DNA from: Nemertoderma westbladi
Lineage: Eukaryota > Animalia > Xenacoelomorpha
DNA length: 61,619 nt
Assembly: GCA_032718475.1 (NCBI GenBank)
Contig: JAUCBJ010007048.1
Location: 1 to 61,619 of the forward strand
Reading direction: 5' to 3'
Made by a program: the position numbers and the translations under genes. The notes under the pieces were generated by a model that saw nothing but the letters and a program-made list of their open reading frames with translations, searched no databases and was not told the DNA's origin. Of this stretch, positions 1-61,619 are shown piece after piece (within the stretch, counting starts at the first letter, position 1; each line of letters starts with the position of its first letter).

Positions 1-1000
1 AGTCTGCATGTCTTATTCTTATATTATATATATCAGTCAAATTGAGTTTACAATATACATAGCGAATGTATGGCGCTGTCCTAATTATCTTTTTATCCTT
101 CATTCTTCTTGGATTTCATATCAGAATACATACCCTTATAGTGCTCCTTTGTCCACCCAGGAGGACACCATGGTTCGAGAAGGTTATCGAGGTTATCCGA
201 ACTATAATCCAGATTGTTGTCCATAGAAACACCCAGTCTTTCGGGTTCTTTACGGGTACGACCTGATCTCCGTAATACCTCTTTTGGAATAGTTGCTTTC
301 TCATCAACATCATATGGTAAATGTTCATTTATTTTAGGAACAGTAGGCCTCATGTCATCACAGCTAGACTCATTATCGGAAGAAGATGAAACCAGATGGA
401 GATCCCAATCAAATGCATGATTGGTGGGAAATATGGACGTTAATGGCACTTCATACTGAAGAGAGCCAAATCGATTACCATGGAACTTCTGAAGTGTAGC
501 CATGTTCTTTTCGATTTTTATAACAATATACATATCACGACCATGGAGTTTTGACCCTTCAGATTTAATGTAAACTAAATGACCCTCACCAACATTAGCT
601 TTTTCAGCGGGAAGGCAACCTCGAGCCTTGCATTTGGCACTGTAACCATGATTACGAGATTTTTCTTCATCAAGAGAAGCAGTTAAAGTCAATTAAAATT
701 CAAACGTTCACCTGAAACCTGATCTCTGCCATATAATATCTCTTTAGCAGATAAGCTGCGGCTTCGAATTCTGGAATTCAACATTTCTACAAATACTGTT
801 AATGAAAGTGGGGTGACTGGTCCACCAGCGGGGTCCTGTCGAAGTAACTCAGATTCAAGTTCCTGTATTGCCTTTTCACCAACTGGATTCTTATTTATGT
901 TTTTAACTCTCCCAAACTCTAGATGAATTCCATGTTGGACAAGAAGGGGATCATTTTCAAGACATTTTAAGGAAGAGAAACAATCAACACTAAACTTTGA

Positions 1001-1656
1001 TGTAAGCGGATTCAATTCCCTACGTTGCCCACCCAAAAATGGGACCAGTGGAATTTTACCAATATAGTTGGTGATGCGAGATTACCAATAATAATCTCGC
1101 CTCATAACCAATTCGGGGGGGGGGGGGGGGGGGGGGGCGACACACACCATAAGCCACAGAGAGAGGTGAGACGTCAAACCACCTCAGAGGGACAACCCAG
1201 CTAGCGAGGCTAGCACCAGGGAGTAACACCTACAGGGAGTGGCGAAGTGACAATTAGTATATAAGCCAATAGCGGGCAGGGAAGCACGTGGGGAAGGATA
1301 TAAGGGCATCCATTGGGTATCAAGGCCACAGTAGTGTAGAGGTGAAACCAATATCAATCATATAGTTACTTTGATTACTGATTTACCGGTCAGTCCATTA
1401 TTACGCAGTTGCAGACTGGCATAGTTTTGACCGTCATTTCATATGTGCTGCTGTTGTCATTTATGCTATACTGATTATTGTTACTATACCTGTATACATC
1501 TGACTGTGCTACTATTTCTGAGATCATTAATACTGAGAAACAAACTCTATTATTTTCCCCAACGGTCTTCGGCCAAAGATACTAGCCCAGCAGCCCAGCA
1601 GCCAAGTGACGCGTACAACCTTACCCGGTCGGGATCTGAGAGTCGATCCCGTCACA
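1001..1656 (+). mobile_element. Solo LTR (656 bp)
   Basis: Ends TGTAAGCGG...CCCGTCACA with TSD TTTGA at 996-1000 and 1657-1661. CCAAT, CACGTG and TATA-like motifs at ~1265-1305. Both ends resemble the LTR at 3762-4341. Confidence 0.85.
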
Positions 1657-2155
1657 TTTGACATCTTGAATTTCAAGGGGAGTATAGATGTATAGATGAA
1701 TAGAAGCTTGAAGGTCTGTTGCATGTTCACTTGGAATAATTGATGCTACAGTATAGCTGGATAAGATATCTCTGACTACAAGTATCTTCTGACGATTTCT
1801 GTGTATGACATCGGCAGCAAGCTTTTGGAAAACTTGATCCGGAGATGAAGAGCTAGTTTCTTCAATTAATTCATGGGGAACTTTCTTGAGTGCATTACAA
1901 ACTTCGCAATTGTCTATGATGTCTTGGATTGTCTTAGTGGAACCAATGGCAAAATAGTAACGATTAAACAATAAAACCATCTGATGTTTTGAAGGGTGGC
2001 TGAAGAGTGTATGTAAAGCAGTGAGCAGTCCCACAGAGATATCCTTAGGTACAACAGTAAGATCTCTGGAATTTACAAATGGGTCATGTTTCCGAATGAC
2101 AAACAAATCAGAAGAGCTGCTAATCGATGCGATGCGAAGATATTCCTTAAGATCA

Positions 2156-4341
2156 TGTGAGCGGATTCAATTCCGCCTCACTATCCCCATAAAGTTGGTA
2201 AGTGGCGTATTTTTCAGCAATATTGGGGATATGAGGTTAATCACAATTAATCTCGTATCACAACCAATAACGGGGACAACATACAGCCCCAAAGAGCCAC
2301 ACAAAGGGAGGTTAGAGGTCAAACCTCCTTGTGAGGGAAAGTAACAGCAGCGGAGGACGAAAGAACAAGAAGACGAGGACGGAAGAGTCTGATTGGTGGA
2401 AGTACGGATAGGGGGCAAGATAGGAGCGAAAGATAGGAAGACCTACAGGAGGGCTGTAGGGAAATGTTGCCAACTAGAAGGGGCACCATAGAGTTTAGTC
2501 GTCCAAGAGTTGGACTGAGGGGGGTGGGATTGAGGGCAAGACGCCCTTCCCACAAAATAAAAAATAATAAAAATAATAAAATAAATAAAACAATAGAAAG
2601 AAAGTTAGAGAGGAGAAAGTCAGAAAGTGATAGTAGTAGATAGTATGTAGCACTAAGTAGTAGATAGAAAGTTAGCAGAAGTTAGTTGTAGTTAGAAAGT
2701 TAGTAGTAGTTGGAAAGCTAGCAGAAGTTAGTTGTAGTTAGAAAGTTAGTAATAGTTAGAAAGTTGATAGAAGTTAGTACCATGAGAGCTAGAACTTAGA
2801 GATTAGGGAGTGTAGTATAGAGACATACCACGGGAGTAAGAGGGTACATAGTACCGAGAGAGTAGTAGGAGGGTACATAGTACCGTTAGAAAGTTAGTAG
2901 AATTGGAGACTTAGTAGAGTTAGAGAGTTAGTAGAATTAGAGAGTTAATAGAGTTAGTAGTAAGAGAGTTACATGGTAAGTAGTAAATAAGAAGTAAGTA
3001 GAGAGGTAGGTACAAAATGATAGCACAGAATAGGGGCAAATGCGGACAAAACAAAAAAAATCAAAATTAAAAATTAAGAATATCAGGACCACCTCCGAAC
3101 TACAGAAGAGCCTTCAAAGTGGCCTTCGGAGGTCTGGTAGACCACCCGGGGCTGAAGGACGAGTCGGTGTACTACAACAACCGGCATCTAGTAGACAGGG
3201 AGGTGGATACACCATATCAGAGGTGGGAGAAGTTGGAAGTTGGAAGTTGTACCATAGTCAAGCACAACCCTTTTCCAATTAGCTACTGGGACTGGGGATT
3301 AATTGACTAGGGCGACAGGACAGGACGAAAGTCCCGATAAGGGATGAAAGTGAGAATGAGAATCGGGGGGGGGGGGGGGGGGGGGGGGAGAATGGAGAGG
3401 AGGTTTGACAGGATAAGGGAAAGTGAGAGGAGTGCGATTCGGGTGTGGGGAGTGAGTAAGATAGAGTAGAGTGGAGTTGGAGTGGAGCTGAAGTGAACTT
3501 AGAGTGAGAGGAGTTTTTAAAATTGTGTGAGGATTCCATAATTGTCTCAAACAGAGACGTCAGATGTCTTGGTGCAACATAGGTTGCGGTTGCACCAAGA
3601 GAGGGTAGTAACATCATACCCAGAGGGAGCGGCCTGGAAAGCCGACTCCAAGTAAGATAACTCCACCCCACACCCGATAATAGATCGGGTTCCAGCGGAA
3701 TTGAAGCGCACTCAAAGGTGATGCTATCTTCTCACCGGGAAGATAGCATGGGGGGGGGGGGTGTGAGCGGATTCAATTCCGCCTCACTATCCCCATAAAG
3801 TTGGGAAGTGGCACCTTTTTCAGCAATATTGGGGATACGAGGTTAATTACAATTAATATCGTATCACAACCAATAACGGGGACAACATACAGCCCCAAAG
3901 AGCCACACAAAGGGAGGTTAGAGGTCAAACCTCCTCGAGAGGGAAAGTAACAGCAGCGGGGGGGAAGCACTCCCACAGAGGTAGGAGCCGAGAATTAGGT
4001 TGTTAGCCAATGAGGGGCGAGGGAGAGCATCCGCTAGCTAGTAAGGCCACAGTAGCGTAGGGGTGAATATATATTACCAGTTAATTACATTACCGGTCAG
4101 TTATCTCAGTCACACAGTGGGGACCAGTGACATTTCGTACCGTCACCATTACTACCGGTATAATATATCATCAGTTATCTGTACATTCCTTGTTCAACTG
4201 TGCTGTCACATTTATATCAGTTATTTCATATTTGCGTTAACATACAACAATATCACAACGATAATGACAAACTATCTTCTTCTCAATTACACGGTGACGC
4301 GTAACGGAATAAACCGGTCGGGATCCCCTGATCCCGTCACA
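2156..4341 (+). mobile_element. Internally deleted non-autonomous LTR element with a truncated 5' LTR and a complete 3' LTR
   Basis: TG...CA ends with TSD GATCA at 2151-2155 and 4342-4346. 2156-~2352 is a direct repeat of 3762-~3958. A poly-G tract (3750-3761) precedes the 3' LTR as a PPT. Confidence 0.85.
3762..4341 (+). repeat. 3' LTR (580 bp) of the 2156-4341 element
   Basis: Starts TGTGAGCGGATTCAATTCC right after the G tract and ends CCCGTCACA at the TSD. Confidence 0.85.
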
Positions 4342-4569
4342 GATCACGTCCTCCTTTGTCCTTTCTTAGCGGTTTAAATCCATCCTTCAAGTGGATGTAT
4401 GCCTTGCGAAGAACAGGACATGCATGTTTGGGCAGCACGCCATGAGGTATTATTTAAATATGGCATATGTATTCTTCCAGCTAGAACATCAGCTAGAGAT
4501 ATCATAAACAACTGAATCTGAGACAATAGATATTAATAGATATATATAGATATATATTAATAGATATTA

Positions 4570-5133
4570 ACAGACGCTCTAGGGTAGGAGACATTCGTTC
4601 ATCAGAAGTTACTATTCCACCATTAAATAAAACACCAGATTCCACAGTCATCAAGTTATCGTGTACATGAGCACGGAGTCGTTGGTAAAATGTTTCGTAA
4701 CACTCATCACCCTCGCGGCGAATAGAAGATAACTTTAAGAAGTTGGCTTCAGATCGCTAAAACCCTTATGTCCACTTTAAAGATAGACTTTCTTCAGTTA
4801 AAGCTGGGCGGATAGAGCTGGGTGCATGGGTTGCAATATATCCAAGAATTCGTTCTAGTTGGATAATTTTCTGGGCAGCAGTTCTTCTTGGTGTGGCAGA
4901 AGTTGGGTCATCTGTCAGACCACGGTTTGTAGTTGTAAATTGAGCACCCCATGATGTATCAAGGAACTGAGAGAACTCATCCGAGGTAGAAAGTTGAAAT
5001 AATATGTTCTGGCGCCAGTTGTTAAATGATGAAATAGTCTCATTTTCTGTCAGACTCCATTGTTTGGGTGTTTTTAAAGACACGATTGAAGAAAATCAGA
5101 TCTGGGAAATTGTTTGGGTGTTTTTAAAGACAT
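4570..5133 (-). pseudogene. Gypsy-like gag remnant
   Basis: PKQWSLTENETISSFNNWRQNIL and, past a stop, YETFYQRLRAHVHDNL resemble Gypsy gag N-termini. Disrupted by a stop and a deletion. Confidence 0.7.
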
Positions 5134-5160
5134 GATTGAAGAAAATCAGATCTGGGAAAT
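5061..5160. repeat. 50-bp tandem duplication over the gag start
   Basis: 5061-5110 and 5111-5160 are identical except for one base. Confidence 0.95.
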
Positions 5161-5256
5161 GATATCGTGTAAAATTGGGGTAATTTCACTGATATACCGA
5201 ACCTTTTGTGCTAAGAAATAAATCTTGTCTAAAGCGAAGGATGAGCGGGGTGAAAC

Positions 5257-6432
5257 TGTAAAAGCTTTTGCGGATATAATCAGTCCCCTTGCCCGCAAAG
5301 TACCGTTGTAGGTGTTTTGGCGGACGTGGGGGTCATTCTTCTATATGTGTGCTTTGGCGGACATGGCAAGGCACAAAACCCGCAATGCGTCAAATACTCT
5401 AGCACAGTGTAGCCTTGATGATTCAGATTACGACATCTAACAGCTGGTTGCTGGCATGGAAACGGCCATTGGACACATGGTTCTTTGTTTAGCTTAACAG
5501 CCAATCAGAGCGATTTTTACTGTCGATGTGGAGATATTCTACAGATCGTGCTAGGAGTGTTCAGTCTTATAGTTTTCTGTGATATAGTTTTGTTGTTTCT
5601 ATCTAGGCCAAGAACACCGGCTCTAGAGTCAATTCGTTTCAGACTTTAGAAGAAACATTAGTAGGCTTAGATTATAGAGCGTATAACTGTTATCAGTCAA
5701 CACAGTCTTATATCACTGCAACATACATTATTATACTGCTATTTACTGTTGTCATTATTTGTATCAGTTGGTTGAATATTATTATTTGGAGAACATCGAT
5801 AAATAACCCAACTTTCCCAATTTTCTTGATACACTACAGGTTAGAGAGACAGGTTACATATAGCGATTGCGACTTATATTATCGTGGTTTGTAGTGAATT
5901 TCATGCTATTTGATAGGCACTACATGAGTCAATTGCTGTTCTCTTTATGTATGATAAAATTCATTGACGGTCGGCAGATTAGCGTGCAGTATCGCATGGT
6001 ACCGGTAGTGTGCATGATTGCGGCTGATAACTAAGCATTTCCTAAAGAATGCGCCTCATACGTGAATCATAAGCCTTACAGTCTTACAGTTGTGTTTAGT
6101 ATAAGTCATATCTCTGTTTACCTAGATAGAGCGCCACGTCCTAAAGGAACTGTTAATATTTCCCGAAAGTGAATAATACTCGTCAGAAATTATTTATTAA
6201 CGATCAATCGAATAATACAGTAAGCTTACACTGCAATAATAAATCTAAGCCCCATCCGAATCCAGTCTCCCGGGTATATCCAGCGGGCGAATGGACGCGC
6301 ACTAGGCTGGCTTCGGCTAATGTTGTGTTTATTGGTATTAAATATTTGTCATTTACTAAAGTCTATTTATAAACCAAAAGACATATAAATTTTGGCAGGT
6401 TAAACTGCTAAAGGTCTTCAAAAGCGCATACA
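5257..6432 (+). repeat. BEL element 5' LTR
   Basis: Direct repeat of 22753-23928; imperfect terminal inverted repeat TGTAAAAGCTTTTG / CAAAAGCGCRTACA. Confidence 0.97.
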
Positions 6433-6497
6433 ATAACAGTTATATTCTTTATTGCAGTAAGCAATAAAGTTGAAAGTACCGGTCGACCGGTAAACCT

Positions 6498-6698
6498 GAA
6501 CCGGTACTGCTGTAGGTCCGTAGGCCCAACTGCCAGAATCGGTACTGCTGTAGGTCCGTAGGCCTAACTGTCTGAACCGGTACTGCTGTAGGTCTGTAGG
6601 CCCAACTGCCAGAATCGGTACTGCTGTAGGTCCGTAGGCCTAACTGTCTAAATCGGTACTGCTGTAGGTCTGTAGGCCCAACTGTCCTAACTGGTACT
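6498..6698. repeat. 38-bp tandem repeat (~5 copies) in the BEL leader
   Basis: Unit ~CGGTACTGCTGTAGGTCCGTAGGCCCAACTGCCAGAAT. Confidence 0.9.
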
Positions 6699-6869
6699 TC
6701 CAGTATAAGTACATTAGTATTATTCGATTTTGATTATTGTATACCGGTAGGTCTCGATATTAAATCGGGGACGCCTGGTTTTTATTGGGATTTTACTTAG
6801 GTCTATTTCTGTCAGTTTTATTTCCTAGTAAGTTAATATTGAGCTGAAGACGTGTAAGTCTGCTCAGAT

Positions 6870-7425
6870 TGTTCAGATAATTGTAGGCCGGACTGTTGTC
6901 GGACTGTTGTTGGGTCTGGAGAGATTGCGGCGTGTGTAGAGTCTGTCCAATAAAGTGCCAGTTAGTAAGTTGGGGCAGCCAGAGCTGTAAGGTCAATCCC
7001 CTCCTAAAGAATAAGTCGTACTACCGTGTTAGAACGCATACTAACTAACCATTTTGGAATCTGCATATACTGTAGTTTATTTAGGCTTGATAGTAGTCTA
7101 CCAGCGTTTTAGCCTGTGTTTGTTTGTGTGGTCTGTTCAGGTACCGTAATAGTTATTACTCAGATATTTTGTAGGCTGGATTGTTGTCTGGCTGTTATTA
7201 GGTCTGAAGAGATTGCTGCGTGTGTAGAGTTTGTCTGATAAAGTGCCAGTTAGTAAGTTGGGGCAGCCAGAGCTGTAAGGTCAATCCCCTCTTAAAGAAT
7301 AAGTCGTACTACCGTGTTAGAACGCATACTAACTAACCATTTTGGAATCTGCACATACTGTAGTTTATTTAGGCTTGGTAGTAGTCTGCCAGCGTTTGGT
7401 TTGTATTTTGTTTGAGTATTCTGTA
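6870..7425. repeat. ~288-bp tandem duplication in the BEL leader
   Basis: GGTCAATCCCCT..TAAAGAATAAG recurs at 6991 and 7279 with colinear flanks. Confidence 0.9.
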
Positions 7426-8389
7426 CGGGTAGCGTAATATTTATTATTCAGAGTTTATGCGATTATTCGCAACATTCATGTCCCCAAGTTTATTCCTACA
7501 GTAATTGTGCTTGTTACACATACCGTTATAGTTAAATTAACCCCGGTACTACACGGGCTGCTTGGCGTAGGTAAAGACTGGTGACTTCGTGCTCCGGTCA
7601 CTCCAGCAGATGCCGTGGTTCTTTTAACTGTTCAAGTATATTTAACTGCTAGTTATCTGTTTTTAATAAGTACTCGTACCTAATTTAGGGTTTGGTGTAC
7701 AGTGCTTTCCGAAAGTAATTAGTGTGTAGGCAGTGTATTGTGTTGTAAAGTGGTTAATAGGCACGTTGGATCTGGCAGTCCGCGGTAATTGACTTCCAGG
7801 TAGGAACACTCCGTGATACATAACGTAGTACCTATAGCGATACGGCTATAGGTCGTCAGACGGTGGTATTTTCCTATCTGGACAGCGCAGTATATTTACT
7901 ACTACTTATTATTTTCAAATACCGTAGTACCCTGTCCGTTGTAATAACCAGAAGTTCTAACCCTTTGTTAGACTGGTTTGTAGACTTCTTGTAAAATTAC
8001 CCTAAAATTTCATACGTAATATTTTGTTGTGTTTTAATTAGAGAATTAATCTCACCCGTATCGTACGTAATTTGTAGTATTAAGTAACTTAGGTAAATTA
8101 GAATTATCTGTTTTAGTGTCCAATAGGTAGCACTTCACTGAGAGCGCACAGCTTCTGTGTAGTGACTCCCCCCAGAAATAATAACATTTATTTCAAATAT
8201 TGACAAAACCCATTTTAAACAGGTATATATATATTATAAATCAACTCAAACGATTTATAAATAGTAGGCCTGCCATACAACAACTAGGTCTCAATATCAG
8301 TTGGACTACTGCTTAAATAACAGTAATAAAGTAAGTTAAAGTAACTAAGTAACCTTTAAAATTCAGAAATTCAATTATTTAAATAATTG

Positions 8390-8665
8390 ATATACCGGTA
8401 TTCACGATAGGCCTATTATCTTTATTTCTATAAATTTAGGCTGAAATTATACCGGTATTCTGTAATTAATTCTAGTCCAGAATTATACTTATATACTATG
8501 AGTGTAGGCTGTATACCGGTATTCACGATAGGCCTATTATATATTTATATATATTTGTGTTAAAATTATATACCGGTATTCTGAGACAAACCTAGTTTAC
8601 AATACTTATATATATTATAAGTGTATACCGGTATTCTAATATACTGTAATAAATTACCGGTACTA
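8390..8665. repeat. Cluster of palindromic TACCGGTA motifs, including a ~121-bp duplication, before the first ORF
   Basis: TATACCGGTATTCACGATAGGCCTATTAT near 8391 and 8513; six TACCGGTA occurrences. Confidence 0.8.
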
Positions 8666-8742
8666 GGCCAACGGTCATACTGAATTACTAGACTCGCTTT
8701 AACTGTAACTATAGCAGTAAGCATTCAACTGTATAGATAAAC

Positions 8743-9480
8743 ATGTCTGACACCCAGCAAAACCTGTCAGACAGTCTAATCGATACAACTATCTGTGACA
8801 CAGATAGGAGTGTGGAGCGATTAAGAAAGGGGTTCAGCTCACCTCCTACTGAAAGAAAGGTCATCCCTCCAGTAGTAGTATCAGACCCTAGGCTAATCCA
8901 ACACCGTAGGTCTATCATCGGCACTCGGGCCCAAGTCAAACGGAACCAGGAAGCAGCTGTCCAACAGCAGCAACATCCTAGTCAAGAAACTTGTTCCCAG
9001 CGACCCGATAGCTCCAGTAGTTCGGATACTGTAGAGCTGACCCCCGAACGCGGAGTGCAGATGGTGGCTACAGCCTACTCGGATCCCCTTCTCACCCTTC
9101 CTGCCGCAGTGCTAACTACTATATTGATTGCGGTGGAGGAACACCAAGTCGATTGGGCGAGAAGTAAGCGAGCGACCCAAGATAGTTATGCGGGATACGC
9201 CAGGGAAGAATTGATGTCTATTGTCGAGTCACAATGGAACTTTCCCGGACCCGGACTCCCGTTAGATTTGTCCGAAGCTACTTGGGAAGACATCCACAGG
9301 ATGGGAGTGACTAAAAGACACGATGGATCCAGCTGTTTGGAAGAGGTCAGCAGCAGGATATGTACAGGGATTCTTCGGCTCCTTAGAGCGATTAGAAGAA
9401 CAACTGTTTCAACAACCCCAAGGACCTCAAGAGCAGGAAGAGCTGCTATATCAAGTACGCGAAAGAACCCTACGCATTAG
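8743..9480 (+). CDS. BEL gag N-terminal extension, segment 1 (probably joins the next ORF near 9311-9316)
   Basis: First ATG-initiated ORF after the leader; overlaps the next ORF in the +1 frame; no recognisable domain. Confidence 0.65.
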   Translation: MSDTQQNLSDSLIDTTICDTDRSVERLRKGFSSPPTERKVIPPVVVSDPRLIQHRRSIIGTRAQVKRNQEAAVQQQQHPSQETCSQRPDSSSSSDTVELTPERGVQMVATAYSDPLLTLPAAVLTTILIAVEEHQVDWARSKRATQDSYAGYAREELMSIVESQWNFPGPGLPLDLSEATWEDIHRMGVTKRHDGSSCLEEVSSRICTGILRLLRAIRRTTVSTTPRTSRAGRAAISSTRKNPTH

Positions 9481-10057
9481 ACTAATCCTATCAGCCTTTG
9501 AGGAAACTTCCAAAAGAAGACAGGACACGTCGCTGCAGGTTGCTGTCAAGACTTGGTTCCAGCGGGTAGGTCTCAAAGTACAAGAAACGGCCCAGTGGAA
9601 ATCCCAGCTGGCTGAGAGACCAACCTATGAAGAACCAACCGATGCCACCCTTTCTCAAGTGGAAAGCGAAGGGACAGCAGAGAGACCGCGAACGAGAGAC
9701 GCCATCGACATCTATCTGTCAGACTATCAACGCTTCTTGGGTGATGAAGATGAGTTGAGGAGACGACTGGCTGGACTTCGCCCCAATAGTGAAGGAGCCA
9801 AGCTTGTGTTGGACTCAATCGATGCGGAAATGTTAGCTGCAAACCAAGCTAAATTTGATAAAAAAACTCCGCCTCACCAGAGTCCAAGAAGAACAAGTAA
9901 AGAAAAAACGGATAGAGGACCGAAAGGTAGCAGCAGTAACGGCGGCAATGGCAGAAGTAGAAGCAGAAAGAAAGGCAGCAAAAGCAGCGGCGGCAGAAGC
10001 AGAAGCAGAAAGAAAGGCAGCAAAGGCAGTGGCAGAAGCAGAACGGAAAGCGTCTGA
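9311..10057 (+). CDS. BEL gag N-terminal extension, segment 2 (helical, coiled-coil-like)
   Basis: Frame is open from 9311 (ATG at 9323). It reads as protein-like until the A7 run at ~9860-9866, where the next frame takes over (AKFDKK|LRLTRVQEE). Confidence 0.65.
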   Translation, partial: LKDTMDPAVWKRSAAGYVQGFFGSLERLEEQLFQQPQGPQEQEELLYQVRERTLRIRLILSAFEETSKRRQDTSLQVAVKTWFQRVGLKVQETAQWKSQLAERPTYEEPTDATLSQVESEGTAERPRTRDAIDIYLSDYQRFLGDEDELRRRLAGLRPNSEGAKLVLDSIDAEMLAANQAKFDKKTPPHQSPRRTSKEKTDRGPKGSSSNGGNGRSRSRKKGSKSSGGRSRSRKKGSKGSGRSRTESV

Positions 10058-12299
10058 GGAGACTACCCAACTGGAGTTGGAAAATCTGCAAGAGACGCAA
10101 GACAACATAAATAAACAGTTAACTGCTAGTCAAATGCAGATGATGAGACGATCTACTCCCAAACGCCAGGGATACACATCATCGGAGGAAGGCGAGACCA
10201 CCGATTCTGAAGGCGGAGGAAATAGATCTCATCTAAGCAGGCGTAGAAAAACATCTCACTGTCACAAATTGCCTGATTTGCCCCCAGCGGTTAGAAGACA
10301 ACTAGCTAGCACAGACTTAGGTGGTACAGAACCCACAGACCAAATTATTCAAGTCAAAAGACTCCCTACAATAGTAGATGAGCCTGAAATAATTAGGCCT
10401 GTCGTTCCCAAAGCCACTCCTGTGCTAGAGACCCCTGTACTTCCAGAGCTTAACTCTAAATTCCCTTTACACAGTACTACACTGCCTGTACCCGGTAGAA
10501 CAGTCCATGAGAATATCCCTGTCCTGGAAGCTGAGAGAGAAATCAAAGATTTGTCTCCCGTCGTCCCGCGTCGGCCCGCTACAATGTTGGCGACTCCCGC
10601 TTCGGCGGTCGAGTGGGTAGAGGAGGGACGTCGGGGGATGAATCTCCTGCTCGGACAGATGCAGGAGACTGTCCACCAACTTAAGGGAACAGTAAGGGAA
10701 AGTAGGGCAGAATTGCAAGAAGTGCAGCAAAGCATCGCGCTAGAACGTGACAAATTAGTCAATATGCAAAAGGGTATACCAATACCCCCAGTAACATTGT
10801 GTCAACCTGTTAGGTCTGAAGTATTACATGCGCAAGGTGTGGAGCCTACACGCATCTATACTGCTAGTGAAGTAGAAACTCCTATAGCAAACCCTATTAA
10901 GGGTGATTATAAACCTGTTGTTAATGATATTTCCTATAGACCTGATAATAATCCGAGAAATTCATATACCGATAATTCGATATTAAATAACACGATGGCC
11001 CAAGAAAGCTTCACGCGTCAGATGGCTAGAACAGAAGCCCGCCAAGCGGTCAAAGTGGGAGAGATCGTCAAATTCAATGGAGATGAGATGAAATGGTTAC
11101 CTTTCAATGAATATTACAAAGATAGCATACAGAACTCTGTACTATCTAACGGAGAGAAACTTAGATTCCTCATCAAGTGCTTGGAAGGACCTCCCAAGTT
11201 AATGGCGTTAAAGTTTATTCGACATCCAGATGGATTAAGACAAGTTTGGGACACATTAAACATCAGGTATGGTAACAAGGATAACATAGCTAAGTATTTG
11301 TATGCAAAATTAGTAGCCCCCCGAAACTTCCTTAGTAGCGGGATTATAGAGTTTTCCGATGAGATTCAGGAGATCTGTAGACAATTGGACTGGTTAGGTA
11401 AGTCTCATGAATATCAGAGTTCCATGGTTATTGGAGCCGTAGTCTCTACTTTACCAAAGGGTGGAGTATGTACCCGCTGGGACAAGAAAGTGTTGTATAT
11501 GAATGAGCAGCAACGACGAAGCCCTACCATGGCTGATCTCATGTCCTTCTTAGATGGTGAAGTAAAACTACAACTCATCAAGCAGTCCAGAGAGAAAACA
11601 TCGGAAAATAAGGTAAGTGAGAAACCCGTTTCTAGGAGAAGAGTAACACCAGTGTGTTACACTGACGACGGCGCAAGCCAAGCTTCTCAAGAAGAGGACA
11701 GCGGGAAAGACACTGACCGATTTTACTACATTAACAAAACCTCAAAGGACGTAAGTAAATACAAGGCTCGAACCAAAGATAGGAGAGAACAGGTTGCTAA
11801 GACTCCTCCTCAGTCTCCTAACAGAATGCACGGAAGAAAGCCCGAAGAAAGAACGAGAGTGCATCACGTTACCCAAGGTAAAGTGAGTAACATCAAACCA
11901 AACTGTGCGCTGTGCGACGGGCCCCACCGTTTGAGTGCGTGTGCTGAATTTCTAAAGAAATCCCTTGTAGACAGACGTGCAGTCATGTGGGATAACCGGT
12001 TATGCTATAATTGCCTCAGATCAGGACACCAACGGCGAACCTGTTACTCCGACGTAAAGTGTGCAAAGTGTGGCGCGAAACATCACATCTTGTTACACAG
12101 TGAGTTCGAACGAGACAACCCGAGTCAGGTAAGTGAGCCCGAACTACATGTCCAATTCAGTGATGTAAATGACACTGATCAAGAGTCTGAGATGGAAGGA
12201 TTCTATACTGACGAATTCTCCGACGCCAACGAATCCTGTTACCTAATAAATACCACAGTGTATCGAGCACTTACTTACGAAAAGGACACCGACAATTGA
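9855..12299 (+). CDS. gag: BEL/Pao Gag core: DUF1759-like capsid region plus three zinc knuckles
   Basis: KFNGDEMKWLPF...LSNGEKLRFLIKCLEG capsid-like motif; CALCDGPHRLSAC, CYNCLRSGHQRRTC and CAKCGAKHHILLH are the typical BEL knuckle triplet. Confidence 0.93.
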   Translation: MIKKLRLTRVQEEQVKKKRIEDRKVAAVTAAMAEVEAERKAAKAAAAEAEAERKAAKAVAEAERKASEETTQLELENLQETQDNINKQLTASQMQMMRRSTPKRQGYTSSEEGETTDSEGGGNRSHLSRRRKTSHCHKLPDLPPAVRRQLASTDLGGTEPTDQIIQVKRLPTIVDEPEIIRPVVPKATPVLETPVLPELNSKFPLHSTTLPVPGRTVHENIPVLEAEREIKDLSPVVPRRPATMLATPASAVEWVEEGRRGMNLLLGQMQETVHQLKGTVRESRAELQEVQQSIALERDKLVNMQKGIPIPPVTLCQPVRSEVLHAQGVEPTRIYTASEVETPIANPIKGDYKPVVNDISYRPDNNPRNSYTDNSILNNTMAQESFTRQMARTEARQAVKVGEIVKFNGDEMKWLPFNEYYKDSIQNSVLSNGEKLRFLIKCLEGPPKLMALKFIRHPDGLRQVWDTLNIRYGNKDNIAKYLYAKLVAPRNFLSSGIIEFSDEIQEICRQLDWLGKSHEYQSSMVIGAVVSTLPKGGVCTRWDKKVLYMNEQQRRSPTMADLMSFLDGEVKLQLIKQSREKTSENKVSEKPVSRRRVTPVCYTDDGASQASQEEDSGKDTDRFYYINKTSKDVSKYKARTKDRREQVAKTPPQSPNRMHGRKPEERTRVHHVTQGKVSNIKPNCALCDGPHRLSACAEFLKKSLVDRRAVMWDNRLCYNCLRSGHQRRTCYSDVKCAKCGAKHHILLHSEFERDNPSQVSEPELHVQFSDVNDTDQESEMEGFYTDEFSDANESCYLINTTVYRALTYEKDTDN

Positions 12300-15200
12300 G
12301 TTCCCCCCAACTACTTTTGCCAGACAACCATCTTGGAAAGCTCCAACTTCCAATGTAGGAATCAGAGAATTTCCTGTAGTGCAGGTAAGAGTTCACGGTC
12401 CTAACAAAAGTTACATAGTGAACGCCCTCCTTGACTCCGGCAGCACAGGAACATTCATCGATCAAGAACTAGCCGAAGATATCTTTGCTGGACAACCCAA
12501 ATTCCGGACTAAATTGAATATGTCAGGAATTATGCAGGTTTGGAAATCTACCCTAACGGCAGATTACTATGTAGGTGTGTTGTCCACCCCCCAGGATAAA
12601 TTAGGAGCACAAGGTATAAGGTCGGTAAAAATGGTGGCTATAAAGAACTTCGCTACTACCCAAGCAGAACTTTATAATTGGGACGAGGATGAGAGCATCC
12701 AACAGCTTAAGATACCTCGATTCCAGACAGATTATCCTGGAGTGCAAATACTCATCGGCCAAAACGCGCATGAGGCGCTCGAGACATTGGAGAAACGGCC
12801 TGCTCAACCGCAGCCACTGCAAACCTATGCGGTAAGAACTAGAGTAGGTTGGTACTTTACTGGCCCTTCCCGCAGAACTCTCGAAGAGAGAATGCCACAA
12901 GAACGAATATACCAAGTAAACGATTGGGAAGTGGAGAGCAGTGAGGTGGACGAACTAACTGAGGGAACACCATACTCCTCAGATAATGACGACATCTACC
13001 AACTCTTCGATGAAGAGAACACAATCGACCTACTTACAGAAAACAAAACTTGGAAAAACCAGGTGAACCTATGTCAACTGATTCGCCCATCGGGACCCAT
13101 TGATTACAATGACGAACTAAATGATGAGATAGAGCGCTACAACGCTAGAACTCGGGACGAACTCGCCGTACGATTCTTTACTCAAGAATTGGTAGAGCCC
13201 AATTCATACGATAAGGCCATATCGATAGAAGAAGAAAGAGCCAAGCAAATCCAGGAAACAACTACACGTTTTTTAAAGGACCAAGGTAGATATGAAATCG
13301 GCCTACCATTTCGAAAACGAGAACCTAGATTTATAAATAACAGACCCTTGGCAGAGAAAAGAATCGCTCAATTACATCGACGCGTTACGGCTAATGCTTC
13401 AGCTAAAGAAATGTACCAAACTCAGTTGAAGAAATTTATTACAAAGGGATACGCGGAGCGAGTACCGGAAGGAACACCAGTGACTGAGAGAACGTATTAC
13501 TTAACACATCATTACGTTCCCAAACCCGGTAAACCCCATGAAGTACGAGTCGTATTCGATAGCTCCGCTCTATATATGGGCCAATCCCTCAATTCCGAGT
13601 TGTTACCAGGACCCAACTTACTCCAATCTTTGTTGGGAATACTTTTAAGATTAAGACAATATTCCATCGCGTTCGCCTCCGATATAGAAGGAATGTTCTT
13701 ACAAGTCAAGGCGCTGGATAGAGATAGAGACAGCCTGAGATTTCTGTGGTGGCCTGAAGGAGATCTCAACCAGAAACCGGTAGAGTACTGGATGACCATC
13801 CAGGCTTTTGGGATCATATCAAGCCCTTCCAACGCCTGCTCCGTGGTGCGGACCACTGCGAATGACAACCGAGACGCCTTCTCAAAAGAGGTGATAGACA
13901 ACATCAAGCGTAATATATACATGGACGACAATTTAAGGTCCCTTCCATCAGTAGAAGAAGCCATTGATGTCGCGAAAGGAACGGTAGAGTGTTTGAAAAG
14001 AGGTGGATTTCGACTGACGAAATTCACCAGCAACTCCCGTGAGTTTCTGGAAGCGATACCAGTAGAAGACCAAGGAACGAAAGATCTAGACTTAATAAAG
14101 GACGATCTTCCAGAAACCAAGACGCTTGGCTTGAAGTGGGACACCGAAAGAGATATCCTGTTTTTTCAGCTAAAACAGCGAGATAATCCAGTTCGGACCA
14201 AACGGATTTGTTTAAGTATCCTGAGCATTTATTTCGACCCATTGGGATTTATTAGCCCAGTTATATTGATTGCTCGGAGTTTAGTACAACAAATGTGGCT
14301 TGAAAACCACTCATGGGACGATCCACTTAAGGGAGAACTGTTAAAGAAGTGGATGAAATGGGAAGATTCTCTACCTGCCATCGAGAGCTTTATAATTTCC
14401 CGTGCATATTTTGGTCATGTTCTTCCTACATATTCCTATCAACTCCATGTGTTTGGAGACGCCAGCGACATGGGAATAGGTATAGTAGCATATCTGCGAG
14501 TCGAAACTCCGGATGGAATCAAAGTCGCCTTGGTTACCTCTAAGGCATTGATTAACAACAAGTTAAAGGTTCCTCGAGCGGAGTTAAAGGCGGCTTTATA
14601 CGCTACAGCCATCGGCCGGAACGTAACAGAACAAATCGACTATCCACTGGAGAAAACTGTTTATTGGACCGACGCTTTACTCGTGTTGGAATATCTAACC
14701 AATGAAGTCTGTCAGTTCAGCGTTTTTGTTACTAACAGGGTAGCTATTATTCTTAGTCGCACAAAGATAGATCAATGGAGACATTGCCCTGGTACGATTA
14801 ATCCAGCCGATATCGCCTCCAGGGGAGCGACTCCACAGGAACTGATAGATACTCCAGACTGGTTGGGTGGACCCGACTTCCTGAGTAAGGAAGAGGATGA
14901 ATGGCCTCCTCACCTTACTACGGCGGAGATTAGACAAGCCAAGGGAGCGGAGAAAGTCAAACCTAAAACCCGGGCGAGTAAATCGAAGTTATTTAAACCG
15001 ACTATCGATCTATCTGTATTACATACTTCCAGAAACGATGCTTCGGATCCACAATCCGTCGCCACAAATAAGTCTGTTGTGGAAATTAGAGATAGAGATT
15101 GGAAATCTGGAACACCAGACGTCTCGCAAGGAATCTCACCCCTGCTGCAGAGAGCAATGCATCACTACAGTTCCTGGAATCGGCTCTGTAAAGCCGTCAC

Positions 15201-16803
15201 ATATTTAAGGCGATGTTTTCATCATCACTACTCCAGGACGAAGACCATTAGTGATACCGCTCCATTGACATCTGCGCAAGTTCATGTTATTAAAAATTTA
15301 CCCAAGTATAAGACATCCGACCGGTTTCTAAAGGAAAAAATCAGTTACCAGGAGCATGAAGAAACCAATAAGCAGATACTGAGACTCCTGCAATGCTATG
15401 AGGATTCCGATAAGTATTTCCTGTTGTTGAGAAATCCGCAGATGCGCTTAAGGGATCGCTTCTCTAGCACAATGATAGATGGGTTAATACGTGTTGGAGG
15501 AAGGCTCACCAATGCGCCATTATCCTTTGACACTAAATTCCCCATACTCATTAGAAATCTTGAAGTACAAATCAAGATGATTGTAGATGTTCACAGTAAA
15601 CTTTATCATGCTGGTAGAGAACGAGTTCTTAGCGAAATTCGAACTCGCTATTATTTTGATAAACCCCGTAGAGCTCTGAACCAAGTTCTTAGGAACTGCA
15701 TACCCTGTAGGAAAGCATTCAGTAGGCCTTTAACACAGCGAGAGGCAGAATTACCTAGGGAACAAGTAAGCTTCTATGAACCACCTTTTACTAATACTGG
15801 TGTAGATTTATTTGGCCCTATTGAAGTATATCGTGCTAGGACTATAGTCAAGAGATGGTGTGTCATCTTCGTATGCATGACTTGTAGAGCCATCCATCTC
15901 GATATGGTGAACGATCTATCTACCAACAGCTTCGTCTTAAGTTTACGCCGACAGATTGCTCGCTTCGGGACGAGTAATACCATGAGATCGGATAAGGGAA
16001 CGAACTTCATTGGTGCCAACAACGAAATCCAGGCTTACGTGAAGGACTGGAACCAAAGACAGGTGGACGATCAGCTAAGGATAACAGCATCTAGCTGGAC
16101 CTTCAACGCCGCCGACGCCCCTTGGTGGGGAGGAAATTGGGAGAGATTAATTAGAAGTGTCAAGACCGCATTTCACTTTATAGTGCCATGCCGCGCGTAT
16201 CTCACCGACGAACTTTTGCGGACATTAATGGAGGAAATAGCTGCCTATCTCAACGAGAGACCGCTTATGCCAGTCTCATCGAGTCCCGATTCCCTGGAAG
16301 CGATAACACCCGCGCACTTCCTACTGAAGAAACCTGTAGCCATGCTCCCACGATCCGAGATTACCGACGGAGACGAATACTGCCGTCGAACTTGGCAACT
16401 TATGCAGTTGCTATCCCGTCGTTTCGCTGACCATTTCGAGAAACATTATCTGCCCACGCTACAACTTCGAACTAAGTGGTTTGCGCAGCAAGAAAACGTC
16501 AGCGCCGGAGATATGGTGCTTATTGTAGATTCAGACCTTCCACGTAAACGGTGGCAGACAGGTCGTATCATCGAGACTCACATCTCGGATGATGGTTTAG
16601 TACGCTCGGTAGAACTCGTCGTCATGCGGCGTAACTTCAAGAAGCCAGGCATAATCTTTGAGACGCAACAACTCAACCGCCCAGTGGGTCGTTTATGTTT
16701 ACTGGAAAGAGACAGAGAACTCTCCGGAAACTATGGAAGACAAGACACTCTTCCCACGACCACCTCCCTAATTCCTCAAACATCTAGGGACTCCCCAACG
16801 TGA
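12250..16803 (+). CDS. pol: BEL/Pao Pol: aspartic protease, reverse transcriptase, RNase H, integrase
   Basis: ALLDSGS (PR); RVVFDSSA, SDIEGMFLQV and YMDD (RT); LHVFGDAS, PRAELKA, WTDA and NPADIASRG (RNase H); HAG...CIPC, GVDLFGP, SDKGTNF and PWWGGNWERLI (INT). The frame is open from 12250 and overlaps the gag end. Confidence 0.97.
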   Translation: MPQCIEHLLTKRTPTIEFPPTTFARQPSWKAPTSNVGIREFPVVQVRVHGPNKSYIVNALLDSGSTGTFIDQELAEDIFAGQPKFRTKLNMSGIMQVWKSTLTADYYVGVLSTPQDKLGAQGIRSVKMVAIKNFATTQAELYNWDEDESIQQLKIPRFQTDYPGVQILIGQNAHEALETLEKRPAQPQPLQTYAVRTRVGWYFTGPSRRTLEERMPQERIYQVNDWEVESSEVDELTEGTPYSSDNDDIYQLFDEENTIDLLTENKTWKNQVNLCQLIRPSGPIDYNDELNDEIERYNARTRDELAVRFFTQELVEPNSYDKAISIEEERAKQIQETTTRFLKDQGRYEIGLPFRKREPRFINNRPLAEKRIAQLHRRVTANASAKEMYQTQLKKFITKGYAERVPEGTPVTERTYYLTHHYVPKPGKPHEVRVVFDSSALYMGQSLNSELLPGPNLLQSLLGILLRLRQYSIAFASDIEGMFLQVKALDRDRDSLRFLWWPEGDLNQKPVEYWMTIQAFGIISSPSNACSVVRTTANDNRDAFSKEVIDNIKRNIYMDDNLRSLPSVEEAIDVAKGTVECLKRGGFRLTKFTSNSREFLEAIPVEDQGTKDLDLIKDDLPETKTLGLKWDTERDILFFQLKQRDNPVRTKRICLSILSIYFDPLGFISPVILIARSLVQQMWLENHSWDDPLKGELLKKWMKWEDSLPAIESFIISRAYFGHVLPTYSYQLHVFGDASDMGIGIVAYLRVETPDGIKVALVTSKALINNKLKVPRAELKAALYATAIGRNVTEQIDYPLEKTVYWTDALLVLEYLTNEVCQFSVFVTNRVAIILSRTKIDQWRHCPGTINPADIASRGATPQELIDTPDWLGGPDFLSKEEDEWPPHLTTAEIRQAKGAEKVKPKTRASKSKLFKPTIDLSVLHTSRNDASDPQSVATNKSVVEIRDRDWKSGTPDVSQGISPLLQRAMHHYSSWNRLCKAVTYLRRCFHHHYSRTKTISDTAPLTSAQVHVIKNLPKYKTSDRFLKEKISYQEHEETNKQILRLLQCYEDSDKYFLLLRNPQMRLRDRFSSTMIDGLIRVGGRLTNAPLSFDTKFPILIRNLEVQIKMIVDVHSKLYHAGRERVLSEIRTRYYFDKPRRALNQVLRNCIPCRKAFSRPLTQREAELPREQVSFYEPPFTNTGVDLFGPIEVYRARTIVKRWCVIFVCMTCRAIHLDMVNDLSTNSFVLSLRRQIARFGTSNTMRSDKGTNFIGANNEIQAYVKDWNQRQVDDQLRITASSWTFNAADAPWWGGNWERLIRSVKTAFHFIVPCRAYLTDELLRTLMEEIAAYLNERPLMPVSSSPDSLEAITPAHFLLKKPVAMLPRSEITDGDEYCRRTWQLMQLLSRRFADHFEKHYLPTLQLRTKWFAQQENVSAGDMVLIVDSDLPRKRWQTGRIIETHISDDGLVRSVELVVMRRNFKKPGIIFETQQLNRPVGRLCLLERDRELSGNYGRQDTLPTTTSLIPQTSRDSPT

Positions 16804-18419
16804 TACGTCTGGAGTGGGCGCATGACTATATTATTCTATCTATTTTTATTATATTTTATATGCGAACTTTATTATGTACTTTATTATAATCGTTTTATTT
16901 AATTTTATTTAGTAGAATGTTATTTTAGACTATTTAGTAGGTTAGTGCAATATATTAGTGTTTATTACGTAATTACACAGAACATATTTAATATGACGGC
17001 GAGAAATAATTCTTTCTTTTCCTTACAGTCCATATTATATTATAAATACGAGACTACATGTAAGATGACATGTCAGTACTTATTAAAGTACAATAAAGCT
17101 CCTACTATATTTAAGTATTATTGGTAGGCAGAGTATTAGGAATGCAAAGTTCAGATCCTCGTGTCTCGGCTAAACCAAGCTCTGGGTAGACCTTGGAAAC
17201 GACTTGCCTCTTCACACTGACATTGCTTCGTGCGATATTGCTCTCATACCATATATAATAATACATATAGTAGCGTGATGTCCCTCTAACAGTAGCGTAA
17301 AACGCAAATAAAGCTGTTAAACCTTTTGACCATCTGTAATTCTAGTCGATTAAGATATCGTGGCACCCACCGATATAGTTGAAAGACAAATTCTAGAATC
17401 AGTGGTTAACGTCCCCAGACAAGTTCTGGAATAAATCGGTGCCCATCTTAAATATTAATTTAATATTTATTAAAATCTGTAAAATTCAGATCCTTTAAAA
17501 TTTCTAGTCAATTAAGATATCGCAGCACTTACCGATACTCTTAAAAGACAATTTTATAGAATTAAAGATCCTCAGTCCCCAGACATGCTCTGGAATAAAA
17601 ATTGTGTCAATTTTAACATCAAATAATACAATTCACGGGAATAAATTTAAATTCATATTTTAAATGAATATCATAAATTGTCATTTTGTGCAATTTATAA
17701 CATTCCCAAAATTCCATTAATTAATAGATCATGGGAGCGGAGATTCATCCTATTGAGTGTATTAGAGTGCGAGAATCTCCAACATATAGTCAATAGCCGA
17801 TAAAAATTAATAAAATCATGCATAGAGAGGATATTGACAATTAAAGAATTACTATTAAATAGTATTCCAGATCTGTATGCATGAGAATTACCCTAATTCT
17901 ACCGCTAGCTTTCCATAATGTCACCATAGCAACACCCACGCTAGAATTAGAAGCAAGTTAAAAGAACAATAGAAAGCTTGTCCCATTGCATAGCATAGAG
18001 AATACATAGCACACTGTTAGTATCCAAGGATACACAGTAATAACGTGACATTCTGGAAGGCACTGACTAACGGACAAATGGCCTGTATGTGTACAATTGG
18101 TGACAGTTGTGTGGAATTTGTGCGTTTATAGGTGAATGTTACTGCTAAAGTATGTTTACAGTAGCTAGTCACAATTGTGAAAGTAACCCAACTCTCCTAT
18201 AGAAAGAACCTAAAGTGGATCCAAGCCATTGGGACGGACAGTGGAGTGACTTGTGCCGGTTATCGTTGTCGTGCTGTTGCTACATGTTGGCGTAAACACC
18301 GCGACGACGGTACATCGGCGCTGAGAATCCCACTGTCCGGGGGCAACGAGAGGTAGGCAGCGACGCCCGCTAGCCTAAACATAAACTCATTTTGATATTA
18401 ATAAACTCAGATAGCAGAT

Positions 18420-18848
18420 ATGATGGAGTTGATAGAAGATGATCTTGGTATTAGGGAGTGATATACTCTACCTTTACAAGGATTTGTGGATAGCTTAATA
18501 TGCGGTGAAGCCGATCCAACCATTACGGAGGACGATGGTCGTTATATCGAACCGCCGATGTCCCAAGAGCAACTTACGCGTGAATTGGACTATCGAAAAT
18601 TCACCGCTCGCTATACGAATCGTAATGGTACGTATATGGACTTCTTAACTACCGGCCATCCTATCGATTTACATGATACGGACGATGTAGACACAGAAAG
18701 GGAAATGGTTCTATTTAAATATCATACCCAGCGGAGTCGTAACGATAAACCGAGAATAGAACACGAAAATTATATTCGTAACAGACTGGAAAGATAAAAC
18801 GTTGAAGAACCGGATAAACGCATCGACTTCAACGACTACCTGGAATTT
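18420..18848 (+). pseudogene. In-frame N-terminal part of the extra ORF, interrupted by TGA (18459-18461) and TAA (18795-18797)
   Basis: ATG at 18420, ORF 18486-18797 and ORF 18849-22532 share one frame: MMELIEDDLGIRE*YTLPLQGFVDS...RLER*NVEEPDKRIDFNDYLEFLRETY. Confidence 0.7.
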
Positions 18849-21800
18849 TTGAGAGAAACTTATCTCAACATCGCCAGTCAGCAGAACCTAGAGACTCGAT
18901 ATCCTCAAGGTATACATCATGACCCTATGGTAGAACTCAAACGGCTCTATTTCACTATGATGTATCTTACCGCCGATCGTCCACTACCTGTTATCCCGGA
19001 TAGTTTTGAACAAATGGAAGAATATTGCAAAACTGGAGAACGATCACCCGCGTTTCCTCTACAGGACGTACGTCTTTGGTATTATTGTGACGAATGCCCT
19101 AGACCCAACCAACAAACTGAAAGACATAAACATCCGCGGAGACGTTGCGCTAAACACAGCTTTACGCGTTATACTTACGGGAGTTTCGAGCGAAACCTGT
19201 TCGACGTATCACCCACAATCGCTCGTCTTAAACGATCACTAAATAAACCTATGATCAGAGTTCCGGAATACTCGGTCAGGCCTCCTCATTCCCTAGTGAG
19301 ACCTCAAACTCTTGATCCTAACAGTATCACTGATCCTCCCGAACTATATTCCCTGTTCAAAGACTTAGTGTTACCCGAACAATTAATCGGTGGTGCTCCG
19401 GTAGTGGGTTCGTTAGACATTCGCCCATCCTACTTAGCCGGATTGGGACGCGGGCAGCTAATATCGCCATTTGATCCTTACAATCGTCCAGGATTAAACC
19501 CGATGCAACCCGCCACGGAAGTCGAGGAGAGCGTTATAAGAAACGCTTTAGACGCCATTCGACAGAAGATCGGAAAGGGAACACAAGATTGTTTAGAGAA
19601 ACGTAAATTACAACAACAAGTCCAATCGGTGAAGGAGTTAGCCTTGCCACAGTTCGATAGAGAAATCCAAAACCTCGAGGAGGACATCGAGCTTGGACGC
19701 ACGTATTCTCTACAAGAGTTTTTAGATGAACGCTTACAGAGACAAGCGGAAGAAAATCTACTCGAGGAGAAACACACGAAAATGGACGAGAGAGAAGAAG
19801 CCGCTTTAGCCCAACCTGAAGCTCAAATCCTTATGACAGATCTCTACTCTAAAACCGTCCGTCATCCCTCGATGATTCCACATTTCGGAGACAAACTCTT
19901 CGCGACGATACAACCTCAACCGGTTGATATCAGTACAGGATCGCAAAATCTTATCGCTGACGCCCCTATGTTACAGCGTCCGCCAATCGAGGCTGCTCGT
20001 GTTGACGGTATACTCGTTGAACCTCCGGACAATCGATCGGATCTTGTCCGTCGTATGGTACACGATGTCAACATACGCGCTAGACCTTTACAGAACTCGT
20101 TTTATGGGATTAAAGACCACCCTTATTACGTTAATCTGACTCAATATTATATGGTAAAACCAGAAGACCCGACGCATAATTTAAAGTTTCTACCACTAAT
20201 AAATCCTCTAGACGTTGTCGAACTCGAACAATTGCAGAAACATCTGGATCAGTTAGTAAAGGTAAACTCATTTAGAAAACCATATAACATTTCTCGAATC
20301 GAGAAGGATATAGAACCTCCTTATAATCTCGATGGATTTATTAAAACTCGATTAGTCCATTGGAATCTAGATCTATTATTTGAAGAAGAGAAAATACAAA
20401 GATATGGAAATGTGGAGACGTATACCACTCGGCACATGAAGTATAGTGATCTCCCTGACGCTAACCAATGCGCCACCTTGTGGCATCCAGTAGGGATGAC
20501 CCTAGAGAACGCCACCAAGGAGTGGAATGAAACTCTTAATGTTATTGAGATGTATGGAGTTGTCACCTACGATAATGAAGGTAGCGTTCCGTTCGGAGAA
20601 CTAGGAACTACGCGCATGATCCACATACGCGGATTAGCTGGTTCTACCCACGTGTTTACTCGAGCGTGTTCCGACGTGATTGATTATTCCTTTGAAACTC
20701 TCACCGAAACACAAAAGAATCTCCGACATGGACAATTCGAACTCGCGCAGCGTTACGTCATTGACACTGAACGCAAACCGGCCATGGGTATCGATGGATC
20801 GATGTTACCCCAGCCCGTACTCGAGATGTTGTTCAACGAAAGAATCCTTAAAATCGGCTCAGCTGTTTATGGAGATCTCCAAAACGACTTTCGGAATATG
20901 GAAAATATCCCATATCCTTTCGTAGATACGCAACTGATTGCTCCCTGGGCAGAAGGTCGAGGTTTCTTCCGCACCATGTATGCTAATACGTCTAGCAACA
21001 TTACAAAGGTGCAACGAACTTCCATCGGACATCTTGCCTTTCAGGAATACGGATGGAATTTCAAAGTCGGAAATCCCATCAACTATCAACAAGTATACGT
21101 AGACCATTATTCTCGATTATACTTTGATGGACCATTGACCGCACCTGGCGTCGTGTATAGCTTCATGAGTGTTCCACTCCGTCCCTCCTTAGCTATCTAC
21201 ACGATCTTTGAAAACACCGCACTTGCCGGTTGGCTAGCCGATGTGTGCAGTCGTACTATACGCGCCCATCCATTAATACTTGGGACCAAACTCGCTAAGC
21301 TAGATGAACATAATAAATTCATCCGCTTCGAATGTTTCCGGCGATTTTTAACCCCGTTCCGCAACGTGGATAGCCAATTTAAAGACCGCGCTTTAACCAA
21401 GCTCAGCCTAAGAAACTCAGCTGCAGAGAAGTTAGATAGCGCTGGATTTGCCATTTTCAAAGAGATTTGTATATCGAACTTGCACTCCTCTGTTATACAA
21501 AGACCTAGAATCCCCACAGGTTATTCTGTCGTGGAAATTCAGACAATAGGTCCACTTGAAGAGACAGACACGCCCACCTCAGCTACGCACTGGGAAGACG
21601 AACCAATATGCCTAGAATCTGAGGAGATTCAGCCTATCACCCCCCGGAACAGCGACAACGATTACATCCTAGAATGGTATCAAGGTCCACAGTGTCTCAC
21701 TGCGTACGATTATCGACATGCCAACTATGTTTCTAGGCAACGTTGTCGGTTATGCGCATCGAGAGACCATGTTACGCCTATGGACACAAACGTCCGCTGT

Positions 21801-22532
21801 TCCTATTTCCAAGAACAACCGACGATGGAAATTTATTGCGCATATTGCAGACTCAATAACTTGCACATTTTTGCAGTTTGCCCTCAATTTATGACTCAAT
21901 GTCATCATTGTCAACTAAAGGGACACGCCAGTTTCGATTGCCCTTTTAATCACGATTTGGAAAGCGTAGATGAAATGATCACACTACGTTACATCAGAGC
22001 TTGGGAAGCGAACGCTGATTTACATTGTGATTCGCGCCATCGCTATTATCCTGGACGCGCTTACGAAGGAGTTTATGCGTTCCATCCTTACCTATTCGCT
22101 TCTGTCGAACAGAAATCACGCATATCGAGTTACGAACTACTAAAGCGCGTCGGAGAATGTATTTCAACCAAGTTCGTATGCAAATTTCTCAGGAGTGTTA
22201 ATCCTAGCGACCTTCATTCATATAACCTAATCAATTTTATCCGTCAGGATCCGGACTATGGAGACTTATTTGTTAACTCACACCCCGAGTTACAGGAAGT
22301 ATATCGACGGCCTTACAAATACCGAGCCCGCGAACGCGAGTTGGAAAGAACCATTAAACCCAGGAAGTTTCTGACTGCCTATGGTCCACCCACGGCTCTC
22401 GTTCAGACCACTCGTAAAGGACCCGTAAGAGCGGCCGTCCTAAAACGTGCTCTCAAGGCCATTAGACCCCTCTCCCCCGATGTTGATGTCAATCAACCCT
22501 TGCACTTCGACTGGCGGATACACCGACCATAA
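18849..22532 (+). CDS. Extra ORF (ORF3) of the BEL element: coiled-coil region, DEDDy-like 3'-5' exonuclease domain, three Cys/His knuckles
   Basis: 1227 open codons inside the LTRs. ExoI-like VVTYDNEG (20559-20582), ExoII-like LFNERILKIGSAVYGDL, FVDTQ, SIGHLAFQEYGWNFK, ExoIII-like PLRPSLAIYTIFE. Knuckles CRLCASRDH..., CAYCRLNNLHIFAVC and CHHCQLKGHASFDC at 21744-21941. The CDS is well supported; the domain call is by motif recognition only. Confidence 0.8.
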   Translation: MRETYLNIASQQNLETRYPQGIHHDPMVELKRLYFTMMYLTADRPLPVIPDSFEQMEEYCKTGERSPAFPLQDVRLWYYCDECPRPNQQTERHKHPRRRCAKHSFTRYTYGSFERNLFDVSPTIARLKRSLNKPMIRVPEYSVRPPHSLVRPQTLDPNSITDPPELYSLFKDLVLPEQLIGGAPVVGSLDIRPSYLAGLGRGQLISPFDPYNRPGLNPMQPATEVEESVIRNALDAIRQKIGKGTQDCLEKRKLQQQVQSVKELALPQFDREIQNLEEDIELGRTYSLQEFLDERLQRQAEENLLEEKHTKMDEREEAALAQPEAQILMTDLYSKTVRHPSMIPHFGDKLFATIQPQPVDISTGSQNLIADAPMLQRPPIEAARVDGILVEPPDNRSDLVRRMVHDVNIRARPLQNSFYGIKDHPYYVNLTQYYMVKPEDPTHNLKFLPLINPLDVVELEQLQKHLDQLVKVNSFRKPYNISRIEKDIEPPYNLDGFIKTRLVHWNLDLLFEEEKIQRYGNVETYTTRHMKYSDLPDANQCATLWHPVGMTLENATKEWNETLNVIEMYGVVTYDNEGSVPFGELGTTRMIHIRGLAGSTHVFTRACSDVIDYSFETLTETQKNLRHGQFELAQRYVIDTERKPAMGIDGSMLPQPVLEMLFNERILKIGSAVYGDLQNDFRNMENIPYPFVDTQLIAPWAEGRGFFRTMYANTSSNITKVQRTSIGHLAFQEYGWNFKVGNPINYQQVYVDHYSRLYFDGPLTAPGVVYSFMSVPLRPSLAIYTIFENTALAGWLADVCSRTIRAHPLILGTKLAKLDEHNKFIRFECFRRFLTPFRNVDSQFKDRALTKLSLRNSAAEKLDSAGFAIFKEICISNLHSSVIQRPRIPTGYSVVEIQTIGPLEETDTPTSATHWEDEPICLESEEIQPITPRNSDNDYILEWYQGPQCLTAYDYRHANYVSRQRCRLCASRDHVTPMDTNVRCSYFQEQPTMEIYCAYCRLNNLHIFAVCPQFMTQCHHCQLKGHASFDCPFNHDLESVDEMITLRYIRAWEANADLHCDSRHRYYPGRAYEGVYAFHPYLFASVEQKSRISSYELLKRVGECISTKFVCKFLRSVNPSDLHSYNLINFIRQDPDYGDLFVNSHPELQEVYRRPYKYRARERELERTIKPRKFLTAYGPPTALVQTTRKGPVRAAVLKRALKAIRPLSPDVDVNQPLHFDWRIHRP

Positions 22533-22744
22533 TCCTACACCCTCTGATGCAATCATATTGCACCCTTCACCCAGGAGTTATAGCCCTCCTTGTAAAGTGG
22601 CTCGCCCCAAAGAGAAAAAGACTTTGGCCAGCTTTAAAAAACTGCGTAAATGCCGTCCGCGCAAGAAAGACTAACTGTTTAGAGTATTTACGTATATTAG
22701 AAACTGTGATTTTTGTATATTTATAGACTTGAATCCCATTTTCT

Positions 22745-22752
22745 GGGAGCGG
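22745..22752 (+). other. Polypurine tract of the BEL element
   Basis: GGGAGCGG immediately 5' of the 3' LTR. Confidence 0.7.
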
Positions 22753-23928
22753 TGTAAAAGCTTTTGCGGATATAATCAGTCCCCTTGCCCGCAAAGTACC
22801 GTTGTAGGTGTTTTGGTGGACGTGGGGGTCATTCTTCTATATGTGTGCTTTGGCGGACATGGCAAGGCACAAAACCCGCAATGCGTCAAATACTCTAGCA
22901 CAGTGTAGCCTTGATGATTCAGATTACGACATCTAACAGCTGGTTGCTGGCATGGAAACGGCCATTGGACACATGGTTCTTTGTTTAGCTTAACAGCCAA
23001 TCAGAGCGATTTTTACTGTCGATGTGGAGATATTCTACAGATCGTGCTAGGAGTGTTCAATCTTATAGTTTTCTGTGATATAGTTTTGTTGTTTCTATCT
23101 AGGCCAAGAACACCGGCTCTAGAGTCAATTCGTTTCAGACTTTAGAAGAAACATTAGTAGGCTTAGATTATAGAGCGTATAACTGTTATCAGTCAACACA
23201 GTCTTATATCACTGCAACATACATTATTATACTGCTATTTACTGTTGTCATTATTTGTATCAGTTGGTTGAATATTATTATTTGGAGAACATCGATAAAT
23301 AACCCAACTTTCCCAATTTTCTTGATACACTACAGGTTAGAGAGACAGGTTACATATAGCGATTGCGACTTATATTATCGTGGTTTGTAGTGAATTTCAT
23401 GCTATTTGATAGGCACTACATGAGTCAATTGCTGTTCTCTTTATGTATGATAAAATTCATTGAAGGTCGGCAGATTAGCGTGCAGTATCGCGTGGTACCG
23501 GTAGTGTGCATGATTGCGGCTGATAACTAAGCATTTCCTAAAGAATGCGCCTCATACGTGAATCATAAGCCTTACAGTCTTACAGTTGTGTTTAGTATAA
23601 GTCATATCTCTGTTTACCTAGATAGAGCGCCACGTCCTAAAGGAACTGTTAATATTTCCCGAAAGTGAATAATACTCGTCAGAAATTATTTATTAACGAT
23701 CAATCGAATAATACTGTAAGCTTACACTGCAATAATAAATCTAAGCCCCATCCGAATCCAGTCTCCCGGGTATATCCAGCGGGTGAATGGATGCGCACTA
23801 GGCTGGCTTCGGCTAATGTTGTGTTTATTGGTATTAAATACTTGTCATTTACTAAAGTCTATTTATAAACCAAAAGACATATAAATTTTGGCAGGTTAAA
23901 CTGCTAAAGGTCTTCAAAAGCGCGTACA
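22753..23928 (+). repeat. BEL element 3' LTR
   Basis: Direct repeat of 5257-6432, followed by the TSD GAAAC. Confidence 0.97.
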
Positions 23929-25960
23929 GAAACGCTAGCGGAATGTCAGGCAAATTCAGATTAAGAAAGTCTGTAAGGCAAGGCTAGGGTTCATAAAACC
24001 AGCCACCACGCAAGAAGTTAAGCACAGCCAGCGTTCAGTCCCTCATCTAACCCAAAATAAATCACACAAATAATTCCCAAAACGAATAAATTATATTTTA
24101 CTTTAGACACAAAATAATGATAATAAAACTCATACCAATAAACAGGATATAATATTAGTCAACCAAACCACCACCAATAGTCCTAACAGCTGCAGAGTTT
24201 AAGTTTATGAGAGTCCTAACAGCTGTATGAAGAATACAAAAAGTAATAGTTAATAGAGTTCGAATAATATAATTAATTGAGTTTACAATATACATAGCGA
24301 ATGTATGGCACATGATCTGAGTTACATGTCACATACATGGTGTCCAACGACTGCTGAGCAGTCTAAAACAGGCAGCATTATCAATGTTGGTATATTTTGT
24401 AAACGCCTCAAAGACCAAAATTCTGACTGTTAAATGGAATCCATGCAGCACCAAGTCTTCCTTATGATTGTCTTCAGTCATTAAATGACCCTTTTTCTCA
24501 ATTCGAAGACTTCATGAGCAAAAAAGAATTGAATTCTGAGAACTTCAAGATCAAGGTGATGAATTTTACATGTATTTAATCCATACCAAATAAGGAAACA
24601 ACATGGATAAATACACAACACCACCAATGTTTGCGGCCAGCCATAGCACATCGTTGTTGACCTTTTCTCTTACACAGTTGCCATTAATCATTAATCAGGT
24701 TGGTCTCAGCATGGCAGTGGCTTATAATAATTTCAAGTCAAAGTAGCGATTTCATTATTGTCGAATACAACACACAACATATCCTTCCACTGTATAAGAA
24801 TAACGAAAGGAAATTAAGAAAACAACAGGATTCCCATTATTAGCGTGATCGCCCCCCCGTACAGTACCTGCTATATTTATGAAACACAACCGGCTTTGAA
24901 ACTTACACAGATTCTCATTGGTTATTTACGAATCTTTTTTCAGTATCGGATAGAAACTGCGAATGAGAAGAAGAAATATCCTCCTATTATAACTGGCGCC
25001 TACTGCATTTAATTTAGCCTCACAGTCGGCTAACAGGAAATTAGTGTATTTTATATCGTGATCCTCCCCTTCTTGGTTCAAAGGTTAGTTAGGTTCTTTT
25101 GAGAAGTATTTTGTATTTTAATGTTACTTAATGTTACTATTAATGTTAATTAAAGGGTATATTATGTGAAAGTTATCGGAAAAGGTTGAAGTAGGGGTGA
25201 AAGCTATCCATGCCATTCACTGATGGGGAACATTTCTCACTTTTAGCGTTCGATAGCATTTATAAACAAAAAAGGTAGGGGTTATAATTGAAATAATTGG
25301 CGTTTAAATTCAAATACCCCTTCGCGAAATATAAATTCATTGACACAGTATGGGATCTACTAAACTACAGAGCTAGGCAATTTAGGCCTGACCTGCATTC
25401 CGTTACTTACGTCCTACTTAGTAGTACCAGTAGTCCGTACAGGAGGCTACACTCGGGACCCAACCAGCCTACCCGCACCCGGCTACCGTCTTACCGCGTG
25501 GCGGCGCATTACAGCATTGATGATGGCCTAGGCCTATACATTACAAACAAACTCTTAAAATATTTTTAAAGCGAAATTCGATTCGGGTAGGCCTACTGAT
25601 AAATAATCGTCCATATTCAAACCTGTAGGCCCTCACCAACACCACTGCACCGCCCCTTGATTACCAACAGTCAGTATGACTTGTAGGCCATCCTTCAGTA
25701 CTTAATGCAGTAATGTGCCGCCCCGCAGTCAGACGGTAGCGGGACTGAATAGCCGGGTAGGGGTCCCCAGTACTGCTGCTGCAGTAGCCTAGCCTAGCAC
25801 TACTAAACTGTAGTACAACCCTTACTGCTGTACTGTATCAGTGATTGTATATTTCATGGGAAATTATTTTTATAATTAAACGGGCGGGGCTGCCTGCCTC
25901 TAGCGGCTATTTTTGTTTTTTGGTGTTAGCTGATATTACTCTACAATGTTCAGTAATGAA

Positions 25961-26113
25961 ACAATTAAAATCTGTAACATGTACAATTAAAGTCTGTAAC
26001 ATGTACAATTAAAGTCTGTAACATGTACAATTAAAATCTTTAACATGTACAATTAAAATCTGTAACATGTACAATTAAAATCTGTAACATGTACAATTAA
26101 ATCTGTAACATGT
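25961..26113. repeat. 22-bp minisatellite (~7 copies)
   Basis: Unit ACAATTAAAATCTGTAACATGT. Confidence 0.95.
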
Positions 26114-26759
26114 AAAACTAATACATTTCATTTCTACTGTACATTAAAACAAGAGAAATGAAATGTTTAAAATTCCGAACCATGATAAGAAATATACAAC
26201 AACTTACTATTAAGTTATATAATAATAATTAATATTAATTGGAATCTCTAGGTGCGAGTTCAATCCCACTTTCCGGTGAATCTTTTGGTAGTAAGATTGG
26301 TAGTAAGATTGGTAGTAAGCCATTCAAGGAGATACGTAGTTCATGCGTTAGTACTGTAGCAGCGAAGCTTTGCGCGATTTCAAGCTTTTTTAATACATGC
26401 ATTATTGTAACATAGTAACTTGGGCATTAGCTTTCATAGACAGTAATTTAAACATTATGTAGAGAATGAATATCTATTATTTATTTCATTTCATTACAAT
26501 ATATGATATCCACATGACCCTACCATTAACATAATCCAAGGCTAAGGGTTAGTAAAACAAGGTTGAGAAATTCAGCTAAACTATTTACATGGTCTCTTTT
26601 AATTTACAAAAGACAAAAAAGTACTTTAAGAAACAACCCTATAGTTACAGCAATGAGATATTTGATTTAAATTTGTGAAAAACGTGATTACAAAGTGTTT
26701 TCATATTTTTGTGTTTTGTTAACTGGTTAACCATATGGTGGGCTATTTGGGAACTAAAC

Positions 26760-29438
26760 AATATTACTTATGTAGCTGCCAAAATATACAACAAAATAAT
26801 TCTATATAGAATTAGACCTCACATAATAGAGAACTGCTGCGTAAGAGCCCAAATGGTTCTCGACCAAGTCGATCAACAATAGCTCAGATACTAGCGCTAC
26901 ACTACAGAGACTGATTGAGGGAATTAAGTAAAAGAATCACCACGCAGTCCTGAGATTTGTGGACTTCAACAAAGCATTGAACTTTATCAGAAGTTAAATG
27001 CTGGTTAGGTTATATTGCAAAATATCGAGACATGAAAAATATCGAGAGTAAAAATAACGCGAGTAAAAATATCGAGTGTTGAAAAATAACGATAATATCG
27101 AGAGTTCAAAAAATATCGAGAGTAAAAATATCGAGTGTTGAAAAATATCGAGAGTAAAAACATCGAGTGTTGAAAAATAACGATAATATCGAGAGTTCAA
27201 AAAATATCGAGAGTAAATATATCGAGAGTTAAAATATCGAGTGTTGAAAAATATCGAGAGTAAAAATATCGAGTGTTCAAAAATATCGAGAGTAAAAATA
27301 TCGAGTGTTGAAAAATAACGATAATATCGAGAGTTCAAAAAATATCGAGAGTAAAAATATCGAGAGTAAAAATATCGAGTGTTGAAAAATAACGATAATA
27401 TCGAGAGTTCAAAAAATATCGAGAGTAAAAATATAGAGAGTAAAAATATCGAGTGTTGAAAAATATCGGGAGTAAAAATATCTAGTGTTGAAAAATATCG
27501 AGAGTAAAAATATCGAGAGTAAAAATAACGAGTGTTGAAAAATATCGGGAGTAAAAATATCGAGTGTTCAAAAAATATCGAGAGTAAAAATATCGAGTGT
27601 TGAAAAATATCGGGAGTAAAAATATCGAGTGTTCAAAAATATCGAGAGTAAAAATATCGAGTGTTGAAAAATATCGAGAGTAAAAATATCGAGTGTTGAA
27701 AAATATCGAGAGTAAAAATATAGAGTGTTGAAAAATATCGAGAGTAAAAATATCGAGTGTTGAAAAATAACGATAATATCGATAGTTCAAAAAATATCGA
27801 GAGCAAAAATATCGAGTGTTGAAAAATATCGAGAGTAAAAATATCGAATGTTGAAAAATATCGAGAGTAAAAATATCGAGTGTTGAAAAATATTGAGTGT
27901 TGAAAAATATCGAGTGTTGAAAAATATCGAGTGTTGAAAAATATCGAGAGTAAAAATATCGAGTTTTGAAAAATATCGAGAGTAAAAATATCGAGTGTTG
28001 AAAAATATAGAGTGTAAAATATCGAGAGTAAAAATATCGATAGTAACAATTTTTTTAAATAAGGGTTGTATCATAATTGTTTTCCTAAAAATGTTCTAGA
28101 ACCAAAAAATGTGTTCTAGAACAAAAAATATTTATCAACATTGGTAACTTACACGTTTTCTATAACATTTATAAAGAGAAGTAGAAAATACTAGCTAGCT
28201 ATTTAAAAAAATTGAAAATGTAATCTAGAATTAAAAAATGTGTTCTAGAACAAAAATATTTATCAAAATTTATATCTAGCACTTATTCTATAATATTTAT
28301 TTAAAAAATAGCAAAAACTAGCTAGTATAATAAAACTGGTGAATTGGTACCCAAAGGTGTATTATGCCATTTACTTGCACTTGCACTGTTGTAACCCATG
28401 CACTGAAATATTGTCCCATAATTCTAAATAAAATGCTCAAGCAAAATGCAATATTTTTACTCTCGATATTTTTCAAAACTCGATATTTTTACTCTCGATA
28501 TTTTTCAACACTCGATATTTTTTAACACTCGTTATTTTTACACTCTATATTTTTCAACACTCGATATTTTTACACTCTATATTTTTCAACACTCGATATT
28601 TTTACTCTCGATATTTTTCAACACTCGATATTTTTACTCTCGTTATTTTTACTCTCGATATTTTTTAATCACGTTAATTTTCAACACTCGTTATTTTTAC
28701 TCTCGATTTTTTACTCTCGTTATTTTTACTCTCGATATTTTTCAAGTCCCGATATTTTTCACCATTACCGCTGGTTATCCTAAGAGCTTATGAATTACCA
28801 GAAGTAATTTTCGCTGGCATTGGATTGTTTATTGTGATACAGAAGCTCAAGTACTTCCTCAGATGGTGAAACAAAGTTCTTCTCAATCCTGTCTAGCATA
28901 CTACAAGGTGACACATTGGCGCCATTACTAATAGTAATTGTACTGGATTACGCAATGAGGAGGACGGCCACAAAGGGTGAAGATCTGGGATTCACACTTC
29001 AAGAACGCAGAAGTAGTAGCTATCCGGCAACTACAGTCACAGACACCGACTTTGCGGATGACATCGCCCTACTCTCTAATACGCTAGCAGATGCACAGCT
29101 TCTACAAAATAAAGTTGAGAGGTCTGCTATGGAGGTTGGATTGCATATAAATGCTACCAAGACCGAATTCATTACTTTTAATGTTAATGGAAAGTTCACC
29201 ACAATTGATAATAATCAACTAAGGAAGGTTGACGTTTTCCAGTACCTTTGGTCATGGGTAGAGAACAACAGAAAATAGTACCCGTGGATGACCGGCTATA
29301 ACATATATACAGTAGACCAGCTTGAAAGGGATACTGAATTGAGAGAAACGAAATTGCGACAATAATGGAGACTCGGGAAGCCTGGAAGGATCTCATTTCC
29401 ACAGTCCGAGCTCTCTTGTCGTGGTAGTAGTAGTAGTA
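26760..29438 (+). mobile_element. Degenerate RTE-like non-LTR retrotransposon (RT fragment), split by a foldback-like element
   Basis: AAKIYNKIIL.RIRP and FVDFNKA lie before the insertion; ILRAY, QGDTLAP, DFADDIALL, GLHINATKTE and FQYL lie after it. A (GTA)n tail sits at ~29423-29438. Confidence 0.85.
27008..28769. mobile_element. Foldback-like non-autonomous TIR element with arms made of tandem repeats
   Basis: The left arm (27008-~28045) is built of AAAATATCGAGAGT / AAAATATCGAGTGTTG units; the right arm (~28450-28769) is its reverse complement. GG...CC termini; TSD GCTGGTTA at 27000-27007 and 28770-28777. Confidence 0.88.
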
Positions 29439-29637
29439 TATATTCCCAAAAAGTGCACTTGGATCTCTGTACGTATGTAATTTATGTTAAACACATGGTA
29501 TTTACTTTGATCACTGGTGTAGAACAGAACCTATTCATACTGTAATATAAGGATTTGTACTACTTAAACTAATTGCGTACACCCACCTAATTGCAATTGC
29601 AGTTAGAAATATATTTGCGAACTGAATTAGTCGCGAA

Positions 29638-29776
29638 ATGAATGCGGTTACTTTTGGTTGGTTTAGTACGTTGCTACTCTTATCCTTACTTCTGGGAACT
29701 GGATGGTCAGCTGTCTGGCGATCGCGGGCGAAGACACTTCGTAACCATGGAAACAACAATAGAGACTCAATGTCAA
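29638..29776 (+). CDS. Exon 1 of a predicted secreted LDLa-repeat protein (signal peptide)
   Basis: MNAVTFGWFSTLLLLSLLLGTGWSA... ends in a phase-1 donor A|GTAAGT that matches the phase of the next exon. Absent from the ORF track. Confidence 0.65.
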
Positions 29777-30612
29777 GTAAGTTTAGAACATGATAATTAT
29801 CATTTGTTCAGTCTATACATTACTAATACTTTTTGTGTTACTGCGCTGTTTTCTGTTGTGAAGTGAAATGAAGCGAAATGGCGGACGTCGATTTCTTCCA
29901 GAAGCAGACCCCACCAGAAGAAAACACAGAAACCCCCAAATCGACACCCTTTCAACTTCCATCTCTTTTACTAGCTCCAGCACCTACACCACTAGCTACT
30001 GCATCAAAGTTAGTACTAAACAGTACAAAGTTCTCCAAAATTGGCCTAACGACCTGTCAACCACCATGGCTTAATTTCCACGAGAATGTCGCTCTGGCTG
30101 CTCTGTCAGTCTCTTACCTTATTAGCACAGTAACTATCACAAAATTCTACAGGTGCTTCGCCGCTTGGAGTTGCCAATATAATTCCAATCTGATTATTAT
30201 TGTAATAAATTATTGTTGTTTTGTTTGGTGTTACTGTTATTGTTTGAACTCAGAATATGATTACTTTCAGCAATCTACATAATTCGTAGATAGATGCTTA
30301 GTGTTGAATGAGAAACTTCACATTTGCTTTATGATCATGATACTTTGTTATTGTGGTGCTTTTTATATTTTGTCAACATCCTCCCCCCACCTACTCCTGA
30401 ACAATTGCCCCCGAGGGCATCCCAAACTCAGTTTAAGTGGCCCCTCATCTCTTTGATCTCTGCCCCTACCTTTATAACATCCTGCCTACGCCACATAACA
30501 CAAATTACTAATCACGTGTATAATCCCACCTGATCCAACTACTGCTTGCTATCATCTGGCGTAGAATTAAGTTAATTATTATTTTATTTCCTAACTCATA
30601 TGTTGTTTGCAG

Positions 30613-30729
30613 ATAATTTGTGTAAAGGAATATTATGTGAAGACAAACTGCTTTGCATAGAGACCAGCCAACTCTGTGACGGTGTCTTTGACTGTTTCGA
30701 CGGATCTGACGAAAGTTCCCATACTTGTG
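30613..30729 (+). CDS. Exon 2: canonical six-Cys LDL-receptor class A module
   Basis: TTTGCAG| acceptor and |GTGAGT donor; 117 bp, phase 1-1; CKGILCEDKLLCIETSQLCDGVFDCFDGSDESSHTC. Confidence 0.9.
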
Positions 30730-31130
30730 GTGAGTTCACAATATTATCGTATGGAATTATGGTCTTGTGAAGGAGTTCTTGTCGTTTACACAACAGGGGT
30801 TAATAATATTAGGCAAAACAACCGATCCAAAGCAAAAGGTATTACCTTTTACTAAAAGTATTATGTCGGAAAAGCTTAATTAACAGTAAGGAGTATAGAA
30901 ATAAATAAGGAACACATCAGTGAATAATATAGAACAATTAATTTTAATAAAATAATAAAAAATACCTAATAATAATAATGATTGCATTGTGCTAAATATA
31001 ATTTGCAGTTATTTAATTCAGTTGTCGCATAAATATCCGACAGATATCCATGGTCAAAGTCCGACCAAGAGGATCAAATCAATTGTATGATTTCGAGATC
31101 TAGATATGTTCTTGGGTGCAGGAGAGGCAG

Positions 31131-33032
31131 CTCTCGACGGTGGCTCTGTATTCCAGAGCGATTCCAACTCTTTAACGTGGGTCACTTTGGATACTCTCGA
31201 CGATGGCTCTGTATTCCAGAGCGATTCAAACTCTTTAACATGGCTCGCTTCACATACTCTCTACGATGGCTCTGTATTCCAGAGCGATTCCAACTCTTTA
31301 ATGTGCCTCGCTTCGGATACTCTCGACGGTGGCTCTGTATTCCAGAGCGATTCCAACTCTTTAACATGGCTCGCTTCACATACTCTCTACGATGGCTCTG
31401 TATTCCAGAGCGATTCCAACTCTTTAATGTGCCTCGCTTCGGATACTCTCGACGGTGGCTCTGTATTCCAGAGCGATTCCAACTGTTTAACGTGGGTCGC
31501 TTCGGATACTCTCGACGATGGCTCTGTATTCCAGAGCGATTCCATATCGACAGTGGCTCTGTATTCCAGAGCGATTCCAACTCTTTAACGTGGGTCGCTT
31601 TGGATACTCTCGCCGATGGCTCTGTATTCCAGAGCGATTCCATATCGACAGTGGCTCTGTATTCCAGAGCGATTCCAAATCTTTAACGTGGGTCGCTTTG
31701 GATACTCTCGCCGATGGCTCTGTATTCCAGAGCCATTCCAACTCTTTAACGTGGGTTGCTTCGGATACTCTCGATGATGGCTCTGTATTCCAGAGTGATT
31801 CCAACTCTTTAACGTGGGTCGCTTCGGATACTCTCGCCGATGGCTCTGTATTCCAGAGCGATTCCAACCCTTTAATGTGGGTCGCTTCGGATACTCTCGC
31901 CGATGGCTCTGTATTCCAGAGCGATTCCAACTCTTTAACGTGGCTCGCTTCAAATACTCTCGACGATGGCTCTGTATTCCAGAGTGATTCCAACTCTTTA
32001 ACGTGGCTCGCGTCGGATACTCTCGACGATGGATCTGTATTCCAGAGCGATTCCAACTCTTTAACGTGGCTCGCTTCAAATACTCTCGACGATGGCTCTG
32101 TATTCCAGAGCGATTCCAACTCTTTAATGTGGCTCGCTTCGGATACTCTCGACGATGGCTCTGTATTCCAGAGCGATTCCAACTCTTTAATGTGGCTCGC
32201 TTCGGATACTCTCGCCGATGGCTCTGTATTCCAGAGCGATTCCAACCCTTTAATGTGGGTCGCTTCGGATACTCTCGCCGATGGCTCTGTATTCCAGAGC
32301 GATTCCAACTCTTTAATGTGGCTCGCTTCGGATACTCTCGCCGATGGCTCTGTATTCCAGAGCGATTCCAACCCTTTAATGTGGGTCGCTTCGGATACTC
32401 TCGCCGATGGCTCTGTATTCCAGAGCGATTCCAACCCTTTAATGTGGGTCGCTTCGGATACTCTCGCCGATGGCTCTGTATTCCAGAGCGATTCCAACTC
32501 TTTAACGTGGCTCGCTTCACATACTCTCTACGATGGCTCTGTATTCCAGAGCGATTCCAACTCTTTAATGTGGCTCGCTTCGGATACTCTCGCCGATGGC
32601 TCTGTATTCCAGAGCGATTCCAACCCTTTAATGTGGGTCGCTTCGGATACTCTCGCCGATGGCTCTGTATTCCAGAGCGATTCCAACCCTTTAATGTGGG
32701 TCGCTTCGGATACTCTCGCCGATGGCTCTGTATTCCAGAGCGATTCCAACTCTTTAACGTGGCTCGCTTCAAATACTCTCGACGATGGCTCTGTATTCCA
32801 GAGTGATTCCAACTCTTTAACGTGGCTCGCGTCGGATACTCTCGACGATGGATCTGTATTCCAGAGCGATTCCAACTGTTTAACGTGGCTCGCTTCGGAT
32901 AGTCTCGACGATGGCTCTGTATTCCAGAGCGATTCCAACTCTTTAACGTGGCTCGCTTCAAATACTCTCGACGATGGCTCTGTATTCCAGAGCGATTCCA
33001 ACTCTTTAACGTAGGTCGCTTCGGATAGTCTC
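31131..33032. repeat. 63-bp tandem satellite (~30 copies), intronic
   Basis: Unit CTCTCGACGATGGCTCTGTATTCCAGAGCGATTCCAACTCTTTAACGTGGCTCGCTTCGGATA, with two shortened units near 31540 and 31640. Confidence 0.97.
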
Positions 33033-34359
33033 ACAAAATTTTGATGGGAGTTGTGCCCATTTCGTCACTGATTCATTATCTATCATCAAAACATATTCCA
33101 GTCCGTTATCTCTTTTGTTATATTCTAGACCGATCATTTTATCTTTCTATAGCTGCTTTATTTCTTAAAATATTTATTTAGTAAAGTTAATTTCACAACA
33201 AACTTATACCACAAATATTTTTACGTAACTGCACGGTCAGCTTTACCCTTTGTATACAAAGTTAATTTCAGATATAACTGATAATCCTTAGCCAAATCCT
33301 TTTGGTAGCTAATTAGTAATAAATGTCCGCGCTGCTTAAGTTTGTATGCTGCATAAATGTCCAGGCTGCTGAAGTTTGTATGCTGCATAAATGTCCACGC
33401 TGTCTCAGTTTTAGCATTGCCTAAATGTTCTAAGATCATAAACTCAGAAATATGGTAAAGTTAGGGGCATATAGAAAATTCGGTTAGTCACACTCTTAGC
33501 GATTAGATATCTTTTTCTTAAATTATATTGAATATGCTACATATTACTTATTATATAACAACTTAATAAGAAATGATAATTCTAAATATAATATAATATT
33601 AAATTATTTGCAAAACATTTAAATGCTCCAACTTGAATTGTGAATAATGTAAAAATTATTCTAACTTACTCTTAACTTAGCAAAGAGTATATTATTAAAA
33701 CTGATTACATAAAAAGAAAGTAAGACCATACTTTTAGGGATCATTTCTATAGTATGGTTTGCTCATACCCATCTCCTCCATTGAGAGCGAGGCTAAACCC
33801 TTGAGGATGAGGTAGAGTGGCCCTTCCTGAGCGTGAGGAAAGTCTCTAGGTCCATCTCTTTGAGGTCTTCCTTGAGACTGTCGATGATCTCTCCTACTCC
33901 TTCTGGAGCGGGATGGACCGGCCACGTTCTGAGGGGGTTTATTTAATAATCAATTTTGTAACGTTGTAGTCTCTATGATGAGATAAAGCGGTAGGTATGG
34001 TATGCCCTAGCCAACGGTGATATAGTATAGAATAAGTCATAATTAATAATGAGAGGGTCTAAATGGCTAATATTATATAATTAATGTAATGTTAGTTAGT
34101 TAATTAGTTAGTTCGTAGTGTCGTTAGTTAAAATCTTTTGTTCATCAAAACTCCGATGTTTAAAAAACATATGGAGGCAGCCCGTCTGGATGGCCCAGAC
34201 ATGGCTGATGATTGGTGATGAATAAGCGTCAGCAGTCGCACGTTATTTGTTCTAAATCTAAATCTATACTACAATACATACTACTAGTATTAAACACATA
34301 CTCACTCAAATATATTTATACTCAAATATATATATATAATCGCTCTCAGCCTTGTCCAC

Positions 34360-34750
34360 CGGGTACAAGGCTGAGATAACTCCCTCTTGAAATGACTCCC
34401 CAGTCATCTCAGCCTAGGCTGAGAACACTCCTCAGTCGTCTCAGCCTAGGCTGAGAACACTCCCCAGTTATCTCAGCCTAGGCTGAGAACACTCACCAGT
34501 TATCTCAGCTTAGGCTGAGATGACTCCCCTTAGGCTGAGATGACTCCTCTAATTGAGTTATAATTCATATCCTGTAACCTATGTTATTGAGATATCGTTT
34601 ATTGTTTTGGTTAGAAAAGCCCGCCACTGTAACCTGCTCATTCCCGTTAATTAAGAAATCTAGGGAGAAAACTAGGGAGTGTTCTCAGCCTAGGCTGAGA
34701 AGACTGGGGAGTCATATTTGGCGGGGAGTTATCTCAGCCTGTTACACCGG
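34360..34750. mobile_element. MITE-like module with inverted ends and 32-bp subrepeats, each holding the palindrome TCTCAGCCTAGGCTGAGA; recurs, whole or in part, in the array units
   Basis: AGGCTGAGATAACTCCC...GAGAACACTCC (from ~34369) is inverted at ~34677-34740. No TSD identified. Confidence 0.55.
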
Positions 34751-35119
34751 CCTGCTTCAGACTTAATACAAAATGTCAGTTGTCTCCAACAGGGAAAAAC
34801 ACCACCAAAATGAATTACAGTACTGGTACCGGTATCTGATTCGAAAATCCCTCCACATACTGTGTTGTATTGTCTAAGTGTTCGCAGTTCGCGCATTTAC
34901 ATGTGTCCTGCTATAACACGCTGCCTAAGTGTACACGTTACCTGAGTGTATGTATGCTTTATGCGTGTATAATCTGCTTAGTTGTGTGCTGTCAAGCAAA
35001 GTGTACACACTCTAATTTGGTGTGCTGCCTAAGTATACACTATACATGTACAAGTTGCCTATGGCGATGCTGCCGAAATGTGCCTGATGCGTAAGATTGC
35101 TTGCTGCTTAATTGTACAC

Positions 35120-35775
35120 GATGCCTAAATATCCACGCTGCTTAAGTGTGCACTCTGCTTAAGTGAGCACTCTGCCTAAGTGTGCACTCTGCTTAAGTGT
35201 GCTCTCTGTCTAAGTGTGCACTCTGCTTAAGTGTGTACTCTGCTTAAGTGTGCACTCTGCCTAAGTGTGCACTCTGTCTAAGTGTGCACTCTGTCTAAGT
35301 GTGCACTCTGTCTAAATGTGCACTCTGCCTAAGTGTGCATGCCGTGTAAGTGTACATGCTGACTAGAGACACATGCTGCCAAAATTTTTAAAGTACACGC
35401 TACCTAAGTGTGTATGATGCCAAAGTGCACATTCATGTATGTGGTCGTGCTGTGAACTGCACGATCTGCCTTAGATTGTATGCTGATTAATTTTATATGC
35501 TGCATAAATGTGTATGCTGCTTAAATGTGAATGCTGCATATATGTGTATGTTGCCTAAATGTGTATGCTGCATGAATGTGTGTGCTACCCAAATGTGTAT
35601 GCTGCATAAATGTGCATGCTGCACAAATGTGTATGCTGCCTAAATATGTATGCTATATGAATGTGAATGCTGCCTGAATGTGTATGCTGCGTAAATGTGT
35701 ATGCTGCCTGAATGTGTATGCTGCCTAAATGTGTAAGCTGCATGAATGTGTATGCTGCCTGGATGTGTATGCAGA
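35120..35775. repeat. 17-bp minisatellites (CTAAGTGTGCACTCTGY and AATGTGTATGCTGCCTR), also present in later array units
   Basis: Directly visible 17-bp periodicity. Confidence 0.9.
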
Positions 35776-36589
35776 ATAAATGTCCAAACTGCCTCAAATA
35801 GATTGAACATTGCTTAATGTGCTAAGATCATCAACTTTGAATTATGGTAAAATTATTGGCATAGAAAATTATGTATTCACACTGTAAGCGGTAAGATGTC
35901 GTGTTCTTTAATTATACAGAATATGCGAAGAATTATTTTTTATATTACACGTTGATAAGAAATGATAATTCTGAATATAAAAAAATAGTAAATTATTTGC
36001 GAAAAATATATATGCGCCAACTCGAATTGTGAATAATGTAAAAATTATTCTAACTTACTCTTAATTTAGCAAAGAGTAAATTATTAAACCTGATTACATA
36101 AAAAAGAAAGTAAGACCATACTTTTAGGGATCATTTCTATAGTATGGTTTGCTCATACCCATCTCCTCCATTGAGAGCGAGGCTAAACCCTTGAGGATGA
36201 GGTAGAGTGGCCCTTCCTGAGCGTGAGGAAAGTCTCTAGGTCGATCTCTTTGAGGTCTTCCTTGAGACTGTCGATGATCGCTCCTACTCCTTCGGGAGCG
36301 GGATGGACCGGCCACGTTCTGAGGGGGTTTATTTAATAATTTTTTATTCTAATCAATTTTCATTTTTGTTTTCATTTTGGGATACAAGTTTAATGTAACC
36401 ATGTGTAATTAGCCATTCGCGAATGGCCTCAAGGCCCATTTATACTCTGCCGTACACGGCAGCCGTTCAACGTCGTAAGACGGCAGTGAGTCCCATGCAA
36501 AATCTGTAGTTGTTTTACGGCCGTACCGGTGAACGTACGACGGAGATGCCACAAAAATTCGCATTCGGCGGGCGGAACGAATAGAAAAC

Positions 36590-39073
36590 ATATCTATTCG
36601 ATCATGTTGCCGTACGGCACTGTGTAGTGAAGCAATCTTTTGCATTGTGAAGGCCTATAATTATAATCTTTATGTAAAACAACAGTCCGAAATACTAGTG
36701 TATGGTGGCCCATGAGTATCGTATCACACAAAAAAACAAATTAAATTATAAAACAAATAAAATTAAATAAACAAATTTAAAAAATTTATTTTAAAAAATT
36801 TTTAAAAAGAAAAATTAATTAAATATAAAACTAATGAAGAAAAAATAAATAAATAAAATATTGTTTGTTGTGGCACATCTGTATCAATCCATAGAAATGT
36901 TTATCGTGTATTCTCGCTTTATATCACCCAGCTAAGCCAAAATACGCAATACATGATTTATTTGCTGAAGTGGTACTGATGATAATATTTACTACTGTCG
37001 CTCAAATGTTTTACCAGCCCAGCCCACTTCCAATTTCGGATATTGGAAGTGATACTGATGGGCTCGTAAAATTATATACATTTCCATGGATTGATACTGA
37101 TGTGCCACCAACAGCAACAAGAGTACCTTTTTTACAAGTGAATTTTTGCAAAAAAAATTTTTTTTATAAATTTTTTTTAATTTTCCTTTTTAAATTTCCT
37201 TTTCCTTTTTTCTTATTTTTAAAAATTTAAGAAGAGCCCGCGACTTTTTAAACGACGCCTCCGCCGCGCCTTTGTCTCGGCTGATATACCCTCGACACGG
37301 AAACCAAAGGACTAAGCAGGAACGACGGTAAACTCCCCGACCTTCTAAATTGGTCATTGCAAAAACCGCTTGCGTGGGACTTCATCTGCGTACACCGGCA
37401 GGCCGCCTCATACAGTAGTGTCGCACAGACTGAGGGATCACCAGTCGCCGAACTGGCGGAGACACGGAAACTAGCAAAATACTCTTCGATAGCACCTTCC
37501 ATTATACTGCAACCAATCACCGTATAAACATTAGGATGACTCGGACCTCCTAACTAATTAACTGTGAAATTCCTACAGGACCTCGGCAGACGAATAAGTG
37601 CAGTTAATTGGGACTCAGGGCGATTTCTTACCTAAGACTATTATGAGAATCGCCATAACAGTACAAGCGGGGAATGCCGGTTGCATCCGCGAGTCTTTAA
37701 ACTTTACACCTCCCAAACCACTCAAAGACTGTAGTTTTTAGCTTTTTTTATATCCTTTAACAGTAGAACGAGATTTTCTTTTTAAACATTTTTTTTTCAT
37801 TTCTCTTACAGTAGACTTTAAATTCGTTATTTTAAGTTCTTATTACGCGACGCCCTCCAAGATATTGCGACCACAGTAATACCGAACTCGGCGTGGACCC
37901 TGAGCTCCGCATTGCAGCTAGCACCTTCTGCCTCATCGGCCTCAGCTGCTGCGTGCGCCGCTCTCACGGGCCGCCTCCACAAGCCATCTGGTCCTCACTC
38001 CTCGATTTCCAACGCCCACGAGGCATGGAAGGGACGCCCAAATACCAACGGACTCAGACTCAGCGAGACAGCAGGCGTGGATGGAGCCACTGCACGAGGC
38101 GAACCGAGCGGCTCTTTGGGCCGCCACCACGGCGCAACTGAAGATTGCCCGTCTCAATGCGGTTAACACCCAGTCTCCGGTTAATGGCTCGACGCCATAC
38201 CCATCAGTTCGTTGGGACTGAAACTCACCGACGCCCAGATCCGAGTTTCGGTCGCCACACGCCTCGGTTGCAAGGTAACCGAACCCCCGGTGCGGAACCA
38301 CAGACGTTAGATCAGAAGGCCCCCATGGTCTGTCATGTCGGAGAAGCGCCGGGAGGATGGCACGTCACTCTATGTTGAACGACATCGTGCGGCGAGCCAT
38401 GGCAATCTGTGGGGTCCAAGCCTTGCTGCTGCCACCGAGGTTGTGCAGAAACGATGGGAAGCGAGCCTCTATCATCGGGACCGCGAACCCTACCTGCACT
38501 TTCAGAGGGTCTCTACGACCTCCTCTCTGCTCCCCCGCACCCATCGCGGGTCAGACCGCTTGACTGACTTTTTTTTAAGTTTATTTTTATTTTATAATAT
38601 TAGGTATTATTAGTTGGAAGGCTTTGTGCTTATAATTTATTTTCAAGTGTAAATTACTGTCTACTTTTTACACGATAGCAACTAAATAAACATACTATTC
38701 AACATCATTACAATATGGAAAAGCATTAACTTGTTCCAGAAATCAAAAAAAGGTTTTATTAATTTTTACCTCTACTTTCTTAGGACGTTAATATATCCGG
38801 CTCCAATGTTTGTTTTTCCAATGTTATGTTAATGTAAATGAAATTATATTTATTATATCAATTAATACAAATTAATTAATTAAATTATTTTAATTTAATT
38901 TTATTTGTTTTTTAATTTAATTTGTTTTTTTGTGTGATACGATACCCATGGGCCACCATACACTAGTATTTCGGACTGTTGTTTTACATAAAGATTATAA
39001 TTATAGGCCTTCACAATGCAAAAAGGTGTAGCCTACACAGTGCCGTACGGCAACCTGATCGAATATAAATGGT
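36590..39073. mobile_element. Segment bounded by ~180-bp inverted repeats; probable non-autonomous DNA transposon
   Basis: 36590-~36770 is the reverse complement of ~38890-39073. A smaller IR pair (~36866-36900 / ~37078-37112) is nested inside. TSD not resolved. Confidence 0.6.
37850..38570 (+). pseudogene. Degenerate 3' part of a CRE-like non-LTR retrotransposon (restriction-like endonuclease type)
   Basis: Across frames: AIPISSLGLKLTDAQIRVSVATRLGCKVTEP, ARHSMLNDIVRRAM, LCRNDGKR, FQRVS. Confidence 0.75.
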
Positions 39074-39099
39074 TATTAAGAAGGGCGTTACTTATTAAA

Positions 39100-39800
39100 T
39101 CAAAAAGAAATGTTGGTTCTGTCTCATCTGGAAGCAGTGCAAACACTACAGGGATGGCCTCCACTCTCGGGCAGGTCACTAAATACCGCATGTAAAGTAT
39201 ACAGCACTTTCGTTACAATTTTAGCTTTTGGGTCTTTAGGATTGAACTAATAGTTCCCATCGCCAATAATATGCTTGGCATTGCTGAAAGCAATTAGTTG
39301 TCGTCTGGATGTGCAGACAATAAACGGAACTTCGTCTGCGTCCGACTCAAAAGCCCAAACAAAGCGCTCATCTTTGGGGAATTCCTTCCATGTTGTCTAA
39401 GAGAGAGTCTACCTCAGCAAACTCACGTGTAGAGTAAGTGCGAGCTAAGGTATCAGGAATACGCATGGGACCATCACCTACATTAAGAACACGAGGGATT
39501 TTAAAGCAATGATTCGCATTCGATTTGGACTTACAGTAGGTGGGAAAGATAGAGAAATGTCTTGAACTACTGTAGTTGAGGATTATTACCATAGCGATCC
39601 TGAATTCTGCCCAATGTCTCATAGTGGGCTCTAGCCGGTCTCTTTCCGCTGCTCCTGACACTCTCGCAAGTTTCCCTGTATTCTTGTCAGACTAAGACAA
39701 CAAGTATCTTCAGGCGCATCTGTCCAAACAAAACAGATGTGATCATCTTCTCGATTGGTTGTCCAACGGTTTTCTTTAATTGTAGCATCCCGTCTGCATT
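39100..39800 (-). pseudogene. Mutator-like (MULE) transposase fragment
   Basis: The minus strand reads AKHIIGDGNY*FNP...VLYTLHAVF...PVVFALLPDETEPTF, matching the MULE DGTF...LYTIH...PxVFALLP motifs; stops and frameshifts present. Confidence 0.7.
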
Positions 39801-40179
39801 AGAACGTTTTAAGTGAATTGAAAAGTAGTTCAAGGATAAACTACAGTAACGCTGCTTGTTTTTTAAAAACACAATTTATATTTATTTATCATTGTAAATT
39901 TAGTTAGTAATTGCTTTATGGCCGAAAACTGAAGCAATAAGAAAAACCAATATTTAATTTGCGTGCGAATAATGAGACGATCAATGAACAATAAGTCAGC
40001 GGGACCCTATATTATAACTATTCACTATTGAATTAGAGTTTAGATTATTTTCCCACGCTTGTGAAAATAACGTGTGAAGCAAATTGTTCTTTGTGTGAAA
40101 CAATGCTTCACATTATGGGAAACTTTTTATTCGCACGTTACAGAAACTCAGATTTAAACTCGAGAAACATTCTTCTGCT

Positions 40180-40425
40180 GGGCCAAGATATCCTGCGGGC
40201 TAAGAATACCCGCGGGCTAAGAATACCCGCGGGCTAAGAATACCCGCGGGCTAAGAATACACCGGGGTAAGAATCCCCCCGGGCTAAGTATGCCCCTCCG
40301 GGTTAAGAATACACGCGGGCTAAGAATGCGCACGGGCTCAGAATGCCAACGGGCTAAGAAAGTCTGCGGGCGAACAATTCCCATTTTGCGGGCTAAGAAT
40401 TCCCGCGGGCTAAGAATACCCGACC
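40180..40425. repeat. 17-bp tandem repeat GGGCTAAGAATACCCGC
   Basis: About 13 variable copies. Confidence 0.9.
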
Positions 40426-41849
40426 GTAATGCCCTGTCTGCGCCGACCAGTTCTATCGCAGAATTTACCTGCGAGTGAGTGTATGCCACCACAGAAGTGT
40501 GTATAGGTTAATACCTCCCGAACCTCATCATCGTGTCACTTAACCCTTAATCGACCAGTCCGGCGTTTGGGATGTGGAGAATTCGTCCACCCAAGACGGG
40601 TTTCCCTTCTTAACCTTGGGGAGCAGGGCGTATCGAAGGACAGAAGAGGTCTTATGGTTATTATGTATTATGCACTCATATGCAGAACAGGTTTAAGATT
40701 ATATATACGTCATACTGATATTGTATTTACTGTTGGAATTATAATGACAATTATTTAACTAATTTCAGAATTCTAGTATTTGTTGCCTACACTTTAAATT
40801 GCATACTCTGTAACCAGCTTCTTCCCATCAATGCCAATTATATATTATCAATATCAAACATCAGTTACAATATTGTATAAGCTTTTTTACTATTGTTATA
40901 AAACCCGCATCTGTAACCTGCACATTTCCATAAATTTGTAACCATATAGTTTACAGAATTATTTTTTTATTAAAGTCTGTCTCAATACCCTGCTCGCTCA
41001 TTTCCCTGTATTGTTAAAGGTGTGTATTGTTTTGCTTAGAATAGCCTGCCGCTGTACCCTGCACCTTTCCCTCAATTGGTTACGATATCGTTTATTGTTT
41101 AGTTAGAAAACTCTCTCTGTAAAAACTCTCTGTAATAACCTGCTCCTTTCCTTTAAATTGTAATTATACCCTTTATTATTTTGGTTATAAATTCCACATG
41201 TAACATGCTCCTTTCCCGGTATTGGTAATGAAATTATTTATATGATATAATGTTAGAAAAGCACACCTCTCTCTGTGGCAAACCGAAATTTCACAATTCT
41301 CGAGATTGGGTTAGTTTATGGTACTGTTTAATTATAGAGTTATCAGTCAGCATTATTGGCTTTCTTATAGATAGTGTACTGCTTATTACATTCTCAATAG
41401 CTTATTCTGTTAGGAAGATAGATTATTATCAAATATAACTGCGTTTCTCATCATCTGATCTGAAGATTATAGATTGTCTAATTTCTTAGTAATCTATAAG
41501 TTATCTCCTTCATTAACAATTCCTCGTACCGGATAGTCACGCATTCGACAGGTTGTTGTATCATCCAGTTCTAACGACTGCTTGGTGGGCTGTGCCTGTG
41601 GAATTGCTGACGCGTTTTTATCGTCAGTCTGCAGTTACTTTGAGTTGAGTTAATGGTGCAAAATCACCGTATTCACAAAACACAGTGCGTATTTAGTGGA
41701 TTTAAAAACAATGAGTATTGTTAGTTCTGTTGGGAGTTTAAGGGCTCAGTAACACCAGAAGATATTGACGATTAAATAAATTGTTTTTAAAATTAAATAT
41801 AGCAGCTTCAGTCATCAATTATTATAAGTATTGAATTAATTATCAAATT

Positions 41850-41972
41850 ATGAAAGTGTATTACAGTTTCATATTTGTTTGATTGAAGAAATAAATAATA
41901 TAATATAATATTATATTATTATATTATTTATTTCTTCAATCAAACAAATATGAAACTGTAATACACTTTCAT
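41850..41972. repeat. Near-perfect AT-rich palindrome (~55-bp arms)
   Basis: ATGAAAGTGTATTACAGTTTCATATTTGTTTGATTGAAGAAATAAATAATA... is mirrored by ...TTTCTTCAATCAAACAAATATGAAACTGTAATACACTTTCAT. Confidence 0.92.
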
Positions 41973-43505
41973 TATTAAACTCATGTTGGTATGATTATAT
42001 GTATATGTATGGCAATATGATTATTTATTATTTACTTTACTTTATTTTATTAGTATATTAATTTTATTTTAATATTCAGCACCTTCCTCAATTGGTAAAG
42101 TGGTATCGTTTATTGTTTTGGTTAGAAAGGCCCGCCTCTGTAACCTGCTCCTCTTATTGGATGTTATTTATTATATATCTTTCTTGTCAATTCAAAATAG
42201 TTGTTATTGATAACAGTTTTTATTACACATCCTGAACGTCTCTCTGATACACTCCGTTACTTTATTATTGATAGTAACAATGTGTTGGCAAGCTGTATTT
42301 TTCGAGGTATTTGTTATTATAGTGTTAAGTGATATTATAGCGCTAAGTAACTTCGTTACTTAGCAACAGGAGCCTCCCAACAGAAAATTGCCCTAAGTTA
42401 TCTTATTGGAAAGTCAACAATCAATATGTCTTGTGGAAGATAATATCACCGGTCTACATACTGTATCCACCTTCTTAATGATATCATCATTGAAAACTGT
42501 GAGAATTTTGAAAACTGTCTGACAAATGGCAGAGAGTGTAGTGTGTCAGTACGTAATGTCGTAAACATAGGTTTGTTTTTGACGTGATTTATAATTATAT
42601 GGCTTTCGCATTCTATTGGCTAATATGTCCTATGTCCATATATATCCTATATATGGTAAAACTTGGAAATTTTTCCAAGTCCTTATCGCCAGCGATAAGA
42701 CGCTTATCACCTATGGCGTATCTCTTATCGCCAGTTGTGAACGCTTCTGCTTATCGCTTTTCTCTTATCGCACGTTTCTTATCGCTTATCGCTCAATTGT
42801 GAACCGTGCTTAAGTGTGCACAATGCCTAAATTGTGTACGCCGCCTAATTGTGTTTGCTGCTTAAGTTTGTATGCTGCATTAGTGTCCACGCTGCTTAAG
42901 TTTGAACATCGCCTAAATGTTCTAAGATCATAAACTCTGAGATATTGTAAAGTTAGGGGCATATAGAAAATTCGGTTAGTCACACTCTTAGCAATAAGAT
43001 ATCGTTTTCTTCAATTATATTGAATAAGCTAAATATTATTATATGATATACTATATAATATATATAATATTATATAAAATACATAAGAAATGATAATTCT
43101 AAATATAATAAAATATTAAATTATTTGCGAAAAATATATATGCGCCAACTCAAACTGTGAATAATGTAAAAATTATTCTAACTTACTCTTAATTTAGCAA
43201 AGAGTAAATTATTAAAGCTGATTACATAAAAAGAAAGTAAGACCATACTTTTAGGGATCATTTCTATAGTATGGTTTGCTCATACCCATCTCCTCCATTG
43301 AGAGCGAGGCTAAACCCTTGAGGATGAGGTAGAGTGGCCCTTCCTGAGCGTGAGGAAAGTCTCTAGGTCGATCTCTTTGAGGTCTTCTTTGAGACTGTCG
43401 ATGATCGCTCCTACTCCTTCGGGAGCGGGATGGACCGGCCACGTTCTGAGGGGGTTTATTTAATAATCAATTTTGTAACGTTGTATTCTCTATGATAAGA
43501 TAAAG

Positions 43506-44011
43506 ATATTTCAACGACCATTTATTATATTTAATTAATAATACATAATTTAAGGTACGTAATACGAACACGTAACAATACAATACAATGCTTCACAGTA
43601 CAATACCAGATAATACAATACTTTACTATACAATACGATACATTGCAATACGATACAGTAAAATACAGGCAATACAATACAATAAATAAGTTACTATTCT
43701 ATACAGTACAAATCGGTTTGAGACAATACACTACGATAGGCTAAAATCAAGGTTGTAAGGTCTGTATTGTCTGTGAGGCCTCTAAAGCACCCCATCTACT
43801 GAGGGGGGGAAGGTTGGGGATCTGCGCAGCCACATGGAGGAGTTCCCACGCCACAGGATAACGGATAGCCTCTGGAAAAGGTGTCGGATTGAGTCACCAG
43901 TGGGTGTACCACGTCTCAGGCCCTGGAGTCTGGCAATTTCCCGAATGGTAGAGGAAGAGTGGGGATCCCAACCGCCTAGTGCCTCAACGACCAAGGGTGT
44001 AAAACATCAAA
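43506..44011 (-). mobile_element. 5'-truncated CRE-like non-LTR retrotransposon insertion
   Basis: VVEALGGW...IRHLFQRLSVILWRGN is an RLE-type C-terminus, followed by a TATTG-rich 3' UTR. TSD ATAAGATAAAG at 43495-43505 and 44012-44022; the B units show the empty site. Confidence 0.88.
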
Positions 44012-47000
44012 ATAAGATAAAGCGGTATGGTATGCCCTAGCCAACGGTGATATAGTATAGAATAAGTCATAATTAATAATGAGAGGGTCTAATTGGCTAA
44101 TATTATAATTACTGTAATCGCTCTCAGCCTTGTACACTGGGTACAAGGCTGAGATAACTCCCTCTTGAAATGACTCCCTAGTCACCTCAGCCTAGGCTGA
44201 GAACACTCCTCGGTCGTCTCAGCCTAGGCTGAGAACACTCCCCAGTAATATCAGCCTAGGCTGAGAACACTCCCCAGTAATCTCAGACTAGGCTGAGAAC
44301 ACTCCTCTCAGTCGTCTCAGCCTAGGCTGAGAACACTCACCAGGTATCTCAGCCTAGGCTGAGATGACTCCCCTTAGGCTGAGATGACTCCTCTAATTGA
44401 GTTATAATTCATATGTGTTATTAAATGTGCTTAAATGTGAATGCTGCATAAATGTGTATGCTGCCTAAATGTGTATGCTGCATGAATGTGTGTGCTGCCC
44501 AAATGTGTATGCCGCATAAATGTGCATGCTGCACAAATGTATATACTTCCTAAATGTGTATGTTGCATAAATATGTATGCTGCCTAAATGTGTATGCTGC
44601 ATGAATGTGTATGCTGCCTGAATGTGTATGCTGCCTAAATGTGTATACTGCCTAAATGTGTATGCTGCCTGAATGTATATGCTGCCTAAATGTGTATGCT
44701 GCATGAATGTGTATGCTGCCTGAATGTGTATGCAGAATAAATGTCCAAACTGCCTCAAATAGTTTGAACATTGCTTAATGTGCTAAGATCATCAACTCTT
44801 AATTATGGTAAAATTATGGGCATAGAAAATTATGTATTCACACTCTAAGCGGTAAGATGTCGTTTTCTTTAATTATACAGAATATGCGAAGAATTATTTT
44901 TTATATTACACGTTGATAAGAAATGATAATTCTGAATATAAAAAAATATTAAATTATTTGCAAAAAATATATATGCGCCAACTCGAATTATGAATAATGT
45001 AAAAATTATTCTAACTTACTCTTAATTTAGCAAAGAGTAAATTATTAAAGCTGATTACATAAAAAGAAAGTAAGACCATACTTTTAGGGATCATTTCTAT
45101 AGTATGGTTTGCTCATACCCATCTCCTCCATTGAGAGCGAGGCTAAACCCTTGAGGATGAGGTAGAGTGGCCCTTCCTGAGCGTGAGGAAAGTCTCTAGG
45201 TCGATCTCTTTGAGGTCTTCCTTGAGACTGTCGATGATCGCTCCTACTCCTTCGGGAGCGGGATGGACCGGCCACGTTCTGAGGGGGTTTGTTTAATAAT
45301 CAATTTTGTAACGTTGTATTCTCTATGATAAGATAAAGCGGTATGGTATGCCCTAGCCAACGGAATAAGAATAGAATAAGTCATAATTAATAATGAGAGG
45401 GTCTAATTGGCTAATATTATAATTAATGTAATCACTCTCAGCCTTGTACACTGGGTACAAGGCTGAGATAACTTCCTCTTGAAATGACTCCCCAGTCATC
45501 TCAGCCTAGGCTGAGAACACTCCTCAGTCGTCTCAGCCTAGGCTGATAACACTCCCCAGTTATCTCAGCCTAGGCTGAGAACACTCACCAGTTATCTCAG
45601 CCTAGGCTGAGATGACTCCTCTAAATGAGTTATAATTCATATAAATGAGTTATAATTCATATCCGTGCCTGTGTTATTTTCGAATATTGCAAAAATAAAA
45701 CTGTAACCTATGTTATTGAGATATCGTTTATTGTTTTGGTTAGAAAAGCCCGCCACTGTAACCTGCTCATTCCCGTTAATTAAGAAATCTAGGGAGAAAA
45801 CTAGGGAGTGTTCTCAGCATAGGCTGAGAAGACTGGGGAGTCATATTTGGCGGGGAGTTATCTCAGCCTGTTACACCGGCCTGCTTCAGACTTAATACAA
45901 AATGTCAGTTGTCTGCAACAGGGAAAAATACCACCAAAATGAATTACAGTACTGGTACCGGTATCTGATTCGAAAATCCCTCCACATACTGTGTTGTATT
46001 GTCTAAGTGTTCGCGGTTCGCGCTTTTACATGTGGCCTGCTATTACACGCTACCAAAGTGTACACGTTACCTGAGTGTATAAATCTGCTTAGTTGTTTAT
46101 GCTGTCAAAGTGTACACACTCCAATTTGGTATGCTGCCTAAGTATACACTATACATGTACAAGTTGCCTATGGCGATGCTGCCGAAATGTGCTTGATGCG
46201 TAAGATTGCTTGCTGCCTAAGTGTTCACTCTGCCTAAGTTAGCACGCTACCTAAGTGTAAACGTTGCCTAAGTGAACATGTTGCCTAAGTGTGCACTCTG
46301 CTTAATTGTGCACTCTGCCTAAGTGTGCACTCTGCCTAAGTGTGCACTCTGTCTAAGTGTGCACTCTGTCTAAATGTGCACTCTGCCTAAGTGTGCATGC
46401 TGCCTAATTGTCTATGCTTCCGAAGTATGTACGCGTCCTAAATGTGCATGCCGTGTAAGTGTACATGCTGACTAGAGACACATGCTGCCAAAATTTTTGA
46501 AGTACTCGCTACCTAAGTGTGTATGTTGCCTAAGTACACATTCGTCTATGTGGTCGTGCTGTGAACTGTACGATCTGCCTTAGAGTGTATGCTGATTAAT
46601 TTTATATGCTGCATAAATGTGTATGCTGCTTAAATGTGAATGCTGCATAAATATGTATGCTGCCTAAATGTGTATGCTGCATGAATGTGTATGCTGCCTG
46701 AATGTGTATGCTGCCTGAATGTGTATGCTGCCTAAATGTGTATGCTGCATGAATGTGTATGCTGCCTGAATGTGTATGCAGAATAAATGTCCAAACTGCC
46801 TCAAATAGATTGAACATTGCTTAATGTGCTAAGATCATCAACTCTTGAATTATGGTAAAATTATGGGCATAGAAAATTATGTATTCACACTCTAAGCGGT
46901 AAGATGTCGTGTTTCTTTAATTATACAGAATATGCGAAGAATTCTTTTTTATATTACACGTTGATAAGAAATGATAATTCTGAATATAAAAAAATATTAA

Positions 47001-47386
47001 ATTATTTGCAAAAAATATATATGCGCCAACTCGAATTGTGAATAATGTAAAAATTATTCTAACTTACTCTTAATTTAGCAAAGAGTAAATTATTAAAGCT
47101 GATTACATAAAAAGAAAGTAAGACCATACTTTTAGGGATCATTTCTATAGTATGGTTTGCTCATACCCATCTCCTCCATTGAGAGCGAGGCTAAACCCTT
47201 GAGGATGAGGTAGAGTGGCCCTTCCTGAGCGTGAGGAAAGTCTCTAGGTCGATCTCTTTGAGGTCTTCTTTGAGACTGTCGATGATCGCTCCTACTCCTT
47301 CGGGAGCGGGATGGACCGGCCACGTTCTGAGGGGGTTTATTTAATAATCAATTTTGTAACGTTGTATTCTCTATGATAAGATAAAG

Positions 47387-47892
47387 ATATTTCAACGACC
47401 ATTTATTATATTTAATTAATAATACATAATTTAAGGTACGTAATACGAACACGTAACAATACAATACAATGCTTCACAGTACAATACCAGATAATACAAT
47501 ACTTTACTATACAATACGATACATTGCAATACGATACAGTAAAATACAGGCAATACAATACAATAAATAAGTTACTATTCTATACAGTACAAATCGGTTT
47601 GAGACAATACACTACGATAGGCTAAAATCAAGGTTGTAAGGTCTGTATTGTCTGTGAGGCCTCTAAAGCACCCCATCTACTGAGGGGGGGAAGGTTGGGG
47701 ATCTGCGCAGCCACATGGAGGAGTTCCCACGCCACAGGATAACGGATAGCCTCTGGAAAAGGTGTCGGATTGAGTCACCAGTGGGTGTACCACGTCTCAG
47801 GCCCTGGAGTCTGGCAATTTCCCGAATGGTAGAGGAAGAGTGGGGATCCCAACCGCCTAGTGCCTCAACGACCAAGGGTGTAAAACATCAAA
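47387..47892 (-). mobile_element. Second copy of the same CRE-like insertion, duplicated with the array
   Basis: Same sequence, truncation point and TSD at +3881 bp. Confidence 0.88.
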
Positions 47893-50800
47893 ATAAGATA
47901 AAGCGGTATGGTATGCCCTAGCCAACGGTGATATAGTATAGAATAAGTCATAATTAATAATGAGAGGGTCTAATTGGCTAATATTATAATTACTGTAATC
48001 GCTCTCAGCCTTGTACACTGGGTACAAGGCTGAGATAACTCCCTCTTGAAATGACTCCCTAGTCACCTCAGCCTAGGCTGAGAACACTCCTCGGTCGTCT
48101 CAGCCTAGGCTGAGAACACTCCCCAGTAATATCAGCCTAGGCTGAGAACACTCCCCAGTAATCTCAGCCTAGGCTGAGAACACTCCTCTCAGTCGTCTCA
48201 GCCTAGGCTGAGAACACTCACCAGGTATCTCAGCCTAGGCTGAGATGACTCCCCTTAGGCTGAGATGACTCCTCTAATTGAGTTATAATTCATATGTGTT
48301 ATTAAATGTGCTTAAATGTGAATGCTGCATAAATGTGTATGCTGCCTAAATGTGTATGCTGCATGAATGTGTGTGCTGCCCAAATGTGTATGCCGCATAA
48401 ATGTGCATGCTGCACAAATGTATATACTTCCTAAATGTGTATGTTGCATAAATATGTATGCTGCCTAAATGTGTATGCTGCATGAATGTGTATGCTGCCT
48501 GAATGTGTATGCTGCCTAAATGTGTATACTGCCTAAATGTGTATGCTGCCTGAATGTATATGCTGCCTAAATGTGTATGCTGCATGAATGTGTATGCTGC
48601 CTGAATGTGTATGCAGAATAAATGTCCAAACTGCCTCAAATAGTTTGAACATTGCTTAATGTGCTAAGATCATCAACTCTTAATTATGGTAAAATTATGG
48701 GCATAGAAAATTATGTATTCACACTCTAAGCGGTAAGATGTCGTTTTCTTTAATTATACAGAATATGCGAAGAATTCTTTTTTATATTACACGTTGATAA
48801 GAAATGATAATTCTGAATATAAAAAAATATTAAATTATTTGCAAAAAATATATATGCGCCAACTCGAATTATGAATAATGTAAAAATTATTCTAACTTAC
48901 TCTTAATTTAGCAAAGAGTAAATTATTAAAGCTGATTACATAAAAAGAAAGTAAGACCATACTTTTAGGGATCATTTCTATAGTATGGTTTGCTCATACC
49001 CATCTCCTCCATTGAGAGCGAGGCTAAACCCTTGAGGATGAGGTAGAGTGGCCCTTCCTGAGCGTGAGGAAAGTCTCTAGGTCGATCTCTTTGAGGTCTT
49101 CCTTGAGACTGTCGATGATCGCTCCTACTCCTTCGGGAGCGGGATGGACCGGCCACGTTCTGAGGGGGTTTGTTTAATAATCAATTTTGTAACGTTGTAT
49201 TCTCTATGATAAGATAAAGCGGTATGGTATGCCCTAGCCAACGGAATAAGAATAGAATAAGTCATAATTAATAATGAGAGGGTCTAATTGGCTAATATTA
49301 TAATTAATGTAATCACTCTCAGCCTTGTACACTGGGTACAAGGCTGAGATAACTTCCTCTTGAAATGACTCCCCAGTCATCTCAGCCTAGGCTGAGAACA
49401 CTCCTCAGTCGTCTCAGCCTAGGCTGATAACACTCCCCAGTTATCTCAGCCTAGGCTGAGAACACTCACCAGTTATCTCAGCCTAGGCTGAGATGACTCC
49501 TCTAAATGAGTTATAATTCATATAAATGAGTTATAATTCATATCCGTGCCTGTGTTATTTTCGAATATTGCAAAAATAAAACTGTAACCTATGTTATTGA
49601 GATATCGTTTATTGTTTTGGTTAGAAAAGCCCGCCACTGTAACCTGCTCATTCCCGTTAATTAAGAAATCTAGGGAGAAAACTAGGGAGTGTTCTCAGCA
49701 TAGGCTGAGAAGACTGGGGAGTCATATTTGGCGGGGAGTTATCTCAGCCTGTTACACCGGCCTGCTTCAGACTTAATACAAAATGTCAGTTGTCTGCAAC
49801 AGGGAAAAATACCACCAAAATGAATTACAGTACTGGTACCGGTATCTGATTCGAAAATCCCTCCACATACTGTGTTGTATTGTCTAAGTGTTCGCGGTTC
49901 GCGCTTTTACATGTGGCCTGCTATTACACGCTACCAAAGTGTACACGTTACCTGAGTGTATAAATCTGCTTAGTTGTTTATGCTGTCAAAGTGTACACAC
50001 TCCAATTTGGTATGCTGCCTAAGTATACACTATACATGTACAAGTTGCCTATGGCGATGCTGCCGAAATGTGCTTGATGCGTAAGATTGCTTGCTGCCTA
50101 AGTGTTCACTCTGCCTAAGTTAGCACGCTACCTAAGTGTAAACGTTGCCTAAGTGAACATGTTGCCTAAGTGTGCACTCTGCTTAATTGTGCACTCTGCC
50201 TAAGTGTGCACTCTGCCTAAGTGTGCACTCTGTCTAAGTGTGCACTCTGTCTAAATGTGCACTCTGCCTAAGTGTGCATGCTGCCTAATTGTCTATGCTT
50301 CCGAAGTATGTACGCGTCCTAAATGTGCATGCCGTGTAAGTGTACATGCTGACTAGAGACACATGCTGCCAAAATTTTTGAAGTACTCGCTACCTAAGTG
50401 TGTATGTTGCCTAAGTACACATTCGTCTATGTGGTCGTGCTGTGAACTGTACGATCTGCCTTAGAGTGTATGCTGATTAATTTTATATGCTGCATAAATG
50501 TGTATGCTGCTTAAATGTGAATGCTGCATAAATATGTATGCTGCCTAAATGTGTATGCTGCATGAATGTGTATGCTGCCTGAATGTGTATGCTGCCTAAA
50601 TGTGTATGCTGCATGAATGTGTATGCTACCTAATTGTGTATGCTGCATGAATGTGTATGCTGCCTGAATGTGTATGCAGAATAATTGTTCAAACTGCCTC
50701 AAATAGATTGAACATTGCTTAATGTGCTAAGATCATCAACTCTGAATTATGGTAAAATTATGGGCATAGAAAATTATGTATTCACACTCTAAGCGTTAAG

Positions 50801-53800
50801 ATGTCGGTTTCTTTAATTATACAGAATATGCGAAGAATTCTTTTTTATATTACACGTTGATAAGAAATGATAATTCTGAATATAAAAAAATATTAAATTA
50901 TTTGCAAAAAATATATATGCGCCAACTCGAATTATGAATAATGTAAAAATTATTCTAACTTACTCTTAATTTAGCAAAGAGTAAATTATTAAACCTGATT
51001 ACATAAAAAGAAAGTAAGACCATACTTTTAGGGATCATTTCTATAGTATGGTTTGCTCATACCCATCTCCTCCATTGAGAGCGAGGCTAAACCCTTGAGG
51101 ATGAGGTAGAGTGGCCCTTCCTGAGCGTGAGGAAAGTCTCTAGGTCGATCTCTTTGAGGTCTTCTTTGAGACTGTCGATGATCGCTCCTACTCCTTCGGG
51201 AGCGGGATGGACCGGCCACGTTCTGAGGGGGTTTGTTTAATAATCAATTTTGTAACGTTGTATTCTCTATGATAAGATAAAGCGGTATGGTATGCCCTAG
51301 CCAACGGAATAAGAATAGAATAAGTCATAATTAATAATGAGAGGGTCTAATTGGCTAATATTATAATTAATGTAATCACTCTCAGCCTTGTACACTGGGT
51401 ACAAGGCTGAGATAACTTCCTCTTGAAATGACTCCCCAGTCATCTCAGCCTAGGCTGAGAACACTCCTCAGTCGTCTCAGCCTAGGCTGATAACACTCCC
51501 CAGTTATCTCAGCCTAGGCTGAGAACACTCACCAGTTATCTCAGCCTAGGCTGAGATGACTCCTCTAAATGAGTTATAATTCATATAAATGAGTTATAAT
51601 TCATATCCGTGCCTGTGTTATTTTCGAATATTGCAAAAATAAAACTGTAACCTATGTTATTGAGATATCGTTTATTGTTTTGGTTAGAAAAGCCCGCCAC
51701 TGTAACCTGCTCATTCCCGTTAATTAAGAAATCTAGGGAGAAAACTAGGGAGTGTTCTCAGCATAGGCTGAGAAGACTGGGGAGTCATATTTGGCGGGGA
51801 GTTATCTCAGCCTGTTACACCGGCCTGCTTCAGACTTAATACAAAATGTCAGTTGTCTGCAACAGGGAAAAATACCACCAAAATGAATTACAGTACTGGT
51901 ACCGGTATCTGATTCGAAAATCCCTCCACATACTGTGTTGTATTGTCTAAGTGTTCGCGGTTCGCGCTTTTACATGTGGCCTGCTATTACACGCTACCAA
52001 AGTGTACACGTTACCTGAGTGTATAAATCTGCTTAGTTGTTTATGCTGTCAAAGTGTACACACTCCAATTTGGTATGCTGCCTAAGTATACACTATACAT
52101 GTACAAGTTGCCTATGGCGATGCTGCCGAAATGTGCTTGATGCGTAAGATTGCTTGCTGCCTAAGTGTTCACTCTGCCTAAGTTAGCACGCTACCTAAGT
52201 GTAAACGTTGCCTAAGTGAACATGTTGCCTAAGTGTGCACTCTGCTTAATTGTGCACTCTGCCTAAGTGTGCACTCTGCCTAAGTGTGCACTCTGTCTAA
52301 GTGTGCACTCTGTCTAAATGTGCACTCTGCCTAAGTGTGCATGCTGCCTAATTGTCTATGCTTCCGAAGTATGTACGCGTCCTAAATGTGCATGCCGTGT
52401 AAGTGTACATGCTGACTAGAGACACATGCTGCCAAAATTTTTGAAGTACTCGCTACCTAAGTGTGTATGTTGCCTAAGTACACATTCGTCTATGTGGTCG
52501 TGCTGTGAACTGTACGATCTGCCTTAGAGTGTATGCTGATTAATTTTATATGCTGCATAAATGTGTATGCTGCTTAAATGTGAATGCTGCATAAATATGT
52601 ATGCTGCCTAAATGTGTATGCTGCATGAATGTGTATGCTGCCTGAATGTGTATGCTGCCTAAATGTGTATGCTGCATGAATGTGTATGCTACCTAATTGT
52701 GTATGCTGCATGAATGTGTATGCTGCCTGAATGTGTATGCAGAATAATTGTTCAAACTGCCTCAAATAGATTGAACATTGCTTAATGTGCTAAGATCATC
52801 AACTCTGAATTATGGTAAAATTATGGGCATAGAAAATTATGTATTCACACTCTAAGCGTTAAGATGTCGGTTTCTTTAATTATACAGAATATGCGAAGAA
52901 TTCTTTTTTATATTACACGTTGATAAGAAATGATAATTCTGAATATAAAAAAATATTAAATTATTTGCAAAACATTTAAATGCTCTCACTTGAATTGTGA
53001 ATAATCTAAGAATTATTCTAACTTACTCTTAACTTAGCAAAGAGTAAATTATTAAACCTGATTACATAAAAAGAAAGTAAGACCATACTTTTAGGGATCA
53101 TTTCTATAGTATGGTTTGCTCATACCCATCTCCTCCATTGAGAGCGAGGCTAAACCCTTGAGGATGAGGTAGAATGGCTCTTCCTGAGCGTGAGGAAAGT
53201 CTCTAGGTCGATCTCTTTGAGGTCTTCTTTGAGACTGTCGATGATCGCTCCTACTCCTTCGGGAGTGGGATGGACCGGCTACGTTCTGAAGGGGTTTATT
53301 TTATGTGAACAAAGAAAGCTTTTACGAATTTTTAATTAATAAAATCTATAAAAAATTATTTGTTAAGTCGAGTAGATTAGCATTAATAGGAAAGATAACA
53401 AGTTAATCCACGATAAAATTTTATTATTAATAATATGTTTTTGGTATCCTGCCAATTACCTGTAATTGTAGGTAGGACATCCTTACACATATTGAGTTCA
53501 TGCACAGTTTAGGTTTAAAATACTGTATATTGGCTTCCACACGCTCACTGGTATATTTTTTCTGGAAGTTTGATGAATTTCCATTAGATTTTCTCTTCAA
53601 CCATCTTCGAGGCCGTTCATCACGCAGATGATTGGCAGAAGGCAGGCGGGGTGTATAACATAATTTTAATGGTAGTCAATGTAACAATTTTACGAAATCT
53701 AATTAGGAAGCAAGTTTTCAACTCTGAAACTGATATTAATATGTTTAAATTCTAATTAATTTAACAATAATCACTTTAATAAAACCAGTTGCCATCTCGC

Positions 53801-54816
53801 AGCAGTTTATTGGCCTAATCGTATTTTTTGAGCAAGTGCTAATCATATGTGAAGGGGTCATAAGAGAAATTAAACTATTTTATTGTTTCTTCACCTACGT
53901 TGTGTCGTAAGAATAAAACCATTAATTTCTTATTTAAAAATTGTTAAAAATATATAAATATGTATTATTTTAATTACTAATTATGTATTATTTTATTAGA
54001 ATATATTGTAGGCCTATTTTATTATATTAGATTATATTGAATAATAAATAATTTTATTAGTTTTCATAAAATTAATTTATGTTCTGGCTTTCTGTACAGC
54101 ACTTCACTTACACCACAGCGCGTGCTGTCAGTATACCACAACCCTCCTGTACAACAAAATAAGCACATAATAATATGATGTACTGAAGTTGGCGACCAAC
54201 TTCCACCCTACGGTACAATACATTTGAATGAACTCACTTTATACTTGGGCTGATTCATTCCGTAGAAATGCTTGTTGAGGCGAGCAGTATGCGTTTCGGG
54301 TGATGCGTAAATTATTAACATTGTCGCCTTTTCTTTAGTAAATCTCAGTCTACGGGAATCCATAGTCGAGTATGGGAGGCAATAAGAGAGGGAATGCAAT
54401 CCAACATAATCAGTTATTGTAGTACCGGAAGGAACAGCCATAGAGGAGTTAATATTATTAGTGAAGATGTATTAGATTAAATAAAAGGATCAATTCGGAA
54501 ACGGATAAGAACCATTCCCAAATCAAGGAGGCAGTTCGCCAAATACAGCAGCTCAATAGTGCCTGTGTGGAGCGCACGCATCACCACAGGTGGAAGAATC
54601 TGTCAACAGTTCCTATATATCAAGCCATAACCTCTATTCGGAAGTGGATAAATATGGAAGGATGACGTGTGAGGCATGAACAATGAACAAGCTAGCTCCC
54701 AATGTTATTTTTATAAAGAAAAACATTATACTATATTAACTTTATTATACATTAGATTAAATCTTTGTACGACATATATATTGATTAAAACATTAATCGG
54801 AGTAATTAATTTTTAG

Positions 54817-54945
54817 GTTCGAAATTGAAACAGGAACTTTTAGTTTGCGAGGACGGCTCGGAGATTGTGATATCTGTTGACCAAGTTTGTGACGGACATA
54901 TAGATTGTCCTTTATCTGGGGAGGATGAGAACTCTTGCGTTACCG
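54817..54945 (+). CDS. Exon 3: four-Cys LDLa-like module
   Basis: TTTTTAG| acceptor and |GTAAGG donor; 129 bp, phase 1-1; VCEDGSEIVISVDQVCDGHIDCPLSGEDENSC. Confidence 0.88.
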
Positions 54946-55445
54946 GTAAGGGTCAAGTGTACTTGTACAGTAGGAATATAAATTATTTAAAAAGTTATCT
55001 GTGTGGCAAGTAAACATTTTATTTATAGTTTGATAACTGGATAACAATATTATGATATTGGTTTGCATTATTCTCCGGGCTTTCCAATAAATACTATCTA
55101 AATAAATTTGGGTTGAACTAATAATGAAACAATTAATAATAAACTTGTTATTCCAAAAACAGTGGGGAGGGTCACTAGTTCAACCCTCAGTGAAACCTTC
55201 CATATTTTAACCTTCTGAACCAAAGCGTTATAATATTACTAATTGAAAGACGAATTTATTTTGATACCGGTATTTATTTTGGCTTTCACGTACTGTATAA
55301 TTACCAGATAATCTTAATTTGGTTAAAAGGAAAATTGTGATGCCGTTATGTTGCTAGTGATTTAACTTAGGCCTACATCTTCAACAATGCGATTTAGTTT
55401 CTGCCCCAGTCGTGCTGTTCTACATTCGTATACATTCGTTCTTAG

Positions 55446-55609
55446 AGAATAGGATAATGTGTGACGATGGTACCAACGCTATCCTAAATGCGGACCAAAT
55501 CTGTGACTTCGTTGTTGATTGCTACATTAGTGCCGAAGATGAAGACCCTGTTCTTTGTGGATATCTCGAATATCAGATGTTACTTTCGCAGTCCGGGATA
55601 AGACAGTAA
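55446..55609 (+). CDS. Exon 4 (terminal): four-Cys LDLa-like module
   Basis: TTCTTAG| phase-1 acceptor; MCDDGTNAILNADQICDFVVDCYISAEDEDPVLC...GIRQ*; AATAAA overlaps the stop. Confidence 0.85.
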
Positions 55610-58523
55610 TAAACGCTATGGATTGGATGGAGACCTTCATTCTAATCACTGAATTGGAGATATAATACAGTTAATTATTATGTACATACCACGATTATCC
55701 TCATATGTACAAACAAGGTTTAGACCTCATCTTTATTTTGTTTTGTTTGTTTAAAGGTCTTTCTTGGTCTCTATTAACCCAACAGCAATTGAATTGTATA
55801 AAGTACTGTAGGCCTAACACTATATACCTAATGTAAGTATAGCATGGATTGGATATATTCTTATTATATACGGAATAATATTGTAATGTGAATAAAAATA
55901 ATCTGATGTCCTCAGGTGTAAGAGCCCCGGATCAGAGGTGGTCCACTTACTGCACGAAAAAAATCCAAACTTTAAAGGGGGGCTTTACCTTTTTGGAGAC
56001 ATCCACTTTTTATAGGATTAAAAGAGTTTTGTTTATATATGCATGCATTGAAATTATCCATATTATACATGTATTAGTAAGTTCTTATAATTTTTTTCCT
56101 GACAAAAATTTAAATTCCCCGCAAATTTTATTCAGATTTTTCTGAAAAAAGGTTGCATATTTCTAAATCTATATAGGCCTACTGTGTAATTTTTCATTCA
56201 AATCGTTTGAAATTTTCAGTGAAAGATCTTGACATATTGACCCATAAAACTTGTAAACATAATTTTTCACATTTTGATCAGAAATGTAATGTTAACTAAA
56301 AAATAAAATATATTTAAAATTATGTCTAAAAGATTTATTGGTTAATATGTCAGGACCATTCACTGAAAATTTCAAAGGAATTGATTAATAATTGACTGAG
56401 TAGTTAGATTTTGAGTGAAGCAAAAAAACGAGAAATATTATTCGGTGTAAAATGCGTGTAAAGTTTGAACCTTCCCGCGCAAATTGGTCAGTCTATATGT
56501 GACTGCCTATATTAATTAATTAAAATACGTAGTTAGGCCTATTTATGAATGTTTTTAAGGAAACAGAGAGCTGGAATTTTCACTACGGGGGATTTCGTAG
56601 TCGTTTTATTCAATTCTGATATCCGTTTTCAAGTTTGGCCAAATCAAGTCTGGCTGTCTCTCGGAATGACTGTCTGTCTGTTGGTTTGTCCGTCAAAATA
56701 TAATAAAACACACGAAATAGCTAAAAGATTCGCTATGGGGGTTTATTTACGATTAAAATTTTCATTATGGGGGTTTTCGGGGTCGCCGATTTTATTTCCG
56801 ATGTTAGTTTTGAAGTTCAGCTAAATCTAGTTTGTCTGTTTGTCGGGAAAATAATGTTATTATTATTGTAATGGAAACATGCCAGAGTAAAATCGCAATA
56901 TCTCCAAAACTAAACATGTTGAGTAGTTAATTTATATAATCAACGCACATTTACTCCGAATCATGACCTACTACTGATTGCGAAAATTCACGAAATTAAA
57001 AAACAATATACATTTTCGTAGTTTGATAGCTCTTTTATGGGGTGACATTGGTTATTACTATCCAGTGATTTTTCACCACAAAACACCACTTTTCAAAATT
57101 TGAAATTTTTGAATATGTTTTTGGCTTTTGCCAAAATTTTGACTATTTGCAATATTTTCATGGATTAAATAGAAAAAAAAATAGAAAAAATTACCTCAGG
57201 GAACGGCAGAGTACAAAAATGCACAGCACATAATATTTGTGTAAACAACAAACAACAGTAATTATGGCTGTTATTCATGACTCTTTAAATACAACCATTT
57301 TCTCAGTTTATCGATTTTGAGATTTTTCATCACTAAATTCCCTAAATACATTTATATTTTTCACTCAATTGTCATCAAACATATACCAACATATTTAAGC
57401 TATAAACATCTTTAGCTACAATCTTGAATATTGGTTTTGGAGATCGTACAGTCAGTCTAGTGTAAACGTAGGCACGTAAACGTAAACACGAAATAATGTA
57501 GGTCTGTCCCCAACCAATATATAATAATGCCAACAATAAGTGGCTACTTATTCGGATTCTATCGATATGGTATTGCAAATCTGGTAGCCAATTTTTGTTA
57601 CAGTGATACATTAATAAAATCATATTATGATAAATATAAAAAATAAAAAAATCGGACGTCCGAATTTAGCCAACATCCCCCCCCCCCATCCCCGCTGTCC
57701 GAAGATGTCCGGATTTCGAAGACCCCCCCCCCCCCCCCCCCCCACTTCGGAAGTCCTTTATGGATGCCCCCCAGATATTTAGGTCCATTGTGCCAAACTA
57801 TTGGAACGAGAACTTCCACTCAGGTGGTATGACTGATCCTTAAACATGATATATTTCACATAAAAGCCTGAAGATGCATAAAATTAAAAAAAACAGACCT
57901 GCACAAAAAGTGCCATATTTTTCGAATAAAATGATTTACGAAGAGCAATCCATATTCTGTATTCATAGTAAAAGGTTAAAATTTCTGAATAATAACTAAT
58001 AGGCCTATAAATAAAAAAATACGTTTTGGGTAATAGTAATAACACACAAAACTTGTTCACATAAATATCATGTATAAAATCATTATAGTAATTTTATCCT
58101 GCTTGCTAGAAGCAGTAGCCCATGCCTTGCGAAGTCTCTGCAGAGATATTGAAGGCAAGGACAATGACCAGACCACGTTATTCACAAACTAGATTTTGCT
58201 AATGCTTTTAACATAATATTTTTTTTAATGTTGGCAATGTTCTTATAATCAATTAATTAACAATTAGGACTTGAACTTTGATATTTTTAATGCGAATTGA
58301 ATTGTAAAATGTTGCCACATCTGGCGCACTCAGCAGCTATTTCCTATTTGAACAAAGTGACTACCAATATCAAATCCGATTAGCTAATTATTTCCACAGC
58401 ATACAAATAATACACAATAAATATGAACTAATTAACCAACGCAATAGCCTTTAATATATACAATCAGTTTGAGTCTTTGAGAGACTAAAATGTATCTAAA
58501 CCCGAGTGTCCCCGAACTCCGAG

Positions 58524-59183
58524 TTACCCCTCTAGAGGGACGCTAATAATTTCAGTGATTTTACGAATTTTCGAACTTGTACTCATATCGATAAAGTTAT
58601 CTCCGATCTGTACAATCATTCCTCCTATGAGACTCTCGTCCACCTTGGTATCCAATATAATTTGCTGCCCCGGCTTAATAAACAGCTGAAGCGTTGCTTC
58701 CAACTCCTTCTGATTAGCTGCGTCGAGATCCTTGGCGGTGGTAACAGTGCAACGTACTTCCCCCCTGACGGCACCCATTATCAGCTTGAACGCTGATATA
58801 TACTGAGCGACATCCTTTAATCGAGAGTTGTGAACTAAAACATCTAAGAAATTAGTCGTTATGGGTTCGAACGAGTGTTGGCTGCCAACCTTCTTAAGTT
58901 TTTCTAGCTTCTCCGTCTTTCCGGTTATCGGATTCCGAATAAAGTCTTTGAACTCGGAATCTTTGGTTAGTAAACTATTCAACGCCGTGAGGTCCTTTTC
59001 AACTGAGTCCAATTTGTTCACTTTAGCAGCGGCCGAGTAGAGCGCGTTGGCGTAGATACCAGTCTTCCCGTAAACCTTTATTGGTGGTTTATTGGGGTTT
59101 GTCTGAGTAGCAGCATTGGGGCGCAGAGACTTAATTGAAGTAGAAATGGTCCGAACCGGAAAAATAAGGTTTCGCATTGCCAT
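58524..59183 (-). CDS. ATP5PO: Mitochondrial ATP synthase subunit O (OSCP), intronless coding region
   Basis: 219 aa with an Arg/Ser/Thr-rich presequence-like N-terminus; PPIKVYGKTGIYANALYSAA, RGEVRCTVTTAKDL and KVDESLIGGMIVQIGDNFIDMS are OSCP family motifs. Confidence 0.95.
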   Translation of the reverse strand: MAMRNLIFPVRTISTSIKSLRPNAATQTNPNKPPIKVYGKTGIYANALYSAAAKVNKLDSVEKDLTALNSLLTKDSEFKDFIRNPITGKTEKLEKLKKVGSQHSFEPITTNFLDVLVHNSRLKDVAQYISAFKLIMGAVRGEVRCTVTTAKDLDAANQKELEATLQLFIKPGQQIILDTKVDESLIGGMIVQIGDNFIDMSTSSKIRKITEIISVPLEG

Positions 59184-59493
59184 TTTCTTTGTATGCTATT
59201 TCTTGACTGTCAGACTATGTATTACCGGTACTGTATTATTGATAGGCCTATCAGTTTCTCGCCCGTCCTGACGTCAGCGTTGAGCATCAGTTGTCGCTGT
59301 CGGTACTTCGCTACAGGATATGGCTTTATGGTTACCGGTACTGCGGTATGTAGGGCAGTACTCAAGTACAGCAGTATGGTTGCACTTATCAGCTTGTACA
59401 ATTGTTTGTAGGCTTGTACTGGTACTGCGGTAAATGAGAATGTTAGACCTGACTTGTAACCAAGGACTAACTGTAACAAGTACTAACAACACA

Positions 59494-61107
59494 GGGTATA
59501 ACTTTTGCGTAGAGGTATAGCCTACATAGAGGCTACATGTAGGTATGTGTAGCCTACATGTAGATGCACGTGTAGGGTGAATGTAGGTAGGTGTAGCGTG
59601 TAGGTAGGTCTTTAAAAACAACAATGATGAATGAATAGGCCTACACGGGGTACCCGGACTGGAACTTCCTCGATGAGATGCGAATGCGGCGAACGGGGGT
59701 GGTACCCGAAACAACCAGGAGGAGATGCGAATACGTCGAATGGGGGTCCCCTGAATACCCACGAGACGGAGCCTATCAATACTACAGTAATGACAAAGGA
59801 AAAAAACGACTGAACGATACCGATACATACTGTAGATCTTATGATCCTGCGGGTTCAGGCATGGAGGCTAATGACTTTGTATGGGCCGAACGGCCCGAAC
59901 CTGATGTTTCCAGTCAAGGAGGAATCGACTAGCGGTTAGGGTTAGAGCTCGTCGTGGATGTGTCCATGAGGGTCTGAGGATGAGTGGGTGATTCAACAAA
60001 ACGCTAACAATGATACGGGACTGACTGATTGAACCAGAGTGGCGATGGTAGTCGCTGATGTATATATATTATATATATTATATATATCATGTATTGATTG
60101 TTAGTAGATATTTTTTTATAATATTTGTTTATTAAATTGTCTTCAATGTCTATATTGATAATATTGTGTGCTGATTTTACTTATTTTCCATTTTATAAAT
60201 CTTGCTGTGGCCGTTTTAATCTACTATAAACTGCCGTATCAATTTCATGATATTTTAATGGATATGCAATTTAACTTCTTCTTTCTATTAACTTTCAATG
60301 CAATCAAATATAACTGTAAAGCTATTGACTTTCGTGTTATTGTTTTGCTGTTACATCGAGATGGGATTTGAATCCCATCGGATTACTGATTAATTCCCAT
60401 CATCGAGATGGGAATACTTTATTATAATGAAACAGTGTGGTGGTCCGCGGGATATTGGGAAGGGATGGGACTGCCTGAAAAATTAAAACAAACAAAACTT
60501 CCAGACTTCTATATTTTTACTTTCAAAACAAAATGTCCAAAACATTTCAATGCTGAAGTACTGTTCAAGTCCTATGGATGTATGGTTGATAAACAGATAA
60601 AGAGGGGCAGACTGGCAGAGGGGGGTCAGGGTTTCTGGTAGACTATAGTCCCCGCGATGATGGCTGTTTGTTTAGGTTACTCTTACTCAATAAACATATA
60701 AATCAGAACGAGTTAATCTAATGGAACGATGCCTTTCGTGGCGTTAGCATACTCAAATTTATTAGGGCCTAATATTTATGACGAGTAAGGGACTTTAATA
60801 TAATCAGAACGCGATGTTTGATATTTATACAGTACTGCAGTATGCAGTAAAACCTGTTGTCTGACAGGTGACAGCAGACAGGTCTGCAGGTTGATGTACC
60901 GTATTGTACCGTGGAGATCAGAGATTATTGCCATACATCCTGATTGACGACCGTGTATCACGTTACTGCAAGTTGACACATAAATTACATTAATATCTAT
61001 GGGACTACACCTACCTACATTCACCCTACACGTGCATCTACATGTAGGCTACACCTACCTTCATGTAGCCTCTATATAGGCTATACCTCTACGCAAAAGA
61101 TATACCC
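59494..61107. mobile_element. Non-autonomous Mutator-like TIR element (1614 bp)
   Basis: ~100-bp TIRs (59494-~59596 / ~61005-61107; GGGTATA...TATACCC); 9-bp TSD AACAACACA at 59485-59493 and 61108-61116. Confidence 0.9.
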
Positions 61108-61619
61108 AACAACACACTGTAGTCCTTGCATATAAAAGGAGTCATTCCAAACACCTTTTGTTGGACACAGCTTTGCAAAATCGGCAATGACGTCCATTCA
61201 CCCAAAATACCAATAATAAAACATACCGGGCGCATTTCTCTGTGTATGTGTAACCATGGCCTAATACGGCCTAACAGGCCACCTTGTACCTTGAGAAGCT
61301 TTAAAGCTTAAAATTTAAGGTCATTGTAGTTTATTAGATTTACATGAATTATAGCACGGAAAATCCTTTTTTGTTCGAACTGAAATTTTGTGACGAATCT
61401 AGAGGTGATACACATTTTTAAAAGATTTGTTATTTTTCGCAGTAGTGCACTTTTCAATAGATTATATTTTTTAATTATTTGTAATTATCTGTAAAATGTA
61501 TTTTTATATGTAGGCCTATGTTTTCTTTTAATTGTGTTAAACCAAATAAAGTGGCGTTTTTCAATTAACTACTACAGTAAACTAATAATTAATGTGATGA
61601 ACAGAAATACAATGACAAT

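Follow-up and report, generated by a model that had tools for sequence, protein, structure and literature searches.

A BEL/Pao retrotransposon of Nemertoderma westbladi carries a third gene with a predicted RNase D/WRN-like exonuclease domain and zinc knuckles

The element and the extent of its third gene

The window, i.e. the whole stretch of 61,619 nucleotides from Nemertoderma westbladi contig JAUCBJ010007048.1, contains a BEL/Pao LTR retrotransposon that belongs to a multi-copy family. From LTR to LTR, the element spans positions 5257-23928 (18,672 bp) and carries the following features:

5257..6432, + strand: 5′ LTR, 1,176 bp, TG..CA ends, preceded by the target duplication GAAAC
5682..5693, + strand: candidate self-primer segment (LTR nt 426-437; second copy at 23178-23189)
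6433..6444, + strand: primer-binding site of the self-complementary type, 12 nt directly after the 5′ LTR
8743..12299, + strand: gag region, in this copy three overlapping frames (8737-9480, 9311-10057, 9837-12299)
12250..16803, + strand: pol, with aspartic protease, reverse transcriptase (RT), Pao Peptidase_A17 region, integrase H2C2 and DUF5641
16804..18419, no strand: spacer between pol and ORF3, AT-rich, without coding bias, ~1.6 kb
18420..18797, + strand: probable beginning of ORF3, in frame with the remainder, with two stop codons here
18798..22532, + strand: ORF3, 1,244 open codons from stop to stop, no membrane segment
20529..21269, + strand: predicted DEDDy/RNase D/WRN-like 3′-5′ exonuclease domain (remote homology, profile comparison, guided model)
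21744..21941, + strand: three Cys/His knuckles (Cx2Cx4Hx9C, Cx2Cx5Hx4C and Cx2Cx4Hx4C, the last canonical)
22741..22752, + strand: purine-rich tract adjoining the 3′ LTR, short and imperfect, read from the sequence
22753..23928, + strand: 3′ LTR, followed by the target duplication GAAAC

The LTRs are 99.2% identical (9 of 1,176 bases differ), end in TG..CA and are flanked on both outer sides by the 5-bp duplication GAAAC, which bears out the matched LTRs around the ORF reported in a first-pass annotation of this DNA. The element is large, young and highly repeated. The label 'giant' that it had been given holds in part: its 18.7 kb exceed the 15 kb applied as an upper bound to full-length BEL/Pao elements (PMC3118150), whereas its internal region of 16.3 kb stays below the 20-kb threshold given for internal regions in the available text of PMC6431247. 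Pao-type gag and pol markers are present in PR-RT-RH-IN order. The last gag frame (9837-12299) contains DUF1759 (Pfam E-value 8e-13) and a Cys/His knuckle array. In pol, Peptidase_A17 (2.6e-35), Integrase_H2C2 (3.9e-7) and DUF5641 (4.8e-20) were matched, the Pfam protease match at the N-terminus is weak, and the RT motif IYMDD is visible in the translation.

Translation of 18849-22532 gave 1,227 residues without a stop, reproducing the run of open codons noticed earlier between pol and the purine-rich tract. Each of the other five frames contains 62-79 stops, and an open run of such length has a chance probability of about 1e-29. Codon bias in ORF3 resembles that of gag and pol (z 9.5). The previously assigned start at 18849 did not hold up: the codon there is a TTG within the open frame, whose first Met follows at 18927. 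Since an ATGATG at 18420 lies in the ORF3 frame, with stops after it at 18459-61 and at 18795-97, and since codon usage looks coding from 18420 onward (z 2.8, compared with only 0.5 upstream), the gene probably started originally at 18420 and comprised ~1,370 codons, its 5′ end appearing to be broken in this copy by the two stops. No membrane segment was detected in ORF3 (highest 19-residue hydropathy 1.21), as had been noted before, and for want of a transmembrane anchor an env identity was rejected. Pfam searches with the N-terminal 550 residues returned no family match.

The predicted nuclease domain and the zinc knuckles

The first-pass annotation had placed a DEDDy-like domain with zinc knuckles in the env position and had set detection of a DnaQ/RNase H-like fold as a test. 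Remote-homology tests and a distant homologue of ORF3, P0002, agree with this proposal. An HMM built from 78 bacterial WRN-like exonucleases and run over 4,212 residues including gag and pol selected ORF3 residues 651-699 (E 3e-4) and P0002 residues 107-133. By hhalign, the pair of ORF3 and P0002 was matched to WRN-like exonucleases with a probability of 95.9% and a score of 58.7; 40 column shuffles scored 13.8 ± 2.2 (maximum 18.8), and five other ORF3 windows gave <1% each. A separate profile in which the bacterial reference rows predominate shows no more than that this reference set is WRN-like. In the ESM Atlas, 25 of 30 matches fell in clusters carrying PF01612 (0.92-0.93), with feature counts of 162-171, at or under the 170 typical for same-family matches. 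Pfam gave no nuclease match for ORF3, whole or in pieces, nor did PDB sequence searches with the ORF3 domain, the pair profile or the P0002 domain. Because standard Pfam annotation misses the nuclease domain, such genes are probably under-counted.

A single-sequence structure model reached a pLDDT of 31.6, and its Foldseek search was uninformative. A guided model (pLDDT 55) matched DEDDy chains with Z up to 12.7, a fold match that is partly circular since WRN-like proteins supplied the alignment behind the model. Its matches include WRN (Z 11.9), the Pol I exonuclease (11.4), Exd1 (10.8), RND (7c42, 10.7) and Egalitarian (10.2), and inactive members were not ranked above active ones. We consider it very probable that the ORF3 domain has a DEDDy fold.

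All motifs quoted in the first-pass annotation were found in place. ExoI is formed by D575 (20571) and E577 (20577) and ExoII by D676 (20874), with ILKIGSAVYGDL at 20844; FVDTQ follows at 20919, SIGHLA at 21021 and YTIFE at 21198. For ExoIII, two alternatives had been offered, YTIFE with D replaced by E and YSFMS. The former was adopted because P0002 has YIYCE at the aligned position, which places ExoIII at Y784 (21198) and E788 (21210), i.e. Y784-x3-E788; YSFMS was rejected, as P0002 retains a Y-x3-E aligned with YTIFE. Residues ~611-622 were likewise rejected as ExoI, as they lack the first acid and are helical in the single-sequence structure prediction. The register of ExoI depended on the guide rows and agrees with the strand prediction of the single-sequence model. 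Unguided MAFFT put ExoI and ExoIII in wrong places, hhalign paired the template ExoI with another ORF3 stretch, and all three motifs were aligned in only 5 of 54 guided alignment settings. Insertions of ~29 residues after strand 3 and ~25 residues before ExoIII interrupt the domain, and no HRDC domain was matched after it by Pfam at E 10.

Both ORF3 and P0002 possess the D-x-E of ExoI and the D of ExoII, and both have Y-x3-E in place of the canonical ExoIII Y-x3-D. The predicted active site reads D-E-D-E-y, which would make the domain a DEDE-y variant and not a canonical DEDDy member. According to the available text of PMC4538837, a D-E-D-E acid set is known in other active RNase H-fold nucleases. 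No publication on a mutant with this D-to-E change at the ExoIII position was found in a literature search.

The three knuckles begin at 21744, 21837 and 21900, ~165 residues past the nuclease; their number and the single canonical CCHC among them are as first annotated. They resemble the RNA-binding arrays of nucleocapsid and Air2. P0002, which is 29% identical to ORF3, carries both the nuclease (Smith-Waterman score 146 versus 30 ± 4 in 500 shuffles) and the triple knuckle (66 versus 31 ± 5.5, maximum 56 in shuffles). It was the one match among 1.84 billion representatives, where no close cellular homologue of ORF3 was found, and word-indexed protein searches returned nothing besides it. The top Atlas match of P0002 is a Euglenozoa cluster combining exonuclease and CCHC (0.86), which serves as a lead only. 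Locus searches of viral contigs, metagenomes and prokaryote genomes gave no match. With tblastn against plasmids and phages, only rows at E 2-10 were obtained; an RNase D row at E 6 is no evidence, and a phage row is spurious.

Comparison with known systems

The bdelloid rotifer elements Juno and Vesta bear the label gypsy-like. A DEDDy-exonuclease ORF3, correctly named as a precedent in the first-pass annotation, has been described in both, and Athena/Terminon elements have one as well (Rodriguez et al. 2017, PMC5408684). As in the present element, the rotifer ORF3 is separate, lies downstream of pol, contains an RNase D-like DEDDy domain and lacks a membrane segment. In contrast, the available text of that study places Juno and Vesta outside BEL/Pao in a deep-branching rotifer clade, gives their motif as DEED instead of D-E-D-E (a comparison by description only) and describes no triple-knuckle array, and ORF3 here exceeds 1,240 residues. 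No DEDDy ORF3 in BEL/Pao was found in the literature searched. BEL/Pao elements with env, such as roo, mosquito BELs with a chuvirus glycoprotein and Atlas virus, likewise have an additional ORF that follows pol and precedes the 3′ LTR; these additional ORFs, however, are described as membrane fusogens (for those other than Atlas virus in the available text of PMC13524379), whereas ORF3 has no hydrophobic segment.

In its architecture, ORF3 may be likened to Trypanosoma brucei RND, without being classed as an RND member: in RND, ORF3 and P0002, a DEDD-type 3′-5′ exonuclease is followed by a C-terminal CCHC array (PMC7797062, in the available text). RND works in the mitochondria of its host and has four CCHC fingers on a 28-residue linker, whereas ORF3 is element-borne and much larger, with three knuckles, one of them canonical, after a longer spacer. 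The zinc fingers of RND raise RNA binding and cleavage, and its over-expression depletes guide RNAs (same source). Nibbler/Mut-7, WRN, EXD2, EXD1 and Egalitarian have the fold and motif order in common with ORF3, but identity is only 10-20%, no donor is clear, and ORF3 differs in its Y-x3-E.

Exonuclease third genes have been known in rotifer retroelements since 2017, with a function that is still conjectural. That one occurs in another LTR superfamily, as a large gene with predicted RNA-binding knuckles of its own, suggests that retrotransposons have recruited RNA-trimming enzymes more than once. If ORF3 acted as a suppressor of small-RNA silencing or as a primer-maturation factor, either would be a new step in the LTR life cycle, and the domain is amenable to direct expression and assay.

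Possible functions of ORF3

We tentatively read ORF3 as an accessory enzyme of RND-like build that trims RNA 3′ ends, most likely against silencing, although we hold this at somewhat less than even chances. The RNase D/WRN-type domain and the three knuckles would grip single-stranded RNA and shorten it from its 3′ end. Cutting would be done by a two-metal site using D575, E577, D676, E788 and Y784, and we hold an active site of this kind to be somewhat more likely than not. By analogy with the trypanosome enzyme, the knuckles might feed RNA to the site. Because a 1.6-kb non-coding spacer precedes ORF3, we infer that it is expressed from a separate message or a spliced one and that its product acts in trans. 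The targets would be host small silencing RNAs aimed at the element, or their precursors; this is the least certain step, no observation made here singles out small RNAs, and we regard it as slightly more doubtful than the reading as a whole. Mature piRNAs are usually 3′-methylated, hence resistant to such enzymes. The glutamate for aspartate at ExoIII and the apparently broken 5′ end of ORF3 in this copy count against this reading.

A less likely possibility is that the fold has been kept and cutting lost, as in EXD1 or Egalitarian, and that with its knuckles the protein binds, localises or protects element RNA. The replaced ExoIII acid in both homologues and the large insertions around the site fit such an adaptor, the ~550 N-terminal residues without a family match could be scaffolding, and Exd1 and Egalitarian are among the guided-model matches; these do not, however, place inactive members ahead of active ones. 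Dead enzymes usually lose acids outright, whereas here two such diverged proteins have kept the tyrosine and an acid at each of the four positions. RNA-binding inactive DEDD derivatives are on record (PMC5408684, in the available text).

At much the same low level of probability, ORF3 may polish a primer. Positions 6433-6444 are reverse-complementary to LTR nt 426-437 at every base (12 of 12 nt), a match that is unique in the element and of a length reached in 23 of 20,000 Markov-resampled LTRs. The self-pairing duplex (-18.2 kcal/mol) ends its perfect pairing at the LTR boundary, and a motif scan reaching 88 nt beyond the LTR found no TGG tRNA-type start. Thus the element appears to self-prime, a signature that goes beyond the first-pass annotation, and primer trimming thereby gains a specific basis: after a rough RNA cut, ORF3 would remove the protruding 3′ end as far as the 12-bp duplex at the LTR edge, from which RT would prime. 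The knuckles could carry the protein into the particle. On the other hand, an initiator-like TCAGTC begins on the final base of the paired LTR segment and could place this segment outside the RNA 5′ end. RNase H is the cutter in Tf1-type primer cleavage. Tf1 and Tj1, which belong to another superfamily, likewise have a primer site complementary to their own LTR, and self-priming requires a cleavage step; the available text of PMC4600332, however, has the Tf1-type primer made by RNA cleavage with no extra gene mentioned and no nuclease ORF3 described. More speculatively still, and unlikely on our estimate, a highly amplified BEL/Pao lineage may use its own RNA as primer and a DEDE-y exoribonuclease with knuckles to trim to the exact primer end, replacing tRNA primer and envelope. 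If true, such a nuclease for primer maturation, encoded by the element but distinct from RT, would have no precedent, and P0002 would point to a broader family that has so far escaped notice.

DNA-directed proofreading, or the trimming of cDNA ends, in support of a long genome, as performed by WRN and polymerase exonucleases, is the least likely of the functions listed in the first-pass annotation and very improbable: the guided model fits the exonuclease domains of WRN and Pol I no worse than RNases, and the element exceeds the BEL/Pao norm (PMC3118150), but ORF3 is separated from pol by non-coding DNA and not fused to RT, its knuckles are of the RNA-binding type, and the available text of PMC6431247 describes LTR elements of greater size and mentions no enzyme of this kind.

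Equally improbable is that a host gene was captured once and carried without function for the element. The two 5′ stops would fit, as would a variant from which most of ORF3 is deleted (joint 18784 to 21589), seen in 2 of 4 runs, and the roughly neutral within-genome variation reported for rotifer env-like and GDSL ORF3s (PMC5408684, available text). Against neutral cargo stand a 3.7-kb frame without introns, the missing close cellular homologue and the sister copies. The first-pass annotation had named absence of the ORF from sister copies as speaking against its proposal; diverged copies instead cover ORF3, with 15 contig pieces among the matches listed falling in it at ~2-20% divergence, 11 of them free of gaps. 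Synonymous changes were in excess among the best-supported ORF3 differences (6 of 10 sites, picked by the variant tool, versus 22-30% expected; p 0.01-0.05), and judged from these ORF3 is apparently a selected gene. In gag and pol, 7 of 14 differences were synonymous (p 0.10).

Structure of the element and its third gene

The retrotransposon is a complete insertion of 18,672 bp. Self-comparison revealed two LTRs of 1,176 bp each (5257-6432 and 22753-23928), which differ at nine positions and have TG..CA termini, and GAAAC flanks the element on both sides. Based on Pfam markers of gag (DUF1759, E 8e-13) and pol (Peptidase_A17, E 2.6e-35; Integrase_H2C2; DUF5641), the element belongs to BEL/Pao. 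The first-pass annotation had correctly placed the ORF inside matched LTRs of a BEL/Pao element of ~18.7 kb.

Features of the element
6433-6444, with 5682-5693: candidate self-complementary primer site; the 12 nt that directly follow the 5′ LTR match the complement of LTR nt 426-437 at every position
8737-12299: gag; three overlapping frames in this copy, overlapping pol in another frame
ORF3 residues 966-984, 997-1011 and 1018-1031: three Cys/His motifs, the third canonical

TGG, found in tRNA-type primer sites, is absent from the 88 nt following the 5′ LTR. The complement of 6433-6444 occurs nowhere else in the element except in the other LTR, and a complementarity of 12 nt was reached by 23 of 20,000 resampled LTRs. 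The sequence suggests that the element uses self-priming similar to Tf1, the comparison system (PMC4600332, available part). The two upstream gag pieces score as coding-like (z 5.0 and 5.6); the gene looks frameshifted in this copy. The 2.3-kb leader carries repeats at 6457-6698, 6873-7452 and 8391-8636, comprising five copies of a 38-bp tandem, a duplication of ~290 bp and another of ~130 bp. The spacer between pol and ORF3 repeats, at approximately 17630, the final bases of the tract preceding the 3′ LTR (TGGGAGCGG), either a possible central primer or a chance match. On the 3′ side of the element, 26986-53300 contains 15-17-bp satellites and repeated units of ~2 kb, and a 63-bp tandem array (31008-33141) yields spurious ORFs.

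The ORF3 frame is open over 1,244 codons (18798-22532), while the other frames contain 62-79 stops each. Under a model with gag and pol as training data, its codon bias reaches a z of 9.5. In the same frame, ATGATG is found at 18420, followed by stops at 18459-61 and 18795-97; codon bias is coding-like over 18420-18794 (z 2.8) but not over the preceding 420 bases (z 0.5). We infer that ORF3 originally had ~1,370 codons and that its 5′ end is broken in this copy, although translation could also begin at Met 18927 or at a start supplied by splicing. Because hydropathy in ORF3 peaks at just 1.21, an envelope identity was ruled out, in line with the long open frame without an obvious membrane segment that had been described before. 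Near the ORF3 start, residues C80, C83, H93, H95, C100 and H103 form a cluster (19086-19157) that is possibly an additional zinc site; it gave no family matches.

The predicted exonuclease domain and its putative active site

Neither a direct Pfam search nor a PDB sequence search gave a match for the nuclease in ORF3. When all 1.84 billion representatives were searched with HMMER, the sole match was P0002 (E 4.7e-5, 29% identity), an unnamed 648-residue singleton from a 9,449-bp contig. It shares the nuclease, the triple knuckle and the following conserved block with ORF3. The nuclease regions align with a Smith-Waterman score of 146 compared to 30±4 for 500 shuffles, and the knuckles match independently (66 versus 31±5.5, maximum 56, 500 shuffles). 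P0002 also shows a weak match to PF01612 (E 0.2), and its best ESM Atlas match, a lead only, is a Euglenozoa cluster with PF01612 and zf-CCHC (0.86). In the Atlas, ORF3 540-830 grouped with 3′-5′ exonuclease clusters in 25 of 30 matches (scores 0.92-0.93). Bacterial WRN-like exonucleases gathered by motif scanning served as a reference set (120 loci, of which 78 were usable; PF01612 in all three checked). An HMM of this set selected ORF3 651-699 and P0002 107-133 among 4,212 residues. Profile-profile alignment to the set gave 95.9% for the pair of ORF3 and P0002 and 82% for ORF3 alone, compared to <1% for each of five other ORF3 windows; the pair scored 58.7 versus 13.8±2.2 for 40 column shuffles. 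On the strength of the homologue, Atlas, HMM and profile-profile results, a 3′-5′ exonuclease (DEDDy) fold is a well-supported prediction for this domain, as had been proposed. The three knuckles, one a canonical CCHC, were likewise recovered and are common to P0002; their pair profile matches retroviral nucleocapsids (E 0.001) and, weakly, Air2.

ExoII D676 was positioned by the unguided HMM. Automatic alignment places ExoI D575/E577 and ExoIII Y784/E788 with less certainty, because ORF3 contains insertions of ~29 and ~25 residues. Unguided MAFFT placed both wrongly, and all three motifs aligned in just 5 of 54 guided settings. The guided register is the sensible one, because it sets ExoI on a strand predicted by the low-confidence unguided model and because P0002 has D-E, D and Y-x3-E in the corresponding columns, where its L-x3-Q-x2-Y spacing is canonical. 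From this register and the P0002 columns, the predicted active site is D-E-D-E-y (D575, E577, D676, E788, Y784). The annotation had proposed ExoI D/E, ExoII and an atypical ExoIII, either YTIFE or YSFMS; ExoI, ExoII and Y784-x3-E788 are paralleled in P0002, but YSFMS is not the site. A structure model built from the guided alignment (31 of 78 bacterial rows, pLDDT 55) matches Nibbler in Foldseek (E 6e-4) and gave Z 10.7-12.2 with RNase D, WRN, Nibbler, Exd1 and trypanosome RND (best overall Z 12.7, rmsd 3.2-4.1, ~150 residues). These matches are partly circular and show compatibility with a DEDDy fold only.

Known systems and the proposed role of ORF3

The feature is real, and what marks it out among known DEDDy ORF3s is its BEL/Pao host, predicted D-E-D-E-y site, triple knuckle, very large size and putative self-priming context. 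The rotifer precedent corresponds to Juno and Vesta, whose DEDDy ORF3s have, in the available part of Rodriguez et al. 2017 (PMC5408684), a DEED motif instead of D-E-D-E-y and no activity assay. The rotifer case is the sole DEDDy case cited in the accessible parts of PMC6431247 and PMC6338049. The extra BEL/Pao genes mentioned in those of PMC3118150 and PMC13524379 are all of env type, and the word "exonuclease" occurs in neither. No BEL/Pao nuclease ORF was found in the literature searched, mostly by title and abstract start, with Repbase, Dfam and subscription journals outside its scope.

The closest working model is RND of Trypanosoma brucei, an exonuclease whose CCHC fingers grip RNA and strongly stimulate cleavage, and whose over-expression depletes guide RNAs (PMC7797062, available part). 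ORF3 may be an accessory 3′-5′ exoribonuclease of this design that would act in trans. Trimming of host silencing RNAs is tentatively ranked first among its predicted functions, because a third gene that is encoded separately suits a role directed at the host and because self-priming is also reported for elements in which a gene of this kind has not been noted. The latter also speaks against polishing of the primer by ORF3, for which the self-complementary site offers a concrete possible substrate of a 3′-5′ trimmer; this putative role is unlikely and ranks close to an equally doubtful pseudo-nuclease adaptor. Proofreading and neutral cargo are both very improbable.

Family copies and deletion forms

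Six sequencing runs in four studies contain the stretch or part of it, one of them possibly its source, and four were compared with the element. One run alone (X1) has 141,565 contigs matching the element, with identities from >99% to <90%, where depth does not equal copy number; the family is therefore large and diverse. Absence of the ORF from sister copies, raised in the first-pass annotation, was not what we observed: among the matches listed, at least 15 contig pieces lie within ORF3 at ~2-20% divergence (11 of 15 gap-free), three of which cover parts of the nuclease. Ten of the 40 best-supported differences fall in ORF3, and six of these are synonymous versus 22-30% expected (p 0.01-0.05), an excess that agrees weakly with selection; in gag and pol, 7 of 14 are synonymous. 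A form lacking 18785-21588 (joint 18784 to 21589) was found in two of the four runs, so ORF3 appears dispensable in cis; the deletion removes most of the gene together with the nuclease but spares the knuckle region. Contig joints at 12992-14768 and 14957-16668 mark family forms without parts of pol. Deletion forms are likely non-autonomous derivatives.
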